64,000 nucleotides of DNA. Origin: an uncultured Chloroflexia bacterium (GTDB taxonomy: Bacteria; Chloroflexota; Anaerolineae; CG2-30-64-16). Positions 1-64,000 of this stretch are shown here, in pieces. Position 1 is the stretch's first letter. Each line of letters begins with the position of its first letter. A program made the translations under genes and the position numbers. The stretch is from the NCBI GenBank assembly GCA_963810095.1, contig CAWEMM010000010.1, forward strand, positions 32,001-96,000, written 5' to 3'. The notes under the pieces were generated by a model that saw only the letters and a list, made by a program, of their open reading frames with translations, made no database searches and had not been told where the DNA came from.

Positions 1-1
1 C

Positions 2-790
2 GATGAACTGTGGGCCGCGGACGACGCCCGCCGGGGATGCTGAGGCCGATGCGTTTCTGCGCGGCCCGGACCGGGGCCCGGTTCCGGCGCTTCTGATGAC
101 GGATGCCCGCGTGCGCCGCGCCGTTCCGTCTCCCTGGTAAATCGTACAGACACGGCGCAACCGGCGCAGGACGCAGGCCACCTGCGAGCCGAAGACGCCC
201 CGGTAGGTGTGGGCCTCGTCGATGACGACATACTTCAGGTGCCTGAAAAACTCGGCCCACAGCGGATGGTTGGGCAGGATGCCGGCGTGCAGCATGTCGG
301 GGTTCGTCAGCAGGACGCGGGCGTGCTGGCGGACACGGCCGCGCGCGCCCTGCGGCGTGTCGCCATCGTAGGTCGCGGCGAGCGGGTTGACGATGCCCTC
401 GCCCGCGGCCTTAATCAGCCCGTGCCACTTGCCGAGCTGATCCTGGGCCAGCGCCTTGGTAGGATAGAGGTAAAGTGCGCGGGCCAGCGGGTCGCGCGCC
501 AGCGCTTCCAGCACGGGCACGTTGAACGTCAGGGTCTTGCCCGATGCGGTCGAGGTGGCGACGACGACATTTTCCCCGTCGAGCGCCCGGTTGATCGCCT
601 CGGCCTGGTGCGCGTACAGTCGCTCCGCGCCCGTCGCATCCAGCGCACGCTGCACGGGCTGGCTCAGGCGCGCATGGAGCTGGCCGTAGCGCGGCGCGCG
701 CGATGGCAGGGTCTGCACGTGCACAATCTGCCCGGCGTACCCCTTGCTGTGCCGCAGCGCGTCAAGAAACTGGATCGGATCAAATGTCAT
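2..790 (-). CDS. DEAD/DEAH-box helicase, YprA/MrfA/Hrq1-like (partial, 3' end runs off the window)
   Basis: Manual translation from ATG at 790: [32 protein letters not shown] (Walker A)..[27 protein letters not shown]. Not in the ORF track because it is open-ended. Confidence 0.9.
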
Positions 791-792
791 TT

Positions 793-938
793 CGAATAGG
801 ACGCTGATTCAACTGATTGGACTGATTTTCCTGATCTTTTTTAGATAATTGGTTCTATTTTATCACACGTCGCCAAATCTTTCAGCCGATCCGGCCGTGC
901 TATAATCAGTTCGATCAGTCCGATCAGCGTCCCATTCG
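793..938. repeat. Inverted-repeat element, 'CTGATT' family, copy A
   Basis: Left arm cgaataggacgctgatt-caactgatt-ggactgatt; right arm aatcag-ttcgatcag-tccgatcagcgtcccattcg; similar to copies at 3324, 7383 and 61268. Confidence 0.85.
857..906. promoter_or_regulatory. Divergent extended -10 promoters (helicase on -, antiporter on +)
   Basis: TGcTATAAT at 898-906 (+) and TGaTAAAAT at 865-857 (-). Confidence 0.55.
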
Positions 939-959
939 CCGTCCCATCTAGGAGCAACC

Positions 960-2579
960 TTGAGCGCGCTTCTTCAAGAGCAAATGCTTGTCCTGTTCGC
1001 CATCCTGGCCCTCGGGTCGTGGCTGGGCAGCTTGTCGCTGCGCGGCGTTTCGCTGGGTACGGCGGCAGTGTTCTTCGTTGGGCTTGCGTTCGGGCACTTC
1101 GGCATGAGCGTCCCCCGCCCCATCATGGACCTGGGTTTGCTGCTGTTCGTCTATGCAGTGGGTTTGCAGGCGGGGCCCCGCTTCTTCCGCACGTTCCGCC
1201 GGCAGGGTCGCGAGTTCGTCATCGTTGCCGCGGCAGCGATCCTCGCCGCGGGCATCGTGACCATCCTGATGGCCCGGCTCTTTGGCATGTCGTGGGCGCT
1301 GGCCGCGGGCATGTTCACCGGCGCGCTGACAAATACGCCCGCCCTAGCCAGCACCATGGACGCAGTTGGCCGGATCGACCCGGCCCAGTCTGCAGCCGTC
1401 CTCGTCGGCTACGGCATCGCTTACCCGTTCAGCATCGTGGGCGTCACCCTGCTGATCCCGATTCTCCCGAAGCTGCTCCGCCGTACGGTCGACGATGCGG
1501 AGCGCGACTGGTGCAACAGCCAGGCGGGCGAGCGGACCAGCCTGAGCAAGAAGCAGTTCCGGGTGGTCAACGCCAACCTGGAGGGGAAGCGGCTGGGCGA
1601 GTTGGACACGCACCGCCTGAGCCAGGTCAACATCTCGCGCGTGCAGCATGACGGCCAGGTCGTCACGGGTACACCCGACGTCTTCCTGCACGTGGGCGAC
1701 GTCATTCTGGCCGTCGGCGCGGACGAGGAACTGGAGAAGCTGCGCGTGCTGGTGGGCCAGGAAGTGCAGATCGAGATGGCGGCGAACACGCACACGGTGA
1801 GCCGCGAGATGTTCGTGACCGAGGAGAAACTCGCCGGCAAGCGGTTGATGGACCTGCACGTGTGGGACCGCTACGCCGTCATCGTCACGCGCATTCGCCG
1901 GGCGGGCGTGGAGATCACGCCCGTCGGCACCAGCACGCTGGAACTCGGCGACACGCTGCGGGTCGTGGGCGACGATGCGGCATTGAGCGAATTCGGCCGG
2001 CTGGTGGGCGGCAACACCCGCAAAATCGACGAGACGAACATGGTGCCGTTCCTCATCGGCATCCTGCTCGGCATCCTCGTCGGCTTGATTCCGATCCCCC
2101 TGCCCAACGGCCTCTCCATCAAGCTGGGAGCGGCGGGTGGTGCGCTGCTCGTCAGCCTGTTGCTGGGGCACTTCGGCCGCATCGGCCCGTTCCCGTTGTA
2201 CGTGCCGGTCGCAGCGCGTAACATCTCGCGCGAGCTGGGCCTGATGCTGTTCCTGGCCGGGGCGGGCGCCAATGCCGGGGGGCAGCTGCTGAAGGTGATC
2301 CAGGAGCAGGGCGGCGGGGTGTTCCTGGCCGGCGCTGCGATCACACTCGCCGCCGTCCTCGTCGCAGTGATCGTGACGCACTTGATCTACAAGATGAATC
2401 TGCTCTCGGTGCTCGGCCTGACCAGCGGCGTGATGACCAATCCACCCGCGCTGGCAGCCTCGGTAAACCAGACCGCTACCGACGTCCCCGCTGTCACCTA
2501 CGCGAGCGCGTATCCCGTCGTGCTGATCTTCAAAATCCTGGTTGCCCAGCTGCTGGTGGTCGTCCTGAGGCTGACGTGA
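960..2579 (+). CDS. AspT/YidE/YbjL family antiporter with TrkA-C domains
   Basis: TTG start after AGGAG; two hydrophobic AspT-like repeats (GLLLFVYAVGLQAGP, GALTNTPAL, GVMTNPPAL) flanking TrkA-C-like soluble domains. Confidence 0.88.
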   Translation: MSALLQEQMLVLFAILALGSWLGSLSLRGVSLGTAAVFFVGLAFGHFGMSVPRPIMDLGLLLFVYAVGLQAGPRFFRTFRRQGREFVIVAAAAILAAGIVTILMARLFGMSWALAAGMFTGALTNTPALASTMDAVGRIDPAQSAAVLVGYGIAYPFSIVGVTLLIPILPKLLRRTVDDAERDWCNSQAGERTSLSKKQFRVVNANLEGKRLGELDTHRLSQVNISRVQHDGQVVTGTPDVFLHVGDVILAVGADEELEKLRVLVGQEVQIEMAANTHTVSREMFVTEEKLAGKRLMDLHVWDRYAVIVTRIRRAGVEITPVGTSTLELGDTLRVVGDDAALSEFGRLVGGNTRKIDETNMVPFLIGILLGILVGLIPIPLPNGLSIKLGAAGGALLVSLLLGHFGRIGPFPLYVPVAARNISRELGLMLFLAGAGANAGGQLLKVIQEQGGGVFLAGAAITLAAVLVAVIVTHLIYKMNLLSVLGLTSGVMTNPPALAASVNQTATDVPAVTYASAYPVVLIFKILVAQLLVVVLRLT

Positions 2580-2622
2580 CGCCGGTTCGGGCGTGCGCCG
2601 GGGAAGCCGCGTCCTGATGTCC

Positions 2623-3270
2623 TCAGTGCTCGAACTCCTTGATCTCCAGGTCGGCGATCATCGCGGCACAGATTTTGCGGTGCATCGACGGTTTGCCTGA
2701 CACGTACCACAGCAGGACAATGGAGTCCTTGCCCTTGGTGATGCCGTCCTCCCGCACCTTCAAACCCGCGTCGACAAATGCCTTTTTAAGTGCGATGGGC
2801 TTGGCGGGGTCGAGTATGGTAGTGATCTTGTAGGACTTGAAGGCTGTGGCGCGCTGGAAGACACGCTCGAATGCAGGCAAGACGCTCAGGACGAACATGA
2901 CGAGCACGGTGGCCAGCGCTGTAAAGAGGACCGCGCCCAGGCCCATGCCCACGCCGAGCGCAGCCGCGACCCAGATCGTCGACGCAGTGGTCAGGCCAAC
3001 CACCTGTCCGCGACGTTGCAGGATGACGCCCGCACCGAGAAAGCCGACGCCGGTCACGATTTGAGCGGCCACGCGGCCGCCTTCGTTGGGGATGCGTTGG
3101 GAGACGATGACGAAGAGGGCGGCGCCGACACAGATCAACGTGATCGTGCGCATCCCCGCGGATTTGTCGTGATACTCGCGCTCTGCGCCAAGTGCAAGGC
3201 CGGCCAGAAAAGCGGCCACAAGCCGGATCAGGTCGTTCCCGTCAAGCACGACCAAGTGCTGCCAACCCAT
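2623..3270 (-). CDS. MgtC/SapB family membrane protein
   Basis: Motifs GAEREYHDKSAGMRT, RVAAQIVTGVGFLGAG and GLTTASTIW. Confidence 0.9.
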   Translation of the reverse strand: MGWQHLVVLDGNDLIRLVAAFLAGLALGAEREYHDKSAGMRTITLICVGAALFVIVSQRIPNEGGRVAAQIVTGVGFLGAGVILQRRGQVVGLTTASTIWVAAALGVGMGLGAVLFTALATVLVMFVLSVLPAFERVFQRATAFKSYKITTILDPAKPIALKKAFVDAGLKVREDGITKGKDSIVLLWYVSGKPSMHRKICAAMIADLEIKEFEH

Positions 3271-3323
3271 ACTCAATCCTCTACCCGATACAACCCTGGG
3301 CGCCCTATTCGATACACTGATCC

Positions 3324-3423
3324 GAAATAGGACACTGATGCAACCGATTGAACTGATTTACACTGTCCTTAGGGACAAGGATCGTGTTGATCAGTCGAAT
3401 CCGTTCAATCAGCGTCCTGTTTC
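3324..3423. repeat. Inverted-repeat element, 'CTGATT' family, copy B
   Basis: gaaataggacactgat...atcagcgtcctgtttc with internal ~9-bp ctgatt/aatcag units. Confidence 0.85.
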
Positions 3424-3459
3424 ATCCCTCGCTGCCCAGCAGCGCGGGGTGAGGGTGGG

Positions 3460-4719
3460 CTAGCCCGACTGGCTGTCTGCCTCCCGGATCAAGTCCTCCG
3501 CGTATTGCAGCAGCAGCTTCCTGCGCGCGTCGTCGACTGTCCGCGTCTCGAAGTACCGGTCCAGCATTTGCACCGGGGTGAGTGCCTCCACCGACACCCC
3601 GCCCAGCCGGTCGCGCGCCTGCCGCTGCACGTCGCGCTGGATCGTCGCCACGTCGTACGCGTCCTTGAGCGCGAGCTTGACGTCCCGGTCGATCAGGCGC
3701 AGCTCCTGCGACTCGTCCAGCACGATCTGCAGCCGGACGACCGTCTCGGACAGGTCGCCGGCGGCTTCGATCCGTCTGACAACCTCCCCCGTCGGGTCGT
3801 CCTCGTCGCGCACATCCACCTTGATTGTCCGAAAAGGACGAGGGCGCCGGCGGTATTGTTCCTGGAACTCCCAGATCGTCTGCCCTTCCCCGATGGTCGC
3901 GACGACCCAGCCCTTGGGCTCGCGTTCCTCGCCGAAGTCGATTCGTTCGGGGCTGCCGCTGAAGATAATGGGCGGCTGTTCGTCACGGTTCAAGCTCTGG
4001 TGCTTGTGGATGTGGCCCAATGCCACGTAGCGCCAGGCAGGGTCGGCCAGGGCGGCGCTCCGGTCGACCGCCACGTCACGGCCCACCATGATGTTGCGTT
4101 CGGAGCCGTGCGACGCCTCGTCCACGCTGAAGTGACCGACGAGGATTGCCGGCGTGTCCGGGTCCTGCCGTGCGTGGTGTGCGAGGTCCATGATGCGGGC
4201 AGTGAGCCGCTCGCTCAGCAGCCGGTCCAGCTCCTCGACGCTCTTGCCCTCACCCTCCTCGCGCGCGATATGATCCTGGCGCAGCGGGTAGGGCGCAGTG
4301 GCCACCTGGAGCTTCTGCCCCCGGCGGCAGGTGATCGTCCTGAGGGTGTAATCCGCGCCCACATACACGTTAGGCACTTGCAAGGTGTCGAAAATGCTGA
4401 TGGAGGTTGCGCGGCGCTGCACAGGCGGCAGGTCGTGGTTGCCCACCAGGAGCACGACCGGAATCCCTGCGTCCGCGACGGTTTTGATCCGACGGGCGAA
4501 CTCGCGCTGAAAGGTCGGATTCGGGTCGCGCATCTTGTACGCGTCGCCGGCAAAGACGAAGACGTCGACGCCCTCCTCGATGGCGTAGTCGGCCATGTCG
4601 GAGAGACGGCGCAGGAAGTCCATGACGCGGCCGTGGATCCCCGTATCCGGGTCCATCCGCCCGTAGTTCTCCATGCCGACGTGCAGGTCGGCCGTGTGCA
4701 ATAGCTTGATTGGTTGCAT
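3460..4719 (-). CDS. sbcD: Mre11/SbcD family nuclease
   Basis: Phosphoesterase motifs HTADLH, AGD, GNHD, GHF, ALGHIH and SGSPERIDFGE. Confidence 0.92.
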   Translation of the reverse strand: MQPIKLLHTADLHVGMENYGRMDPDTGIHGRVMDFLRRLSDMADYAIEEGVDVFVFAGDAYKMRDPNPTFQREFARRIKTVADAGIPVVLLVGNHDLPPVQRRATSISIFDTLQVPNVYVGADYTLRTITCRRGQKLQVATAPYPLRQDHIAREEGEGKSVEELDRLLSERLTARIMDLAHHARQDPDTPAILVGHFSVDEASHGSERNIMVGRDVAVDRSAALADPAWRYVALGHIHKHQSLNRDEQPPIIFSGSPERIDFGEEREPKGWVVATIGEGQTIWEFQEQYRRRPRPFRTIKVDVRDEDDPTGEVVRRIEAAGDLSETVVRLQIVLDESQELRLIDRDVKLALKDAYDVATIQRDVQRQARDRLGGVSVEALTPVQMLDRYFETRTVDDARRKLLLQYAEDLIREADSQSG

Positions 4720-4774
4720 AACCTGTCCTGTTTGGGTGTGGCGGACGAAGTCAGCCACCCGCCCAAACGATGCG

Positions 4775-6541
4775 CTAATCGAATCCCGCGAAATTGGGGT
4801 TGCGGCCGGTGACCTTGTCCAGCGTGACCAGTTCCGCCGCGCGTTCGCCTGCGTCGCGGAAGCCCATGGCCCGGTAGAAATCCATGTCGTAGCGCCGCGT
4901 TTGCACCACTACGGGCATCGGCACCGCGTGGCCGAGGATCAGCGCCTGCTCCCGGGTGTCGAGCCGCGCCAGTACTTCCTTCAGCCCGGCTGCGCCGCTC
5001 ACGCCCGACAGCACGGCTTTAATGTCGCTCTCGTCGTCGAGCAGCATGGTGACGCGGGTCCCGATCTGCGACATGACCTCCGGGTCGATGCCGGATGGGC
5101 GCTGGTCGACGATGAAGAGCGTGACGTTGTACTTGCGCAGCTCGCGCGCAATGGTGCCGAAGATCGTGTTGCCCGCAATGGCCGGATCGAGGAACTTGTG
5201 CGCTTCTTCGATGGTGATGACGAGCGGTGTGGGCTCCTTGCCCGACTCGCCGAAGGCGGCTTCCTTCTTCTTAACGTACTGCTGGTGAATGCGCCGGGTC
5301 AGGAAGTTCGCGACGAAGATGTACGCGCTCAGGTCGGACCCGTAGCGGCCGAACTCAAGCACGACGTTCTTCCCCTGCTCCAGGTATTCGAGGATGCGCC
5401 CGACCGAGTCGTCGTGGGGCTTCTTCGTTAGAAAGCTGTAGGTTTGCATGCGCTCGAAACGGCGGCGCAAGGCTGCCAGCGTCTGCTGTCCCTGCCCCAG
5501 GTCCTCCGCCAGGGCTTTCAGGCCCTTGATCTCTTTGCCGGTCTCCGGGTCGAAGTCGCCGTACGCGTCCACCCAGTCGTCGTCAAGGAAGTCCTTGAGC
5601 CAATTTCGGCCGAACTTACGGTACATCGCGTAGACCGCGCCCACCTGCGGCTCGCTCAGGTTGAGGATGCCGGACAGCATTTCGAGGTCCTCGGGCACCA
5701 CCTGGTCGTACCCGATCGCAATCACCTGGTCGGGGTTCGACTTGCGCCGGCGCGACGATTCGTCGTCCAGCGTGAAGATGCTCACCTTGCCCGGGAAGAT
5801 CTGCTTGAGCCCCTTAACCTTGCTGATGTCCTCGGAGCTGCCCTCCCAGCCGTACTCATTGTGCATGTCGAAGATCAGGTTAACCGCGACATTCTCACGG
5901 ATCGCCCCGGCCAGCAGCAAGCGCGAGAGGAACGTCTTGCCGGTGCCCGACTTGCCGAAGACGCCCGAAGAGCGCTCCACCAGGCGCTCCAGGCTCAGCG
6001 TGATTTGTACGCCTTCCATGTCGAGCGGCGCGCCGATGTGGAAGTAGTGCACCTTCTTCGTGCCCTCCTTCCGCTCGCCCTCGGGCCCGAAAACCTGGTC
6101 GACCTCGGCCTGGCTCGCGGTCGAGACGGGCGTGAAGTGCTCGGGCACGGTTTTGACCGGCTTCGGCTCGGGACTGTCGCCGTTCTCCAGAACCAGCAGC
6201 GGGCTCAGGTGCACGGTGCCGAACGTCGTGGTGCCGCGGTAAATCTCGGCGATGAAAGCGTCACTGTAGTCGGGCGGCTGCTTAGTGATCTCGGGATTGG
6301 TCGCGTCGAGCGCCACGTCCGTAATCATGCTGAAGAAGCGCCGCGCCCGGCCGCGCGCAACGACATAGCGTCCGACGGCAAGATCCTCGATGGAGACGGC
6401 CCGGTCCAGCTTGACCGCCAGCCCCTCTGACAGCGAGCCGCCGATCACCACGCCCAACTGGTCGCGCGCGTCCGCGACGACCTGACGCTCGGCCACTTCC
6501 TCGTTGCGTGACTTCAGACTATCGAATGAGTTGTCGTCCAT
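4775..6541 (-). CDS. herA: HerA family helicase/ATPase (HAS barrel + FtsK/HerA ATPase)
   Basis: C-terminal part of the 892-aa track ORF: GKSGTGKT, FDMHNEYG, ITIEEAHKF, ARELRK and DQRPS. The start codon is approximate. Confidence 0.88.
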   Translation of the reverse strand: MDDNSFDSLKSRNEEVAERQVVADARDQLGVVIGGSLSEGLAVKLDRAVSIEDLAVGRYVVARGRARRFFSMITDVALDATNPEITKQPPDYSDAFIAEIYRGTTTFGTVHLSPLLVLENGDSPEPKPVKTVPEHFTPVSTASQAEVDQVFGPEGERKEGTKKVHYFHIGAPLDMEGVQITLSLERLVERSSGVFGKSGTGKTFLSRLLLAGAIRENVAVNLIFDMHNEYGWEGSSEDISKVKGLKQIFPGKVSIFTLDDESSRRRKSNPDQVIAIGYDQVVPEDLEMLSGILNLSEPQVGAVYAMYRKFGRNWLKDFLDDDWVDAYGDFDPETGKEIKGLKALAEDLGQGQQTLAALRRRFERMQTYSFLTKKPHDDSVGRILEYLEQGKNVVLEFGRYGSDLSAYIFVANFLTRRIHQQYVKKKEAAFGESGKEPTPLVITIEEAHKFLDPAIAGNTIFGTIARELRKYNVTLFIVDQRPSGIDPEVMSQIGTRVTMLLDDESDIKAVLSGVSGAAGLKEVLARLDTREQALILGHAVPMPVVVQTRRYDMDFYRAMGFRDAGERAAELVTLDKVTGRNPNFAGFD

Positions 6542-6570
6542 GTCTCCTCGTAGGTTGTTCCATGCATCTG

Positions 6571-7375
6571 TCACGCGTCCTTCACCAGGTGCACCTTCGT
6601 ATACGCAAGCCGGAATCCCAACCGTTCGACGTTCCGCTGCGAGCCGCTGCCCGGCTCGGTGTGGACGATGGCCAGGCTGCAGCCGAGGCGTTGGGCCTCG
6701 GCCAGGCGGCTGGCGAGCAGCGCGCTCTGTACGCCCCGGTTGCGAAAGGACGGCCGGGTGCTCGCACCAAACATCTCGGCCAGCCCCTCGTCCACACACA
6801 GCGTCGCCGCGCCGGCCGCTTCCCCGTCGACCCAGGCGAGATAACACGTCGTGTGCGCCATGTACGGATAGGCGGCAATGACTGCCGTGCGGCCCGGCTC
6901 GGCTTCTTCGCTGTCCAGTCCACCCTTGAACGCCACCCTCGTCCAGAGCGTCGCCTCGTCGTAGTTGGCGGGGCAGATGATAATCCCCTTCGGCAGGTGG
7001 AAATCTTCGGTCGGGCTGATCTCGCGCACCCACGTGTGCATGAACATGTCGATCCGATAGCGCCCGCCGGCAAGGCATCGCAGCAGCGAGCGGTCGGCGA
7101 GCGGACAGAGGCTGACCTGGGGCGTGACGCCGTAGTTGGCGAAGAATGCCTCGATGCGTTCGAACTCGGGCTCGGAGACCGGGCCGTGCAGCCCGATCCC
7201 GACGGCGCGGTTGTAGGGCGAACCGCGGCCCGGCATACACGGCCACCCCGCCCGCCACCGTCAGGACGGCCGGGTTGACCTCGGCCATGACACAGGGACG
7301 CGCGCGGGCATAAGCGGCATACTTGGCCGCCTCCGCTGCTTCCAGCCGCCGGGCGAGATCAAGATCTGCAAACAT
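6571..7375 (-). CDS. GNAT family acetyltransferase (one +1 frameshift near 7226)
   Basis: MFADLDLARRLEAAEA..VAVYAGP joins GSPYNRAVGIG..STRPSFRNRGVQSALL..SQRNVERLGF after removing one C. Confidence 0.82.
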
Positions 7376-7382
7376 GGGCCGA

Positions 7383-7475
7383 ATTGGACACTGATTGGAT
7401 TGATGCAACTGATTGACGAGATCCCCTTTTTGAGGACGATGTAAATCAGTCAAACGGGTTCAACCTGCGTCCTAT
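7383..7475. repeat. Inverted-repeat element, 'CTGATT' family, copy C (degenerate)
   Basis: attggacactgattggattgatgcaactgatt...aatcagtcaaacgggttcaacctgcgtcctat. Confidence 0.7.
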
Positions 7476-8975
7476 GAGCTCCTCCCGTACTTCGACCGCA
7501 AGTAGTTCATGTACGGCTCGATGCGTCAGGTCGCTGCCCGTGACACGCCGGACCAACTCAGCGGCGGTGTACTTCGAGCCGTACTGGTAGATGTTCTCGC
7601 GCAGCCAGCCGAGCAGCGTGTCGAAGCGGCCCGCGCGCATCTGGCCCGGAATCTCCGGGTGCGCGGCGAGCGCGCGGTCGTAGAACATCGCGCTCATGAT
7701 GTTGCCGAGGGTATAGCCCTGGAACACGCCACCGATGCGGAAGCCGTACCAATGGACGTCCTGCAGGCAGCCGTCCCGGTCGTCGGGCGGCTCGATACCG
7801 AGGTCACGCTTGTACGCCGCGTTCCACGCGTCAGGCAGGTCTTTCACCGCCAGCCGGCCCTCGAGCATGTCGGCTTCCAGGCCAAAGCGGATCATCACGT
7901 GCAAATTGTAGGTGAGTTCATCCGCGTCCGTCCGGATCAGCGAGCGCTGGACCTTGTTGATCGCACGATGGAAGGCGTCGACCGGCACCCCGCCCAACTG
8001 CTGCGGGAATACCTGCTGGAGGCGGGGGTAGTAGAAGTGCCAGAAGTCCAGGCTGCGGCCGACCAGGTTCTCCCACAGCCGCGACTGGCTCTCGTGCACC
8101 CCGGACGATGTCCCGCCGCCGAGCGGCGTCGCTTCGAACGCGGGGTTGACCCCTTGCTCGTACATCGCATGGCCGCATTCATGGATCGTGCTGAAGAGCG
8201 CGTCGCCCAGGTCGTGCTCCTTGACGCGGGTAGTGATGCGAACGTCGCCCTGAGAGAAGCTCGTGGTGAATGGATGCGCGGCCCGGTCGAGGCGGCCGCG
8301 TTCGAAGTCGTATCCGATCCCGCGTGCGACCTCCAGCCCAAATGCCCATTGCTCGGGGTCGGCGTAAGTCTGCTTGAGGAACGTATCGTCGACCGGCCCG
8401 GCCGCCAGCACGGCCTCGACGAGCGGAACAAGCTCCTTGCGAAGCTGCTCGAACAGCGGGCGAATGGTGCGGACGTTCATCCCGAAGTCGGCCTCGTCGA
8501 TCAAGGGGTCCATGACGTGATCGTAGGGCGCGAAGTAGCCCGCGTACTGCCGTGTCAGGTCGAGCGTCTTCTCCAGCAGCGGGCGGACGGATGCAAAGTT
8601 ATTCGCCGGCCGCGCGGCTTCCCACGCCTGGAAGGTCTCGTTGCTATGAGCGTACATCTGGGCGACGAACGCGGAGGGAACCTTAACCGCTCGCTCGTAC
8701 ACCCGCCGGGCAACGCGCAGCAGCGCCGCGTCGTCGTGGTCGTACGGCAGGTTCTCGCCGTACGGCTGGAGCGCGTCGAGGAGGCGGCCGAATTGGGGAT
8801 CGGTCAGCTTCTCGTGCGCCAGCCGGCCCACCAATGCCGCCTGTCGCGCCCGGGCGGGCCCACCGCCGTGCGGCATGAGCGTCTGCTGGTCCCAGTCGAG
8901 CAGCGCGCCGACGGACCCCAGGTCCTGATACTCTGCGTACAGGGTTTTGAGCTCTGCCAGTCTTTCTTCCATCAT
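7472..8975 (-). CDS. Carboxypeptidase Taq (peptidase M32); +1 frameshift near 7523
   Basis: HPF, HECGH (HExxH), HESQ, IRTDADE and GCLQDVHW; removing one base restores the C-terminus IEPYMNYLRSKYG and a TAG at 7472. Confidence 0.92.
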
Positions 8976-9757
8976 CAGCTCGTCTTCCGGTGTGCCATGC
9001 TCGCGGTCGCCTGCGCGGTCGCCAGCAGCAGGATGTCTTGCACATTCACGTGGGGCGGCCGGGTGACGGCCCAGACGATCGAATCGGCGACGTCTTCAGG
9101 GGCCAGGGGCTGGAGGCCCTGGTAGACTTTCTGGGCGCGCTCCTCATCCCCGTGGAAGCGCACGAGGCTGAACTCCGTCTCGACCATGCCGGGCTCGACG
9201 TTGGTCACCCGGATGCCCGTGCCCAGCAAGTCGATTTTCATCGCCCGGCTGATCATCGCGACGGCGGCCTTGCTGCCGCAGTACACGGCCCCGCCCGCGT
9301 AGGGGTCTCGGCCGGCGACCGACCCGATGTGCACCACGTGGCCCCGGCCCCGCTGCACCATGCCGGGCAGGATGGCCCGCGTCACGTAGAGCAGGCCCTT
9401 CACGTTCGTGTCGATCATTTCGTCCCAGTCGTCAATCAACCCCTCTTGCAGCGGGTTCAGCCCGCGCGACAGCCCGGCATTATTCACGAGGATGTCGATG
9501 GCCTGCCATTCGGGGGGCAGGTTGCCGAGCTTCTCGCTCACGTCTGCTTCCTGCCTGACATCGAGCGTGACCAGCAGGCATTCCGTACCGTGCTCATCCT
9601 TGAGCTTCTGGGCGAGTTCCTGCAGCCGCTCCGTGCGGCGGGCGGCGAGAATCAGCCGTGCGCCTTCGCCCGCCAATGCGGCGGCGGTAGCCGCGCCGAT
9701 GCCCGAGCTGGCGCCGGTTACCAGGGCCGTTTGACCTTTGATCGACAATGATCGCAT
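8975..9757 (-). CDS. SDR family oxidoreductase (YdfG-like)
   Basis: TGASSGIG, NNAG and YCGSK catalytic motifs. Confidence 0.92.
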   Translation of the reverse strand: MRSLSIKGQTALVTGASSGIGAATAAALAGEGARLILAARRTERLQELAQKLKDEHGTECLLVTLDVRQEADVSEKLGNLPPEWQAIDILVNNAGLSRGLNPLQEGLIDDWDEMIDTNVKGLLYVTRAILPGMVQRGRGHVVHIGSVAGRDPYAGGAVYCGSKAAVAMISRAMKIDLLGTGIRVTNVEPGMVETEFSLVRFHGDEERAQKVYQGLQPLAPEDVADSIVWAVTRPPHVNVQDILLLATAQATASMAHRKTS

Positions 9758-9831
9758 GCGTTCCTGCTCCTTGGGCTATGCAGTTCCCGAAGGGAAGCTG
9801 CCAACGCCAACGGCCTCCGGCCGTTGGCGCT

Positions 9832-10434
9832 TTATCGCAACTGCCCCAGTATACCGTCGAGGCGGGATAAATCCAACGCTAACAGCTTTGCGAGCTCTCG
9901 GCCCGCGCTCACCAGGTACTGCTCGCGTTCCATGTTGGTGGGTCGCGCTTCGGCGGCGAGGCGCAGGGCGGCGACGATGATCTGGTCGACCGGCGCGTTG
10001 AACGCAGGGAGCACGAGCCGCAGCCAGTCATGCCGCTCGGTAAACCCGCGGGTTTCCGCCTTGCCGCACGTGAAGATCTCGTCCAGGGTGCGGGGCGGCT
10101 GAGGCGGCAAGCGATGGAAGTAGCGGCCGCCATCGCCGTGTCCCACGACGATCACGTCGACCACGATGGGCACCTGGCGCTTCTGGCGCTGATCCTCGAT
10201 GATCTCCGCGCTTTCCACCCCGGCCGCCACCAGCTGCCGGACGAACGCGTCGTCTTCGATCGTCACGTTGCAGGTCATGCCGTAGACGACCTGCTCGCCG
10301 CTGCCCTTGGCCTTTAGCAGCGCGCCGAGCTTGGGCGTCATCTTGTCCTGCTCGGCGATGAGCTGCCGGCAGCCGACGGTAAAGTTGGCCGTGCTCGAGC
10401 GCAGCACCCTTCCGACCTGGTATTCTCCGTCCAT
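9832..10434 (-). CDS. HAS-barrel domain protein associated with NurA/HerA
   Basis: N-terminal VGRVLRSSTANFTVGC..PKLGALLK beta-barrel-like segment, LPPQPP motif; lies directly downstream of nurA. Confidence 0.65.
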   Translation of the reverse strand: MDGEYQVGRVLRSSTANFTVGCRQLIAEQDKMTPKLGALLKAKGSGEQVVYGMTCNVTIEDDAFVRQLVAAGVESAEIIEDQRQKRQVPIVVDVIVVGHGDGGRYFHRLPPQPPRTLDEIFTCGKAETRGFTERHDWLRLVLPAFNAPVDQIIVAALRLAAEARPTNMEREQYLVSAGRELAKLLALDLSRLDGILGQLR

Positions 10435-10458
10435 GCTTTCTCCGCGTCCACCAGCCTG

Positions 10459-11663
10459 TTAGCGGCCGGTCAACAGCTTGTTGCTGGCCTTGACCGAAAT
10501 TTCGGGCATCATCCCGTTGCGCAGCATGACCTGTTGCAGCAGGCGTTCCAGGTCGGCCTTTTCGCCCTGGGTCACCAGCGCCAGCTCGTGGGCGCGGGCC
10601 AGTACGTATGGGTAACCGGTCGGCTCGCAGTTCGCGTAAACCACCGCCTGCGCAATGTCGAGCCAGTCCTCGCGGGCGGCGACCCAGCCCGGCACTTCGA
10701 TGCGGGCGACCGCCAGGTCCTCGCTGCGGGAGGGGTGTGCGACGTTAAGGTAGGCGAAGGCCACCCGGTCGCCGCCCGAGCGGCCGGCGTAGCGGTCGTT
10801 GGCGTTCGAGTAGGGCGGGAAGAGGCCGGTTCGCTCGTTGGGAGCCAGGTCGTCGAGCAACACCCGGTCGGTGAGGCCCACGAAACCGGCCCTGCGCGCA
10901 GCGACTCGCGGGTGATGGCCTCGTACGCCAGGCCCATCAGCTCGAGGATGCGCAGGACGAACGCACTGCCGGGCCGGTCCACATAGCCGACCGGTATGGC
11001 CTGCACCTTGCGCAGGCGTTCGAGCTGCCCGATGACGAAGTCGATTTCTTCGTTGATTTTGTCCGATCGCTGCGGGTCGGGGCGGAGCCACGGGAGGAGT
11101 GGGCCGTCGACGAGCGCGACGATGGGCACCGAGAGGTCGCCGCCGAGCGCCGCGCGTTCCTGCTCGGCCAGCCGCGCCAGCGCTTCAATTTCGCGGCGGC
11201 CGCGCAGCAGGCTGACCTCGTCGTTGCCGATCACCTGTCCTTCGTCGTCGTACACGTCCTCGTCGGCGAAGAAGATTTCGGGTGCGCTGTCGGTCGAAGG
11301 CGCCAGCCGCGAACCCTTGCGAAAGACAATCGTGCCGGTGTTGACGAGATAGTACGTGGTGATCGCATGGCGGTCTGGGAAGATCTGGCTGCCGTCGGTG
11401 GCAATCAGGATCGCCTCGGGGACTTCCCGCGTCACGGAGTGCCGCTCGTCCAGGCAATTGCCCAGCGGCTTGGCGCCCCGGCGCCATTCGTCGGTCTCAC
11501 GCGCCTTGTCGATCTTGCGTAAGAGTTCGTCGGTGACTACCGGGTTGGCCGCCAACAGCGCTGATGCTTCGGCGCCGCGCTTCTGGGCGTCCGCCCGGCG
11601 CTCGGCCAGCTTCTGCCCCATTACGTCGACCTGTCCGGTCAGCCGGTTGAGTTCCAGCGTCAC
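10459..11663 (-). CDS. nurA: NurA family 5'-3' nuclease (frameshift near 10890)
   Basis: GTG start after AGGAG; ATDGSQ, LVDGPL, then in the next frame ARIEVPGW and GYPYVLARAHELA. Confidence 0.87.
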
Positions 11664-11826
11664 TTCTGTGCTCCTGGCTCGTCGTTTCAACACAGGGACA
11701 CCGAGCCCGAAGGCTTGGCGTCCCTGCGTCAGTAGTGCGTGGCATCGAACGGATTTTCGCTACGCATTATAACAAGAGTCGCCGCGCCAGGCAAGCGATC
11801 CGAGACGCTCTCAACAAATCGAGCGA

Positions 11827-11855
11827 TTGACAAATTGGGCGCGTCGACTTAGAAT
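11827..11855 (+). promoter_or_regulatory. Sigma70-type promoter
   Basis: TTGACA-17 bp-TAGAAT upstream of 11968. Confidence 0.7.
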
Positions 11856-11967
11856 TGATATATAGGTTTTTGGACGGCGTTTTTTCGCGTCGAGCACCCG
11901 GCGGATGTGTGGTTGCCCGCTCGACCGAGCAAAACAGGACCGTTTTCCTTCAGCCAAGGAGGGCCTC

Positions 11968-14250
11968 ATGGCCGAACCTCTCCGCGCGATCGTGGGGCAG
12001 TTTAGTAGCTCGGGCGGGCAGTGGCAGCCGCGTGCGGCAAACGTGCGCGCCGTCGAGCCGGCCCCTGACCATCCGCGAGCGGAACGGGGCAGCCTATACC
12101 TGCTGATCGAAGTGACAGGCGCGGGGGGCGGCCACGCGGCCCTGTACCGTCAGCTGCTGAACGCTGCGCAGACCGCCTATTACGAGGTGGGCGAAGCCGT
12201 AGAGGTCGCACTCCGCCAGGCAGTGCGCGAGGTCCAAGCGATTCTGCGCCGCGCCAACGAGGCACTGCCCGAGGCGCAATGGCGTGCCGGCATGACCATG
12301 GTCGTTCGTTACGGGTCGCAACTCGTGATCGGCCAGGCCGGGCCGTCGTTACTCTTGGTCAGCCATCCCAAGACGGTCAACGTGTATCCCGAGAAGCCGG
12401 GCGAGTCGGGCCCCGCGCTGGGTGGCACCGAGCGGCCCGAGGTCTTCATTTATGATGCGACGTTGGAGGCGGGCAGCATCGCGCTGCTTGCTCAGAGCGA
12501 CTGGGGCAAGCAGGTCCGGCTGGAAGCCCTCGCCGTTGCGGCCGCTGCGACCGGCGTAAACGCCGCAACCCAGTATCTGGGGCAGCTGGCCGGCAAAGCG
12601 GACTTGAGCGCCCTGCTGATCGGGTTCGATTACGACATTCCCTCCGTTAAGGAAGGGTCTACCGGCATTAAGCCGCTGCCGGCGGGCGGTCCGACGGGGG
12701 TCCCTCCCCAGGCAGAGGGCGAGCCCGAGCAAGCCAAGCCGCGCGGCCTGTTCGCCGGGCTGTTCGCCAAGAACCGGGTGGCCGAACGCAACGAGCCAGG
12801 GGATGATGCCCAAAGCGCGGCTAATGTGGTGGAGGAATCGGCCGAGCCTGATGCGCCCGTGGTTCCCATCGCCGCGTCGGTCAAGGCCGTTGCCGTCACC
12901 GCCCCGGCACCCGTGCCTGCAGAGCCTCCGCCCTCGGCCGAAGAATGGAAGGCAGCGACCGCCCGCGAGCAGTGGATGGCCGCCCCGCCTGCGGCTGCCG
13001 TCGCCCCTGTCGCCGTCAACGAGCCCGAGGTCGAGGAAGCGCCTTTCATCCCTGCGCCGCCCCCCAAAAAGGGACGGAGCGCGTGGGCGTTGGTCCTCGC
13101 AGTCGTGATGATTCCGCTCCTGATCGTCGGGGTCGTCGTCGCCATGCTATACGTGCGCACCCAAGCGGCAGACAAGCAGTTCGCGGACGTGCTGGCGGGC
13201 GCACAGAACATCGTCACGCAGGCGGAACAGACGACCGACGACGCCGCGGCTGCACAGCGGCTCGCCGGCGCCAAGGAGTTCCTGGACCAGGCCAAGGCGC
13301 TGCGGCCCACAGATGCGGCATACAAGGACCTCCAGGCCCGTTACGAGAACCTCGTCATGCGGGTCGAGAAGGTGACGCCGCTGTACGGCATCGTGCCGCT
13401 GTGGCCGTTCAAGCCCGAGACCGGGCACGACCTGGCGCGATCGGTCGTCAGCGGCGAGTCGGTGTTCGTGCTCGACAAGGGACCGAACGCAGTCTACCGC
13501 TTTATTCGTTCTTCCCTCGGCGACAATGTCAAGCCTGCTTCGGATAAGCCGGTGGTGCAGAAGGGCGACCCTGCGGGGGACAAGACGCTCGGCGACCTGG
13601 TCGACATGGCGTGGATTGAGGCTGCCACGGCGAACCAGCGGAGCATGTTGCACGTGCTCGATACAACGGGCGAGTTGATGGGCTACGACGAAGTGTACGG
13701 GGAGAAGCGCCTGAAGATCAACCGCGACAAGTGGGTGACGCCCCAGCTAATCACGGGCTACAACGGCAACCTGTACGTGGCCGATCCTGGCGCCGACCAG
13801 GTTTGGCGCTACACGCCGACGGCGAACGGCTACGAAGGCGAGGCGACGGCTTGGTTCCAGGCCGGCAAGGCGCCCGACATGGCGAACCTCGCAGGCATGG
13901 CGATTGACGGCCGCATCTGGCTGCTCTATTCGGACGGCCGGCTCCTCAAGTTCCTGAGCGGCGACCAGCAGCCCTTTGCGTGGAGCGACCTGCCCACGCC
14001 CCTCAACAACCCGACTTCGCTCGCAGTCTCTCAGGAGGGCGACCGGCTGTACGTGGCCGACCCGGGCAATGCACGCATCATCGAGGCCACCAAGGACGGC
14101 AAGTTCCTGCGCCAGTTCAAGGCCCGCGAGGGCGACGTGCTGCGCAATGTACGCCACATATACCTCGATGAGGCCAAGGGACTCTTCTACATCCTGACGG
14201 GCGACCAGCTGTACAAGGCCAGCGTGCCGCAGCCCGGCAAGACACAATAG
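11968..14250 (+). CDS. Membrane-anchored protein: PP2C-like N-domain, Pro/Ala linker, one TM helix, C-terminal NHL/beta-propeller
   Basis: ATG after AAGGAGG; TM WALVLAVVMIPLLIVGVVVAML; repeated LYVADPG / IWLLYSDG / FYILTG blades. Confidence 0.7.
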   Translation: MAEPLRAIVGQFSSSGGQWQPRAANVRAVEPAPDHPRAERGSLYLLIEVTGAGGGHAALYRQLLNAAQTAYYEVGEAVEVALRQAVREVQAILRRANEALPEAQWRAGMTMVVRYGSQLVIGQAGPSLLLVSHPKTVNVYPEKPGESGPALGGTERPEVFIYDATLEAGSIALLAQSDWGKQVRLEALAVAAAATGVNAATQYLGQLAGKADLSALLIGFDYDIPSVKEGSTGIKPLPAGGPTGVPPQAEGEPEQAKPRGLFAGLFAKNRVAERNEPGDDAQSAANVVEESAEPDAPVVPIAASVKAVAVTAPAPVPAEPPPSAEEWKAATAREQWMAAPPAAAVAPVAVNEPEVEEAPFIPAPPPKKGRSAWALVLAVVMIPLLIVGVVVAMLYVRTQAADKQFADVLAGAQNIVTQAEQTTDDAAAAQRLAGAKEFLDQAKALRPTDAAYKDLQARYENLVMRVEKVTPLYGIVPLWPFKPETGHDLARSVVSGESVFVLDKGPNAVYRFIRSSLGDNVKPASDKPVVQKGDPAGDKTLGDLVDMAWIEAATANQRSMLHVLDTTGELMGYDEVYGEKRLKINRDKWVTPQLITGYNGNLYVADPGADQVWRYTPTANGYEGEATAWFQAGKAPDMANLAGMAIDGRIWLLYSDGRLLKFLSGDQQPFAWSDLPTPLNNPTSLAVSQEGDRLYVADPGNARIIEATKDGKFLRQFKAREGDVLRNVRHIYLDEAKGLFYILTGDQLYKASVPQPGKTQ

Positions 14251-14275
14251 TCCTGTCACCTGATCCAGACGCAGC

Positions 14276-14314
14276 AAGCCCGGTGGCTGCCCATGGGCGG
14301 CCACCGGGCTTTTT
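14276..14314 (+). terminator. Rho-independent terminator
   Basis: aagcccggtggctgccc-at-gggcggccaccgggcttttt hairpin plus U-tract after the stop at 14250. Confidence 0.75.
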
Positions 14315-14329
14315 GTCGTTGCGTGCCTC

Positions 14330-14416
14330 GTACGGGCCGGTCTCTGACCGTGCCCCGTCTGGCCCGGGCGCCAGCCAAGCCGGCGTACGAGACCGGCCAG
14401 AGCATTTTTCGGATAG
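14330..14416. repeat. REP/MITE-like palindromic element, copy 1 (paired with 58693-58774)
   Basis: ggccggtctctgaccgtgccccgtctgg...gagaccggccagagcatttttcggatag occurs in reverse-complement at 58693. Confidence 0.85.
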
Positions 14417-14420
14417 ATTC

Positions 14421-16223
14421 TCAGGGCTTGAAGGTGATGTAGAAGCTCGTTCCCCCCGACCGGTCGACCGCGAGCTCACCGTCGATTTGCCTGACAAGGA
14501 TGACGGCGAGTTGCAGGCCCAACGACTTCGCCTGCAGGATGTCGAGGTGGGTGGGCAACCCAACACCATTGTCGCTGACGCTCAGGTGGAGCCGCCCGTC
14601 CCCGGCCTTCGTCAGCTCGACCGCGAGGAGCCCCTCGCGCCCGTCGGGGAAGGCGTGGCTCAGCGCATTGGCGACCAGTTCATTCACGATGAGGCCACAG
14701 GGCACGGCGGTGTCGATGCTCAGCCAGGCTTCTACCACGTCCATTCGAAGCAAAACGGCAGCGGGATTGGCTTGGTAGGTGCGGAACAGGTGCCCCACCA
14801 GGCTGCGCAGGTAATCCCCCAGCTCGATGGCCGTGAGATCTGGCGAAGCGTAAAGCTTCTCGTGAATCAGAGACATTGCCCGGATGCGCGACTGGCCATC
14901 CCGCAGAATTTCCGCTGCGGAACGGCTCCCCGCGGTGTAAGCTTGCAGGCTGAACAGGCTGTACACCACTTGCAGGTTATTCTTGACCCGGTGATGCACC
15001 TCCTTGAGCAAGACCTCTTTCTCCTTCAGCGACACACGCAGCTGCGCCTCCGCAAGCTCATGCTGGCCGACCTCCGCTTCAAGCGCGGCATTCGCCCGGA
15101 CAAGCTCCTGCGTGCGTTCCTGCACGCGTGCCTCGAGCTCGTCTCGGGCGCTCAGCAGCCGCTCATTCAGCTCCTGCTGGGCCTCGCGCAAGGCATTGTT
15201 TTCCACGATGGCGAGGAATTGCCGGGCTCCTAGCAGGAGGACGATGCTGCCCAGCGTGATCACGAGTACAGGAAACTCGACGCCTGTCGGATAGAAGTGA
15301 TCCCAGGCGAGCAGCCCCAGCGCAAGGATCATCGCGCCGTAGGGCAGCGCGACGCTCCAACTCACGAGCTGGACTGATTCGTGCCTGTGGGCGTGTGCTT
15401 CATTCTGTGGACGCGTTGTCTCAGGCCGGAGCGAGAGGGTGCGTATGGCTGCCAAGGCGAAGAAGATGTAGGTGATCGTGTAGCCCAGGTCGACGAAGCC
15501 GCCGCTGATGTACGTGTCGTCGACGACCTGGTAGCTGAAGAGCGTGTCGGTCAGCAGCATGAACGCCGCACCCGCTGCCAGCAGCTTGAGCGCGGGCTGG
15601 CTTGCCGGCGAGACCCGGCGGCTGAGCAGCAGCAAGAGGGCCGAGAAGAGCGCGATGTCGCCCGCCGGATAGGCGAGGGCCACGCCCAGGCTCAGGGTGC
15701 TGAGGTCTGAACTGCTGACGAGCGGGCCGAAGGCAAAGGTCCAGAACAGCAAGGCGCCGGCAAGCAGGGTGCTTCCCATATCGAGGCCCAACTTGAAGCG
15801 CTGGCCGGGCGTTTGGGGCATTGCCGGGAGCAACACAAGCCCGGCCACAAACAGCGGGTAGAACGCGAGATATAAGGGATCTGCCGGGGAAGGGACGGGG
15901 ACCCGTCCTTGCGCCTGCTGGATCAGCCACCACGCGCCGTCGCCCAACGTGCTGGCCAGAACCGCCAGGGCCAGGAAGATCCAGCCCAGGTAGAGACGTC
16001 CCCCGGCTTGGAATGACCGGAAGCCGACCACGCCAAGGGCGACCGTTGCCGCCGCCGACTCCGCCAGGCTGAGCAGGTTCCCGGCGGAGCTAAGCAGCGC
16101 GGGATTGTCCGACAGGCTAAGGGTGAGGGCAAAATGGCCGAGCAGAACAACTGCGGCCCCCACTACGGCGGTGGGCCACAGGCGACTCGAACCTGGTGGG
16201 AGTAGGCTTCGCGATACGGTCAT
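14421..16223 (-). CDS. Membrane sensor histidine kinase (HisKA_2 type)
   Basis: About 9 TM helices, then EVHHRVKNNLQ (H-box), NELVANA, DNGVG and SLGLQL. Confidence 0.9.
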   Translation of the reverse strand: MTVSRSLLPPGSSRLWPTAVVGAAVVLLGHFALTLSLSDNPALLSSAGNLLSLAESAAATVALGVVGFRSFQAGGRLYLGWIFLALAVLASTLGDGAWWLIQQAQGRVPVPSPADPLYLAFYPLFVAGLVLLPAMPQTPGQRFKLGLDMGSTLLAGALLFWTFAFGPLVSSSDLSTLSLGVALAYPAGDIALFSALLLLLSRRVSPASQPALKLLAAGAAFMLLTDTLFSYQVVDDTYISGGFVDLGYTITYIFFALAAIRTLSLRPETTRPQNEAHAHRHESVQLVSWSVALPYGAMILALGLLAWDHFYPTGVEFPVLVITLGSIVLLLGARQFLAIVENNALREAQQELNERLLSARDELEARVQERTQELVRANAALEAEVGQHELAEAQLRVSLKEKEVLLKEVHHRVKNNLQVVYSLFSLQAYTAGSRSAAEILRDGQSRIRAMSLIHEKLYASPDLTAIELGDYLRSLVGHLFRTYQANPAAVLLRMDVVEAWLSIDTAVPCGLIVNELVANALSHAFPDGREGLLAVELTKAGDGRLHLSVSDNGVGLPTHLDILQAKSLGLQLAVILVRQIDGELAVDRSGGTSFYITFKP

Positions 16224-16688
16224 CGAGCGATTCGGCTGTGCGGTGCTTCCGGTTCGTCGGGCGGCACGGACATCCTGTTAGTGATGCAGTGCTGACCGAG
16301 TGAAAGACGATGTTAGCAAACCGCGGCGCCTCGGCAGCGGGCTTATTTGCGACCGGGTTAGTATAGCATGATGGGCGCAAAGTTGCGGACTTGCGGACGG
16401 CGTGCACGTACTGCGGTCGCATAGCGAAAAAGGTCCGGCCCAGAGACTGCAGAGGCAGCAGGGAAGGCGGCGCGGGCGGAAGCAGCGCTGCGTGCGCCAG
16501 GGTTTGCTGCTGCGCCCGAAGCATCCTCTGTGGCAAACGGGCCGTGTTCACCCCCGGTTGGGTTAAGGCGGGCACGTCGGATGGAACCGGGGGCGAAGCG
16601 ACGTCGTCTCAGTTCAAGGCGAGACTACGCTGTGGGCGCGCCTAGCTTTTCTTTGGGCCTGTGCCCGCTGAGGTTATAATTAGGAACC

Positions 16689-18134
16689 ATGTCGCAAACC
16701 TCCACACCTAGCAACCGGCCCCCCTCAGGCCGGCGTTCACTTATCTCCGGCCTCCTGCTCGGCGGGTTGCTGACCATCTTCGTCGCCATGTTCGCCTACG
16801 TTGCCTACCTGTTCCTTTCGTGGGGCCAGGTCGAAGCGCAACAGGCGCCCGATTTGCCCCCGCTGGCACTGCCCAAGATCGTCCGATCCGCGGCGCAGGA
16901 GAACGCCCAGCCGGCCGCGGCGCAGATTCCATTCTTCCGGCAGGCCGGCCGGTCGGCTCAGCAAGAGGAAGTCGCTCCTGCCGTTAAGCGCACTACGATC
17001 CTGCTCCTCGGCGTGGATGCTCGTCCCGGCCAGAAGATCGCCCGGACTGACTCGATCATCCTGCTGACCTTTAACCCGGAAACGAACGCGGCAGGCATGC
17101 TCTCGATCCCGCGCGATCTCAAGGTCAGGCCGTCGGCGATGAACCGGGATATGAAGATCACATCCGTGTATCCGGCCGGTGAGGCCGTGAGCTACCCGGG
17201 CGGCGGCGCGGCCCTCCTGGAAGAGACCATTACGGAGCTGCTCGGCTACCCCATCGACCAGTATGTGATCGTCAACTTCGACGGCTTCAAGCAGATCATC
17301 GACCTGATCGGCGGCGTCGACATTACGGTGCCGTACGAAATCTACGATGACAAGTATCCTGACGACAGCTACGGATACTTGCCGCCGGTCCATTTCCTGC
17401 CGGGCAAGCAGCACATGGACGGCGACACGGCCTTAAAGTATGCGCGCACCCGCCACGCCGATAACGACTACGCCCGGGCCGGCCGCCAGCAGCAGGTCAT
17501 CATGGCGATCAAGGACAAGGTGACGCAGCCGGGCCAGATGGCGGCGCTCCTGCCGCGCTTGCCGGGGCTGGCCGTCGCCATGGCCAATTCCCTGCAGACC
17601 GATATCCCGATCGACAAGGCCCTCACGCTCGCCCGGGTCATGGACAAAATGGACCTGAACAACATCGCGCGGGTGGTGATCAACCCCAAGATGGGCACGG
17701 TCATCCAGAATGACGGCGCGCTCGGTTACACGCTGGTGCCCGACGTGCCCAAGGTGCGTGCCGCAGCCGACGCGATCTTTGCGGACCAGGCCACCGGCCC
17801 GTCGCCGGAAGAGGTGCAACGCCAGACGATCCAGGCGGAGGCGGCGCGCATCGTGCTGCTGAACGGCACCCAGGAAAAGGGTCTCGCCTCGAAAATGCAG
17901 GCGAAGCTGATCACGCAGGGTTACAACGTGACGACGGTGGGAAATGCGGACCGCGCCGATTACGACAAGAGCACGTTGGTTATCTACGGTTCGCCCAAGC
18001 AGGCGACTGTGGATGCGCTGATGACTTGGTTTGGCATCTCCGAAGATCGCGTTACAACCCAGCCTGCCGACGAGGACAAGGACATCGCCGTTATCGTAGG
18101 CGGCGACCAATCAGTGGCGGCCGCACAGAAGTAG
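16689..18134 (+). CDS. LCP (LytR-CpsA-Psr) family protein with LytR C-terminal domain
   Basis: N-terminal TM, ILLLGVD, RTDSII, SIPRD, ARTRH..D..RAGRQQ; C-terminal VLLNGT..GLA. Confidence 0.9.
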   Translation: MSQTSTPSNRPPSGRRSLISGLLLGGLLTIFVAMFAYVAYLFLSWGQVEAQQAPDLPPLALPKIVRSAAQENAQPAAAQIPFFRQAGRSAQQEEVAPAVKRTTILLLGVDARPGQKIARTDSIILLTFNPETNAAGMLSIPRDLKVRPSAMNRDMKITSVYPAGEAVSYPGGGAALLEETITELLGYPIDQYVIVNFDGFKQIIDLIGGVDITVPYEIYDDKYPDDSYGYLPPVHFLPGKQHMDGDTALKYARTRHADNDYARAGRQQQVIMAIKDKVTQPGQMAALLPRLPGLAVAMANSLQTDIPIDKALTLARVMDKMDLNNIARVVINPKMGTVIQNDGALGYTLVPDVPKVRAAADAIFADQATGPSPEEVQRQTIQAEAARIVLLNGTQEKGLASKMQAKLITQGYNVTTVGNADRADYDKSTLVIYGSPKQATVDALMTWFGISEDRVTTQPADEDKDIAVIVGGDQSVAAAQK

Positions 18135-18175
18135 ACGCGGAGCTGCGGCCGGCAATAAGTGCATTTTTGCACATC

Positions 18176-18218
18176 TATGATTGTGGTCATTGCGATTCGT
18201 ACCCTCGTGTGATAACAC
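18176..18218 (+). promoter_or_regulatory. CRP/FNR-like site plus extended -10 (regulon site 1)
   Basis: TATGA-ttgtgg-TCATT, with TGaTAACAC hexamer starting 37 bp after the motif start. Confidence 0.6.
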
Positions 18219-18248
18219 GGGGGTACTTTAGTTAAGAAGGCCAGTAGT

Positions 18249-18605
18249 ATGCAGCTTCGTGAGGTCATGGCGACGCTGGGCGCGCGCCTGATATCTTCGC
18301 ATTGCGATCCCACCACCGAAATCCGCGCCGGGTTCGCGGCCGATCTGATGAGCGACGCCTTGCGCTACGACCTTTCGCAAGCGCTCCTGGTTTCGGGTCT
18401 CGCGAATCCCCAGGTCGTTCGGACCGCGGAAATGGCCGATGTGGCGGCGATCCTGATGGTGCGCGGCAAAATACCGCCGGCGGATACGCTCGACCTTGCG
18501 GAGGAGATCGGCATCCCTTTTTTGAGCACGGAGCTCACCATGTTTGAGTCGTGCGGCCGGCTCTTTTGTGCGGGTCTATCGCCCTGTAAGCGTCTATACT
18601 CCTGA
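18249..18605 (+). CDS. DRTGG domain protein
   Basis: AADLMSDAL..GLANPQVVRTAEMAD..RGK..MFESCGRL. Confidence 0.85.
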   Translation: MQLREVMATLGARLISSHCDPTTEIRAGFAADLMSDALRYDLSQALLVSGLANPQVVRTAEMADVAAILMVRGKIPPADTLDLAEEIGIPFLSTELTMFESCGRLFCAGLSPCKRLYS

Positions 18606-19546
18606 TGTCCCCCACCGAGGTCTTTAAGGCGCAGGAACTGGTCTACGAGCTGAGGATCGGCGACATCATGACGCGCGAGCTGATCACGGTGACGCCCGAG
18701 ACGACGATGCGCGCGGTCAAGCAATTGCTGCGAGACCAGAAGATCTCCGGGCTGCCGGTGATGCGCGAGGAGCAACTGGTTGGCATCATCAGCATCGAGA
18801 ACCTGATCCGCGCGCTCGAGGCGAACGACCTCGACGCCGAGGTCAACCGCTACATGTCGACGCTCCTATTCACGATTGGCGAGCGCGAGTCCGCGGTGCG
18901 GGCGCTTAACGTGTTCGGCCGGGCCGGGGTCGGCCGGCTGCCGGTCGTCGACGACGACGGCAAGCTGGTTGGCATTCTCACTCCCGGCGACATCACGCGG
19001 GGGGTGCTGCGGGCGCTCGAGCGAGCGTATCACGAGGAAGAGATCCGCAAGTACCGCGTGCGGCACGTGTTTGAGGACATCACTTCGGACCGCACGAGTC
19101 TGATCCTGCGCTACGACATCACTGTGCGCGACTTCAACAAGGCGGGCCGCGCGTCGAGCCACCTCAAGCAGACGCTCGTCCGCTTGGGCATCGACCCGCG
19201 CATCGTGCGCCGGGTGGCAATCGTATCGTATGAAGCCGAGATGAACATCGTGATTCACTCGGAAACCGGGGGCAACCTGGTGGCCGAGATCAACCCGGAG
19301 CTGATCGCCATCCTCGCGTACGATTCCGGACCAGGGATCGAGGATGTGAAAGCGGCCATGCAGCCGGGCTGGAGCACCGCGCCAGACTGGATTCGCGAGA
19401 TGGGCTTCGGCGCGGGCATGGGACTGGCCAACATCAAGGCCACCGCGGACGAGATGTATCTTGACTCGTGGCCGCGCAAGGGAACGAAGCTGGAAGCGGT
19501 CATCTACCTAAAACCCGGGGAGGGGAAGGGAAACCATGAATCTTAA
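18605..19546 (+). CDS. CBS-pair + anti-sigma-type Ser/Thr kinase (HATPase_c) fusion
   Basis: Two CBS repeats, then YEAEMNIVIH, DSGPGI and GFGAGMGLANIK. Confidence 0.85.
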   Translation: MSPTEVFKAQELVYELRIGDIMTRELITVTPETTMRAVKQLLRDQKISGLPVMREEQLVGIISIENLIRALEANDLDAEVNRYMSTLLFTIGERESAVRALNVFGRAGVGRLPVVDDDGKLVGILTPGDITRGVLRALERAYHEEEIRKYRVRHVFEDITSDRTSLILRYDITVRDFNKAGRASSHLKQTLVRLGIDPRIVRRVAIVSYEAEMNIVIHSETGGNLVAEINPELIAILAYDSGPGIEDVKAAMQPGWSTAPDWIREMGFGAGMGLANIKATADEMYLDSWPRKGTKLEAVIYLKPGEGKGNHES

Positions 19547-19871
19547 GGCCATTGTCGACGCGCTCGAACTGCGGGTGGCTGCGGGCGGCGAGCGCCTGGA
19601 TGGCGAAGTAACGGGCGGCTACAGCTCAGACCTGTTGAGCTGTGCGATGGCGGGCGCCGGCAAGGGCGACGTCTGGGTGACGCTGCAGGGGCATCTGAAC
19701 GTGGTGGCCGTGGCCAGCCTGAACGAGTTGGCGGCGGTCATCATCACGGAGAACAAGCCCGTGGCTGCGGAGACGGCGAGCAAGGCCGAAGAAGAAGGCG
19801 TCGTCCTCCTGCAAACCCCGCTGTCCTCCTACCAGGTCATCGGCCGCTTGTGGGATCTCGGGGTGCGTTGA
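19536..19871 (+). CDS. DRTGG domain protein
   Basis: GGYSSDLLS..WVTLQGHLNVVAVASL. Confidence 0.85.
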   Translation: MNLKAIVDALELRVAAGGERLDGEVTGGYSSDLLSCAMAGAGKGDVWVTLQGHLNVVAVASLNELAAVIITENKPVAAETASKAEEEGVVLLQTPLSSYQVIGRLWDLGVR

Positions 19872-19873
19872 TT

Positions 19874-19933
19874 AAACACAAAGACACCAAGGCACAGCGT
19901 TTTCGAGCCCTAGCGTCCTTGTGTCTTTGTGTC
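19874..19933. repeat. Inverted-repeat element, 'ACACAAAG' family, copy 1
   Basis: aaacacaaagacaccaaggcac...gtccttgtgtctttgtgt. Confidence 0.85.
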
Positions 19934-19947
19934 TAAAGATGCCTTCC

Positions 19948-20688
19948 ATGCACACGATCTACGCTGACCTGCACCTGCACACGGTCCTCTCGGCGTGCGC
20001 CGAGGTCGAGATGGTTCCCCCGCTGATCGTGCGTCGCGCGCTGGAGTTGGGGCTTAACCTGCTCGCTGTCACCGATCATAACGCGGCCGCGAACTGCGCC
20101 GCGGTGATGCAGGCAGCGGAGGGGACCGGGCTCATCGTCGTGCCGGGAATGGAAGTGCAGACGGCCGAGGAAGTTCACATGCTGTGCCTGTTTGAGACGC
20201 TCGAGCAGGCGCTGACGTGGCAGGGCATCGTGTTCGACCACTTGCCCGACCTGCCAAACAACGAGGACGCCTTCGGCGGGCAATATGTCGTGGACCGCGA
20301 GGGCGACTACGTCCGGACCGAGGGACGGCTCTTGGCTACGTCGTGCGACCTCGCGGTGGAAGAGGCAGCGCGGCGGGTCACAGCGCTGGGCGGCCTGCCC
20401 ATCCCCGCCCACATCGACCGGGATATGTTTAGCCTCATCGCCAACCTCGGCTTTGTGCCGCGCGATCTCCCCGTGCCCGCACTCGAGCTTTTTCGCCTGA
20501 CGCAGCCCCAGCAACTCATCGCGACGCATCCCGAAATCGCCGCCTATCCTCTCGTGCGCGACAGCGACGCACACCAACTGAGCGACATGCGCCGGAGCGT
20601 TGTTTTCGAGGCCGAGACGGTCTCGTTCGATTCCCTTCGCAGCGCCCTGGGGGCCAGGAGTATGAGGTTGTACCACAAGGACCGCTGA
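19948..20688 (+). CDS. PHP domain phosphoesterase
   Basis: DLHLHT, TDHN, GMEV..EEVH, PAHIDR and SDAH. Confidence 0.88.
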   Translation: MHTIYADLHLHTVLSACAEVEMVPPLIVRRALELGLNLLAVTDHNAAANCAAVMQAAEGTGLIVVPGMEVQTAEEVHMLCLFETLEQALTWQGIVFDHLPDLPNNEDAFGGQYVVDREGDYVRTEGRLLATSCDLAVEEAARRVTALGGLPIPAHIDRDMFSLIANLGFVPRDLPVPALELFRLTQPQQLIATHPEIAAYPLVRDSDAHQLSDMRRSVVFEAETVSFDSLRSALGARSMRLYHKDR

Positions 20689-20735
20689 CATTGCAGCCCC
20701 GCGCGCAACCCTGCCACTTCCTTCGGACCGTTACT

Positions 20736-20778
20736 TATGACCCGCGTCATTTTAGTACGTCCCCTTCCGTGCTATACT
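20736..20778 (+). promoter_or_regulatory. CRP/FNR-like site plus extended -10 (regulon site 2, internal promoter for hydC)
   Basis: TATGA-cccgcg-TCATT; TGcTATACT hexamer at +37. Confidence 0.65.
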
Positions 20779-20815
20779 GCACAAATGGCTACGTGGGATA
20801 TTTCACATACGGACG

Positions 20816-21298
20816 ATGCCACTTATGATTGAAGACTTGAGCACCCTCGATTTCGCTCCCCTGGATGCCATCCTCGAGGAGTACGGCGGCCAGAAAGGCG
20901 CAGTGATCCCGATTCTGCAGCATGCGCAGGAAGCCTACGGCTACCTGCCGCGCGAGGTGTTGCAGGAAATCTCGACGCGCACGCACATCCCGCTCAGCAA
21001 CCTGCTTGGCGTTGCCACCTTCTACGCCCAGTTCCGGCTCAGCCGCCGGGGCAAGCACCTGATCCGCGTCTGCGACGGCACCGCCTGCCACGTGCGCGGT
21101 GCGTCGAAGTGCATCGAGTCGGTCGAAAAACAACTCGGCGTGGCCGCAGGCAGCACGTCGGAAGATTACGAATACACAATGGAAATCGTGTATTGCCTGG
21201 GCTCGTGCGGGCTCGCGCCCGTCGCGGTGGTCGACGACAAGGTCTACGGCCGGCTGACGCCGAACAGCCTCGTCGAGCAGCTCGAGGCGCTGGGGTAA
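20816..21298 (+). CDS. NuoE/HydC/HoxE-like [2Fe-2S] subunit
   Basis: GVATFY, CDGTAC and CLGSC. Confidence 0.92.
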   Translation: MPLMIEDLSTLDFAPLDAILEEYGGQKGAVIPILQHAQEAYGYLPREVLQEISTRTHIPLSNLLGVATFYAQFRLSRRGKHLIRVCDGTACHVRGASKCIESVEKQLGVAAGSTSEDYEYTMEIVYCLGSCGLAPVAVVDDKVYGRLTPNSLVEQLEALG

Positions 21299-21308
21299 TC
21301 CCGTTCGG

Positions 21309-21361
21309 GAGACCTGCGGGGGTCTCGACCCTCAGCGAAGCTGAGGCAACCCCGCAGGTGT
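21309..21361. repeat. 'GACCT..AGGT' palindromic element
   Basis: gagacctgcgggggtctc / cctcagc-gaa-gctgagg / accccgcaggt nested hairpins; related to 32127 and 43891. Confidence 0.55.
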
Positions 21362-21373
21362 GAAGATTGACGT

Positions 21374-21997
21374 ATGCTCGAACTCGCCCTGCACGTTCTG
21401 GACATCCTACAGAATACCGTCGAAGCCGGGGCAACCCGCGTCGACGTGAGGATTGCCGAGGATGAACCTGCGGACCGGCTGACTATCACGGTGGCCGACA
21501 ACGGGCGGGGGATGGATGCGCAAACGGTGGAGCGGGTGCTGAACCCGTTTTACACGACCCGGACCACCCGCCACGTCGGGTTAGGGCTGCCGCTCTACGC
21601 CGAGGCAGCCGAGACGGCGGGCGGCGGGCTGACCGTTCAGTCAGAGCCGGGCCAGGGGACGACGGTCGAAGCGACGTTCCGGTTGAGCCACCCGGACCGC
21701 CAGCCGCTCGGCGATATGTCTGGCACGCTGGTGGCTTTCCTGCTGTCAGAGCGGGCGCCGGAGCTGGTGTACAGGCACCGCGTGATAAGAAACCAGGTTT
21801 CTGCCACGCCACGTAGTGGCGCAGAAACACTGGTTTCTCAGGAGCGCGAGTTTACTTTTGACACCGCCGCCATCCGCGCCGAGCTGGATGGCGTGCCGCT
21901 GAACGAGCCCATCGTCGCGCAGTGGCTGGCCGGATTTATCGCCGAAGGCGAGGCTGAAATTAAGAAACCCGGTTTCTCCGAGAAGTTGGGTTTCTAA
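21374..21997 (+). CDS. Histidine-kinase-like ATPase (HydE-type, hydrogenase-operon associated)
   Basis: MLELALHVLDILQN, DNGRGM, PFYTTRTTRHVGLGLP and HPDRQPLGD. Confidence 0.88.
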   Translation: MLELALHVLDILQNTVEAGATRVDVRIAEDEPADRLTITVADNGRGMDAQTVERVLNPFYTTRTTRHVGLGLPLYAEAAETAGGGLTVQSEPGQGTTVEATFRLSHPDRQPLGDMSGTLVAFLLSERAPELVYRHRVIRNQVSATPRSGAETLVSQEREFTFDTAAIRAELDGVPLNEPIVAQWLAGFIAEGEAEIKKPGFSEKLGF

Positions 21998-22008
21998 GGA
22001 GTAACAGA

Positions 22009-22398
22009 ATGCCCAAGCTCAAATCCCTGGATGACCTGAAGCGCGTCCGCGATGAGGCGCAGCAGGCCTTGAAGACCCGATTGGACACCGGCACGACCAT
22101 CATTGTGGGCATGGGCACGTGCGGCATCGCCGCCGGCGCGCGCGACACCATGCACGCGATCCTGGCCGAACTGGCTGCCCGGAACATCGACGCGCACGTG
22201 ACCACGGTAGGCTGCATCGGCCAATGCGTCAAAGAGCCGCTCGTCGACATCGAGCAGGCGGGCCAGCCGCGCATCACCTATGCCAACGTCAGGCCCGACA
22301 TGGTGTCTCGCCTGATCGAAGAGCACCTCATCAACAACCGGCCGGTCGATGAATGGGTGATCGGGCGGCTTGAAACGAACGTTGCACCAACGAACTGA
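22009..22398 (+). CDS. Thioredoxin-like (2Fe-2S) ferredoxin (HydD/HndB-type)
   Basis: VGMGTCGIAAGAR..GCIGQC..EP. Confidence 0.88.
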   Translation: MPKLKSLDDLKRVRDEAQQALKTRLDTGTTIIVGMGTCGIAAGARDTMHAILAELAARNIDAHVTTVGCIGQCVKEPLVDIEQAGQPRITYANVRPDMVSRLIEEHLINNRPVDEWVIGRLETNVAPTN

Positions 22399-22411
22399 AC
22401 GGAGCGGAGCC

Positions 22412-22879
22412 ATGGAACAGTTCACCAGCGTCGAAGCCGTACTCAAGCGGGCCATCCAGCTTGAAGACGAGGCGATGACCATGTACAGCACTGCGGCGCA
22501 GTCGGTCAAGGACGATGCGGTGCGCCAGCGGCTGGAGGAAATGGCGGCACAGGAGCGCGGTCACAAGACCAAGCTCGAAGACGTGCTTTCCGGCAACGTC
22601 CGGTGGGCCATTCGCCGCTCCAAAGCCGAGCCGGTTACGGACCTGCGGCTGAGCGACCACCTGGTCGGTGGGTCGCTGGACCCGAACGCTGACTACCAGG
22701 ACGTGCTGCTCTTTGCGGCACGGCGCGAGAAGGCGGCGCACGATTTTTACAAGGCCATGGGCGAGATGATCGACGACAAGCTCACCCAGAACCTGTTCGA
22801 GATGCTCGCGCAAGAAGAGCTGCGGCACAAGTACGTTCTCGAAAAGACGTACGAAGAGGTCGTTTACAAGGATTTCTAA
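22412..22879 (+). CDS. Ferritin-like/rubrerythrin di-iron protein
   Basis: Two helical repeats AIQLE..Y..QERGH and AARRE..FY..EELRH. Confidence 0.82.
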   Translation: MEQFTSVEAVLKRAIQLEDEAMTMYSTAAQSVKDDAVRQRLEEMAAQERGHKTKLEDVLSGNVRWAIRRSKAEPVTDLRLSDHLVGGSLDPNADYQDVLLFAARREKAAHDFYKAMGEMIDDKLTQNLFEMLAQEELRHKYVLEKTYEEVVYKDF

Positions 22880-22881
22880 AC

Positions 22882-25800
22882 ATGGATAGTAACCTCGTTT
22901 TGAACCCTGGCTCTACGGCCTCTTCTGACCTCTCGCAGGAGGGTTCGCTGCTGCGCGCCGAGGTCTTGATCTGCGGGGGCACGGGCTGCCACTCCTCGAA
23001 TTCGCACGAGGTGGTCACGGCCATCCAGGCAGAGGTAGCCCGCCGCGGGCTCGAGGGCGAAGTACGCGTGGTGCCGACCGGCTGCCGCGGCTTCTGCTCG
23101 ATGGGCCCGGTCATGATGATCTACCCGGAAGGCATCCTTTACTGCCAGGTGCAGGCGTCGGACGTCCCGGAGATCGTCGAAGAGACCCTGCTGAAGGGGC
23201 GCCAGGTGGCCCGGCTGGCCTATCAGGAGCCGAACCAGCACAAGGCGCTGCCCTTCTACCACGACATCCCGTTCTACGGCAAGCAGATCCGCATTGCGCT
23301 GCGCAACTGCGGGTTGATCAACCCGGAGTCGATCGAAGAGTACATCGCCCACGACGGCTATGCGGCGCTGGGCAAGGTGCTCTCGACCATGACGCCGGAG
23401 GACGTGCTGCGCGAGATGAAGGATTCGGGCTTGCGCGGCCGCGGCGGTGCGGGCTTCCTGACCGGCCTGAAGTGGGAATTCGCCCGGCGCAGCCAAAACT
23501 TCCCAAAGTACGTGATCTGCAACGCGGACGAAGGCGACCCCGGCGCGTTCATGGACCGCTCAATCCTGGAAGGCGACCCGCACAGCCTGATGGAAGGCAT
23601 GATCATTGCGGGCTACGCGATCGGCGCCAGCCAGGGGTACGTCTACTGTCGGGCCGAGTACCCGCTCGCGATCCAGCGCCTGAAAACCGCGATCCAGCAG
23701 GCGCACGAGTATGGACTGCTGGGCGAAAACATTCTCGAGTCTGGCTTCTCCTTCGACCTGCGGGTCAAGGAAGGGGCGGGTGCGTTCGTCTGCGGCGAAG
23801 AGACCGCGCTGATGGCCTCGATCGAAGGCAAGCGCGGCGAGCCGCGGCCCCGCCCGCCGTTCCCCGCAGTGGCCGGCCTGTGGGCCAAGCCGTCGAACGT
23901 CAATAACGTCAAATCCTACGCCATGTCGCCCCAGATCATGCTGAAGGGCGCGAAATGGTTCAAGGCTATCGGTCCCGAGAAGTCGCCCGGCACCGCGATC
24001 TTCGCCCTTACCGGCAAGATCAACAACACGGGCCTGATCGAAGTGCCGATGGGCATCTCGCTGGGCGAGATCATTTTCGACGTCGGCGGCGGCATCCCCA
24101 ACGGCAAGCCGTTCAAGGCCGTGCAGACCGGCGGCCCGCTGGGCGGCTGTCTGCCCGCTTCGGCGCTGAACACGCCGGTCGACTTCGACTCGCTCACGGC
24201 GGCCGGCGCGACGATGGGCTCGGGCGGCATGATCGTCGTGGACGACGACACCTGTATGGTCGAGTTCGCCAAGTACTTCCTGCAGTTCGCCACGGCGGAA
24301 TCGTGCGGCAAGTGCGTGCCCTGCCGGGTGGGCGGTATGCGTCTGCTCGAGGTGCTCACGCGCATCAGCGAGGGCCATGGCACGCAGCAGGACGTCGAGG
24401 ATATCAAGTACATTTCGGCCAATATGCAGAGTGCGAGCCTGTGCTCCCTCGGCCAACTTACGCCAGGGCCGGTCATGTCGGCCCTGCGTTTCTTTGCCGA
24501 CGAGTTCCGCGAGCACGTCGACAACCAGAACTGCCCCGCGGGCCAGTGCAAGGCACTGGTGCGCGCGAAGTGCATCAATGCTTGCCCGGCCGGCGTCGAA
24601 AGCCCGGCCTACCTGGCCCTGGTCGCCCAGGGCCGCTACGCGGAAGGGCTTGAAGTCCATCGCCAGCGCAACCCGTTCGCGTCGATCTGCGGCCGGGTGT
24701 GCCCCGCCTTCTGCGAGCAGAAGTGCCGCCGCGGCGAGATCGACGAGGCGATCAGCATCCGGTTGGTCAAGCGCTTTATGGCCGATCACGAGTTCACCAC
24801 GCCGTGGGCGCCGGCAAAGAGCGAGAGCGAGAAGGTGCTGCACGTCGGCGTCGTGGGCGCGGGCCCGGGCGGCCTCACCGCCGCGCTGCGGCTGGCGCAA
24901 AAGGGCTACAAGGTCACCGTCTACGAGAAGCTGCCCATCCCGGGCGGCATGATGGCGGTCGGCATCCCCGACTACCGCCTGCCAACCGACGCGCTCCTGA
25001 GCGAAATCCAGAACGTCATGCGGGCCGGCGTCGAGATCAAGTGCGGCACCGCCCTGGGCGCCGACTTCACCCTGGACGACCTCTTCGAGAAGGAACTCTG
25101 CAACGCGATCGTGCTCGCGATCGGCGCACACAAGAGCCGCAAGCTGGGCATTCCGGGCGAGGAGAAGTCGGGCGTGCTGCACGGCACCGACTTCCTGCGC
25201 GAGGTGGGCCTGGTGCAGCGAGGGGCCGGCGTGGGCACTCTGCCGGACGTCGCGGGGAAGAAGGTCGCCGTGGTCGGCGGCGGCAACGTGGCGCTGGACG
25301 CCGCTCGCACGGCCTGGCGGCTGGGCGCCAGCGAGGTCCACGTGATCTACCGCCGCACGCGGGTCGACATGCCTGCGTATGCGGAAGAGGTCAAGGCCGC
25401 GGATGAGGAAGGTATCCAGTTCCACTTCCTCGCCAACCCGGTCGAGGTGATCGGCGGCGACAAGGTTACCGGTGTCGTGGTGCAGCGGCAGCGCCTGGGC
25501 GAGTTCGACCAGGGCGGACGCCGGCGCCCCGTGCCCATCGAGGGCGACACCTTCGTCCTGCCGGTCGACATGGTCGTCCCTGCCATCGGCCAGACGACCG
25601 ACACGTCGTGGATGCAGAAGGCCGGCATCCAGGCCAGCCGCGGCAGCACCTTTGTGGTGGGAGACGCGTACCAGACCTCACGCGGCGGCGTCTTCGCTTG
25701 CGGCGATGCGGTGAGCGGACCCGCAACGGTCATCGAGGCGGTGGCGCAGGGCAACCTGGTGTCGGTTGCGGTCGACCACTGGCTGAAGACGGGCGAATAC

Positions 25801-26088
25801 CAGCGGCCGAAATACGAGACGCCCCGGCTGGACGTGCCCCAGCTTTACAACCTGGACGACTACGCCACCGCGCAGCGGCCCCACGTCCCTGAGCTCGAAC
25901 TCGGCAACCGGGCCGGCTCGTTCAAAGAAGTCGAATTGGGCTATGACGAGCACACGGCGCGCGAAGAAGCGCGGCGCTGCCTGCGCTGCGACCTGGAGTG
26001 GCTCGACTACATGAAGCTACCGCGTCCGGTGGCTGAACCGGTCGTCGAGCAGGCGCCCCTGGCGGGGGACCCCCTTGCGAGGGGATAG
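22882..26088 (+). CDS. NuoF/HydB-like FMN-NAD(H) subunit fused to GltD/NfnB-type FAD-NADP(H) oxidoreductase
   Basis: CGGTGC/CRGFC, GLRGRGGAG, NADEGDPG, CGEETAL, CGKCVPC..C; then CINACP..CGRVCPAFCEQKC, GAGPGG, GGGNVA..YRR and RCLRC. Confidence 0.9.
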   Translation: MDSNLVLNPGSTASSDLSQEGSLLRAEVLICGGTGCHSSNSHEVVTAIQAEVARRGLEGEVRVVPTGCRGFCSMGPVMMIYPEGILYCQVQASDVPEIVEETLLKGRQVARLAYQEPNQHKALPFYHDIPFYGKQIRIALRNCGLINPESIEEYIAHDGYAALGKVLSTMTPEDVLREMKDSGLRGRGGAGFLTGLKWEFARRSQNFPKYVICNADEGDPGAFMDRSILEGDPHSLMEGMIIAGYAIGASQGYVYCRAEYPLAIQRLKTAIQQAHEYGLLGENILESGFSFDLRVKEGAGAFVCGEETALMASIEGKRGEPRPRPPFPAVAGLWAKPSNVNNVKSYAMSPQIMLKGAKWFKAIGPEKSPGTAIFALTGKINNTGLIEVPMGISLGEIIFDVGGGIPNGKPFKAVQTGGPLGGCLPASALNTPVDFDSLTAAGATMGSGGMIVVDDDTCMVEFAKYFLQFATAESCGKCVPCRVGGMRLLEVLTRISEGHGTQQDVEDIKYISANMQSASLCSLGQLTPGPVMSALRFFADEFREHVDNQNCPAGQCKALVRAKCINACPAGVESPAYLALVAQGRYAEGLEVHRQRNPFASICGRVCPAFCEQKCRRGEIDEAISIRLVKRFMADHEFTTPWAPAKSESEKVLHVGVVGAGPGGLTAALRLAQKGYKVTVYEKLPIPGGMMAVGIPDYRLPTDALLSEIQNVMRAGVEIKCGTALGADFTLDDLFEKELCNAIVLAIGAHKSRKLGIPGEEKSGVLHGTDFLREVGLVQRGAGVGTLPDVAGKKVAVVGGGNVALDAARTAWRLGASEVHVIYRRTRVDMPAYAEEVKAADEEGIQFHFLANPVEVIGGDKVTGVVVQRQRLGEFDQGGRRRPVPIEGDTFVLPVDMVVPAIGQTTDTSWMQKAGIQASRGSTFVVGDAYQTSRGGVFACGDAVSGPATVIEAVAQGNLVSVAVDHWLKTGEYQRPKYETPRLDVPQLYNLDDYATAQRPHVPELELGNRAGSFKEVELGYDEHTAREEARRCLRCDLEWLDYMKLPRPVAEPVVEQAPLAGDPLARG

Positions 26089-26109
26089 AAGGGAGGCAGC
26101 TTCACCACA

Positions 26110-27867
26110 ATGGCACTCGTAAACATCACCATCAACGGTCAGAAGCTACAGTGCCAGGCGGGACAGACGGTGTTGCAGGTGGCGCGAGCCAGCGACATCG
26201 ACATCCCGACCCTGTGCGACCACCCGGCAGTCACCCCATGGGGCGGTTGCCGCATGTGCCTGGTGGAGATCGAGAAGCAGCGCGGCCTCCAGCCAGCTTG
26301 TACGTTCCCCGTCTCCGAAGGGATGGTCGTTGCCACGCACAGCGAGCGCGTTGTCGCGGCCCGCAAGTTCGTGCTCGAGCTGCTCTTCTCCGAGCGGGTG
26401 CATTACTGCATGTACTGCGCGATGAGCGGCAACGAGGGCACGACGCAGTGCGAGCTCCAGGCCCTGGCCTACGAGCACGGCTTGACCCACTGGCGCTATG
26501 AGCCCAACACCAGCCACCCGTGGCCCGTCGACGGCTCGCGCAAGTACTTCTTCATGGATCACAGCCGCTGCATCTTGTGCCGCCGCTGCATTCGGGCGTG
26601 CGACGAGGTGGCGGCGAACCACACGCTGGGCGTGCGCGAGCGCGGCGCGAAGACGATGATCATCGCCGACGTGGACGTTCCGCTTGGCGAGTCGAGCTGC
26701 GTTTCGTGCGGCTCCTGCCTCCAGGTGTGCCCGACCGGCGCCCTGATCGACCGGCGCTCGGCTTACATGGGCGGGACCGGCGAGCTGCAGCGCAAGCAGA
26801 CGACCTGCACCGCTTGTTCCGTCGGCTGCACGGTCGAAGCCGTCTACCGGAGCAACCAACTCCTGCGCGTTGAAGGCGTGTGGGACGCGCCGAACGGCGG
26901 CTTGCTGTGCGTCAAGGGCCGCTTTGAGACCACCGAGCCGAAGCCGAAGCGGGTGACCAGCCCGATGATCAAGCGGGACGGCGAGTGGGTCAAGGCGACC
27001 TGGCCTGAGGCGACCGAGTTCGTGGCGGGCAAGCTGAAGGACGCCGGCAAGGTGGCCGGCCTGGCGTCGCCGCGGGCGACCGTGGAGTCGCTGGGCGTAT
27101 TCAAGCACCTGCTGGCCGACGTGTTGCACAGCGACCAGATCGGCTTGCTCTACGGCGCGGCGCCCCAGGACCTGGGGCCCAAAGCGAGCCTCGCGACGGT
27201 GGCGGGCGCGGATTGCATCATCCTCGTCGGCGGCGATCCGCTCGACGGGCAGAAGGTGTTGGGTTACAAGGTCAAGCGGGCCGTGGACCTGGGCGCGGCG
27301 CTCACAATCGTTGCCGACGGACCCAATGCGCTCGATCCTTGGGCAGCCCGGCACTTGCCGATGAGTGAACTGAGCGAGGTTGCGACGGCCATCGCGGCTG
27401 CGGTACGCCCGGTCGTGCTCTACGCCGCGCATCTGCCCCCCGACGTCTATTCCTTCCTGCGCAGCCTGCCCGAGAAGACGCGCTACCTGGGGCTGGTCGA
27501 GGGCGCGAATGCGGCGGGCGCGGCGCAAATGGGGATCAAGGCCAAGGCTGTGACGGGCGATGCACTGTTTGTGCTGGCCGCAGACGAGACGAAGGACGGG
27601 CACCAGCTGCCCCCGGCCGCGTTCACCGTGGTGCAAGCAGCGTACTGGACGCCGACCGCCGAGCAGGCCGATGTGGTACTGCCCAGCCTGGACTGGTCGG
27701 AACAGCAGGGGCACGTGATCAATATGGAAGGCGCGAGCCTGCCGGTTCAGCCGTTCCTGCAGCCGCCGGCCGGCGTGCAGGCGGACGTAGCGACGCTGGG
27801 CGCGCTGGCGACCCGGCTGCGCGAGCCCGCGGCGCGGGCGTCCTGGCCCCAGGCAGAGAGGAGCTAG
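26110..27867 (+). CDS. NuoG/HydA/HoxU-like Fe-S subunit with degenerate molybdopterin-oxidoreductase domain
   Basis: [2Fe-2S] CDH..CRMC..C, HYCMYC..C, CILCRRC..C, CVSCGSC..C, CTACSVGC..C; no H-cluster motifs. Confidence 0.85.
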   Translation: MALVNITINGQKLQCQAGQTVLQVARASDIDIPTLCDHPAVTPWGGCRMCLVEIEKQRGLQPACTFPVSEGMVVATHSERVVAARKFVLELLFSERVHYCMYCAMSGNEGTTQCELQALAYEHGLTHWRYEPNTSHPWPVDGSRKYFFMDHSRCILCRRCIRACDEVAANHTLGVRERGAKTMIIADVDVPLGESSCVSCGSCLQVCPTGALIDRRSAYMGGTGELQRKQTTCTACSVGCTVEAVYRSNQLLRVEGVWDAPNGGLLCVKGRFETTEPKPKRVTSPMIKRDGEWVKATWPEATEFVAGKLKDAGKVAGLASPRATVESLGVFKHLLADVLHSDQIGLLYGAAPQDLGPKASLATVAGADCIILVGGDPLDGQKVLGYKVKRAVDLGAALTIVADGPNALDPWAARHLPMSELSEVATAIAAAVRPVVLYAAHLPPDVYSFLRSLPEKTRYLGLVEGANAAGAAQMGIKAKAVTGDALFVLAADETKDGHQLPPAAFTVVQAAYWTPTAEQADVVLPSLDWSEQQGHVINMEGASLPVQPFLQPPAGVQADVATLGALATRLREPAARASWPQAERS

Positions 27868-27871
27868 CCGC

Positions 27872-28420
27872 ATGGCTGAGAATGAAAAGCCAACAGTCGC
27901 CAGTGAGTGGCTGACGGGCTGCGCAGGCTGCCACATGTCCTTGTTGGATATGGACGAGCGTATCGTCGACATTGTAACGGCTGCGACGCTGTGGTCGACG
28001 CCGATCACCGATCTGAAGCATCCGCCGGAAGAAGGCGTCACGGTCGGCATCCTCGAGGGGGGCATCAACAACTCCACAACCGAGGAAGTCGCCAAGATGA
28101 TGCGGGCGCGCTCGAAGATCCTGATTGCCTTGGGCGACTGCGCGGTGTTCGGCGGCGTGCCGGCCATGCGCAACGCTTGCGGCATCCAGGAGGCGCTCCA
28201 ACGGGCATACGTGGAGAGCGAGAGCACGGTCGACGGCCAGATCCCGAACCACCCGGACATCGCGGTGATGCAGGAGACCCGGCCCATCGACGCCGTCGTG
28301 CCGGTCGACATCTACTTGCCCGGCTGTGCACCGAGTGCAGACGCGATCTTCTACGTGTTGTTCGAGCTGGCAAACGGCCGCATGCCCGAGGTCAAGGGCA
28401 AATTCCTGGACTGGCATTAA
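27872..28420 (+). CDS. hoxY: Group 3 [NiFe]-hydrogenase small subunit
   Basis: [12 protein letters not shown] and PGCAP; 182 aa with only the proximal cluster. Confidence 0.88.
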
Positions 28421-28429
28421 GGGGGACGT

Positions 28430-29854
28430 ATGCCAACGAAGATCATGATTGAGCCCGTAACCCGCATCGAGGGACACGCCAAGGTTGGCGTGTACCTGGA
28501 CGACCAGGGCCAGGTGGAAAAGGCGGTCTTCCACGTCAACGAGTTCCGCGGCTTCGAGAAGTTCTGCGAAGGCCGCATGTTCTTCGAGATGCCGCTCATC
28601 ACCGAGCGCATCTGCGGCATCTGCCCGGTGAGCCATCATCTGGCTAGTGCTAAGGCATGCGACCAGATTGTGGGCGCGGACGTGCCGCGGCCGGCCAGTC
28701 TGCTGCGCGAGCTGATGCACATGGGGCAGATCATCCAGTCTCACTCCATGCATGTGTTCGAACTGGGCGGGCCCGATCTGTTGCTGGGGTTTGACTGCGA
28801 CCCGAAGATCCGCAACGTTGTGGGGCTGTATGGCGCGAACCCCGAGCTGACCGTCAAGGCGATCGGCCTGCGCAAGTACGGCCAGGACATCATCGCGCGG
28901 CTGGGCGGCCGGCGCGTGCACCCGAACTTCGCGGTGCCGGGCGGCGTGAACCAGGCGCTGGCGGTGACCGACCGCGACGCGCTGCTGGGCGGGATCGATG
29001 GGACTATCGCGGACATCCGCCTGGGTCTTGGCATCATCAAGGGCTGGGTGGAGGCGAACTACGAGGATGTCGCCAAGTTCGGCGTCTTCTCCACCAACTA
29101 CCTCGGCATGGTCGACGAAAACAACGCGGTGCAGCTCTACGATGGCGACGTGCGTATCGTGGACAAGCAGCGGCAGTTCATCAACAAGTTCGACGGCCGC
29201 AAGTACCTCGACTACATCAGCGAGCGGGTGGAGAACTGGACGTACCTGAAGTTCCCGTACTACAAATCGCTGGGCTGGCCAGACGGCGTGTATCGCGTCG
29301 GGCCGCTGGGCCGGCTCAACGCGGCCGAACGCATGGCCACGCCGCTGGCGCAGGAAGAGTATGAAATCTTCCAGCAGGTGCGCGGGGGCCAGGTGCTCGA
29401 GGGAACTCTATACTACCACTACGCCCGCATGATTGAGGACTTGTACGCGGCCGAGCGGGCGAAGGAAATCCTGCTCGACCCGGATGTGCTCAGCACGGAC
29501 ATCCAAGATAACCGCCCGGTGACCAACGCCGAGGGCGTGGGCGTCATCGAAGCCCCGCGCGGCACGCTGTGGCATCACTACTGGGTCGACGAGAACGGTC
29601 AGCTCGAAAAGGTCAACCTGATCGTGGCAACGGGCAACAACAACTGGGCCATGAGCAAGGCGGTCGACTCGGTGGCGAAGACCTACGTGGACGGCAAGAA
29701 CGTCACGGAGGGCCAGCTCAACCGCATCGAAGCGGCCATCCGGGCCTATGACCCGTGCCTGTCGTGCTCCACGCATGCGCTCGGGCAGATGCCGCTCGAA
29801 GTCGTGGTGTATGACGACTCGGGAGACGAAGTCAACCGGGTCATGCGCGGATAA
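28430..29854 (+). CDS. hoxH: Group 3 (3d-like) [NiFe]-hydrogenase large subunit
   Basis: [18 protein letters not shown] (L1), [14 protein letters not shown] (L2) plus a cleavable C-terminal tail. Confidence 0.93.
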
Positions 29855-29870
29855 GCTACGCTCCTACTGC

Positions 29871-29921
29871 AACATGGGCGCGACTGCGGCGGCCAGCGGC
29901 CGCCGCAGTCGCGCCCATGTT
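29871..29921. terminator. Perfect 24-bp hairpin ending the hydrogenase operon
   Basis: aacatgggcgcgactgcggcggcc-agc-ggccgccgcagtcgcgcccatgtt. Confidence 0.6.
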
Positions 29922-30073
29922 TGTTCCCCAAGCCCCCGCGCTCCCTCCGCGCGCCGGCCACGATCGCCCCTTGCGTTTAGACACTTTCGCCGTGCTGGTG
30001 TACGATCTGTTCAATCTGATTCTCGGTTGGTCAGTCTCTGCGCGCGTTCCGAGTAGTATGGAGGAACGGCCGG

Positions 30074-32098
30074 ATGCAGCTTCGCATCGGTCTCCGTTTC
30101 CTGCGCGCGCTGGGCGTTGTTCTGATCGCACTCCTCGTCGCTCTCCTGCAGGACAATCGCGCCGGCGTCCATGCCGCTTTGTCTCCGACCGCGTCATATT
30201 CGCAAGCCAACCTTATCTCCAATAGCCAATTCGTCTACGGTCCCGCCGCGCAGCGTTTCGATCTTGCAGGCTACCTGGCGCGCGCGGGCAGCCCGCTGGC
30301 CGCCGACGCCCCGACACTTGAAGCCTGGTGCGGCTACGCCAGCGTTAACCCGCAGGTCGTCCTCGTGCTCCTCGAACTTGACGGCCGGCAAGTGACGAAT
30401 GGCTGGCACGCCCCGCTGCCGGCCGGGCAACGCGATGCGGACATCGGCGCGCTCGTCGTGCAGCTGGCCGAGCGCTTCTATGCCCACTTATACCGGTATG
30501 GCGAGCGAGCCCCCTCCGGCATGGCCCGAACAGGCTCATCGGTCGCGCCGGCGGCTGCAGGCTTCGCCGGCGTCTCCTCGGGCACCTATGCGCTCGTCGC
30601 CTCGCTCGGCCAGACGCTCGCGCCCGCCGAGTTCGAGCGGGCTGTAGCTCCCACCGGTATGGGCAGCTTCGCCGCCACCTGGGCCCGGCTCTTTCCGGGC
30701 AGTGACCCACTGGACGCCAGCGTCTCGATCACGCCTGACGCTCTGCCCCCCGCTGACCTCTTCCAGTTCCCCTTCCCAATCGGCCAGACGTGGTGGTTCA
30801 ACGGCGCGCACAGCTGGAACGGCGGCGGACTGGCCCCACCCTACTCGTCCATGGACTTCTTTACCACGGCGGACAGCTGTGCCGCGCCGCCTGCCGGCGA
30901 CTGGGCCGTTGCCGCGGCCGGGGGCAGCGGCTATTATCCCAACACCGGCGCGCCGTGCTGGTACCGCATCGACCACGCGGGTGGATGGACGACCAGCTAT
31001 TACCACCTGCGTAACGTCGTTGGCAAAGGGCCGGCGGCGGCAAACGGGCGGATCGGGACGATTGGCTGCGAGACCTGCGTCGGGGGCTATGCAACGGGTC
31101 CGCATGTCCACTTTAGCCTGCTGTACAACGGCGCGTACGTCGGCCTGGAGGGGGTGAAGCTGTCCGGGTGGACGGTGCACACGGGGAGCGGGAACTACGA
31201 CAGCGGCTCGCTCGAGCGCGACGGAGTCATCTTGCGTCCCTATGCCTCCGTGCGCAACGATGGGATTCTGTCTGGGACGCCCACCCCGACGCTTACGCCG
31301 TCTCGCACCCCCACCGCGACCCCCACGCCTACGCGCGTCCCGTCTGCCACCCCGACGTCGCCCGCCGCGCCGGCCGCCCGCTACCTCTATCCGCCGGCGC
31401 AGGGCTTGCTCCGTGTCTGCCCCGTCACGCTCATCGCTCAGGCGGAGGGGACAGGCGGCGTGCGCGAGGTGAAGTTCCTGGCTCGCTGGGGCGGAGCGCT
31501 GCGCGAACTCGGGACAGATACCGACGGCACAGACGGCTGGAAGCTGACGTGGGACTGCCAGGATGCGCCAGACGGCGCCGCCACCCTCAGCCTCAGCGCA
31601 TGGGACATGAGTGGGCAAGAGGTTCTGGCGGACGCGGCCGCGACCGCCGTGACCATCAGCAAAGCATGCACGGAGGGGACTTACCGCACGGCGTTCTTCG
31701 CCAATCCCACGTTTTCCGGCTCGCCGGCGTCTTCCTGGTGCAAAGCGTCGAGCATCAGGTACAACTGGGGGACGGCTTCGCCCGGGGCCGGCATCCCTGG
31801 CGGTGACAACTTCTCGGCCCGCTTCCGGGGCAGCTTTCGCTTTGAGCCGGGACGATACCGTTTCAAGGGCGAGGTGAATGACGGGATAAGGGTTTGGATT
31901 GACCGGGTGCTTGCACTGGACGAATGGCACGACCACGCCGAGCCGGAGACTCTCCAGTTCGATAAGGACCTGAGCGCAGGATTGCACGAAGTGCGGGTGG
32001 ACTACTACGAGGCATCGGGGACAGCGGCTGTGACGCTGGAATGGGAACGGACGGGGCCGCAGGGCGATGTGCTGTTTTTGCCGTTACTCCTACGCTAG
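30074..32098 (+). CDS. Secreted M23 (LasA/beta-lytic-like) metallopeptidase with PT linker, Ig-like and PA14 domains
   Basis: Signal peptide; GAH..SSMDF, YYHL, GPHVHFSL; TPTPT linker; PA14-like FSARF..NDGIRVWID..VDYYE; C-terminal LFLPLLLR. Confidence 0.8.
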   Translation: MQLRIGLRFLRALGVVLIALLVALLQDNRAGVHAALSPTASYSQANLISNSQFVYGPAAQRFDLAGYLARAGSPLAADAPTLEAWCGYASVNPQVVLVLLELDGRQVTNGWHAPLPAGQRDADIGALVVQLAERFYAHLYRYGERAPSGMARTGSSVAPAAAGFAGVSSGTYALVASLGQTLAPAEFERAVAPTGMGSFAATWARLFPGSDPLDASVSITPDALPPADLFQFPFPIGQTWWFNGAHSWNGGGLAPPYSSMDFFTTADSCAAPPAGDWAVAAAGGSGYYPNTGAPCWYRIDHAGGWTTSYYHLRNVVGKGPAAANGRIGTIGCETCVGGYATGPHVHFSLLYNGAYVGLEGVKLSGWTVHTGSGNYDSGSLERDGVILRPYASVRNDGILSGTPTPTLTPSRTPTATPTPTRVPSATPTSPAAPAARYLYPPAQGLLRVCPVTLIAQAEGTGGVREVKFLARWGGALRELGTDTDGTDGWKLTWDCQDAPDGAATLSLSAWDMSGQEVLADAAATAVTISKACTEGTYRTAFFANPTFSGSPASSWCKASSIRYNWGTASPGAGIPGGDNFSARFRGSFRFEPGRYRFKGEVNDGIRVWIDRVLALDEWHDHAEPETLQFDKDLSAGLHEVRVDYYEASGTAAVTLEWERTGPQGDVLFLPLLLR

Positions 32099-32211
32099 CA
32101 AAGGCACGCTTACGCAGACGCCTGGCGACCTTCGGGAGTTGTCCGAGCGCAAGCTTGGCAACCCCGAAGGTAAGCACCACATTCGAGTCTTGAATCGGGG
32201 GCGCGCTCCCG

Positions 32212-32394
32212 TTACCGCCTGGCCGGAATGAGCAGCCACAGCACCAGGTAGGGAATGAACCCGGGAAGCCCGCCTGGCACCAGCAGGATCATGAAAATGA
32301 TCCGGAAGATCCACGGGCTCAGCCCGAAAAACGCGCCCAGGCCGCCACACACCCCCGCCACTACACCGTTCTGTCGTCGCAATTGATTGTTCAT
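32212..32394 (-). CDS. PspC domain protein
   Basis: LRR..VVAGVCGGLG..R..YLVLWLLIP. Confidence 0.85.
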   Translation of the reverse strand: MNNQLRRQNGVVAGVCGGLGAFFGLSPWIFRIIFMILLVPGGLPGFIPYLVLWLLIPARR

Positions 32395-32495
32395 GGTCTC
32401 CTCGGTCAACCTCATTGCCCGCAGGCACACAATCTCGATCTCACCTGTCTATACGCACCCCCGGTAGACAAGTTTCAGCCTGTTACCGTCGTCTG

Positions 32496-32538
32496 TGTGA
32501 TATCGGTCATTGTCTGGCCGCTACCATTGTGGTAGATT
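32496..32538 (+). promoter_or_regulatory. CRP/FNR-like site plus extended -10 (regulon site 3)
   Basis: TGTGA-tatcgg-TCATT overlapping -35 TTGTCT; TGgTAGATT hexamer at +37. Confidence 0.65.
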
Positions 32539-32556
32539 TCACGGTTGGAAGGTGCC

Positions 32557-33039
32557 ATGCGAGTTCTTGTAATCGGTTACGGCAATCCCAGCCGGCAGGA
32601 CGATGGGGTTGGGCTGGCGGTGGTGAATGGGCTGCGCGCCCATACGGGCCAGGCTCCGCTCGAAGAGGGGGACGACGGGTTCGACGACCTCGGCCGGGCC
32701 CTGGACACGCTGTTTCTGCAGCAGCTCAGCCCGGAGTTGGCCGAGACCCTCACGGAGTACGATCACGTGGTGCTGGTCGACGCCCACTTCGGCATCTATC
32801 CCGAGTTGGTCCACCGGGCCGTGCTCGATCCACACGTCGACGCCGCGATCGTCTCGCATCACTTCAAGCCCGGCACGCTCCTGGCGCTTGCCGGACAGCT
32901 GTACGGTCACGCACCGACCGCGGAGCTGATCTCTGTGCGCGGTTACGCCTTCGACTTCACGTCCGAGCTCAGCCCCGAGACGGCAGCCGGCGTAAAGCAA
33001 GTCATCGAAGAACTGGCCGGTCGCTTCGGCCAGACCTGA
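32557..33039 (+). CDS. Hydrogenase maturation protease (HoxW-like)
   Basis: IGYGNPSRQDDGVG, QLSPELAE, VDA and SHH. Confidence 0.88.
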   Translation: MRVLVIGYGNPSRQDDGVGLAVVNGLRAHTGQAPLEEGDDGFDDLGRALDTLFLQQLSPELAETLTEYDHVVLVDAHFGIYPELVHRAVLDPHVDAAIVSHHFKPGTLLALAGQLYGHAPTAELISVRGYAFDFTSELSPETAAGVKQVIEELAGRFGQT

Positions 33040-33091
33040 ATCTATCCGGCCGTGCGCGGCCCATCCCCCACCTGTCACGGAGAGATATTAT

Positions 33092-33953
33092 ATGGCTAAC
33101 TCTGAGATCAGTGTCGACGCGTTGATGCCCGCCGAAATGGCGGCCAAGGCCGAAGCCACGGGCATTCGTAAGGCCGGCATGAACCTGTCCATCATGGCCG
33201 TGATGTCGATGCTGGCCGGCGCGTTCATCGCCGCCGGGGCATTTTTCTCGACCACGATCGTCGCGGGTGCGAGTGGCGTCTTGCCGTATGGCATCATTCG
33301 CCTGCTTGCAGGCGGCGCGTTCTGCATCGGCCTCATCCTGGTGATCGTGGCAGGCGCGGAGCTGTTCACCGGCAACAACCTCATTATTATGGCTTGGGCG
33401 GACCAGAAGGTGACCACTGCCAAGCTGCTGGAGAACTGGGGGGTGGTCTGGGTCGGTAACTTCGTGGGCGCGGTGCTGACCGCACTTCTCATGTTTGCCT
33501 CCAGGCAGTACACCTTCGGCGCCGGCTCGGTCGGGTACGCGGCGCTGAGCAGCGCGAACACGAAGGCCGGGCTGGATTTTTGGCAGGCGATCGCGCTGGG
33601 CATCCTGTGCAACGCGCTCGGTCTGCATCGCCGTGTGGCTCTGCTACAGCGCCCGCACCACGACGGACAAGATCCTCTCGATCATTTTTCCCATCACCGC
33701 GTTCGTCGCCTGCGGCTTCGAGCACAGTGTGGCGAACATGTATTACATCCCGATGGCCTTGCTGATCAAGAATTATGCGCCGGAGAGCTTCTGGGCCGCG
33801 ATCAAACACGTACCGGCCGACTTCCCGAATCTGACGATACAGAACATGTTCGTCAATAACCTGATCCCGGTGACAATCGGCAATATCATCGGTGGCACAG
33901 TCATGGTAGGTCTGGTATACTGGTTTGCATATTTGCGGCCGCGCCGCGCCTGA
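33092..33953 (+). CDS. Formate/nitrite transporter (FocA/FdhC family); +1 frameshift near 33620
   Basis: GAELFTGN, LGILCNAL[g]VCIAVW, FEHSVANM and VTIGNIIGG. Confidence 0.9.
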
Positions 33954-33983
33954 TTGCGGCGCCCCACATTCAGCGGAGGCCCC

Positions 33984-34211
33984 ATGCGAGCGTACGTGCT
34001 GGTGAACACCCGGGCCGGCGAAGCCATCCACATCGCGCGCGACTTACGAAAGACGCCTGGCATCGTGCGGGCCGATTCCGTTTTCGGCACGTATGATGTC
34101 ATCGCGGAGGTCGAGGCCAAGGACCTGGTTAGCCTCGGTCGCCTGGTATTCGAGGGAATTCGCGTGCAACCCGGGGTGGTCGACACGCAAACCTGCCTGG
34201 CAATCGAATAA
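33984..34211 (+). CDS. Stand-alone Lrp/AsnC ligand-binding (RAM) domain protein
   Basis: MRAYVLV..VFGTYDVIAEVE..I..GVVDTQT. Confidence 0.8.
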   Translation: MRAYVLVNTRAGEAIHIARDLRKTPGIVRADSVFGTYDVIAEVEAKDLVSLGRLVFEGIRVQPGVVDTQTCLAIE

Positions 34212-34214
34212 CGC

Positions 34215-34244
34215 AAAAGGTCGGGGACTTTGCCCCGACCTTTT
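34215..34244. terminator. Bidirectional intrinsic terminator
   Basis: aaaaggtcgggg-actttg-ccccgacctttt between convergent genes. Confidence 0.75.
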
Positions 34245-34278
34245 CTGTCCGGCATCGCGCATCACCGCGCCTGCAGCC

Positions 34279-34788
34279 CTACCCTTTGGCGTCGCCGTCC
34301 GCTTCCGCGGCGCAAAAATCGCCTCCGGCAAGTGCCTGCAGGTTGCAGCGCATTTGCGCAAGCACGGCCACGGCGCTCGACAACTGCTCGGGCTCGATGC
34401 TGCGGATCGCCAACCGCTGGAACTCCTGGCCGCGCTTGATCAGCGACTCGACCATCGCTTCCCCTTTCGGGGTAAGCGCCACGAGCGTGAACCGGTTATC
34501 CTTCGGATCGGCGCGGCGCTGCAGCAACCCCTCCGCCTCCAACTGCTTGACCTGGCGCGTAATCGTCGCGCCGTCAACCTCGAGCCGGCGCTGCAGATCC
34601 GCCTGGCTGACCTCGCCGCGAGCATACATATCGGCGAGCATGCGCAGCCGCGACATCGCGATCCCGACGAAGCTTTCGAACGCCGTGCGCAACACGTGGC
34701 CCGTCAGCGCCAGCGATAGCAGCATGGACTCGTTCCAGTTCCCCGGCAGCAGGTTCTCGGCCAGCGCCGTCTTGTCTACTTTACTCAT
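34279..34788 (-). CDS. MarR family transcriptional regulator
   Basis: SQADL..VDGATITRQVKQLEAEGLL..DPKDNR..LTPKG. Confidence 0.9.
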   Translation of the reverse strand: MSKVDKTALAENLLPGNWNESMLLSLALTGHVLRTAFESFVGIAMSRLRMLADMYARGEVSQADLQRRLEVDGATITRQVKQLEAEGLLQRRADPKDNRFTLVALTPKGEAMVESLIKRGQEFQRLAIRSIEPEQLSSAVAVLAQMRCNLQALAGGDFCAAEADGDAKG

Positions 34789-34855
34789 CATTTCCTCATG
34801 AAACTTCGTGGACCCAAGCACGTATAATCACTATAGCAGGAATAAACGAGCGCGT

Positions 34856-34964
34856 CAATAATTGGGTCTGCAATCATTGTGTGTGAAACCATTGATCGAT
34901 AAACTATTGCGAGTCAAACTGTTGCATGTGCCATAATTGACGTCGTCAAGGAACTGGGTATAAT
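34856..34964. promoter_or_regulatory. 15-bp-period operator array plus sigma70 promoter of the efflux operon
   Basis: (A/G)TTG at 34861, 34876, 34891, 34906, 34921 and 34936; TTGACG-16 bp-TATAAT at 34937-34964. Confidence 0.6.
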
Positions 34965-35020
34965 CAGGGAATGCGGCCGGATGTGAGGCCGCTTTGTAAT
35001 GCGAAGGGACAAAGACAGGA

Positions 35021-36616
35021 ATGGCAACTTCATCGTCGACGAATCTGCGGCGGCGCTCGTCGTCTCGCCGCTGGATTGTATTCGTAGTCGTGGCGCTGGT
35101 GGCAGTCGTTGCGGCCGTGCTGATTTTCGGCCGGAGCTCCAGCCGGGCGGCGACGGACTTGCCCGCGACCACCAACGTGACGCGCGGCGCGTTAACTGCC
35201 ACGGTGGCGGGCAGCGGCTCGGTCGCGGCCGAGCAGACCGTGAACCTGCCGTTTACCTCGGCGGGTACTGTGATCGAAGTGCTTGTTAAGGATGGGGAAG
35301 CGGTCAAGGCGGGCCAGGTATTGGCCAAGCTGGATGACCGGGCCGCACAGCTTCAGCTGGCTTCGGCCCAGGGCAGCCTGGACAGCGCCATGGCGCGCCT
35401 TGCGCAGGCGCAGCAGGGCAACGCGCGGACGGAAGATCTGGCGGGCGCGAACGCACAGCTGGCGGCCGCGCAAGCAAACTACGACAAAGCCACGAAGGGC
35501 GGCACGGTCGCGGATCGGGCCGCGGCACAGGCAGCAGTGAAGAGCGCGCAAGCGGCCTATGATGCTGCAGTGAAATCGGCCGGCTCCTCGTCGTCGCAGC
35601 TCGAGGCTGCGCGTGCCGCACTCGAAAAGACCACGAACGCTCTGAAACAGGCCCAAGCCAATTATGACCGTGTCGCAAGCGCGCCCGACATTGGACGTAG
35701 GCCCGAGTCCGTCGCGCTGCAAAATGCCACGGTGGACCACGAGCAGGCGCTGGCGAACTACAACGCGCTGCTGAATACGTCGGGCACGGACGCGCAGTCG
35801 CGCATCGCCTCGGCGTCGGCGCAGCTGGCGCAGGCTAGAGCCAACCTAAACAAGCTCACGCCCAGCGCGGAGGACCTTGCGGCGGCCAAGGCGAATCTCG
35901 ACCAGGCGAAGGCGACTGTGGCCAAGCTGACCGCGCCGGCGACCCAGCTCGACCAGCAGATCGCCCAGGCCGCGGTCAGCCAGGCCGAAGCAGCGGTGAA
36001 ACAGGCGGAGCTGGCGGTGGACAACACCGTGCTCAAGGCGCCGTTCGACGGACTGGTCGCACAGGTGAACGCCGTTCCGGGCAGCGCAGCGAATGCTGCC
36101 ACCGCGGCGCTGCGCCTGATCAACCGCAACCCGCTCCATGTCGATCTGCGACTGAGCGAGAACGACGTCGCGCAGGTCCAGATGGGCCAGGACGTCACCC
36201 TGACCATCCAGTCGCTGGGCGATTGGAGCACGAAGGGCCAGGTCAGCTATATCGCGCCCGCGGCCGACAACAACAACGGCCTGGTCACCTATCCCGTCCG
36301 TGTCTCGTTCGCCGACAACGACCCGCGCGTCAAAGTGGGCATGACTGCGGACTTGAAGATCGTGACCGCGCTCAAGGAAAACGTGCTCCTGGTGCCGAAT
36401 ACCGCGCTGCTGCCCAAGGGCAGCGGCCGGGTGGTGCAGGTTCCTGCACAGGATGCCAGCGGCAAGGCAACCACGCAAGAGGTTGACGTGCAAACCGGCT
36501 TGACCGACGGCACGATGACCGAGATCACGACGGGCCTGCAGGAAGGCCAGCAGATCATCGCACTGCCCAGCAACGGCGCCTCGCGCCGTGGCGGCATGGG
36601 GTTCTTCGGCGGATGA
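35021..36616 (+). CDS. MacA/HlyD-type efflux membrane-fusion protein
   Basis: N-terminal TM, V..G..V.AGQVLAKLD lipoyl half, long coiled coil, APFDG.V, GMTA. Confidence 0.88.
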   Translation: MATSSSTNLRRRSSSRRWIVFVVVALVAVVAAVLIFGRSSSRAATDLPATTNVTRGALTATVAGSGSVAAEQTVNLPFTSAGTVIEVLVKDGEAVKAGQVLAKLDDRAAQLQLASAQGSLDSAMARLAQAQQGNARTEDLAGANAQLAAAQANYDKATKGGTVADRAAAQAAVKSAQAAYDAAVKSAGSSSSQLEAARAALEKTTNALKQAQANYDRVASAPDIGRRPESVALQNATVDHEQALANYNALLNTSGTDAQSRIASASAQLAQARANLNKLTPSAEDLAAAKANLDQAKATVAKLTAPATQLDQQIAQAAVSQAEAAVKQAELAVDNTVLKAPFDGLVAQVNAVPGSAANAATAALRLINRNPLHVDLRLSENDVAQVQMGQDVTLTIQSLGDWSTKGQVSYIAPAADNNNGLVTYPVRVSFADNDPRVKVGMTADLKIVTALKENVLLVPNTALLPKGSGRVVQVPAQDASGKATTQEVDVQTGLTDGTMTEITTGLQEGQQIIALPSNGASRRGGMGFFGG

Positions 36617-37437
36617 ACGCGAACTTGAACGCCAGCGCGGCCACGGCCGCCTCGGGTCGCTATGCTATTGCCGAAGCGGCCGACGTGCCCGAGGGGAACA
36701 CCATGATATCTGTGCGAGACCTGTGCAAGGTCTACCACATGGGGCCGGCCGATGCGACCGCGATCGAGGTGCGGGCCCTGTGCGGCGTGTCGTTCGACAT
36801 TCGTCGGGGCGAGTTCGTCGCCATCATCGGCCACAGCGGCAGCGGCAAGAGCACGTTGATGAACATGCTCGGCTGCCTGGACACGCCCAGCAGCGGCACC
36901 TACAGCCTGGACGGCGTGGAAACGCAGAGCCTCAGCGACGACGACCTCGCACTTGTGCGCAGCACGCGGCTTGGATTCGTGTTCCAGCAGTACAATCTGC
37001 TGCCGCGCCAGACCGCGCTACGCAACGTCGAGATGCCCCTCATCTATCGGGGCATTACGGCCGGCGAGCGGCGTGAACGGGCGGAAATCGCTTTGCGGAT
37101 GGTGGGGATGGGCGACCGGATGCACCACCGGCCGAGCCAACTGAGCGGCGGGCAACAGCAGCGCGTCGCGATCGCGCGCTCGTTGGTGGGCAGCCCCGCG
37201 GTGATCCTGGCCGACGAGCCGACCGGCGCGCTCGACACCCGCACCAGCGTCGAGATCATGGACATTCTGACGAACCTCAACCGGCAGCAGGGCTTGACCG
37301 TGGTGGTTGTGACGCATGAAGCAGACGTTGCCGCTTACGCGAGCCGGGTGCTGACCCTGCGCGATGGCGCGCTGGTCGGTGACGGCAAGCGGCCGGCCGG
37401 GCTGCGGCAACCCGCGGCGGAAGGAGCTGCAGCATGA
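36613..37437 (+). CDS. ABC transporter ATP-binding protein (LolD/MacB type)
   Basis: GHSGSGKS, LSGGQQQR, ADEPTG and VVTH. Confidence 0.92.
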   Translation: MNANLNASAATAASGRYAIAEAADVPEGNTMISVRDLCKVYHMGPADATAIEVRALCGVSFDIRRGEFVAIIGHSGSGKSTLMNMLGCLDTPSSGTYSLDGVETQSLSDDDLALVRSTRLGFVFQQYNLLPRQTALRNVEMPLIYRGITAGERRERAEIALRMVGMGDRMHHRPSQLSGGQQQRVAIARSLVGSPAVILADEPTGALDTRTSVEIMDILTNLNRQQGLTVVVVTHEADVAAYASRVLTLRDGALVGDGKRPAGLRQPAAEGAAA

Positions 37438-38783
37438 CGACGTCTGTCGAGATGAAGTCGGCCAACCTGGCCGCAAACGTGACGCGTGAGCTGATGCTGC
37501 CGCCGCTGAACCCCGACCACACGGGCGGGCTCAGCTTCGGCATCCTCATCCGCGAGTCATTGGACAGCCTACTGGCGAACAAGGGTCGGGCGCTTCTGAC
37601 CATGCTCGGCGTCATCATCGGCGTGGCGTCGGTCGTCGCGCTGATGGCGCTGGGCAACGGAGCCAGCGCCGAGATCACGGGCCAGGTGGAGAGCGCGGGG
37701 ACGAACCTCATCTTTGTCATGCCCAGCTCGCCCAGCAGCAACATGCAGTTGCGCGGCCAGTCTATGATGCAGGGCACGACGCCGCAAACCCTGACGGTGG
37801 ATGATGCTTCGGCGATCGCTGGCCTGGGTCTGCCGGTCAACGGTGTGGCCTCGACCTTTAGCGGCGGCGCTGAGATGGTGGCAGCGGCCGCAAGCGCCTT
37901 TACCCAGGTCGCAGGCACGAACGCGGCCTACTTCGCGCTCAACGAGCTCAGTGCGGCGCAAGGGGCGCTCTTTACCGACGCTCAGGACCGCACGGGCGAG
38001 CCCGTCGTGGTGCTGGGTGCAAACGTCGCGAAGGACCTCTTCGGCGATGGGGAGGCGATCGGGCAAAGCGTGCGGGTCAAGGACACGATGCTGCGCGTGG
38101 TTGGCGTCTTGGCCGAGAAGGGCGGCGGCGGGTTCGGCTCGGTGGACGACCAGGCTTTCGTACCCATCTCGCTGGCACAGACGCGCCTCTTCAGCGCGCG
38201 CACGCCCGACGGCAACAGCTTCCGGGTCGCCAACGTGCTGATTTCGGCCAAAAACGCGGACGACATCCACGCGATCCAGGACCGCATCGCGGTGCTGCTG
38301 CGCGAGCGGCATCGCCTCAACCCGGACGGCAGCGAGGACGATTTCCGCCTCTTCAACCAGGCTTCGTTTGTCAGCATCCTGAACAACATCACTGGCCTGC
38401 TCACCACGTTCCTGGCGGCCATTGCGGCCATCTCGCTTCTGGTCGGCGGCATCGGGATTATGAACATCATGCTCGTGAGCGTGACAGAGCGGACGCGTGA
38501 GATCGGCCTGCGCAAGGCCGTCGGAGCGCGCGCCAACGACATCCTGATGCAGTTCATCGTCGAGGCCTTGGTTATCAGCCTGCTCGGCGGCCTGATCGGC
38601 ATGGCACTGGGCATGCTCGTTGCGCTGCTGGTGAGCGTGCTCGGCATCCTGACGCCGGTCATCACCGCCAGCTCTGTCTTGCTGGCGCTCGGCTTCTCGA
38701 TGGCAGTCGGCCTCTTCTTCGGGATCTACCCGGCCCGCCGCGCGGCCCGCCTGAACCCGATCGACGCGCTGCGGTACGAGTAG
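37434..38783 (+). CDS. MacB/FtsX-type ABC permease
   Basis: LTMLGVIIGV, GGIGIMNIMLVSVTERTREIG and PARRAARLNPIDALRYE. Confidence 0.92.
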   Translation: MTTSVEMKSANLAANVTRELMLPPLNPDHTGGLSFGILIRESLDSLLANKGRALLTMLGVIIGVASVVALMALGNGASAEITGQVESAGTNLIFVMPSSPSSNMQLRGQSMMQGTTPQTLTVDDASAIAGLGLPVNGVASTFSGGAEMVAAAASAFTQVAGTNAAYFALNELSAAQGALFTDAQDRTGEPVVVLGANVAKDLFGDGEAIGQSVRVKDTMLRVVGVLAEKGGGGFGSVDDQAFVPISLAQTRLFSARTPDGNSFRVANVLISAKNADDIHAIQDRIAVLLRERHRLNPDGSEDDFRLFNQASFVSILNNITGLLTTFLAAIAAISLLVGGIGIMNIMLVSVTERTREIGLRKAVGARANDILMQFIVEALVISLLGGLIGMALGMLVALLVSVLGILTPVITASSVLLALGFSMAVGLFFGIYPARRAARLNPIDALRYE

Positions 38784-38793
38784 CAGCGCACCA

Positions 38794-38921
38794 TTTGGAA
38801 CGCGAAGTCGCGAAGGTGCACGAAGCGAGCGAACGCGGGAAGCACGAAGAACGCGAATGACGAAGCGCACGAGGGAGCGGAACCCTCGTGCGCTTCGTCA
38901 TTCGCGCGTTGGTGTTCCAAA
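38794..38921. repeat. Inverted-repeat element, 'CGCGAA/CACGAA' family
   Basis: Ends tttggaac...gttccaaa; tandem cgcgaa/cacgaa units; perfect 24-bp stem 38852-38875/38883-38906. Confidence 0.75.
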
Positions 38922-38966
38922 CCCATGCCCCCCTCTTTTGCCCCGTTTTGCACGATCTTTGTACAG

Positions 38967-39009
38967 TGTGACCGCTGTCATTGTCTCGCTGCTGCGTAGC
39001 TGATACAGT
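38967..39009 (+). promoter_or_regulatory. CRP/FNR-like site plus extended -10 (regulon site 4, fdh operon)
   Basis: TGTGA-ccgctg-TCATT overlapping -35 TTGTCT; TGaTACAGT hexamer at +37. Confidence 0.65.
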
Positions 39010-39100
39010 GCGCCTGCTGGCATTAGCGCGCGTGTTCACGCGGGCGCTCCAGCCTGCTCATCCGCAGACATAACTTTAAGCACACACCACCGGGGGTACG

Positions 39101-39652
39101 ATGGTTGTCGCTCCTGTTCCTGATACGCTTGACTTTGCGCCTCTGGCCGCTATTCTCGACCGCTTCGCTGCGCGTTCGGGGGCGGCTGCAACCGGTTCGC
39201 TGATCCCCATCCTCCAGGCCGCGCAGGCCGCATACGGCTACCTGCCGCCTGAAATCCTGCAGTTCATCGCGGACCGCCTCGACCTCTCCCTGGGCAAGGT
39301 GTACGGCGTCGCTACGTTTTACGCGCAGTTCTACCTGGAGAAGCGCGGGCGCCACGTGCTGCGCGTCTGCGACGGCACCGCGTGCCACGTGAAAGGCGCA
39401 CCGGCCCTGATGGGCGCGATCGAGGAGAACTACGGCATCGAGCCGGACGCGACCACCGACGATGGACAGCTGACGATGGAGATCGTCTATTGCATGGGTT
39501 CCTGCGCGCTTGCGCCGGTCGCCGTGCTCGACGGGCAGGTGGTGGGCCGGGTGAAGCGTGAGACGCTGCTGCGCCAGCTCGACCGGCAGCTCCAACTCGA
39601 CCGGCAGGTCGAGGTGGAGCGTCAATCGGGCGCGGCCAAGGCGGAGGGATGA
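39101..39652 (+). CDS. NuoE/HydC-like [2Fe-2S] subunit (paralog of 20816)
   Basis: GVATFYAQF, CDGTACH and CMGSC. Confidence 0.92.
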   Translation: MVVAPVPDTLDFAPLAAILDRFAARSGAAATGSLIPILQAAQAAYGYLPPEILQFIADRLDLSLGKVYGVATFYAQFYLEKRGRHVLRVCDGTACHVKGAPALMGAIEENYGIEPDATTDDGQLTMEIVYCMGSCALAPVAVLDGQVVGRVKRETLLRQLDRQLQLDRQVEVERQSGAAKAEG

Positions 39653-42600
39653 TGGACGGCGAACGAGTGACGCAGCAACTGGACGCGCTGGGAGCCCGCC
39701 GTGCGGCCGCCAAGCGGCGTTGGGAAACCCGCACGATCGGGGCAGACCTTTACGTCACGGTCGGCATGGGCACATGCGGCCTGGCGGCAGGGGCCGACGA
39801 AGCGGTCGAGGCGATCCGGCAGGAAACGTCACGGCGCGGGTTGAATGCCGAGATCGGCCGGGTCGGGTGCGTGGGCATGTGCTCCTACGAGCCCATGATC
39901 GAGCTGCAGGCCCACGACAAGGGTCGCATGAACTACGGGCAGGCAACGGCCGAGAATATCCCCGAGATCTTCGCAGCCTACTATGACGGGGCGCCTCTGG
40001 CGAACGCCGTCGTAGTTGGTGAGGTGGTTCCGAATGCAACGGTGCATGCGGGCCACCTGCTCAATACCCTCGCCTTCGTGCATCCAAAGCAGCACGACCG
40101 CATCCCCTTCCAGCAGAAGCAGATGCGCGTCGTCCTGTCGAACTGCGGCCTGATCGATCCGGAATCGCTGGACGATTACCTGGCGATGGACGGTTATAGC
40201 GGACTCGAGAAGGCACTGTGCGAAATGACGCCCGAGGGCGTGATCGACGAACTGGTGCGCTCGGGCCTGCGGGGCCGCGGCGGCGGCGGCTTCTCCACTG
40301 GCACGAAGTGGAAGCTGGCGCGCCAGACGCAGCGCTGGCCGAAATACGTGATCTGCAACGCGGACGAGGGCGATCCGGGCGCATTCATGGACCGTTCGAC
40401 GCTCGAAGGCGATCCCCACTCGCTCGTCGAGGGGATGATCCTCGCGGGATACGCCATCGGCGCGGAGATGGGCTACATCTACTGCCGCGCCGAGTACCCG
40501 CTGGCGATCAGCCGGCTCGAGCGGGCCCTGGCGCAGGCGCGCGAGCTCGGCCTCCTGGGCGAACACATCCTTGGCAGCGACTTCTCCTTCGACATCCAGG
40601 TTAAGGAAGGCGCTGGCGCGTTCGTCTGCGGCGAAGAGACCGCGCTGATGGCCTCCATTCAGGGCGAGCGCGGGCAGCCGTGGCCGCGGCCCCCGTACCC
40701 CGCCGTTGCGGGCCTGTGGGGCCAGCCCTCCAACGTCAACAACGTCAAGAGCTACGCGTATGCCCCCCGCATCATCCGTCTCGGCGCGGACTGGTTCAAG
40801 TCCCTCGGCACCGAAAGCAGCCCGGGCACTGCCGTGTTCGCCCTCAGCGGCATGGTCAACCGCACTGGCCTGATCGAGATCCCGATGGGCGTCACGCTCG
40901 GCGAGATCATCTACGAGATTGGCGGCGGCGTGCCCGATGGGCGCAAGTTCAAGGCCGTGCAGACGGGCGGCCCGCTCGGCGGCTGCCTGCCCGAGGCGTA
41001 CCTCGACACGCCGGTCGATTTCGACTCGCTGCGCGCCGCGGGCGCGGTGATGGGCTCGGGCGGCATGATCGTGGCCGACGAGACCACGTGCATGGTCGAG
41101 TTCTCCAAGTACTTTATGAAGTTTGTCGTCGACGAAAGCTGCGGGAAGTGCCCGCCTTGCCGGATTGGCAGCACCCGCATGCTCGAGATCCTGGAGCGGA
41201 TCAGCGTGGGCAAGGGCGAACTGGCCGATATCGACGCGCTGAAGTATTGGGCCGACGGAATGCAGAAGGGCTCGCTGTGCGCGCTCGGACAGCTGGCGCC
41301 GTCTCCGGTGATGTCAGCGCTGCGCCACTTCGAAGACGAGTTCCTCACCCACATCAAGGAAGCCCGCTGCCAGGCGGCCGGCTGCCAGATGCTGGTGCGG
41401 GCACGCTGCGTCAGCGCCTGTCCGGCCAACGTGGATGTACCCGCGTACCTTTCGCTCATCGCCCAGGGCCGCTACGCCGAGGCGCTCGACGTTCACCGCG
41501 ACTCCAACCCCTTCCCTTCCATCTGCGGCCGGGTGTGCCCCGCCTTCTGCGAGACGCGCTGCCGCCGCGGCGACATTGACGAGCCGATCGCAATTCGCCA
41601 GGCCAAGCGGTTCATGGCCGACCACGAGTTCGACGTGCCCTGGACGCCGCCCAAGACCGCGCCGAGCAAGGGGATCAAGGTCGCCGTGATCGGCGCAGGG
41701 CCGTGCGGCTTGACGGCTGCCTTGCGCCTCGTGCAGCGCGGCTACCAGGTGACCGTCTTCGAGCGCATGCCGCTGCCCGGGGGCATGATGACCTACGGCA
41801 TCCCGGCGTATCGCCTGCCGCGCGAGGCGCTCTTCGCAGAGATCGAGCATATCTGGCGGTCGGGCGTCGAGTTCCGCTGCAACATGGAGCTGGGCGCGGA
41901 CTTTACCATTAAGAGCTTGAAGGACGAGGGCTACCAGGCGATTGTGCTGTCGCTCGGCGCGCACCGCAGCCGTAACCTGGGCGTCAAGGGCGAGGACAAG
42001 AAGGGCGTCTACCACGCGGTCCAGATGCTCCGGGATATTGCCTCCGACGAACCGCCCGACTTGCGCGGCAAGCGTGTGATCGTCGTCGGCGGCGGCGACA
42101 CTGCCATGGACGCGGCCCGTTCAGCGTGGCGTCTCGGCGCAAGCGAGGTTCACGTTGTGTACCGCCGCGACCGGGGTGACATGCCCGCCACGCACGAAGA
42201 GGTCGAGGGCGCGATCGAGGAAGGCGTCAAATTCCACTTCCTCGTGAACCCGGTTGCCGTTCTGGGCGACGAGTACGTGACGGGCATCCGGCTGCAGCGC
42301 CAACGCCTGGGCGAGTACGACTCGAGCGGACGCCGGAAGCCGGTGCCGGTCCAGGGGGCTGAGTTCGACATGCCGTGCGACCTGCTGATTCCCGCGATCG
42401 GGCAGATCACGTGGGTGCAGGACGAGAGCCTGGGCATTCACCGGGCGGCCACGTTCGACGTGGGCAAGGCATTCGAGCTGAATGTGCCCGGCGTCTTTGC
42501 GGCCGGCGACGCGGTGGGTGGACCGGGCACGGTGGTCCAGTCGGTCGGGCACGGCAATCTCGTCGCGAAGGCCGTCGATGCCTACCTGACAACCGGAGAG

Positions 42601-42843
42601 CTGACCGAGGTGGCGGTCAAGCCCGTGCGGCACGACATCCCGCAGTTGTACGACCTGGACAATTACGCGGATGCGCGGCGGCCCCAGCCGATCATGCTGA
42701 GCCCGGACGCCCGGCATATGCCGGGCGCGCGCTTCGACGAGGTCGAGCAGTGCTTGCCAGAGCACACGGTGCAGGAGGAGTGCAAACGCTGCCTCCGCTG
42801 CGACCTGGAATGGCTCGAACGCATCGGCGAACCGCTGGTTTGA
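39649..42843 (+). CDS. NuoF/HydB-GltD fusion (paralog of 22882) with N-terminal HydD-type ferredoxin domain
   Basis: GMGTCGLAAGA..CVGMC; GLRGRGGGG; NADEGDPG; CGKCPPC; CVSACP..CGRVCPAFCETRC; GAGPCG; GGGDTA..YRR; RCLRC. Confidence 0.9.
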   Translation: MMDGERVTQQLDALGARRAAAKRRWETRTIGADLYVTVGMGTCGLAAGADEAVEAIRQETSRRGLNAEIGRVGCVGMCSYEPMIELQAHDKGRMNYGQATAENIPEIFAAYYDGAPLANAVVVGEVVPNATVHAGHLLNTLAFVHPKQHDRIPFQQKQMRVVLSNCGLIDPESLDDYLAMDGYSGLEKALCEMTPEGVIDELVRSGLRGRGGGGFSTGTKWKLARQTQRWPKYVICNADEGDPGAFMDRSTLEGDPHSLVEGMILAGYAIGAEMGYIYCRAEYPLAISRLERALAQARELGLLGEHILGSDFSFDIQVKEGAGAFVCGEETALMASIQGERGQPWPRPPYPAVAGLWGQPSNVNNVKSYAYAPRIIRLGADWFKSLGTESSPGTAVFALSGMVNRTGLIEIPMGVTLGEIIYEIGGGVPDGRKFKAVQTGGPLGGCLPEAYLDTPVDFDSLRAAGAVMGSGGMIVADETTCMVEFSKYFMKFVVDESCGKCPPCRIGSTRMLEILERISVGKGELADIDALKYWADGMQKGSLCALGQLAPSPVMSALRHFEDEFLTHIKEARCQAAGCQMLVRARCVSACPANVDVPAYLSLIAQGRYAEALDVHRDSNPFPSICGRVCPAFCETRCRRGDIDEPIAIRQAKRFMADHEFDVPWTPPKTAPSKGIKVAVIGAGPCGLTAALRLVQRGYQVTVFERMPLPGGMMTYGIPAYRLPREALFAEIEHIWRSGVEFRCNMELGADFTIKSLKDEGYQAIVLSLGAHRSRNLGVKGEDKKGVYHAVQMLRDIASDEPPDLRGKRVIVVGGGDTAMDAARSAWRLGASEVHVVYRRDRGDMPATHEEVEGAIEEGVKFHFLVNPVAVLGDEYVTGIRLQRQRLGEYDSSGRRKPVPVQGAEFDMPCDLLIPAIGQITWVQDESLGIHRAATFDVGKAFELNVPGVFAAGDAVGGPGTVVQSVGHGNLVAKAVDAYLTTGELTEVAVKPVRHDIPQLYDLDNYADARRPQPIMLSPDARHMPGARFDEVEQCLPEHTVQEECKRCLRCDLEWLERIGEPLV

Positions 42844-42852
42844 CTTACTTTC

Positions 42853-42925
42853 AACACAAAGACACCAAGGCACAAAGCTTTTCCGACAGCAGATAAGTGC
42901 CTTCGTGTCGTTGTGCCTTTGTGTT
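42853..42925. repeat. Inverted-repeat element, 'ACACAAAG' family, copy 2
   Basis: aacacaaagacaccaaggcacaaag...cttcgtgtcgttgtgcctttgtgtt. Confidence 0.85.
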
Positions 42926-42938
42926 AAAGAGTGCATCC

Positions 42939-45817
42939 ATGACAGTAAACCTCACGATCAATGGGCAGCGAGTTGCTGCGGCGGACGGCAGCACCATCCT
43001 GGAGGCGGCGCGGGCCAACGGCATCCGCATCCCCACGCTGTGCCACCACCCCGACCTGAGCAATGTCGGCGCGTGCCGGCTGTGCGTGGTCACGGTGGAA
43101 CGGGCGCGCGGGTTGCAGACGGCCTGCACCACGCCCGCCATCGACGGCATGGTGGTCAACACGGAGAGCGACGATGCGCGGGCCACCCGCAAGTTCGTCC
43201 TGAACGCGCTGCTGACCGACCACCCCAACGACTGCATGCGCTGCGAGGTTAACGGGGCGTGCGAGCTGCAGGACCTGGTCTATGAGTACGACGTCGAGTG
43301 GCCCGTCCATGACGGCGCACGGCACGAGTACCCGGTTAATCCCGATCCCAACCCGTTCATCTTTATCGATCGCAACAAGTGCATCCTGTGCACCCGGTGC
43401 GTGCGCGCGTGCGCGGAGATCCAGAACCGGGACGTGTGGGCCATCTCGAGCCGCGGCTTCAAGAGCAAGCTCGTGGCAGGCGCCGACCAGGACCTGCTGG
43501 CTGCGAACTGCGAGAGCTGCGGCCAGTGCGTCTCCTATTGTCCGGTGGGCGCGCTCTACGACAAAATGAGCGTGGGTCTTGGCCGGCCGACCCAGGTGAC
43601 CAAGGTCCGCACGACCTGTTCCTACTGCGGCGTGGGGTGCAACTACGATCTGAATGTCCGCAACGGCCGCATCGTGCGGGTCACAAGCGCCAGCGACGCA
43701 CCGGTGAACGGACGGGCGCTCTGCGTCAAGGGCCGCTACGGATACGATTACGTGCACCACCGTGAGCGGCTCACCCGGCCGCTGGTCCGTGCCAAGTGGT
43801 TGAATCCGGGCGAGCTGGCAGAGAAGGTGCAGAGCGGGGAGTGGACTACCCGGACGCTCGGCGCGCCCGAGCCGAAGAAGCGGAAGGGAAAGGACCTTCG
43901 GGGTCTTCAAGACCCTGAAGGTCTGGGTTCGCCCGCCGAGTACGTCGAGGTCGATTGGGACACTGCGCTCGACGTCGTGACGCGCAAGTGGGCGGCAGGT
44001 TAAGGCGGAGAGCGGGGGCGGCGCGTTTGCCATCCTGACCTCGGCCAAGTGCACGAATGAAGAGAATTTCCTCGTCAACAAGCTGGGAAGGCAGGTGTTG
44101 GGCACAAACAGCATCGACCACTGTGCCCGGTTGTGACACAGCGCAACTGTCGCCGGTCTGGCGACCAGCTTTGGCAGCGGGGCGATGACGAACTCGATCC
44201 GCGACATCGCCGAACAGAGCAAGGTCATCTTCATCATCGGCTCAAACACGACCGAGCAGCATCCGGTCATCGGCATTAAGATCCGCCGGGCGAAGCGCAT
44301 TCGCGGGGCGAAGCTGATCGTTGCGGATCCCCGCAAGATCGACATCGCGCGCTATGCGGATTTGCACCTGCGCCACAAGCCGGGCACCGACATCGCACTG
44401 CTAAACGGCATCATGCACATTCTCCTGCGCGACGGCTGGGAGGACAAAGAGTTTATCGCCAGCCGCACCGAGGGCTTTGAGGCGCTCGTCGAGACGGTCG
44501 CCAAGTACACCCCGGAAGTGGCGAGCGAGATCACGGGCGTGCCGGTCGGTCAACTCGAGCAGGCTGCGAAGATGCTGGGCGAGAACCGCCCCGGCAGCCT
44601 CTTGTACGCGATGGGCATCACGCAGCACATCGTCGGCGTGCAAAACGTCGTGTCGTGCGCCAATCTCCAAATGCTCCTGGGCAACATGGGCGTTCCCGGG
44701 GGCGGCGTGAACCCGCTGCGCGGGCAGAACAATGTGCAGGGTGCATGTGACATGGGCGGCCTGCCCAACTACTACCCCGGCTACCAGCACGTCACGGACG
44801 CGGCCGCGCAGGAAAAGTTTGAAAAGGCCTGGGGCGCACCCCTGGTGGGGAAGGTCGGGCTCACCGTAACCGAAATGCTGACGGGCGTCGAGACGGGCCA
44901 GGTGCGGTGCCTGTACGTGATCGGCGAGAACCCCATGACCTCGGACCCCGACCTGAACCACGTCAAGCACGCGCTGCGACAGAGCGAGTTCATGGTGCTG
45001 CAGGAGATCTTCCCGAGCGAGACCGCGCAGTATGCCGACGTGGTGCTGCCCGCGGCAAGCTGGGCCGAGAAGGAAGGCACGTTCACGAACACCGAGCGGC
45101 GTATCCAGCGCGTTCGCAAGGCGGTCCCACCTCCCGGTGAGGCCAAGCTGGACAGTTGGATCGTAACGCAGCTGGCGAAGCGGATGGTAGCCCTGGGTGC
45201 GGCAGCGCCCGACCCCGATGCGCCGTGGCACGACTGGGAATACGCGACCGTGCAAGACGTCATTGCCGAGATCAACGCGCTCGACACCCATCTACGCGGG
45301 TGTGACGTATGACCGCATCGAGGGCGGCAGCCAGCTTCAGTGGCCGGTGCGAGGGAAAGAGCATCCCGGCACCCCCGTGCTGCACGTGGGCCAGTTCAGC
45401 CGCGGCCTGGGTCGCTTCATCGCGGCGGAGCACATCCCGCCCGCCGAGCTTCCCGATACCGAGTACCCGCTGCTGCTGACCACGGGCCGGGTGATCTACC
45501 ACTGGCACGGTGCAGAGATGACCCGGCGGGCGTCTGGGCTGAACAAGGTGTATCCTGAGGCGCTAATCGAGGTGAGCCCCAAGGACGCGCAGGCCGCGGG
45601 TGTGCGCGACGGCGACATGATCAAACTCGAGTCGAGGCGCGGGGAGATCGTCGCGAAGGCGCAGGTGACCACCCGCGTCGGGGCAGGTCTGGTCTTCGCC
45701 ACCTTCCACTTCCCCGAGTCGGCGGCGAACTTCCTGACGATTGCCGCGCTCGATCCGACCGCCAAGATCCCCGAGTTCAAGGTGTGCGCGGTGAAGATGA
45801 GCAAAGAGACCGATTAA
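42939..45817 (+). CDS. fdhF: Selenocysteine-containing formate dehydrogenase alpha subunit (NuoG-like Fe-S N-terminus + Mo/W-bisPGD domain); +1 frameshifts near 43995 and 45283
   Basis: Fe-S motifs, [27 protein letters not shown](44134)-[18 protein letters not shown]-terminal [14 protein letters not shown]. Confidence 0.9.
44146..44168 (+). promoter_or_regulatory. Bacterial SECIS element
   Basis: gtcgcc-ggtct-ggcgac hairpin with GGU at the 7th codon after UGA, the same register as the E. coli fdhF SECIS. Confidence 0.8.
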
Positions 45818-45822
45818 GCCGG

Positions 45823-45855
45823 ACGTGCCCGGCGCCTAGGGGGCGCCGGGCACGT
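45823..45855 (+). terminator. Hairpin after fdh
   Basis: acgtgcccggcgcc-taggg-ggcgccgggcacgt; no U-tract. Confidence 0.45.
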
Positions 45856-45927
45856 GAAACAAGCCGGCCCGGCGACGCGTCGCCGGCACCTTGGCCCCCC
45901 CGGCCCAGGGGAAGCGGAGGGCATTCT

Positions 45928-45956
45928 TTGACGCTTCACCCGGCCTTTGTTATCAT
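45928..45956 (+). promoter_or_regulatory. Sigma70-type promoter of the pit operon
   Basis: TTGACG-17 bp-TATCAT with a TG extension. Confidence 0.6.
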
Positions 45957-45997
45957 TCGTTAATACCCTCACAATTCGTTTTCCTCTGGAGCTGCCA

Positions 45998-46624
45998 GTG
46001 AAATTCTCATTTCTGCCCGTCGAAGGAAAGTTCTTCGACTTATTCGCCGCGGCGACGACGAACCTGCTCGACGCCGCCCGGCTTCTGCAGCGTATCTTCG
46101 AGGATTATCACGACGTCGAGGACGCCGTGGCGCAGATGACCGAGCTGGAGCACAAGGGCGACTTTATCGTTCATGAAGTCACCAACCTGCTGCCGCGCAC
46201 CCTGATCACCCCGTTCGATCCCGACGACATCCAGCGCATCATCGACGCGATCGACGACACCCTGGACACCATGCATGCGGCGGTTGGGCGGCTGGCCATT
46301 TACCAGGTGCTGGAGATTAAGAAGCCGGCGAAACGCCTTGCGAAACTGGTCGTCGAAGGCGCAACCGAGCTCGACGTGGCGATTAAGGGGCTGCAGGACA
46401 AGAAGCAGTACGCCCAGGTCAAGGAGCGCATCGTCCAGATCAACACCTTGGAAAACACGGGCGACCGGATCCTGGAAGATGGGCTGCGCAGCCTGGTCGA
46501 GCGCAGGGAAGACTTGTTCGACCTGATCCGCTGGAAAGAGATTTACGAGCTGCTGGAGCAGGCCACCGATCGGCTCGAGGACGCGGGCGACGTCATCCAG
46601 AGGATCATGATCGCCAATGCCTGA
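45998..46624 (+). CDS. DUF47/PhoU-like phosphate transport regulator
   Basis: FFDLF, LEHKGD..LITPFD..DD, LENTGD..WKEIYE.LE.ATDRLED; adjacent to pit. Confidence 0.88.
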   Translation: MKFSFLPVEGKFFDLFAAATTNLLDAARLLQRIFEDYHDVEDAVAQMTELEHKGDFIVHEVTNLLPRTLITPFDPDDIQRIIDAIDDTLDTMHAAVGRLAIYQVLEIKKPAKRLAKLVVEGATELDVAIKGLQDKKQYAQVKERIVQINTLENTGDRILEDGLRSLVERREDLFDLIRWKEIYELLEQATDRLEDAGDVIQRIMIANA

Positions 46625-47639
46625 AGCCACGCTGTTCGCGGTCCTCGCGATTATCGCGATTGCCCTCATCTTTGACTTCATCAACGGGTTTCACGATGCC
46701 GCGAACTCCATCGCGACGATCGTCTCGACGCGCGTGCTGACGCCTTTACAGGGCGTCTGTTGGGCGGCCTTTTTCAACTTCCTGGCCGCGTTTCTCTTCG
46801 GCACCGCCGTGGCAAAGACGGTGGGTGCCGGGCTCGTTAATGTGAACGAGGTCAACTATCAGGTGATCTTTGCCGGTCTTGTCGGCGCGATCGTGTGGGA
46901 TCTTCTAACCTGGTACTGGGGCTTGCCCGTGAGTTCGTCCCAGGCACTCATCGGCGCCTACGGCGGCGCCGCCGTCGCAATGGCGGGTTGGCAGGTCCTC
47001 ATTCCGGCCGGCTGGATCAAGACGCTCGCCTTCATCGTGATCGCGCCCGTCCTCGGCTGGCTCTTAGGCAGCGCGTTCATGATCATCATCTACTGGCTGT
47101 TTCGGAACGCAACACCCGCCTTTGCAGACCGGTTCTTCCGCCGCGGGCAGCTGGTCTCGGCTGCTATGTACAGTCTGGGCCACGGCGGCAACGACGCGCA
47201 GAAGACGATGGGCATCATCGCCGGGTTGTTATATACCGTGCCGCAGTATCAACACCTGGTTACCAACGCGGCCGGGCAACTCTTCATCCCTTTTTGGATC
47301 GTGCTAATGGCCCATGCGGCGATCGCACTCGGCACATTGTCGGGCGGCTGGCGCATCATCCACACCATGGGCAGCAAGATCACGAAGTTGGTGCCTATGG
47401 GCGGTTTTGCCGCGGAGACGGCCGGAGCCATCACCATCTTCTCCTCCACTGCACTCGGAATCCCCGTGTCCACCACCCAAATCATCACGGGCGCCATCGT
47501 CGGGGTCGGGTCGATCCGCCGGCGTCGGGCCGTCCGCTGGGGTGTCGCCAGCCAGATCGTGTGGGCCTGGCTCCTCACGATCCCCGTCTCGGCGTTCTTC
47601 GGCGCAGGCGTGTACCGGCTGATCGCGCTGTTCCGCTAG
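46617..47639 (+). CDS. pit: PiT family inorganic phosphate transporter
   Basis: NGFHDAANSIAT, HGGNDAQK and PVSTT. Confidence 0.92.
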   Translation: MPEATLFAVLAIIAIALIFDFINGFHDAANSIATIVSTRVLTPLQGVCWAAFFNFLAAFLFGTAVAKTVGAGLVNVNEVNYQVIFAGLVGAIVWDLLTWYWGLPVSSSQALIGAYGGAAVAMAGWQVLIPAGWIKTLAFIVIAPVLGWLLGSAFMIIIYWLFRNATPAFADRFFRRGQLVSAAMYSLGHGGNDAQKTMGIIAGLLYTVPQYQHLVTNAAGQLFIPFWIVLMAHAAIALGTLSGGWRIIHTMGSKITKLVPMGGFAAETAGAITIFSSTALGIPVSTTQIITGAIVGVGSIRRRRAVRWGVASQIVWAWLLTIPVSAFFGAGVYRLIALFR

Positions 47640-47715
47640 AACTCTTCCTCGTCGTGGCCTCGGCTGCTCCGCAATTTCCGGCGGATCAGCGGCGGGGCCG
47701 CGGCGCGTTTGCCCC

Positions 47716-47749
47716 TTGACGCCCCTGGTGCTTAGTGATACAGTTCACT
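47716..47749 (+). promoter_or_regulatory. hdr-mvh promoter overlapped by an AGTGA-N6-TCACT palindrome
   Basis: TTGACG-17 bp-TACAGT (TG-extended); the -10 hexamer is the N6 spacer of the palindrome 47734-47749. Confidence 0.6.
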
Positions 47750-47813
47750 TAGTAGGTCCCTCTTAACAACTCACCTGGTGCGTTTCCGTGTTTGCCCGCG
47801 AAGGAGCTCGCAC

Positions 47814-48392
47814 ATGACCGATCCTTCCCCTCCGATCCTCGAGCAATTCGACTTTCTCGATGAGGTGCAGGCGCGCACCCCCGGCGAATCGCGCCTCCTC
47901 ATGTGCATCCAGTGCGGCACGTGTGGAGGTTCGTGCCCCTCTGGCGCCGACATGGAACATACCCCCCGCGGCATCTTCGCCATGATTCGAGCGAACATGC
48001 GAGAAGATGTCTTGCGGAGCAACACGCCCTGGTACTGCGTCTCCTGCTACTACTGCACGGTCCGCTGCCCCCAGGACGTGCATATTACCGACATCATGTA
48101 CACGCTCAAGCGTATGGCCGTCGAAGCGCGACTGTACGAAGAGCCGGCCGCCCCCGACTTCTCCAAAGTCTTCATCAACTGGGTCGAGAACTACGGCCGC
48201 GCCTTCGAGCTGGGCCTGATGTCGCAGCACATGCTCCGGCATAATCCGCTCGGGGTGTTTAAAATCGCCGACATGGGCTTCGGGATGGTTACTAAGGGCC
48301 GCATGGCCTTCACGCCCAAGCGCATCCGCGACATTCAGGGGCTGAAGGCGATCATTGCCCGGGCCAAAGAGCTGGAGGCGGTCCATGCCTGA
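47814..48392 (+). CDS. hdrC: Heterodisulfide reductase subunit C
   Basis: CIQCGTCGGSCP and WYCVSCYYCTVRCP. Confidence 0.88.
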   Translation: MTDPSPPILEQFDFLDEVQARTPGESRLLMCIQCGTCGGSCPSGADMEHTPRGIFAMIRANMREDVLRSNTPWYCVSCYYCTVRCPQDVHITDIMYTLKRMAVEARLYEEPAAPDFSKVFINWVENYGRAFELGLMSQHMLRHNPLGVFKIADMGFGMVTKGRMAFTPKRIRDIQGLKAIIARAKELEAVHA

Positions 48393-49419
48393 CCTCATCT
48401 ACAACTACTTCCCCGGCTGCTCCCTCGAGCGCAACGCCGAGGCCTACCACAAGAGCTCGATCGCCGCGGCCGAGGTGCTTGGCATGCACTTCCGCGAGAT
48501 CGATGACTGGAACTGCTGTGGCGCGACCGAGTACATTTCGCTACACATGCTGGCGTCCTACTCCCTCATCGCGCGCAACCTGGCTCAGGCCGTAAAGAGC
48601 GACGGTGCGCGGGACCTTGTAGCGCCCTGCAGCGCGTGTTACCTCAACCTCAAGAAGACCGACAAGTACATGCGGGGAGACCCGGTGCTGGCCGGGCGGG
48701 TGAACGCCGCACTGGCGGCGGGCGGTCTCTCCTATAAGCCCGGCTCGGTGCATGTGCGCCACCTGCTCGACGTCGTGATGGAAGACGTCGGCTGCGCCGG
48801 CATCAAGTCACATGTGACCCGGCCGCTGAAGGGCCTCCGAGTGGCGCCCTACTACGGCTGCCTCATCTCCCGACCCGGCCTGCGCGTCGACGAGCACAAC
48901 CCCGAATACCCCATGATCCTGGACGAGTTGCTCGGCTGCCTGGGTGCGCACGTGGTCGACTTCCCCCTGAAAACTCACTGCTGTGGCGGCCACATGACGC
49001 AAATCTCCGAGGGGACAGGTTTCGAGCTGATTCGCCGCCTGGTCAAGGGCGCGGCCGACTATCAGGCCGACATGATTGTAACCGTCTGCCCGATGTGCCA
49101 ACTCAACCTGGATGCGTTCCAGGGCGCCATGAACCGGTACTTCAAGACCGCCTACAGCGTGCCTGTGCTCTACTTTACCCAGATGATGGGCCTCGCGTTC
49201 GGCCTGAATGCGGAGACCTTGGGGATCGGCGCGGAGCTGGTGGACGCGCGACCGGCCTTGGCAAAGATCGGCGTCGAGGTGCCGCCGGCTGCGCCTGGCG
49301 CAACGGAAGGCGGTTCGAAGCGGAAGCGGGACGACAAGTCCCTTCCAATGCCCAAGATGCCGGCCCATAGCAGCGAGGGCGCGCCGCCGACCCAGCCTCA
49401 AGAGGAGGTTCGGCGATGA
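48385..49419 (+). CDS. hdrB: Heterodisulfide reductase subunit B (CCG domains)
   Basis: YFPGC, WNCCG, PCSAC, YYGC, CCGG and CPMCQ. Confidence 0.9.
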   Translation: MPDLIYNYFPGCSLERNAEAYHKSSIAAAEVLGMHFREIDDWNCCGATEYISLHMLASYSLIARNLAQAVKSDGARDLVAPCSACYLNLKKTDKYMRGDPVLAGRVNAALAAGGLSYKPGSVHVRHLLDVVMEDVGCAGIKSHVTRPLKGLRVAPYYGCLISRPGLRVDEHNPEYPMILDELLGCLGAHVVDFPLKTHCCGGHMTQISEGTGFELIRRLVKGAADYQADMIVTVCPMCQLNLDAFQGAMNRYFKTAYSVPVLYFTQMMGLAFGLNAETLGIGAELVDARPALAKIGVEVPPAAPGATEGGSKRKRDDKSLPMPKMPAHSSEGAPPTQPQEEVRR

Positions 49420-51476
49420 ACGCGGATCAAAACTCCGAGTCTCCTCGCATCGGCGTCTACGTGTGCCACTGCGGCAGCAACATCGCGGGCATGGTGGACT
49501 GCCCCGGGGTGGCGCAGTGGGCGTGCCCTGGTGGGGGGCAGGAAAACCTGCCCCACGTGGTGGTGGCGCGGGATAACAAGTTCATGTGCTCGAGCCTGGG
49601 CCAGGAGATGATCGAGAAGGACATCCACGAGCTCGGGCTGAACCGGGTGGTAGTGGCTGCCTGTTCCCCTCACCTGCACGAAGCCACGTTCCGGGGCGCG
49701 TGCCAGCGGGCGGGGCTCAACCCGTTCTTGTTCGACATGGTGTCCATCCGTGAGCAAGTCTCCTGGGTCAATCGTGACCCAGTGATTGCGACCGAGAAGG
49801 CCAGGGCGCTGATCTCGGGCGCCGTGCGCCGGGTGGCCCACAACGAGCCGCTCGACCCCATCACCGTCAAGATCGACCCCCACGTATTGGTGGTGGGCGG
49901 CGGGATCGCCGGCATCCAGGCCGCGCTGGAGATCGCGGACGCGGGCTATCATGTGTACCTGGTGGAGCGGGAGCCGAGCCTCGGCGGCCACATGGCCCAG
50001 TTCGACAAGACGTTCCCTACGCTCGACTGCTCGGCCTGCATCCTGACGCCGAAGATGTTCACGGCAGGCAACCACAAGAACATCACCCTGCTCAGCTACA
50101 GCGAGGTCGAGAAGGTCGACGGCTACATCGGCAACTTCACCGTGAAGATCCGCAAGCGGGCGCGCAAGATCGACACTGCCCTGTGCACGGGGTGCGGTCT
50201 GTGCGAGGAGAAGTGCCCGAAGAAGGTGGTCGATGAGGTATTCGAGGCGGGCCTGGGCTACCGGAAGGCCATCTACCGCCCGTTCCCCCAGGCTGTGCCC
50301 AAGTACCCGGTGATCGACACTGAGAACTGCACGTTCTACCAGCGGGGGACTTGCAAGGCATGTCAAAAGTTCTGCCCCACGGGCGCCATCGACTTCCAGC
50401 AGGAGGACGAGATCGTCGAGGTGAGCGTCGGGAATATCATCCTGGCCACCGGCTTCGACCTGTTCGACTGCCGCCGCATCCCCCAGTACGGCTACGGCCG
50501 CCTCGCCAACGTCTTCACGAGCCTGGAGTTCGAGCGGCTGTCGAACGCGGCCGGGCCGACAGGCGGGAAGGTAGTGCTGCGCGACGGCGTGACGGTGCCC
50601 AAGAACGTCTGTATTATCCACTGCGCGGGCAGCCGCGATCGCAACTATAACAAGTACTGCTCCGCCATCTGCTGCATGCAGTCGCTGAAATTCGCCCACC
50701 TGGTGAAGGAGCGGACCGGCGCCCGGGTCTACAACTGCTACATCGACATCCGTACCCCGGCCAAAGCCTACGATGAGTTCTACCAGCATATCATCGAAGA
50801 GGGGATCATCTTCGTGCGCGGCAAGGTGGCCGAGGTGACGGACGCCGCCCGGCTGGCGGGCGAGGAGGGCAAGCTCATCGTCCAGGTGGAAGACACGCTG
50901 GTGGGCAAGCAGCGCCGTATCCCGGTCGACATGGTGATCCTCTCCGCCGGGCTTGAGCCGCGCTTCGACGCGAAGGAAGTCGGTAAGAAATTCGGCATTT
51001 CGTGCAGCATGGACGGCTGGTTCATCGAGCGGCACCCAAAGCTGGATCCGGTCGCGACCATGACCGACGGGATCTTCATCGCCGGCGCGTGCCAGGGGCC
51101 AAAGGACATCCCGGCGGCGGTCAGCCAGGGTGCGGCCGCTGCGGCTCGCGTGCAGGGATTGATCAGCCAGCGGGAGATCACACTCGAGCCCGTGCGGGCG
51201 CGAGTGGACGAAGCGAAGTGCTCCGGCTGTCGCATCTGTAACAGCATGTGTCCCTTCAACGCCATCTCGTTCCACGAGGATACGATGGTTACCGAGATCA
51301 ACCCGGCGTTGTGCCAGGGCTGCGGCACCTGCGTCGCAGCATGTCCGGCCGGCGCGATCCGGGGCACGCACTTCAGCGACGAACAGATCATGGCCCAGAT
51401 CGAGGGCATCTTGCTGCGGAACGGTACGCAGAAGGCGATAGAAACTGGGTTTCTGAAGGAGGTGGCTTATGCCTGA
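49416..51476 (+). CDS. hdrA: Heterodisulfide reductase subunit A (bifurcating FAD)
   Basis: VYVCHCGSNI, AACSP, GGGIAG, KTFPTLDCSAC, YCSAICC, GPKDIP and ferredoxin motifs. Confidence 0.93.
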   Translation: MNADQNSESPRIGVYVCHCGSNIAGMVDCPGVAQWACPGGGQENLPHVVVARDNKFMCSSLGQEMIEKDIHELGLNRVVVAACSPHLHEATFRGACQRAGLNPFLFDMVSIREQVSWVNRDPVIATEKARALISGAVRRVAHNEPLDPITVKIDPHVLVVGGGIAGIQAALEIADAGYHVYLVEREPSLGGHMAQFDKTFPTLDCSACILTPKMFTAGNHKNITLLSYSEVEKVDGYIGNFTVKIRKRARKIDTALCTGCGLCEEKCPKKVVDEVFEAGLGYRKAIYRPFPQAVPKYPVIDTENCTFYQRGTCKACQKFCPTGAIDFQQEDEIVEVSVGNIILATGFDLFDCRRIPQYGYGRLANVFTSLEFERLSNAAGPTGGKVVLRDGVTVPKNVCIIHCAGSRDRNYNKYCSAICCMQSLKFAHLVKERTGARVYNCYIDIRTPAKAYDEFYQHIIEEGIIFVRGKVAEVTDAARLAGEEGKLIVQVEDTLVGKQRRIPVDMVILSAGLEPRFDAKEVGKKFGISCSMDGWFIERHPKLDPVATMTDGIFIAGACQGPKDIPAAVSQGAAAAARVQGLISQREITLEPVRARVDEAKCSGCRICNSMCPFNAISFHEDTMVTEINPALCQGCGTCVAACPAGAIRGTHFSDEQIMAQIEGILLRNGTQKAIETGFLKEVAYA

Positions 51477-51942
51477 GAACGACATAAACCAGGTTTCTGC
51501 CAGAAACCTGGTTTCGCCCTCATCCTTCGAGCCCGTCATCGTCGGCTTCACCTGCAACTGGTGCTCCTACCGGGCCGCCGACTCGGCCGGCATGGCCCGC
51601 ATCAAGTACGCACCGAACGTGCGGTTGATCCGGCTGATGTGTTCGGGGCGTTGGGACCCGCAATTCGTGCTCAAGGCGTTCAGCGAGGGCGCGGACGCGG
51701 TGCTGGTCAGCGGCTGCCACCCCGGCGACTGCCACTACCTGGAGCAGAACTACAAAACCATCCGCCGTTTCGAGCTGCTGAAGAAGACGTTGGCCGCCCT
51801 GGGCGTCGAAGAGGGCCGGGTGAAGCTGGTCTGGGCGTCGGCCGCCGAGGGCGCCATCTTGGCCGAGGAGATCGACCACATGGTGGCCGAGGTCAAGGCG
51901 CTGGGGCCCCTGAACTGGCCGGGAGGCAAGAATGGCAGCTAA
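51469..51942 (+). CDS. mvhD: MvhD [2Fe-2S] subunit
   Basis: FTCNWCSY.AAD, MCSGR, GCHPGDCHY and WASAAEG. Confidence 0.92.
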   Translation: MPENDINQVSARNLVSPSSFEPVIVGFTCNWCSYRAADSAGMARIKYAPNVRLIRLMCSGRWDPQFVLKAFSEGADAVLVSGCHPGDCHYLEQNYKTIRRFELLKKTLAALGVEEGRVKLVWASAAEGAILAEEIDHMVAEVKALGPLNWPGGKNGS

Positions 51943-52932
51943 CGAGGGCCAGGCGAATGGGCACAAGCCCAAATTCGCGATGTATTGGGCGGCCTCCTGC
52001 GGCGGCTGCGAGATCGCGGTGCTAAACACCCACGAGCTCATTCTGGAGGTCGACGCCAACTTCGACGTCGTCTTCTGGCCCGTCGCAATGGACGCCAAGT
52101 ACAAGGACGTCGAAGCGATGGAGGACGGCTCCATCACGCTCTGTCTCTTCAACGGCGCGATCCGTAACGACGAGAACGAGGAGATGGCCCACTTGCTGCG
52201 TCGGAAATCCCAGATTCTCGTCGCGTTCGGCTCGTGCGCCTGCGAGGGTTGCATTCCCGGACTGGCGAACCTGTACAGCAAGGAGGCCATGCTCGACACG
52301 GCCTTCAGCACGGTCACGACGGACAACCCGCTGAATCTCCGGCCGGTGATCGCATACGATATGCCCGAAGGCAAGATCGAAATCCCGTACATCTACGACA
52401 CGGTGCGCACCCTCGACCAGGTGGTGCGGGTCGACTACACGATGCCCGGTTGCCCGCCCGAGAGCCACCAGATCGCAGCAGTCGTGCAACTGGTCATCGC
52501 AGCCCTCCACGGCGAGGCGAGCCTGCCGCCGCGCGGTTCTGTGATCGGCGCGGGCAACAGCACCGTGTGCGACGAGTGCCAGCGCACGCGCTCGAGAAGG
52601 TGCTCACGGAGTTCCGGCGCATGGCAACCTACCAACCCGAGCCGGTCCAATGCCTGCTCGAGCAGGGGATCCTTTGCTCGGGGATGGCGACCCGCTCGGG
52701 CTGCAACGCCCGCTGCCCGACCGCTAATATGCCTTGCATCGGCTGCTACGGGCCGGCCGCGGGGGTGGTCGACCAGGGCGCGCGCATGATGAGCGCGGTC
52801 GCTTCGGTGATCGGGAGCAACGACCCGAAGGAAATCAGGCGTATCCTTGACGGCATCCCCGATCCTGCCGGGACGTTCTACCGTTTCAGCCTGCCCAGCA
52901 GCCTGCTTCGCCACGGGCGGACGACGAGTTAG
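51932..52932 (+). CDS. mvhG: Group 3c [NiFe]-hydrogenase small subunit (frameshift near 52592)
   Basis: SCGGC, GSCA, PGCPP, VCDEC, then in the shifted frame CLLEQG.LC.G.ATRSGC..RCP..PCIGCYG. Confidence 0.88.
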
Positions 52933-53381
52933 CAACGGATTACACGGATTTCCGGGGCGTTTCATTGGGAGTAGCCTGTGACGCCACTGTTGTATGAGGA
53001 GCTCACCTATGCCGTGATCGGCGCGGCGATGGAAGTGCATAGAACCCTGGGGCCGGGATATCTCGAAGCGGTTTACCAGGCGGCCCTGGCGGAGGAACTC
53101 CGCTTACGCGGAATTCAGTTTGCCGAACAGAAGCCGCTGTCGGTTGTGTACAAAGGCGTCACGGTCGGCCAGTACGTGGCGGACTTTCTGGTGGAAGACT
53201 CTGTCATCCTGGAGCTCAAGGCCGTAACCACGCTTGCAGCCAACCACAAGGCGCAGGCCATCAACTATCTTGCGGCTACAGGTCTCACGTTGGCGCTGCT
53301 GCTAAACCTTGGCGCTCCATCACTGCAACACGAGCGCCTGATCCGTTTACCAAAATCCGCCAAATCCGTGTAATCCGTTGC
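52932..53381. mobile_element. Candidate GxxExxY cassette bounded by a perfect 20-bp inverted repeat
   Basis: gcaacggattacacggattt (52932-52951) is the exact reverse complement of aaatccgtgtaatccgttgc (53362-53381); it interrupts the mvhG-mvhA junction. Confidence 0.65.
52978..53373 (+). CDS. GxxExxY family PD-(D/E)XK nuclease-like protein
   Basis: GTG start; IGAAMEVHRTLGPGYLEAVY, ADFLVEDSVILELKAV, AQAINYL and LLLNLG. Confidence 0.92.
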   Translation: MTPLLYEELTYAVIGAAMEVHRTLGPGYLEAVYQAALAEELRLRGIQFAEQKPLSVVYKGVTVGQYVADFLVEDSVILELKAVTTLAANHKAQAINYLAATGLTLALLLNLGAPSLQHERLIRLPKSAKSV

Positions 53382-53402
53382 CAAGCGGTGTCGGAGGGAG
53401 TA

Positions 53403-54869
53403 ATGCAGAGAATCACGATCGATCCGATCACGCGGCTGGAAGGCCACGGCAAAATTACGATCTTCCTGAACGACGAGGGCGACGTTGCCAACACCTACTT
53501 CCAAATCCCCGAACTGCGCGGGTTCGAGCAGTTTGCGGTGGGCCGCCCCGTCGAGGAAATGGCGGTGATCACGAACCGCATCTGCGGCGTGTGCCCCGAA
53601 GCGCACCACATGGCCGCAGCCAAGGCGGCCGATGCCGCGTATCACGTCACCCCGCCCCGCACCGGCCGCATGTTGCGCGAACTGCTGTACAGCGCCTTCT
53701 ACTGCACCGATCACACGACCCACTTCTATGCGCTGGGCGGCCCGGATTTCATCATGGGACCGGACGCGCCGGTAGCGGAGCGCAATATCCTCGGCGTGAT
53801 CCACAAGGTAGGGCTCGAGGTCGGCGGCAAGGTCATCCAAATGCGCAAGTACGGGCACACAGTCGTCGAAATGATCGGCGGCCGCAAGGTGCACCCGTGC
53901 ACTTCGATTCCGGGCGGCGTGAGCCACGGCATCACGGAGGAGCAGCGCCGGGAGATCGAGGCGATGGGGCGATGGGCCGTCGAGTTCGCCCAGTTCACGA
54001 TGCAGGCCTTCAACGACCTTGTCCTGGGGAACGAGGTCTACCGCGACTTGATCCTTGGCGACGCCTACCTGCACCGCACCTATTCGATCGGGATGGTGGA
54101 CGAGAACAACAAGGTCAACTTCTACGACGGCAAGATCAGCGTGGTCGACCCGAACGGCGCGCGCATCGGAAAATATGCAGCGCCCGAGTACACCGACTGG
54201 ATCGCCGAACACGTCGAGCCGTGGACCTATCTGAAGTTCCCCTATCTCAAGAAGGTGGGCTGGAAGGGGTTTGTCGACGGGCCGGACTCTGGCGTGTACA
54301 TGGCGACGCCCTTGTCGAGGCTCAATGCGGCCGATGGGATGGCTACCCCGTGTGCGCAGGCGGAGTACGAGCGGTTCTATGGCACGATCGGCAGCAAGCC
54401 CGTGCATCACCGGCTGGCGATTCACTGGGCGCGGCTGATCGAGTTGATGTACGCAGCCGAGCGTTGGGTTGAGTTGGCAACCGACCCCGAGATCACTTCG
54501 CCCCACGTGCGCACCGTGCCGGACGCTACGCCCACCGAGGGCGTCGGCGTCGTGGAGGCGCCGCGCGGCACCTTAACCCATCACTACTGGACCGACGAAC
54601 GCGGGGTGGTCACGAGGGCCAACCTGGTTGTGGGCACGACGAACAACTACGCCCCGATCTCGATGTCGATCTCTAAGGCAGCCAGTACGTTCATTAAGCA
54701 CGGGACAGTTGTAACGGAGGGGCTGCTGAACCGGGTCGAAATGGCATTTCGGGCGTACGATCCCTGCTTCGGCTGCGCCACCCACAGCCTGCCCGGTCAA
54801 ATGCCGCTCGAACTGACCATCCGCGACGCGGCCGGCGAAGTCGTGCAGATTTTGCGACGCGATGGATAG
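53403..54869 (+). CDS. mvhA: Group 3c [NiFe]-hydrogenase large subunit
   Basis: DPITRLEGH, RICGVCPEAH, EAPRG, DPCFGCATH plus tail. Confidence 0.92.
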   Translation: MQRITIDPITRLEGHGKITIFLNDEGDVANTYFQIPELRGFEQFAVGRPVEEMAVITNRICGVCPEAHHMAAAKAADAAYHVTPPRTGRMLRELLYSAFYCTDHTTHFYALGGPDFIMGPDAPVAERNILGVIHKVGLEVGGKVIQMRKYGHTVVEMIGGRKVHPCTSIPGGVSHGITEEQRREIEAMGRWAVEFAQFTMQAFNDLVLGNEVYRDLILGDAYLHRTYSIGMVDENNKVNFYDGKISVVDPNGARIGKYAAPEYTDWIAEHVEPWTYLKFPYLKKVGWKGFVDGPDSGVYMATPLSRLNAADGMATPCAQAEYERFYGTIGSKPVHHRLAIHWARLIELMYAAERWVELATDPEITSPHVRTVPDATPTEGVGVVEAPRGTLTHHYWTDERGVVTRANLVVGTTNNYAPISMSISKAASTFIKHGTVVTEGLLNRVEMAFRAYDPCFGCATHSLPGQMPLELTIRDAAGEVVQILRRDG

Positions 54870-54875
54870 TCCCTC

Positions 54876-54941
54876 TCAACACAAAGACACCGAGGCACAA
54901 TGAAACCTCACCACCTCCGTGTCTTTGTGCCTTTGTGTTGA
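54876..54941. repeat. Inverted-repeat element, 'ACACAAAG' family, copy 3
   Basis: tcaacacaaagacaccgaggcacaa...gtgtctttgtgcctttgtgttga. Confidence 0.85.
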
Positions 54942-54964
54942 ACGAGCCTTCGCCTGAGGGGGTT

Positions 54965-55423
54965 ATGGAGTCACCGCGCACGCTCGTCCTCGGACTCGGC
55001 AATCCGATCCTGCGCGATGACGGGGTCGGCTGGCGGGTGGTCGAGGAGGCGCAGCGCCGGGCGCCGCACGTCACTGCCGAGTTTGACTGCGTGGCACTGG
55101 GCGGCCTGGCACTGATGGAGCGGCTGATCGGCTATGAGAGGGCAATCTTGGTCGACGCGATCCAGACCGCAGATGGTCTGCCGGGTTCAGTTTATCGCCT
55201 CGACCTGGACGATCTTCCAACCATGCATGCGAACGCCATCCATGACGCCTCGCTCAAGGATGCGCTCGTGCTCGGCCGGCGACTGGGCGCCGTGCTGCCG
55301 TCCCAGCTGTTGATTATCGCGGTCGAAGCTGCGGACGTGTTGAACTTTGGGGAAACGCTGTCGCCGCCGGTCGAGGCTGCCGTGCCGGCCGCTGTGGACG
55401 CGGTGCTTGCGGCGCTAGTCTGA
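54965..55423 (+). CDS. Hydrogenase maturation protease
   Basis: LGLGNPILRDDGVG, VDA and HD. Confidence 0.9.
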   Translation: MESPRTLVLGLGNPILRDDGVGWRVVEEAQRRAPHVTAEFDCVALGGLALMERLIGYERAILVDAIQTADGLPGSVYRLDLDDLPTMHANAIHDASLKDALVLGRRLGAVLPSQLLIIAVEAADVLNFGETLSPPVEAAVPAAVDAVLAALV

Positions 55424-55447
55424 GAGGGGCTGGCGCGGGTTGAGCTT

Positions 55448-55510
55448 AACCACAAAGACACCAAGAAACGAAGGTTCTGTGCCCTTCAGTGTCTTCGTGT
55501 CTTTGTGTTG
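55448..55510. repeat. Inverted-repeat element, 'ACACAAAG' family, copy 4
   Basis: aaccacaaagacaccaag...gtgtcttcgtgtctttgtgttg. Confidence 0.82.
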
Positions 55511-55572
55511 AGTGCCTTAGGTCCACAGGGACGCGACCGGCCCAGCCCCCATCAGGATAAGGGAGGGACCAC

Positions 55573-56028
55573 ATGATCTCACCGGAGATGTTACGCCGCC
55601 ACAGGTTTTCGGGCGGGCTGCGCGATGACGAGCTGGCAGCGATTGCCATGATTGCAGAGGAGTGCGGGTATCCCGACGGGGGCATCATCTTTCGCGAGGG
55701 TGAGCGGGCCGGGCACTTCTACATCCTGACGTCAGGCAGTGTGGACCTGGTCTACGAAATCCACCATCCCGGTGGTGTCGACACGTCCTACGTCGGCTCA
55801 ATCAACACAGGAGAGCCGTTCGGCATCTCGGCGTTCGTCGAACCTTACATCTTCAATGCTACGGGGCAGGCGCACGGCGCCGTCAAGGCGATCGCGATCG
55901 ACGCGGCCGCGCTGCGCGCGCTGTCGGAAGTCGACTGCCATCTCGGCTACACGGTCATGCGGCAGGTCGCAGTCGCCTTGGCCGAGCGCCTCAACTTTGC
56001 GCGGGTGCAGCTCGCCGCGTGCGGGTGA
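55573..56028 (+). CDS. Stand-alone cyclic-nucleotide-binding (Crp-type) domain protein, no HTH
   Basis: IFREGE..FYILTSGSV..GEPFG; 151 aa. Confidence 0.85.
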   Translation: MISPEMLRRHRFSGGLRDDELAAIAMIAEECGYPDGGIIFREGERAGHFYILTSGSVDLVYEIHHPGGVDTSYVGSINTGEPFGISAFVEPYIFNATGQAHGAVKAIAIDAAALRALSEVDCHLGYTVMRQVAVALAERLNFARVQLAACG

Positions 56029-56034
56029 GAAGAC

Positions 56035-56113
56035 ATAACACAAAGACACGAGAGCGCAACCGAGCCGGAGCAGGTCCGCCTTGCATCTTCGTGTCTTTGT
56101 GGCTTTGTGTTAT
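56035..56113. repeat. Inverted-repeat element, 'ACACAAAG' family, copy 5
   Basis: ataacacaaagacac...gtgtctttgtggctttgtgttat between convergent stop codons. Confidence 0.85.
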
Positions 56114-56116
56114 TTG

Positions 56117-57215
56117 CTAGCAGATCCTCGGCAGTTGTTCCCCGCTCAGCATGTCCACTACCCGCTGGCCGCCGATGCGTGAGCGGATGACGACCCGCCT
56201 GGGGTGGTCGGCCACCACTTCGCCAATAATGGCGGCCTCCCGCCCGAGCGGATGGCCGCGCATGGCGGACAGCGCAGCATCGGCCTGAGCGGGCGCCACG
56301 ATCGCAATGGCTTTCCCCTCGTTTGCCACGTAGAGAGGGTCCAGCCCCAGGATTTCACACGCGCCTCGCACGGCGTCCCCGAGTGGGATCGCGGTTTCCA
56401 CCAACCGGACGCCCACTTTGGCCGCCTGCGCAATTTCGTTCAGCGCGCTGGAGACGCCCTCCGCGGGTGGGGTCGCGCAGGACGTGCACGTGCTGGCCCG
56501 CCGCGTCGAGCACCGCAGCCACCAGCGTATTCAACGGCGCGGAGTCGCTCACCAGCTCGGTCTCGAAGGCCAAGCCCTCCCGCACCGACATGATGGCCAT
56601 CCCGTGCTCGGCGATGCGGCCCGAGAGCAAGACTTTATCGCCCGGCTGCGCGCGAAGCGGCGAAATGTCAATGCCCTCGGGGACCACGCCGACGCCGGTC
56701 GTGTTGATGTAAATGCCGTCGCCTTTGCCGCGGTCCACCACCTTTGTATCACCCGTCGCCACCGGCGCTCCAACCGACCGGGCGGCCTCGGCCAGCGATT
56801 GCACGATGCGCCAGAGCTCGTCCATCGGCAGCCCCTCTTCGAGGATAAACCCCGCGGACAGGGCGAGCGGCTGCGCGCCGCACATGGCGAGATCGTTCAC
56901 CGTGCCGTGAACGGCCAGCGAGCCGATGTCGCCGCCGGGGAAGAAGCGCGGGCTGATGACGAAGGAGTCAGTCGAGAACGCCAGGCGCGCGCCCCGGCGG
57001 AGGTCCAGGATCGCGCCGTCGTGCAGCGTCTCGTCGGCAAGAGCCTGCTGCGCCGGCCGGCCGTTTCGGAACGCCGGCACGAACATCTTCTCGATCAACA
57101 TCTGTGTAAGGCGGCCGCCGCCGCCGTGGGCGAGCGTCACCGTCGGGTATTCGTTGATCGGGATGGGACACTGCAGTGCGAACGAGGTTTGTGGCGAGAA
57201 GGTGGGAGCGCTCAT
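56117..57215 (-). CDS. hypE: Hydrogenase maturation protein HypE (+1 frameshift near 56459)
   Basis: HGGGG, TDSF, GTVNDL, GDTKVV, RDPTRG[g]GV and C-terminal PRIC. Confidence 0.93.
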
Positions 57216-58306
57216 GCGGTCCTTCCGTAGGTGAAATAGGCCGCGCAAGCGCCCTCGCTCGACACCATGGGCGCGCCGACCGGATGATCGGGGGTGCACA
57301 GTTGGCCAAACGCGCTGCACTGGTGCGGCTTCTTCAACCCACGCATGATTTCACCGGCAATGCAGACGCTTGACTCGGGCGCGGTAATGGCGGAAACGCC
57401 GAACCGCCGCTCGGCATCGAACGCCGCATACTCGGGCCGCAGGCGGTAGCCGCTCATTGGGATCACGCCGATTCCCCGCCACTGGCGGTCGGTCGTCTCG
57501 AAAACCTCGGCCAGGATGCGCTGCGCGGCCGGATTGCCTGCGCGCGTCACCAGCCGGCTGTACTGGTTCTCCACGTCGCAGCGGCCCGCTTCCAGCGCGG
57601 CGACGGCCATGTAGATACCTTGCAGCAGGTCGAGCGGCTCGAAGCCGGTTACGATGATAGGCACGCCGTACCTGGGGGCAATTGGCTCGTACTCCCAGTA
57701 GCCCATGACGGTGCAGACGTGGCCCGCAGCGAGGAAGGCCTGCACCTGGTTGTCGGGCGAAGACAGAATGGCCTCCATCGCCGGCGGCACAAGGACATGC
57801 GAGACGAGCACCGAGAAGTTGGTCAACCCCATCTGCCGCGCCTGGTAGACGGCCATCGCATTGCCCGGCGCGGTCGTCTCAAACCCGACGGCGAAGAAGA
57901 CTACCTGCTTGTCCGGATACTTCTGCGCCAGCTTGAGCGCGTCGAGCGGGGAGTACACCATGCGCACGTCGCCGCCCTGCGCTTTAATGCTCAGCAAGTC
58001 TGTGTTGGAGCCCGGGACGCGCAGCATGTCGCCGAACGACGTGAAGATGACGCCGGGCTGTCGCGCTATCGCCAGCGCCCGGTCGATCATCTCCAGGGGG
58101 GTCACGCAGACCGGGCAGCCCGGACCGTGAACCAGGGTGATGCTGTCCGGCAGCATACGGTCGATGCCCGACTTGATCAGCGTGTGGGTTTGCCCACCAC
58201 AGATCTCCATGATCTTCCACGGCCGCGTGATCTTACGCTCGATGGCGCGCAGCAGCACCTGCGCGTCCTCCTCGCGGCGGTATTCGTCGACAAAGCGCAG
58301 CGTCAT
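57212..58306 (-). CDS. hypD: Hydrogenase maturation protein HypD
   Basis: [20 protein letters not shown] and PMVSSEGAC. Confidence 0.95.
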
Positions 58307-58599
58307 ACCACAGCCGCGCCTTTCGGCACCTCAGGCGCCAGATCGACTTCTTCGGCCTGCATCATCTCGTCCAGTTCACCCATCTCGCGGAGCAGGGCGA
58401 AGACCTCTTCCGCTTCCTCTTCATTCAACTTGTTCAGCGCAAAGCCCGCGTGCACGATGACATAATCCCCGACCTCGGCCTCGGGCGTGTAGGCCAGGCA
58501 CACTTCTTTGGCCACTCCGCCGAAGCTCACCTTGCCCATCGTCATGCCGGCGGGGTTAGGGGTCATTTCAAGTATCTTACCCGGTACTCCCAGACACAT
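58303..58599 (-). CDS. hypC: Hydrogenase chaperone HypC
   Basis: MCLGVPG and [12 protein letters not shown]. Confidence 0.95.
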
Positions 58600-58692
58600 T
58601 ATTTAAGCTCCTAACGCTTATGCCACAGAGGCCGCTCGAGACGCCTCGGGTGTCCTCAGTGGCTAGACTAATCGCAAAGTGGAACCTGGAAC

Positions 58693-58774
58693 CTATCCGA
58701 AAAATGCTCTGGCCGGTCTCCGCCGAACCAGACGGGGCACGGTCAGAGACCGGCCCCAGCTAATTCTCGGATAG
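58693..58774. repeat. REP/MITE-like palindromic element, copy 2
   Basis: ctatccgaaaaatgctctggccggtctc...gagaccggcc...ttctcggatag; terminal inverted repeat ctatccga/tcggatag. Confidence 0.85.
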
Positions 58775-58778
58775 ATAC

Positions 58779-61127
58779 CTAGACCTGCCGTGCGGCCACC
58801 GCCAGCTGTCCGAGGCTGACACACCCGTCGTTTGGCGGGGTCTGGCGGTGCAGCAATACCTCAAAGCCGGCCTCGGCGAGCGCCCCGCTCGCCCGCTCCG
58901 TAAGGAGGCGGTTCTGGAAACAGCCACCGCTGAGCACGACGCGCGGATGGCCCACTCCACGCGCAACATCCACGACGGCACGGACAAGACCGTTGTGAAA
59001 GCGGCCCGCGATGGTTGGGGCAGGCACGGCACGGCGCACATCTTCGATCACCGCCTGCACGACCGGCTCCCAGTCGAGCAGGATACCACGGGTGACGACC
59101 GGGCCGTCAGTGTAACTTTTGTTCCTCAGCTCAAACGCATAAGCCCCACGTTCGGATACGTCGGCGATGTACTCGAGGTGAATCGCGGCTTGCCCTTCGA
59201 AGGTCACCGTCTGTGAAAGACCGGCAAGGCTGGCGATGCCGTCGAACAGGCGGCCCATGCTCGTCGTGGCCGGGCTGTTGATACGCCGGGCCAGCATCTG
59301 CGCCAGGAGGCGCTGCTCGGCATCCCTAAAGTGACGAGCCGGCGGCACATCGAGAGCAAAGGCGCCTTCGCCGTAGATCTCGAACAGCAAGGCCAGCGCG
59401 ACTCGACCGGGTTCGTGCACGGCGGCGTCCCCGCCCGGCAAAGTAAACGGCCGCAGGTGGGCGACCCGCTCATACCCCGTCGCATCGCCCAGGAGAAACT
59501 CACCGCCCCAGATTGCACCGTCCGTGCCGTAGCCGGTGCCGTCCCAAACCACGCCCAGCGCGGGGCCGGTGACCTGGTTTTCGGCCAGGCACGCCGCGAG
59601 GTGCGCGTGGTGGTGCTGCACCCCGATCAGCGGAACGGCGAAGCGCTGCTGCTCGACGGCCCAGCGGGTGGACACGTACTCCGGATGGAGGTCGTGCGCA
59701 ATGGCCTGCGGCGTCACCTCGTACAGGCGCAGGAAGTCCGCGATAACGTGTTCGAATGCGGCGAGCGCTTCCGGGGTTTCGAGGTCTCCGATATGTTGGC
59801 TGATGAAGGCCTGGCGCCCGACACTCAGGCTGACCGTGTTCTTCAGGTGGGGCCCAACGGCCAGAATCGGCGGCGCTTCGTCCTTGAGCAAGACGGGCAG
59901 CGGCGCGTAGCCACGCGCCCGCCGCAGCAGCCTCGGGGCGCCGGCTACGACCCATGCGATGCTGTCGTCCGCATGGCGCTCGATGGGCCGGTCGTGAACC
60001 AGGAAGCCATCGACCATGTGCCCGAGCCGGTCCAACGCGCCGGCCTCGTCCGTGCAGATCGGCTCGTCGCTCAGGTTGCCGCTGGTCGCGACGACCGGGA
60101 AGCCCAACTCGGCCATGAGCAGATGGTGCAGCGGCGTGTAGGGCAGCATGACGCCCAGGGTTGGGTTGTCGGGTGCAACCAGCGGACTCACGCCGCCGGT
60201 CGCAGCGCGCCGCTCGAGCAGCACAATTGGCGCTTCGGGCGATGTGAGCAACGCCTCCGCTGCCGCGGGGACCTCGCAATGCGCCTGCACCCACGCCAGG
60301 TCGGGCGCCATGATTGCAAACGGCCGGTCGGGCCGCGGCTTGCGTTGGCGAAGCGCCGCCACTGCCGCGTCGTTCCGCGCGTCGCACATCAGGTGGAAGC
60401 CACCCAGACCCTTGACCGCCAGGGTGCGCCCTTCTCGCAGCGCACCGGCCGCCCGCGCCAGCGCGTCTGCACCGGCAACGGTTTGCGCCTTCGCGCCCTT
60501 GTTCTGCGCGTCTGCGCGCTCCAGATATCTGATCTGTGGCCCACACACGGGGCACGCGTTGGGCTGCGCATGGAAACGGCGGTCAAGCGGGTCTTCGTAC
60601 TCGTGCCGGCACGCGGGGCACATGATGAAGCGGCGCATGGTCGTGTTCGGCCGGTCGTAGGGCAGTGCCTGGATGATCGTAAAGCGCGGGCCGCAGTTGG
60701 TGCAGTTGGTGAAGGGATACCCGTGGCGCCGGTCAGCAGGATCGAAGATCTCGGCCAGGCAGTCGGGGCAAGTGGCAATGTCGGGCAGGATCAGGACGGT
60801 CTTGGCGCCCGTCTCCTCGCTGTGGCGGATTTCGAACCGCTCGTACCCCGCGGGGGCCAGCCATTCGTGGTTGAGCGACTGGACGATGGCGCGGGGCGGG
60901 ACCTCTTGCGGCAGGCGCGCCAGAAAGCGCTGTACGGTATCGCGTGCGCCTTCGACCTCGATGAACACGCCGGCTGCGTCGTTGATGACCCAGCCGCAGA
61001 GGCCGAGCTCGGTCGCCAGCCGGTACACGAACGGCCGAAAGCCGACCCCTTGCACCGCGCCGTGGATTTCGACGCCGAGCCTGGAGCGAGCGGATTCTGC
61101 GGAGCCTCCCGTTTGACTATGTGACAT
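58779..61127 (-). CDS. hypF: Carbamoyltransferase HypF
   Basis: Acylphosphatase GAVQGVGFRPF, zinc fingers CPDC/CTNC/CPAC/CPVC, KGLGGFHL, QHHHAH, DGTGYG and NDG. Confidence 0.95.
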   Translation of the reverse strand: MSHSQTGGSAESARSRLGVEIHGAVQGVGFRPFVYRLATELGLCGWVINDAAGVFIEVEGARDTVQRFLARLPQEVPPRAIVQSLNHEWLAPAGYERFEIRHSEETGAKTVLILPDIATCPDCLAEIFDPADRRHGYPFTNCTNCGPRFTIIQALPYDRPNTTMRRFIMCPACRHEYEDPLDRRFHAQPNACPVCGPQIRYLERADAQNKGAKAQTVAGADALARAAGALREGRTLAVKGLGGFHLMCDARNDAAVAALRQRKPRPDRPFAIMAPDLAWVQAHCEVPAAAEALLTSPEAPIVLLERRAATGGVSPLVAPDNPTLGVMLPYTPLHHLLMAELGFPVVATSGNLSDEPICTDEAGALDRLGHMVDGFLVHDRPIERHADDSIAWVVAGAPRLLRRARGYAPLPVLLKDEAPPILAVGPHLKNTVSLSVGRQAFISQHIGDLETPEALAAFEHVIADFLRLYEVTPQAIAHDLHPEYVSTRWAVEQQRFAVPLIGVQHHHAHLAACLAENQVTGPALGVVWDGTGYGTDGAIWGGEFLLGDATGYERVAHLRPFTLPGGDAAVHEPGRVALALLFEIYGEGAFALDVPPARHFRDAEQRLLAQMLARRINSPATTSMGRLFDGIASLAGLSQTVTFEGQAAIHLEYIADVSERGAYAFELRNKSYTDGPVVTRGILLDWEPVVQAVIEDVRRAVPAPTIAGRFHNGLVRAVVDVARGVGHPRVVLSGGCFQNRLLTERASGALAEAGFEVLLHRQTPPNDGCVSLGQLAVAARQV

Positions 61128-61267
61128 AATATACATTATAACTCAAACCGGGCTGACTGGCAAAGGGCAGTTGTTCAGTCGCAAGATGACCTCGCGCACG
61201 CGCGTCCACAGCGCGTCCGTTCCACTTTGCGACTAGAAATCCACCCGCGTGGCCGGACAACGCCGAA

Positions 61268-61370
61268 TGAAAATAGGACACTGATTGAACGGATTCGACT
61301 GATTATCAAGATCTTGGTCCCAACGGGCAGTGCAAATCAGTTCAATCAGATAAATCAGCGTCCTTTTTCA
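61268..61370. repeat. Inverted-repeat element, 'CTGATT' family, copy D
   Basis: tgaaaataggacactgattgaacggattcgactgatt...aatcagttcaatcagataaatcagcgtcctttttca. Confidence 0.88.
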
Positions 61371-61372
61371 GA

Positions 61373-62029
61373 TCAATTTTGGGCGTTCTCGCGACCCGTG
61401 AGCCAGCTCACCCATTCGTCGAGCCCCTCACCCGTGCGGCATGACACGAGGAACACGGGCGCGTCGGGGTTGGTCATCGAAACCCCGCGGCGGAAATACT
61501 CGAGGTCGAAGTCGAAGTACGCGGCCAGGTCGGCCTTGTTGAGCAGCACCGCGTCGCCGGCCGCAAACATGCCGGGGTACTTGTAGGGCTTGTCGTGGCC
61601 CTCGGGGACGCTCGCGACCACCACGGCCAGGGCCGCGCCCAGGTCGAACTCGGCCGGGCAGACGAGGTTGCCGACATTCTCGATGAACAGGACGTCGACC
61701 TCGGCCAGGGGCAAGTTCGGCAGCGCCGAGCGTATCATCGGGGCGTCCAGGTGGCAGTTGCCCCCGGTGTTGATCTGGACCGCCGGGATGCCTGCGGCCA
61801 GCACCTTTTCCGTGTCGATGCGGGATGCCAGGTCGCCTTCGATCACGGCCGGGCGCACCCCTTGCGGCAGGCGCTGCGCCGTGGACAGGATGACGCTGGT
61901 TTTGCCTGCCCCCGGCGACGCCATGATATTGACCGCCAGGATGTGGTGTTCCTGGAACGCATCGCGGTTCTCTGCGGCTACCTCGTCGTTTGCACTCAGA
62001 ATCCGTCGCCGAACGCTAATCTCCGCCAT
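61373..62029 (-). CDS. hypB: Nickel-insertion GTPase HypB
   Basis: SPGAGKT, CHLDA, ENVGNLVCPA, KPYKYP and NKAD. Confidence 0.95.
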   Translation of the reverse strand: MAEISVRRRILSANDEVAAENRDAFQEHHILAVNIMASPGAGKTSVILSTAQRLPQGVRPAVIEGDLASRIDTEKVLAAGIPAVQINTGGNCHLDAPMIRSALPNLPLAEVDVLFIENVGNLVCPAEFDLGAALAVVVASVPEGHDKPYKYPGMFAAGDAVLLNKADLAAYFDFDLEYFRRGVSMTNPDAPVFLVSCRTGEGLDEWVSWLTGRENAQN

Positions 62030-62366
62030 GATCGTTAACCTCAATGCTCTCAACCCGCAACTCGCGGCCACCGGTCACCTGCAGCTTCGTTCCGCCACAG
62101 TGCGGACAGGCCGCCGGCAGCGGGGCGCGCACCTCGGAACTGCGTCCGCAGTCCCAGCACATAATTGTGGCCGGCCGGCGCTGGAAATCAAGGCTGGCCC
62201 CTTCGGCCACGGTGCCCTTGCTCAGCATGTCGAAGTAGAACTGCACCGAGTCGTCGACGATGCTGCTGAGCTCGCCCACGACGAGATGGATGGTCGTGAT
62301 CGGCCGCCCCGCCGCTGCCTCGGTCGCGATCTTGAGGATGCCTTCGGTGATGGATAGTTCGTGCAT
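62016..62366 (-). CDS. hypA: Nickel metallochaperone HypA
   Basis: MHELSI, CWDC..CPHC and G.EL.V.SIEV. Confidence 0.95.
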   Translation of the reverse strand: MHELSITEGILKIATEAAAGRPITTIHLVVGELSSIVDDSVQFYFDMLSKGTVAEGASLDFQRRPATIMCWDCGRSSEVRAPLPAACPHCGGTKLQVTGGRELRVESIEVNDHGGD

Positions 62367-62384
62367 CAGGTCATTATAGCGCGC

Positions 62385-62415
62385 GAAACCAGGTTTCCGC
62401 CAGAAACCTGGTTTT
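62385..62415. repeat. 'GAAACCAGGTTTC' double palindrome (intergenic copy)
   Basis: gaaaccaggtttc-cgcca-gaaacctggtttt; near-identical to the copy at 51486. Confidence 0.8.
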
Positions 62416-62461
62416 CAGCGCTCTCGCTCGCCGCAGGCGACGCCGCCCGACTGCTGATAGG

Positions 62462-62905
62462 CTAGTGCCCGTAGCTGTTGCCGGTGATGAAACCCTCGAG
62501 GTCGCGAATGGCCGTCCGCTGCTCGGAGATGATCCACTTACCGATATCGCCAATGGTCACCATGCCGGCCACTTGCCCGGCTTCGAGCACCGGCAGGTGG
62601 CGCAGCTTGCGATGGGTCATCAGCTCCAGGCACTCCTCGACCGTCATCGTGGGATCGACCGTCACCACCGGCGAGCTCATCAACTCGAGCACCCGCGTCT
62701 CCTTGGAGTGCCGGCCCATCAGGATGCACTTCCACGCGTAGTCCCGCTCGGAGAACATCCCGACCAGCTTGCCCTCCTGGAGCACGGGCAGCGCGCCGAC
62801 GTTCTTTTCGGCCATCAGCTCCAGTGCCTGAAAGACGGTGGCATAGGGACCGATGGTCCACACGTCCGAGGGCTTGTACCGCATCAGATCGCGTACGTTG
62901 TTCAC
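62462..62905 (-). CDS. CBS-pair protein
   Basis: MAEKNVGALPV..SERDY..RHLPV..IGDI. Confidence 0.9.
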   Translation of the reverse strand: MNNVRDLMRYKPSDVWTIGPYATVFQALELMAEKNVGALPVLQEGKLVGMFSERDYAWKCILMGRHSKETRVLELMSSPVVTVDPTMTVEECLELMTHRKLRHLPVLEAGQVAGMVTIGDIGKWIISEQRTAIRDLEGFITGNSYGH

Positions 62906-62921
62906 TCGTCTGCCTCCTTGC

Positions 62922-63494
62922 TTAGCGCTGTGGACGTCCTGACTCCTCGCTCATTGCCTCCGGCCTCACTTCTTCGGTGCGGGGGGTGCCCTCGTAACCT
63001 CGGGCGCCGAGCTCCTGCTGCAGCTTTTCCACCAGGACGTCGATTTGTGCTGCCACCGAAGGAGAGGTTTCGAGTCCGATCTCGAACGACTCGGGCTGCA
63101 CGCCCCACAGTACGATGTCCGGGGGCTCGATGCCCTTAAGCTTCGCCGCAAACAGCATATCGGGCACCCCAACCTGGTGCGGCGAGATCTTCACCGACAG
63201 GAATGCGGGAACCGCTTCACCTTCCAGTCGAATCAGCGTGCCTGCCGGCTTCCCGGTTTCGACCGCATCGACGATCAAGAGAGTCTGGCAGCCCTCGAGG
63301 TAGTAGAGGAGATCCATGCCGAGAGTGCCCCCGTCGACGATCTGCACGGCCGGGGGCAGGACGTAGCGCTCTTGCAGCCGGCGGATCACGTGCACGCCCG
63401 CGCCCTCGTCAGACAGCAGCAGATTGCCGACCCCGAGGATCAAAACCGTCTGGCCCGCCGCGTCTCCGGCCGTCGAGGGCTGCTGGTCGCTCAT
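62922..63494 (-). CDS. HyaD/HybD-type hydrogenase maturation protease
   Basis: LGVGNLLLSDEGAG, DGGTLG, VDAV and SPHQ. Confidence 0.9.
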   Translation of the reverse strand: MSDQQPSTAGDAAGQTVLILGVGNLLLSDEGAGVHVIRRLQERYVLPPAVQIVDGGTLGMDLLYYLEGCQTLLIVDAVETGKPAGTLIRLEGEAVPAFLSVKISPHQVGVPDMLFAAKLKGIEPPDIVLWGVQPESFEIGLETSPSVAAQIDVLVEKLQQELGARGYEGTPRTEEVRPEAMSEESGRPQR

Positions 63495-63563
63495 CCATAA
63501 CTCCTTGCGCCGCAACTAGCGCGGTATGAGATTTGCACCGGGTGCCGGCCCAGGGCGTTTTGC

Positions 63564-64000
63564 TCAGCGTGCATACCCGTTGCCGCTGATGTACCCTTCC
63601 AGGTCGTGAATTGTCGAGCGCTGTTCGGAGATGACCCATTTGCCGATATCGCCGATGCTCACGATGCCGGTCAGGCGCTCTCCCTCGAGGACGGGCAGGT
63701 GCCGGAACTGGCGCTCGGTCATCATCACAAGGCATTGCTCGATGCTGAAGGTCGGGTCGATCGTGACCACGGGCGAACTCATGAGCTCGGAAACGAGCGT
63801 TTCTCTGGAGTGGCGGCCCATGAGGATGCACTTGCGTGCGTAATCGCGTTCCGAGAAGATGCCGATGAGACGGCCCGCTTCGACCACCGGGAGCGCGCCC
63901 ACGTTCTTTTCGGCCATTAGCTCCAGCGCCTCATAAACGCTGGCCTGCGGGCCGATCGTCCATACGTCGCCGGATTTGTAGCGCAGCAGATCTTTGATCT
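63564..64000 (-). CDS. CBS-pair protein (5' end just outside the window), close paralog of 62462
   Basis: IKDLLRYKSGDVWTIGP..MAEKNVGALPV..SERDYARKCILMGRHS. Confidence 0.9.
   Translation of the reverse strand, partial: IKDLLRYKSGDVWTIGPQASVYEALELMAEKNVGALPVVEAGRLIGIFSERDYARKCILMGRHSRETLVSELMSSPVVTIDPTFSIEQCLVMMTERQFRHLPVLEGERLTGIVSIGDIGKWVISEQRSTIHDLEGYISGNGYAR

Follow-up and report, generated by a model that had tools for sequence, protein, structure and literature searches.

The stretch of DNA analysed here, referred to as the window, is 64,000 nt long. It carries on its forward strand a tightly packed operon (20816–29854) in which open reading frames, Pfam and NCBIfam identify, in order, hydC, a gene for a HisK-like ATPase, hydD, a gene for a ferritin-like diiron protein, hydB::gltD, hydA, hydS and hydL. 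The intergenic gaps within the operon are 2–75 nt, and the gene order and strand given for this interval in a preliminary description were borne out. The features of the locus are as follows.

18249–18605, + strand: upstream gene, DRTGG-like (Pfam match below the cut-off).
18605–19546, + strand: upstream gene, CBS pair and HATPase_c_2 (Pfam; HATPase_c_2 below the cut-off).
19536–19871, + strand: upstream gene, DRTGG-like (Pfam match below the cut-off).
19921–20688, + strand: upstream gene, PHP domain (Pfam).
20816–21298, + strand: hydC, BfuC/NuoE-like (PF01257, 164 bits).
21374–21997, + strand: HisK-like ATPase (PF02518, HATPase_c, 72 bits).
22009–22398, + strand: hydD, thioredoxin-like ferredoxin fold (PF01257, E = 9.8e-4; NF041612, E = 1.4e-5; both below the cut-off).
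22412–22879, + strand: ferritin/rubrerythrin-like diiron four-helix protein, 155 aa (PF02915, 52 bits).
22882–26088, + strand: hydB::gltD (NuoF::GltD), 1068 aa.
22882–24549, + strand: N-terminal 556 residues of hydB, a complete BfuB core (Pfam, NCBIfam, alignment to 7t2r_B).
24550–26088, + strand: C-terminal NfnL/GltD-like module of hydB, residues ~557–1068 (PF14691, PF07992, PF00070).
26110–27867, + strand: hydA (BfuA), 585 aa (Pfam; best PDB match 7t2r_A, 274 bits over residues 4–345).
27872–28420, + strand: hydS, small subunit, 182 aa (PF01058; best PDB match 7t2r_E, 179 aa, 157 bits).
28430–29854, + strand: hydL, [NiFe] large subunit (PF00374; 558 bits to 7t2r_D).
29873–29919, + strand: terminator-like hairpin with a 20-bp stem (16–17 G–C pairs) and a T-rich tail, 19 nt past the hydL stop.

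The strong terminator hairpin closes the operon downstream of hydL. Another hairpin (18199–18226) sits ahead of the four packed upstream genes (18249–20688), which are possibly accessory or regulatory and whose membership of the operon is uncertain. No maturation protease gene lies inside 20816–29854; two HycI-family proteases and hypE/D/F are encoded elsewhere in the window, as is a second copy of the BfuB::GltD fusion, which is Fdh-linked.

HydC has the four cysteines for a C1 [2Fe-2S] cluster (Cys86, Cys91, Cys127 and Cys131), so that the separate C1-bearing BfuC typical of NiFe-HydABCSL enzymes is present. Its seven best PDB matches all come from C subunits of the Bfu family (8a6t_C, 170 bits; 7t2r_C second, 152 bits). 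In the HisK-like ATPase Pfam found HATPase_c alone and no transmitter domain was seen. This gene corresponds to 'hisK' of the Acetomicrobium mobile (A. mobile) operon, a locus described as including HydD, HydP and HisK, with the 'hisK' product outside the holoenzyme (PMC8880783, PMC9304861). HydD contains only three cysteines (Cys38, Cys69 and Cys73).

HydA carries a [2Fe-2S] cluster motif, a His-ligated [4Fe-4S] motif, a 2×[4Fe-4S] domain and a Molybdop_Fe4S4 cluster motif (Pfam Fer2_4, NADH-G_4Fe-4S_3, Fer4_Nqo3 and Molybdop_Fe4S4), and scores 278 bits, below the cut-off, against the NuoG family TIGR01973. The five Fe–S motifs and the lack of an H-cluster noted previously were thus recovered, Fe_hyd_lg_C being absent in Pfam. 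A correction concerns the C-terminal half, which is a NuoG/Fdh-like degenerate molybdopterin fold according to Pfam and NCBIfam; Pfam finds no GltD domain in HydA. The four cysteines of HydS (Cys17, Cys20, Cys90 and Cys152) suffice for a single proximal [4Fe-4S] cluster. HydL has CxxC motifs at both ends. Close to the C-terminus, DPCLSCSTH precedes a 25-residue tail such as maturation proteases cleave off. HydL reaches 558 bits with A. mobile HydL, compared with 408 bits for MvhA and 400 bits for the HoxH of 5XF9; for HydS the same three systems give 157, 129 and 114 bits, respectively. As both subunits score highest against A. mobile and above 5XF9, the labels hoxY and hoxH used earlier were replaced by the better-fitting hydS and hydL.

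The N-terminal part of HydB aligns with 7t2r_B at 786–789 bits, residues 23–561 matching residues 3–541 of 597. Its N-terminal B5 [2Fe-2S] domain (PF01257 at residues 26–101, NF041612 at 36–112) has Cys31, Cys36, Cys68 and Cys72 as ligands, and the FMN/NAD(H) site is present (PF01512, PF10589 and residue-level alignment to 7t2r_B); the match to TIGR01959 (486 bits) is under the cut-off of 559. The B1 [4Fe-4S] ligands are Cys475, Cys478, Cys481 and Cys521. The bifurcating-type Cys/His site attributed to HydB in the preliminary description maps onto the ligands of the solved structure (DDDTC458, EH545 and C551PAGQC556): Cys458, His545, Cys551 and Cys556 of the Bfu-specific B2/Zn site correspond to Cys438, His525, Cys531 and Cys536 of A. 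mobile HydB (numbering from PMC9304861), and the semi-conserved A. mobile Cys476 is Ser496 here. Conservation was assessed in 30 homologues with 64–93% identity. The four B2/Zn residues are invariant, as are Cys68 and Cys72 of B5, for which Cys31 and Cys36 are at least 90% conserved; overall, the ligand columns of the BfuB core are invariant or nearly so. The B2/Zn-site His is absent from non-bifurcating homologues according to Schut et al. (PMC9304861). Every BfuB feature that separates bifurcating enzymes from NuoF, HoxF and FdsB, namely the B5 domain and the His545/Cys458/Cys551/Cys556 site, is therefore kept.

The C-terminal part of HydB differs. Residue 541 of the 597 in 7t2r_B is the last one aligned and lies exactly at the onset of the A. 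mobile B3/B4 domain, and a GltD-type cluster motif starts eight residues past Cys556. No Fer4-type domain, and hence no ferredoxin-type 2×[4Fe-4S] domain (B3/B4, IPR017896), was found in HydB by Pfam, which instead places the GltD-type Fer4_20 (PF14691) at residues 553–639, PF07992 at 655–957 and PF00070 at 794–868. The module contains two [4Fe-4S] sites (Cys564, Cys568, Cys603, Cys607, Cys611 and Cys615 together with the permuted Cys1033 and Cys1036), an FAD site (G659xG661xxG664, YR699LP) and an NADP(H) site (G799GGxxA804, Y823RR), and its dinucleotide motifs align with those of NfnA, NfnL and GltD. The GGGNVA and YRR motifs reported before are located at residues 799–804 and 823–825. All eight cysteines, GxGxxG, GGGxxA and YRR are invariant in the 30 homologues, which indicates at the sequence level a complete module maintained by selection; a preference for NADP(H) over NAD(H) is suggested by motif conservation. 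The architectural claim that the ferredoxin arm has been exchanged for a GltD/NfnB-like Fe–S/FAD/NADP(H) module is fully supported by Pfam, NCBIfam, PDB alignments and conservation, and the absence of that arm argues against ferredoxin as an obligatory partner. An AlphaFold2 model of the HydB fusion has a pTM of 0.54, with poor confidence over residues 299–456, and yields no usable geometry of one half relative to the other.

The best PDB matches of the module are 9n5u_A (390 bits), 9bov_A (354 bits) and 8oh5_C (312 bits), followed more weakly by the NfnL entries 5jca_L (282 bits) and 4ylf_B (271 bits) and by GltD (2vdc_G, 223 bits). Its C-terminal RCLRC segment (residues 1032–1036) aligns to the NfnL N-terminus (residues 8–51), which marks a circular permutation. 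These alignments place the module with the circularly permuted, NfnL-like units of NfnA/StnC and closest to the NADPH-using NfnA, StnC and NfnL. Assignment as GltD/NfnB (NfnL) proper was rejected, with the RCxxC segment C-terminal rather than N-terminal and the Fer4_20 match beginning only at profile position 21; TIGR01316, TIGR01317 and TIGR01318 (NCBIfam) all score under their cut-offs. No GltB or NfnS gene that could provide a partner for the module was found in the operon (ORFs, Pfam).

The ferritin-like gene was correctly recognized in the preliminary description, but its start is the conserved ATG at 22412 and not the TTG at 22370 of the ORF list. Its product has two conserved ExxH motifs, with Glu48, His51, Glu136 and His139 invariant in an alignment of 21 sequences. 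Among the loci examined with tblastn the gene is restricted to Chloroflexota versions of the operon, where it lies immediately 5′ of hydB in NiFe and Fdh operons alike. This position would suit a module that serves another acceptor, either the ferritin-like diiron protein or polysulfide (SudA-like), with the dinucleotide site secondary; in the former case H2 or NAD(P)H would drive O2/H2O2 removal in a 'Rub-Bfu'-like protection. The ferritin-like protein also weakly matches (E = 6.8e-5) the ferritin end of the GltD–ferritin fusion family PRK12775 in NCBIfam, and a rubrerythrin-linked Bfu is catalogued by Schut et al. (PMC9304861). However, the gene was not detected by tblastn in Planctomycetota and Verrucomicrobiota operons that keep the same fusion, so that it cannot be the general partner, and the NADP(H) motifs are invariant in the 30 homologues. 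We regard service to another acceptor as highly improbable.

The BfuB::GltD fusion was found in at least 63 of the 80 loci fetched, which span several phyla. By locus, its catalytic partners are NiFe HydSL (40), formate dehydrogenase (eight), HdrA–MvhD (two) and [FeFe] HydA (one, L055). A BfuC/BfuB::GltD core combined with NiFe, Fdh, [FeFe] and HdrA–MvhD units follows the modular scheme of Bfu enzymes, with third substrates of mid potential. The fusion is common in metagenome-assembled genomes and turns up often among Anaerolineae, Planctomycetota and Verrucomicrobiota of sediment, soil and digester origin; the gene is at present annotated as 'NADH-quinone oxidoreductase subunit F' or 'FAD-dependent oxidoreductase'. 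The 2022 Bfu census is described as a search for a four-domain architecture including IPR017896 with metagenomic data excluded (Schut et al., PMC9304861); it would therefore have missed fusions lacking IPR017896 and lineages known only from metagenome-assembled genomes.

The most economical reading is that H2 would be coupled to NAD+ and NADP+, and the enzyme probably connects H2 with NADH as well as NADPH. Homology indicates that H2 is split at HydL of a soluble, cytoplasmic enzyme and that electrons pass from the single HydS cluster through the five HydA clusters to B1 and the FMN of HydB, where NAD(H) binds. For canonical Bfu enzymes, the inferred route takes the low-potential electron from the FMN/B1/C1 'flavobicluster' through the mobile HydC cluster to B3/B4 and on to ferredoxin. 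T. kivui HydABC and Tsi NfnABC reportedly cannot bifurcate without B3/B4, so that any replacement would have to bring two clusters for the low-potential branch to function. The two [4Fe-4S] clusters of the NfnL-like module, which is fused without a linker, may stand in for B3/B4 and supply the FAD, which would trade hydride with NADP(H). The high-potential role would then fall to the NAD couple, and the low-potential role to the NADP couple, which is more reduced in the cell. We give an even chance to such a ferredoxin-independent bifurcation/confurcation, 2 H2 + NAD+ + NADP+ <-> NADH + NADPH + 2 H+. In a fermenting Anaerolineae-like host it would likely run from NADH and NADPH towards H2 (formate in the Fdh paralogue), and NADPH formation could occur at high H2.

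With E′ values of −280, −380 and −414 mV for NAD, NADP and H2, respectively (PMC9304861, Table 1), the mean of the NAD and NADP couples is −330 mV, which by Nernst arithmetic equals the H2 couple at ~150 Pa H2; the matching pressures are ~3 Pa for NADH alone and ~0.15 bar for NADH with ferredoxin. The ~150 Pa range is plausible for sediments and digesters. Against bifurcation, NADP+ (E′ of about −380 mV) in place of ferredoxin (about −500 mV) narrows the potential spread, and tight coupling may be unnecessary. The nicotinamide couples are close enough in potential for moderate H2 pressure to reduce both, both nucleotide sites are complete, and an unbroken cluster chain from FMN to FAD would permit plain transhydrogenation. 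FMN and FAD might accordingly be independent exits of a non-bifurcating dual-coenzyme hydrogenase, or the enzyme might be an H2-buffered NADH/NADPH transhydrogenase lacking energetic coupling. We consider this unlikely: the Bfu-specific His/Cys B2/Zn site, B5 and a separate HydC with C1 are all kept, invariant or nearly so, whereas characterised non-bifurcating homologues are described as lacking B2–B5, and the design is met again alongside formate dehydrogenase and [FeFe] modules, as in bona fide Bfu cores.

A further objection to ferredoxin independence is that the NfnSL clusters homologous to those of the module hand electrons to ferredoxin, as those of NfnL do. Ferredoxin might dock at the distal [4Fe-4S] cluster of the module, with the FAD as a second bifurcating centre or a side entry. 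The resulting four-substrate or tandem-bifurcating enzyme would join a HydABCSL hydrogenase to an Nfn-like transhydrogenase (H2, NAD, NADP and ferredoxin). For [FeFe] enzymes whose BfuB has this design, a second 'FAD' bifurcation centre has been raised (Zheng & Huang, PMC11406978), and 'likely ferredoxin' has been assigned, as the authors' guess, to the HydB GltA domain of archaeal hybrids (Greening et al., PMC11216029). The genome also has a canonical, ferredoxin-linked NfnAB elsewhere, and a ferredoxin pool is thus in use in the organism. The module is nevertheless of the permuted NfnA/StnC type (CPAFCExxC, C-terminal RCLRC) and not of the NfnSL type; in NfnABC the FAD reportedly serves simply for NADPH entry and lies off any junction of two paths; and the operon has no gene for an NfnS-like [2Fe-2S]/FAD partner (ORFs, Pfam). 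We consider four-substrate operation unlikely.

To our knowledge, all characterised Bfu enzymes have ferredoxin as the low-potential partner. How the single FMN of Bfu enzymes bifurcates is still debated. Returning to the coupling of H2 to NAD+ and NADP+, the sequences suggest, at somewhat less than an even chance, a ferredoxin-free Bfu platform in which the HydBC flavobicluster would split electrons from H2 or formate between the nicotinamide pools, NADP(H) at the FAD module being the low-potential branch; a bolder version would place two bifurcating flavins, the FMN–FeS centre and the NfnL-like FAD, in series in one complex. If the platform is real, these anaerobes would have a hydrogenase and a formate dehydrogenase poised at ~100–200 Pa H2 that directly set the NADPH/NADH disequilibrium, which would alter the modelling of H2/formate thresholds and NADPH supply for these abundant Anaerolineae, Planctomycetota and Verrucomicrobiota fermenters. 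The natural variant also offers a clean experimental handle, as the ferredoxin arm is exchanged for a hydride-transferring NADP(H) module with the other bifurcation elements intact; the question it poses is whether the low-potential branch is still functional and how it is coupled.

The configuration had been called apparently uncharacterised. This holds for the enzyme, as our literature search found no biochemical study of the BfuB::GltD design and no description of its bacterial NiFe form, but the HydB design itself is in print from in silico work (PMC11406978, PMC11216029). Zheng & Huang (2024, PMC11406978) describe, in silico only, a sub-type I BfuABC group A3 [FeFe]-hydrogenase whose BfuB has B3/B4 replaced by DPD_II (Fer4_20) and an FAD/NAD(P)-binding domain. 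HydB has the same design, with PF14691, PF07992 and PF00070; the catalytic partner there is [FeFe] HydA, whereas here it is NiFe HydSL fed via a HydA lacking the H-cluster. The archaeal hybrid [FeFe]/[NiFe] hydrogenases (group F/3f) likewise have a NuoF-type HydB with a glutamate-synthase-type domain in a NiFe-containing HydBC(D) complex (Greening et al., 2024, PMC11216029), but are described as having a HydA–HyhS fusion and two hydrogenase modules, in contrast to the plain bacterial HydABCSL layout here.

The Nfn-Bfu enzymes NfnABC/StnABC (PDB entries 9N5U, 9BOV and 8OH5) share with the present enzyme the BfuB/BfuC core, the permuted module with an RCLxC segment after the FAD/NADPH domains and the CP(A/H)(F/P)CExxC motif. 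In them the module lies in BfuA, between the [2Fe-2S] and NuoG/Fdh-like domains, feeds the mid-potential input branch, and BfuB retains B3/B4; here it is on BfuB in place of B3/B4, and HydA, HydS and HydL would give the mid-potential input. Hox hydrogenases of group 3d (HoxEFUYH/HoxFUYH; PDB entry 5XF9) are similar in being soluble NAD-linked NiFe enzymes with a NuoE/F/G-like diaphorase and a one-cluster small subunit. Assignment to this group was rejected: the HoxE model NF005747 scores 150 against a cut-off of 224 and the HoxU model NF005745 scores 237 against 333, and both HydL and HydS match 7T2R better than 5XF9. HoxF is described as lacking the B2–B5 sites and HoxU as a truncated form of NiFe-HydA, whereas HydA here has its 585 residues.

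The closest relative is NiFe-HydABCSL of A. mobile (PDB entries 7T2R and 7T30; Feng et al., 2022, PMC8880783), whose solved structure is the top match for every structural subunit but HydC, for which 7T2R comes second. Both operons encode HydA, HydB, HydC, HydS and HydL together with the non-structural hisK and hydD, and both enzymes have a one-cluster small subunit, a HydA devoid of the H-cluster and a HydB with B5, FMN, B1 and the His/Cys B2/Zn site. The present operon has the additional ferritin-like gene and no maturation protease gene inside it. A. mobile HydB ends in a 2×[4Fe-4S] ferredoxin-type domain that reduces ferredoxin, whereas residues 557–1068 form the Fe–S/FAD/NADP(H) module here. 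On sequence grounds, the operon is real and encodes a soluble [NiFe] hydrogenase of the NiFe-HydABCSL type (Bfu) with a BfuB::GltD subunit.

Eight closely spaced open reading frames on the + strand, separated by gaps of 2–75 nt, occupy positions 20816–29854. They were delimited by ORF calling and identified using Pfam and NCBIfam, and the gene order and domain identities given in the preliminary description were confirmed. A further four genes lie immediately upstream.

Genes of the hydrogenase operon and its upstream region (Pfam and NCBIfam assignments; upstream genes, Pfam)
18249–20688, + strand: four small genes (DRTGG-like, CBS + HATPase_c_2, DRTGG-like and PHP; DRTGG and HATPase_c_2 below cut-off)
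20816–21298, + strand: HydC, NuoE-like
21374–21997, + strand: bare HATPase_c protein (hisK counterpart)
22009–22398, + strand: HydD, thioredoxin-like ferredoxin
22370–22879 (ORF), + strand: ferritin/rubrerythrin-like protein
22882–26088, + strand: NuoF::GltD fusion (HydB), 1068 aa
26110–27867, + strand: HydA, NuoG-like, 585 aa
27872–28420, + strand: NiFe small subunit (HydS), 182 aa
28430–29854, + strand: NiFe large subunit (HydL), 474 aa

The upstream genes are packed as tightly as the operon itself and may be part of the hydrogenase unit. Judging from a comparison with 21 orthologues, the ferritin-like gene actually starts at a conserved ATG at 22412 and encodes 155 aa. HydD has only three cysteines (C38, C69 and C73); Trx-like [2Fe-2S] ferredoxins have four. 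A hairpin with a 20 bp G+C-rich stem and a T-rich tail (29873–29919) lies immediately 3' of hydL, and Rfam at gathering thresholds gave no match anywhere in the window. The only sigma-70-like match near hydC (20802–20829) overlaps the start codon and was rejected as an unconvincing promoter. In one metatranscriptome run (X14) 5% of the sampled words were present. The pieces listed were approximately 90% alike (for example, 15 of 151 and 28 of 280 letters differ) and were concentrated on conserved stretches of hydB and hydL, and were therefore attributed to relatives; as contigs from an RNA library are no proof of transcription, this run is silent on expression of the operon. Short exact pieces were present in three DNA runs (X1, X2 and X5), which possibly include the source sample and were not counted as independent support.

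Every subunit was searched against all PDB sequences. The best match of HydL was the Acetomicrobium mobile NiFe-HydABCSL enzyme (PDB entry 7T2R; 558 bits), compared with MvhA (408 bits) and HoxH of 5XF9 (400 bits). The same entry ranked first for HydS (157 bits; 129 and 114 bits for the other two references, those of MvhA and 5XF9), for HydA (274 bits across residues 4–345) and for the HydB core (786 bits, with residues 23–561 aligned onto 3–541 of 597). For HydC, the C subunit of a bifurcating (Bfu) enzyme (8a6t_C; 170 bits) preceded 7T2R (152 bits). The NCBIfam HoxE and HoxU models scored below their own cut-offs. On the basis of these rankings and sub-cut-off scores the enzyme was assigned to the HydABCSL/Bfu type, and an assignment to Hox (group 3d) was rejected. 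The extra genes of the operon match those of A. mobile, in which hisK and hydD are described as lying outside the holoenzyme (PMC8880783; PMC9304861).

As had been claimed, HydA carries Fe–S motifs ([2Fe-2S], His-ligated [4Fe-4S], 2×[4Fe-4S] and Molybdop_Fe4S4) and lacks an H-cluster domain, as judged from Pfam and the sequence. The four cysteines of HydS are enough for one cluster only. HydL has CxxC pairs at both termini and a 25-residue tail beyond DPCLSCSTH, as would be expected of a precursor processed by a maturation protease. Besides hypE, hypD and hypF, the window encodes two HycI-family proteases; the better-scoring of the two (62922–63515; 102 bits) is a candidate for HydL processing.

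The alignment of HydB with A. mobile HydB has a constant offset of +20. The A. mobile B2-site ligands C438, C476, H525, C531 and C536 (PMC9304861) correspond to C458, S496, H545, C551 and C556, so that the bifurcating Cys/His site is retained as described; the C476 position is reported to be semi-conserved only (PMC8880783). The metal of this site was reassigned to Zn in later work, and its histidine is reported to be missing from non-bifurcating homologues (PMC9304861). Whichever metal it binds, the B2/Zn site is a signature of bifurcating BfuB. HydB also has the B1 cysteines and, at its N-terminus, the B5 [2Fe-2S] domain. The alignment stops at A. mobile residue 541, where the B3/B4 ferredoxin domain of that protein starts. 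Eight residues past Cys556, the window protein continues with C564-x3-C568-P and then C603-x3-C607-x3-C611-x3-C615, which Pfam and PDB alignments identify as a GltD-type Fer4_20 cluster domain. An FAD domain (GxGxxG, 659–664; YRLP) and an NADP(H) domain (GGGNVA, 799–804; YRR, 823–825) follow, in agreement with the claim that a GltD-type Fe–S/FAD/NADP(H) module replaces the ferredoxin arm.

Against the PDB, the GltD half scored highest with Tsi NfnA (9N5U; 390 bits), Csac NfnA (9BOV; 354 bits) and Sporomusa ovata StnC (8OH5; 312 bits), and lower with Pyrococcus furiosus NfnL (282 bits), Thermotoga maritima NfnB (271 bits) and GltD (223 bits). A C-terminal segment containing RCLRC (1032–1036) was aligned by HMMER to NfnL residues 8–51, indicating that the module is circularly permuted as in NfnA/StnC; the two missing cluster cysteines lie within the last 100 residues of the fusion. 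Across 30 aligned full-length homologues (64–93% identity to the query), the eight cysteines of the GltD module, the B1 and B2/Zn ligands, C68, C72 and the FAD, NADPH and YRR motifs are invariant, and no sign of decay of the fusion was seen. HydA retains its own N-terminal [2Fe-2S] domain, which is at odds with a simple origin of the fusion from an Nfn-Bfu operon by a deletion between nfnB and nfnA. An AlphaFold2 model of the whole fusion (mean pLDDT 71, pTM 0.54) was poor in residues 299–456, and the relative placement of the halves was not usable.

Homology thus shows an H2 site, a HydS–HydA cluster wire, an FMN/NAD(H) site and a HydC C1 cluster, together with a complete two-cluster/FAD/NADP(H) module. 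In the mechanism that we propose, the GltD-type clusters would take the functional position of B3/B4. They would accept the low-potential electron, carried over from the flavobicluster by the mobile C1 domain, and electron pairs would be transferred from there via FAD to NADP+. B3/B4 are reported to be required for bifurcation in Thermoanaerobacter kivui HydABC and Tsi NfnABC. Because these clusters are needed, all other Bfu elements are kept and two new clusters are present, a retained branch with a changed terminal acceptor is the simplest reading. The strict retention of sites found only in Bfu enzymes argues against an alternative reading, in which the enzyme is a dual-coenzyme hydrogenase, or a transhydrogenase, that does not bifurcate. 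Ferredoxin may also still dock at the distal cluster, with the FAD as a second bifurcating or side-entry site, an idea raised for the sub-type I [FeFe] form (Zheng & Huang, 2024; PMC11406978) and for archaeal hybrid hydrogenases (Greening et al., 2024; PMC11216029). The module is, however, of the permuted NfnA type, which weighs against such docking since in NfnABC the FAD is reported to be simply the entry site for NADPH. Finally, the acceptor served by the module may be a different one, for instance the ferritin-like protein encoded next to it. Among the loci examined by tblastn, however, the ferritin-like gene was not detected outside Chloroflexota. Complex prediction for the GltD half (553–1068) and the ferritin-like protein, using 30-row and 21-row alignments, respectively, and including FAD and two 4Fe-4S clusters, scored 0.28 and 0.01, where the mark is 0.32, and speaks neither for nor against their association.

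For electron transfer to NAD+ and NADP+, equilibrium H2 pressures were calculated from the Nernst equation using the physiological potentials of Schut et al. (NAD −280, NADP −380, H2 −414 and Fd −500 mV; PMC9304861). The NADH + NADPH/H2 couple would be at equilibrium at approximately 150 Pa H2, compared with approximately 3 Pa for NADH alone and approximately 0.15 bar for NADH + ferredoxin. A pressure of approximately 150 Pa is a plausible niche for sediment or digester fermenters.

A word-indexed protein search with the fusion yielded 7,999 scored candidates. The best 120 of these are 837–1,155 aa long with 78–100% query coverage and 64–93% identity; all have NuoF and GltD Pfam domains and, where named, are annotated only as `NADH-quinone oxidoreductase subunit F' or `FAD-dependent oxidoreductase'. 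By tblastn criteria the fusion is present in 63 of 80 loci from species-representative genomes. Its partners are HydS and HydL in 40 of the 63, selenocysteine-type FdhA in eight, a HoxU-like gene with an HdrA–MvhD fusion in two (L043, 5335–8276, and L045; both Anaerolineae) and [FeFe] HydA in one (L055, 11102–12883; Omnitrophota). Pairing of the same core with Fdh fits the proposed mechanism, as H2 and formate are isopotential sinks. The two FdhA loci scanned with Pfam (L003 and L011) have a formate transporter 3', and L003 also has Hdr-like genes. No partner is visible in 12 loci, in 11 of which the downstream DNA is shorter than 3 kb; in the twelfth (L042, 9681–13225) a DNA methylase gene is inserted before an FdhA-like gene. 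Ten of the 17 loci not scored as fused carry a canonical [FeFe]-linked HydB, three end at a contig edge (L060, L076 and L077), in two the downstream sequence is shorter than 500 nt (L059 and L066) and one is a distant NuoF (L080); the last, L078, has fragmentary matches only and probably carries the fusion. According to their records, the hosts include Anaerolineae and other Chloroflexota, Planctomycetota, Verrucomicrobiota, Acidobacteriota, Bacillota and Omnitrophota. Matches across both halves were obtained in at least 18 of 300 evenly sampled other Chloroflexota genomes; none of the four unpublished genomes in the sample is among the 18.

The preliminary description had proposed a phylogeny of both halves of the fusion. 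In a quick ML tree built from 70 BfuB cores (SH-aLRT support only), the window core lies beside those of two relatives (L001 and L005), and a well supported Anaerolineae clade of 13 rows includes a mixture of NiFe-linked (four) and Fdh-linked (five) cores. Two bins labelled Bifidobacteriaceae (L029 and L035) lie among Verrucomicrobiota and Planctomycetota rows, which suggests mislabelled bins or gene transfer. The gene order is permuted in L029 and L054, with hydA-hydS-hydL 5' of hydD-hydB::gltD.

Other redox and maturation loci in the window
33092–33859, + strand: formate/nitrite transporter-like ORF (profile positions 1–159 of 240 only)
39101–45817, + strand: second Bfu-type cluster, comprising NuoE/BfuC (39101–39652), a BfuB::GltD paralogue (39649–42843) and fdhA
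48355–55423, + strand: Hdr/Mvh-type (group 3c-like) cluster of CCG-domain HdrB-like, HdrA, MvhD, MvhG-like small subunit, MvhA-like large subunit and HycI protease
56355–63515, − strand: hypE, hypD and hypF (NiFe maturation) and second HycI-family protease

The mixing of partners is illustrated within the genome itself by its NiFe-linked and fdhA-linked copies. The second BfuB::GltD is 58% identical to the first, and the gene pair (39101–42843) lies 10 kb downstream, beside fdhA. The N-terminal domain of this second BfuB::GltD (39649–39800) has a `GTCG ... GCxGxC' pattern, as in HydD. The fdhA gene, with a NuoG-like N-terminus, is spread over three frames (42897–44003, 44185–45312 and 45197–45817). 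One of the breaks corresponds to the usual selenocysteine TGA (`CARL*HS'); the two others, near 43990 and 45290, resemble frameshifts, so that fdhA is either a pseudogene or affected by assembly indels. The transporter-like ORF may be truncated. The MvhA-like large subunit is 43% identical to HydL, and a PD-(D/E)XK nuclease-family gene (52978–53373) lies between the small- and large-subunit genes of its cluster. By Pfam, two other NuoF-type paralogues of the genome lack a ferredoxin-type C-terminal domain; a third lies in a 427 aa open frame, which is too short for one. A canonical two-gene NfnAB is encoded on another contig (C6; L093, 449–2826), with a DHODB_Fe-S-type NfnA followed by a 512 aa GltD-type NfnB with full-length Fer4_20. 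The same contig has a further GltD-type match within a 1145 aa open frame.

The feature reported in the preliminary description is real and was correctly described; its designation as an uncharacterized configuration holds for the biochemistry, although the BfuB::GltD design has already been published twice, in silico only (PMC11406978; PMC11216029). A full-text literature search, conducted mostly without subscription journals and supplements, returned no biochemical study of this design and no description of a bacterial NiFe-HydABCSL form with the fusion. The BfuB census of Schut et al. (2022) is described as a domain-architecture search including IPR017896, with metagenomic data excluded (PMC9304861); by this rule, fusions without IPR017896 and lineages represented only by MAGs would have been missed. 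As it opens a mechanistic question to direct testing, the fusion is of solid interest for research on electron bifurcation and hydrogen ecology. The window enzyme is homologous to the NiFe-Bfu enzymes and would work likewise, except that it lacks the ferredoxin-type B3/B4 domain of the family as censused; for its GltD half, the nearest solved relatives are the NfnL-like domains of the Nfn-Bfu enzymes.

What the first reader, a model, noticed from the sequence alone, without database searches (positions are those of the whole stretch)
52932..53381. GxxExxY nuclease gene boxed by a perfect 20-bp inverted repeat inside mvhG-mvhA: candidate autonomous element of an uncharacterised selfish repeat system
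Seen: a 131-aa GxxExxY protein (GYLEAVY; D..ELK PD-(D/E)XK-like site) with no hydrogenase role sits between mvhG and mvhA. It is flanked by gcaacggattacacggattt and its exact reverse complement. The left arm starts in the mvhG stop codon. The right arm encodes the protein's tail (KSAKSV) and its stop codon. The arms are built of ~9-bp tandem (c)ggatt units. No target-site duplication is evident. Established: GxxExxY proteins are widespread PD-(D/E)XK-fold proteins without an assigned function. Inference: gene plus arms form a mobile or homing cassette, analogous to RAYT + REP but using a restriction-fold nuclease. The many empty elements of the same architecture in this window (next findings) would be its non-autonomous derivatives.
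Basis: partly seen in the sequence, partly recalled or inferred. Interest (0 to 1): 0.85.

Follow-up and report, generated by a model that had tools for sequence, protein, structure and literature searches.

The report
Nuclease gene boxed in phased repeats
A small nuclease gene of unknown function sits between two hydrogenase genes inside mirror-image arms built from a repeated 7-base word, and it belongs to a widespread, apparently undescribed kind of selfish gene-plus-repeat cassette, although this copy looks like an old resident, not a recent arrival.

Summary
Window 52929-53384 holds a 131-aa GxxExxY / PF13366 nuclease-fold gene. It is closed by a perfect 20-nt inverted repeat (23 nt at 96%) made of CGGATT words every 9 nt, and lies between the stop codon of the hydrogenase small-subunit gene and the ribosome-binding site of the large-subunit gene.

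In my own surveys, 164 of 212 GxxExxY genes carry such arms, against 12 of 766 control placements. Arm words follow the protein clade. Arms stay conserved where synonymous sites are saturated. In seven pairs, gene plus arms are 83-91% identical while about 1 kb of flank on each side is unrelated, so the unit moves.

At the orthologous junction, 17 genomes show 5 cassettes, 5 empty sites, 3 gene-less hairpins of other word families and 4 other states. One origin for the junction cassettes is not rejected, so this copy is probably old, with later losses.

Arm mismatches show no G·U bias, which favours a DNA-level constraint. The gene points with its operon in 84 of 90 cases.

The empty elements in this window belong to another word family, and no mechanism is shown. 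This scan has flagged the same pairing on other DNA many times. I found no paper describing it.

The parts
51932..52932 (+). [NiFe]-hydrogenase small-subunit gene (mvhG-like); the assembly splits it into two frames near 52590; its TAG stop (52930-52932) lies inside the extended left arm
   Evidence: ORFs 51932-52789 and 52234-52932; PF01058; a contig of run X4 has one extra T after 52593 that joins the frames
52929..52951 (.). left arm: perfect core 52932-52951, extended repeat from 52929; CGGATT words at 52936-41 and 52945-50 (period 9)
52967..52971 (+). GGGAG, a ribosome-binding-site-like motif 6 nt before the GTG start
   Evidence: read from the sequence; no promoter-like site in 52600-53700
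52978..53373 (+). GxxExxY gene, 131 aa, PD-(D/E)XK fold with D69/E79/K81; the last ~8 residues are a read-through into the right arm (most relatives have 123 aa)
   Evidence: AlphaFold2 pLDDT 90.9, residues 127-131 below 50; nuclease-fold matches
53353..53384 (.). right arm: three AATCCG words (53354-59, 53363-68, 53372-77), perfect core 53362-53381, extended repeat to 53384; contains the gene's TAA
53393..54869 (+). GGAGGGAG ribosome-binding site (53393-53400) and [NiFe]-hydrogenase large-subunit gene (mvhA-like; ATG at 53403)
   Evidence: PF00374

Best explanation
The block 52929-53384 is a GxxExxY cassette. It is a gene without a promoter of its own but with its own ribosome-binding site. 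It encodes a small PD-(D/E)XK nuclease and is enclosed by inverted arms made of a 7-nt word (ACGGATT) phased every 9 nt. It sits exactly between a stop codon and the next gene's ribosome-binding site.

Shown here: such gene-plus-arms units are the normal packaging of this family across many phyla. They occur as discrete units in unrelated contexts. Their arm words follow the nuclease clade and stay conserved while synonymous sites saturate. The gene points with the host operon.

Inferred: the nuclease recognises its own arms as DNA. It cuts at or near them, and host repair or recombination then copies or removes the unit. This is a selfish repeat-plus-enzyme system laid out like REP/RAYT, but with a restriction-fold enzyme and no recombinase of its own. 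Gene-less hairpins would be decayed or vacated shells, and possibly landing sites.

Also inferred: the gene is transcribed by read-through from the hydrogenase operon, and the 20-bp stem would be an RNase III substrate in that RNA.

This particular copy is most likely an old, vertically inherited resident of the junction. It was lost from several relatives, two of the same genus among them, and other hairpin families occupy the site in other relatives.
For: Packaging. A flanking inverted repeat of score 28 or more was found in 52 of 62 genes from 32 related genomes against 6 of 320 shifted control placements. In 79 loci from more than ten phyla it was 58 of 79 against 5 of 372. In metagenome contigs it was 54 of 71 against 1 of 74.

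Unit mobility. Seven pairs (groups L197/L201/L243, L138/L147/L210, L151/L164) are 83-91% identical over 450-542 nt of gene plus arms. They have 0 tblastx hits in about 1 kb of flank on each side. In the two pairs whose ends I aligned, homology ends within about 10 nt of the arms.

Turnover. Of 17 orthologous junctions, 5 hold a cassette, 5 are empty (9-15 bp), 3 hold gene-less hairpins of other words and 4 are in other states. Two other junctions hold cassettes of different clades and words in different genomes.

Constraint on the arms. Shared arm 6-mers fall with protein distance: 0.66 below 20% distance, 0.29 at 30-40%, 0.05 at baseline; Spearman -0.37; 0 of 500 permutations as low (tree). 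dN/dS is 0.08-0.14 in 7 pairs, and dS is above 1.4 or not computable in all 15 pairs. The arms nevertheless keep the same word and their complementarity.

DNA rather than sense RNA. Across 110 cassettes there are 108 G·U-type against 118 A·C-type arm mismatches, p = 0.55.

Riding the operon. When both neighbours point the same way, the gene agrees with them in 84 of 90 cases. There is no promoter-like site.

Nuclease. D69, E79 and H90 are invariant and K81 is conserved in at least 90% of 54 relatives. The fold matches restriction enzymes and Cas4.

Old resident. Holding the 5 junction cassettes together gives a tree 12.5 log-likelihood units better than the free search, p-AU 0.67.

Patchy copy number. 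0 to 18 copies per genome in 41 genomes; 0-3 within the genus.
Against: No binding, cutting or movement has been observed. The cassette has no recombinase or transposase and no target-site duplication. This genome holds no near-identical second copy and only one gene-less hairpin with this exact arm.

Co-variation of arms and protein is expected for any tightly linked DNA, and related sequences are not independent. The G·U test has limited power and its local alignments were chosen by score. The orientation count rests on a crude gene call (the longest open frame).

Hairpin families can be abundant without a cognate gene in the same genome. The ACTGATT family has about 16 copies here and no matching gene, though the genome is only 88.5% complete.

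48 of 212 genes lacked arms at my threshold. I set that threshold after seeing the control distribution, whose 95th percentile was 25.
Confidence: 0.5

Rival explanations
1. RNA-level, IVS-like element. What matters is the stem that the arms form in the operon transcript. RNase III cuts it, releasing a separate nuclease mRNA and decoupling the two hydrogenase messages. The nuclease has a job unrelated to the arms and may act on RNA.
For: The arms pair as a 20-bp closing stem in both the minimum-energy and the centroid RNA fold (z = -2.8; 0 of 100 shuffles fold as well). The gene is co-oriented with its operon in 84 of 90 cases. There is no promoter-like site. The hairpins sit at gene 3' ends and only 1 of 44 lies between divergent genes. 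The 23S rRNA intervening sequence of Coxiella is a 428-nt ORF-bearing element excised by RNase III (PMC4990558, abstract read).
Against: There is no excess of G·U-compatible mismatches on the coding strand (108 against 118). RNase III needs no particular sequence, yet the words are clade-specific and conserved across phyla. 18 of 44 hairpins lie between convergent genes. No Rfam family matches. No RNA run was available to test processing.
Confidence: 0.2
2. Cargo model. The phased hairpins are the mobile or recombining entity. An unlinked enzyme, from the host or another element, handles them as with MITEs or integron attC sites. GxxExxY is only their commonest passenger.
For: Gene-less hairpins far outnumber the genes: at least 44 against 3 in this genome. 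A whole word family (ACTGATT) has no cognate gene here. A cNMP-binding gene also lies between two hairpins. Many cassettes have the form hairpin-gene-hairpin. The same junction is refilled by different families.
Against: The arm words follow the GxxExxY clade. The family is boxed in 164 of 212 cases against 12 of 766 controls. The ACTGATT family does have a gene-bearing form with the same termini in a related genome (L070). I did not search for a candidate recombinase, so this model is not excluded.
Confidence: 0.2
3. No system. The arms arose locally by slippage and palindrome formation next to an ordinary gene, or the repeat is a chance match.
For: Word number and loops vary from copy to copy, and tandem hairpin arrays occur. 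Slippage therefore does act on these repeats.
Against: 0 of 100 shuffles give the repeat. The association holds in three independent samples. The same words occur in different phyla. Homology limited to the cassette occurs in unrelated contexts.
Confidence: 0.03

Closest known systems
REP/REPIN elements with their RAYT (TnpA-REP, HUH Y1) genes
   Same: A single enzyme gene is flanked by inverted copies of a short repeat. That repeat also occurs many times without the gene, mostly at gene 3' ends. The repeat type goes with the enzyme clade.
   Different: The enzyme here is a PD-(D/E)XK nuclease (PF13366), not an HUH transposase. The arms are arrays of a 7-nt word phased every 8-9 nt, not single GC-rich palindromes.
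ORF-bearing intervening sequences of 23S rRNA (Coxiella burnetii IVS with S23p; PMC4990558, abstract read)
   Same: An insert of about 430-450 nt that carries a small ORF, is closed by a stem, lies in a transcribed region, is patchily distributed, and is inherited vertically after acquisition.
   Different: This one lies between protein genes, not in an rRNA helix. Its ORF belongs to another family, and no TIGR02436 match exists in this genome. RNase III excision is untested, and the G·U test gives no sign of an RNA-level constraint.
Free-standing homing endonuclease genes (PD-(D/E)XK examples such as I-Bth0305I, PDB 3r3p, Z 5.1)
   Same: A small nuclease gene with a filled/empty polymorphism at one site and no recombinase. 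Spread by cleavage plus host repair is conceivable.
   Different: Homing genes carry no phased inverted arms and leave no gene-less repeat shells. Related cassettes here sit in unrelated contexts, which plain allelic homing does not explain.
MITEs and Correia-type elements
   Same: Short, inverted-repeat-bounded, non-coding inserts in intergenic spacers of operons.
   Different: No target-site duplication and no related transposase-bearing IS. The arms are made of phased words. This comparison is recalled, not read.
Tandem heptamer repeats of cyanobacteria, Beggiatoaceae and Bacteroidetes (TAACTGA repeats; PMC4679880, abstract read)
   Same: Short words repeated in intergenic spacers close to start codons, shared by distant phyla with no known means of transfer. 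The ACTGATTGA family of this genome shares the AACTGA core.
   Different: Those are described as direct repeats with one indirect case. No nuclease gene or hairpin architecture is reported in the abstract. The link is a lead only.

Membership tests
GxxExxY protein (NCBIfam TIGR04256 / Pfam PF13366 PDDEXK_3) | Full-length match above the curated cut-off | tested here: met
   144.5 bits against a cut-off of 35, positions 1-116 of 116; 139.1 bits against 22
PD-(D/E)XK nuclease superfamily | alpha-beta-beta-beta-alpha-beta core with D...(D/E)xK | tested here: met
   D69 and E79 are invariant and K81 is at least 90% conserved in 54 sequences. The model (pLDDT 90.9) matches restriction enzymes, Cas4 and lambda exonuclease, with best Z 7.9, rmsd 2.8 and 94 residues aligned
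PD-(D/E)XK nuclease superfamily | Metal-dependent phosphodiester cleavage | not testable with these tools
   needs purified protein
REP/RAYT (REPtron) | Enzyme is an HUH Y1 transposase | tested here: not met
   only PF13366 and TIGR04256 match
REP/RAYT (REPtron) | Enzyme gene flanked by inverted cognate repeats, which also occur without the gene | tested here: met
MITE / insertion sequence | Target-site duplication next to the terminal inverted repeats | tested here: not met
   none at this cassette, at the paralogues or at the ends mapped
MITE / insertion sequence | Related autonomous element that encodes a transposase | tested here: not met
   the only ORF between the arms is the nuclease; unlinked transposases were not searched
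23S rRNA intervening sequence | Inserted in an rRNA helix | tested here: not met
   it lies between hydrogenase subunit genes
23S rRNA intervening sequence | Closing stem cut by RNase III | not testable with these tools
   the stem is predicted; no RNA run is listed
Homing endonuclease gene | Filled and empty alleles of one site | tested here: met
   5 filled and 5 empty of 17 junctions
Homing endonuclease gene | Enzyme cleaves the empty allele | not testable with these tools
   needs an assay
Integron gene cassette | attC site recombined by an IntI integrase | not tested
   no search for IntI or attC models was made
Known anti-phage defence systems (PADLOC-DB) | Match to a defence protein model | tested here: not met
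   0 families at E <= 0.01

The most novel reading that the evidence does not exclude
GxxExxY nucleases and their phased-word arms are a cross-phylum class of mobile DNA that spreads without a recombinase of its own. The nuclease reads arrays of its 7-nt word on both arms and cuts there. Host repair then copies the unit into new or already occupied intergenic junctions. This leaves gene-less hairpins that account for many unexplained intergenic repeat families, possibly including heptamer repeats and rRNA intervening sequences.
Probability: 0.35. Interest if true: 0.85.

Novelty: new variant of a known kind. Interest (0 to 1): 0.68.

Why it matters
PF13366/GxxExxY is a very large family with no assigned function; it is listed as 'Unknown' in the 2012 survey of the superfamily (PMC3424549, passage read). 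Tying it to a specific, conserved DNA context gives it a testable substrate: its own arms.

If the nuclease acts on those arms, three things follow. First, this is a second repeat-plus-enzyme system of the REP/RAYT kind, built on a different fold. Second, it would explain many phased intergenic hairpins that fill operon junctions in Chloroflexota, Planctomycetota, Verrucomicrobiota, Bacteroidota, Acidobacteriota and other phyla. Third, it offers nucleases whose short recognition words appear to change with the protein clade.

For genome annotation, these cassettes split operons, extend or terminate neighbouring ORFs, and should be masked as elements.

Tried and rejected
1. Homodimer prediction: no verdict, so it says nothing for or against binding.

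2. RNA evidence: no RNA holder is listed for this stretch. The four DNA runs I laid are short contigs, and none bridges an empty junction, so they do not bear on population polymorphism.

3. Sequence search of the PDB: no relative found; the best hit had E = 0.98.

4. Rfam: 0 matches at E <= 1 in 52600-53700.

5. Promoter and terminator scan: 0 promoter-like sites. The one terminator-like site lies inside the ORF, and 0.7 are expected by chance.

6. I first read 'purine-rich arm first' as an orientation of gene or hairpin relative to transcription. I rejected this because the property is the same on both strands of any inverted repeat.

7. My first gene caller mis-called antisense frames and was replaced.

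8. Automatic word classes by 5-mer gave no usable test, with 37 of 52 cassettes falling into 'other'. I replaced this with the 6-mer sharing test.

9. The free tree of 80 proteins is poorly resolved, with 39 of 76 branches open. Only the AU test was used.

10. Four-helix-bundle (TIGR02436) cassettes, a lead from earlier notes: no match in this genome.

11. Herpetosiphon aurantiacus DSM 785 as a cultured model: it has only one full-length match, with an internal TAG, plus a broken copy. The copy I examined lacks arms.

12. The metagenome scan did not recover the 84% and 75% relatives seen, so their context is unknown.

13. G002's 87-nt spacer may be a decayed remnant, since it holds CACGAT and AATTCGTG words. 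This is not established.

Full report
THE OBSERVATION

The window holds GCAACGGATTACACGGATTT at 52932-52951 and its exact reverse complement at 53362-53381. With up to three mismatches these are the only two matches in 64 kb; 0.01 are expected, and none of 100 shuffles gave two. The repeat extends to 23 nt at 96%.

The left arm begins at the G of the TAG that closes the small-subunit ORF. The right arm contains the last codons and the TAA of ORF 52978-53373. Both arms are made of CGGATT words every 9 nt, two on the left and three on the right.

The ORF is a full-length GxxExxY protein: TIGR04256 at 144.5 bits and PF13366 at 139.1 bits. A GGGAG motif lies 6 nt before its GTG start. I found no promoter-like site and no Rfam match in 52600-53700.

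The neighbours are a [NiFe]-hydrogenase small subunit (PF01058) and large subunit (PF00374). They follow MvhD/FlpD and an HdrA-like gene and precede a HycI protease gene.

THE PROTEIN

AlphaFold2 with 54 relatives gives a confident model (pLDDT 90.9, pTM 0.83). Only the last residues, 127-131, fall below 50. Those residues are encoded by the right arm. Most relatives are 123 aa long, so this copy reads through into its arm.

D69 and E79 are invariant, and K81 is conserved in at least 90% of the 54 sequences.

Foldseek and VIA-align find only generic restriction-fold relatives: the BpuSI nuclease domain (Z 7.9), AF1548, Cas4 SSO0001, TT1808, lambda exonuclease, Hjc and the splicing endonuclease. 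No solved relative is found by sequence, and no PADLOC defence model matches.

THIS GENOME

The assembly (6.13 Mb, 16 contigs, 88.5% complete) has three GxxExxY genes. Each is boxed by arms of a different word:
- this one, by ACGGATT;
- C6:1630272-1630634, by a perfect 18-nt repeat of CACGAATT words of period 9;
- C6:96890-97216, by an imperfect repeat that contains GGCACAAAGG.

A scan for perfect arms of 14 nt or more with periodic, low-GC content found 44 gene-less hairpins. They fall into families built on CACAAAGA (period 8), ACTGATTGA (period 9, with conserved AATGGGAC...GTCCCATT ends) and CACGAATT. One hairpin, at C7:13385, carries this cassette's exact left arm.

By a crude gene call, 23 of the 44 lie between co-directional genes, 18 between convergent genes, 1 between divergent genes and 2 inside called genes.

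The three hairpins further down this operon (about 54877-54940, 55447-55512 and 56036-56113) belong to the CACAAAGA family, not to this gene's word.

IS THE PACKAGING GENERAL?

I took the same geometry in three samples: 420 nt upstream of the gene against the reverse complement of 280 nt around and after its stop codon. As controls I used the same loci shifted by 1-2.2 kb. At score 28 or more the counts were:
- 52 of 62 genes against 6 of 320 controls, from 32 of 41 related genomes;
- 58 of 79 against 5 of 372, in loci titled as Chloroflexota, Planctomycetota, Verrucomicrobiota, Bacteroidota, Acidobacteriota, NC10, Poribacteria, Cloacimonadota and others (one of the 80 loci was too near a contig end);
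- 54 of 71 against 1 of 74, in metagenome contigs (nine were too near an end).

The threshold was set after seeing the first control distribution, whose 95th percentile was 25. Many cassettes have the form hairpin-gene-hairpin instead of one arm on each side.

DO ARMS AND PROTEIN GO TOGETHER?

On a tree of the 62 proteins the words cluster by clade. One half carries ...GRATT words of period 9. The other half carries CRCARAG words of period 8, with sub-clades for ACGCGGA, ACAGGAT, CTGAT and CGCAGAG.

Over 164 cassettes, the fraction of shared arm 6-mers falls from 0.66 at under 20% protein distance, to 0.29 at 30-40%, to 0.05 at baseline. Spearman's correlation is -0.37, and 0 of 500 permutations were as low. 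Related sequences are not independent, so that count overstates the support.

Among the orthologous cassettes of the hydrogenase junction and the second paralogue, dN/dS is 0.08-0.14 in 7 pairs. dS is 1.4-2.6 in those pairs and not computable in the other 8 of 15. Neutral sites are therefore saturated, yet the non-coding arms keep the same word and their complementarity. The arms are under constraint.

DOES THE UNIT MOVE?

An all-against-all nucleotide comparison of cassettes with 1.1 kb of flank gave seven pairs, in three groups, that are 83-91% identical over 450-542 nt covering only gene and arms. They have no tblastx hit (E <= 1e-3) in 709-1370 nt of flank on either side. In the two pairs I aligned at the ends, homology stops within about 10 nt of the arms. 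An eighth pair (L101/L174) had a short flank with hits, and a ninth was too short. Neither is counted.

The converse also occurs, with homologous flanks around different cassettes:
- At the junction before the thymidylyltransferase-like gene, this genome has a CACGAATT cassette. Two related genomes have CTGAT-word cassettes of another protein clade.
- At a junction before a gene that begins MxPIKLLHTADIH, two genomes have CGCAAAG cassettes and five have ACGCGGA cassettes.

THIS JUNCTION IN RELATIVES

Seventeen loci show both subunit genes:
- Five hold a GxxExxY cassette: this window, G023, G022, G017 (frameshifted gene) and G021.
- Five are empty, with 9-15 bp between stop and start: G007 and G001 of the same genus, plus G016, G011 and G014.
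- Three hold gene-less phased hairpins of unrelated words: GTAGACAAGG in G015, and TGGTAAAC-type in G009 and G020.
- Four are in other states, including a 905-bp insert with two small ORFs in G018 and an 87-nt spacer in G002 that may be a remnant.

A sixth cassette at this junction is in a Thermoflexales genome (L091).

The protein tree is poorly resolved. Holding five junction cassettes together gives a tree 12.5 log-likelihood units better than the free search, with p-AU 0.67. One ancient insertion followed by losses is therefore the simpler reading for this copy.

DNA OR RNA?

As RNA, the arms close the whole cassette with a 20-bp stem in both the minimum-energy and the centroid fold (z = -2.8). 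When both neighbours point the same way, the gene agrees with them in 84 of 90 cases; 118 loci were scored and 23 skipped for short flanks, using the longest-open-frame call. That fits expression by read-through.

Selection for pairing in the sense RNA should, however, favour G·U-compatible mismatches on the coding strand. In 110 cassettes I counted 108 such mismatches against 118 of the opposite kind (A·C), with 256 transversion-type mismatches and 3296 pairs; p = 0.55. Together with the clade-specific words, this points to a strand-symmetric, DNA-level constraint. RNase III cutting of the stem may still occur as a side effect. No RNA run was available.

COMPARISON WITH WHAT IS KNOWN

The layout matches REP/RAYT in logic, but the enzyme is not an HUH transposase and the arms are phased word arrays. 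It resembles ORF-bearing rRNA intervening sequences in size and stem (PMC4990558, abstract), but it is not in rRNA. It resembles homing endonuclease genes in lacking a recombinase, but it has arms and shells. No target-site duplication is seen.

I found no description of this pairing. The searches were:
- 'GxxExxY': 3 papers. One passage read, which concerns a cas4-like call. The second listed paper was seen only in the listing, and the third was not listed.
- 'PDDEXK_3' and 'PF13366': the 2012 superfamily survey lists the family as 'Unknown' with 'multiple transfers' (passage read). The other paper holding 'PF13366' was seen only in the listing.
- 'TIGR04256': 0 papers.
- Searches on intervening sequences, S23p and heptamer repeats.

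Subscription journals are not covered. Supplements were not consulted.

EARLIER NOTES OF THIS SCAN

A word search returned 558 notes in at least 474 genomes that mention GxxExxY with inverted repeats. The scan has therefore found this before on other DNA. I treated those notes as leads and re-tested the core claims on my own samples.

VERDICT

The feature is real, is one member of a large and apparently undescribed class, and is best read as a selfish nuclease cassette whose arms are its own recognition arrays (confidence 0.5). This copy is probably old and vertically inherited. The mechanism remains inference.

Noticed in passing
window 52585-52600: The hydrogenase small-subunit gene is split into two frames (ORFs 51932-52789 and 52234-52932). 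A contig of run X4 carries one extra T after 52593, which would join the frames. This is probably an assembly error or a strain difference, not a dead gene.
   Followed up: partly
window 54877-54940, 55447-55512, 56036-56113: Three gene-less hairpins of CACAAAGA-type words (period 8) fill the next three junctions of the operon: after the large subunit, after the HycI protease gene, and after a cNMP-binding gene (55573-56028). That last gene therefore lies between two hairpins.
   Followed up: partly
G000:C7:13385-13500: The only other exact copy of this cassette's 20-nt arm opens a gene-less element. Its right arm is degenerate and its core is a separate 34-nt palindrome (GAAACCTGGTTTC...).
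   Followed up: partly
L018 (G018:C108), between the hydrogenase subunit genes: A 905-bp insert with two small ORFs and a GC-rich palindrome occupies the junction in place of a GxxExxY cassette. Not identified.
   Followed up: no
L054 (G010:C109), downstream of its GxxExxY gene: At least four tandem copies of a ~75-nt hairpin unit of CGCAAAG words follow the gene, so hairpin units can amplify in tandem.
   Followed up: no
L201, flanks of its cassette: The cassette lies inside a second, unrelated inverted repeat (GGGTGYAATCRGAAGTGGGAGTCA), which suggests insertion into the loop of another palindromic element. The right-hand copy also follows the related cassette in L243.
   Followed up: no
G033:C27:56616-57389 and similar rows: Several genomes hold two GxxExxY domains in tandem within one open frame of about 270-300 aa. 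These score lower than the single-domain genes.
   Followed up: no
G000, ACTGATTGA hairpin family (about 16 copies): The word shares its AACTGA core with the TAACTGA heptamer repeats reported from Beggiatoaceae, cyanobacteria and Bacteroidetes (PMC4679880, abstract). A gene-bearing cassette with the same termini exists in a related genome (L070).
   Followed up: partly
window 28439-29842: A second [NiFe]-hydrogenase large-subunit paralogue, 44% identical to the one beside the cassette.
   Followed up: no
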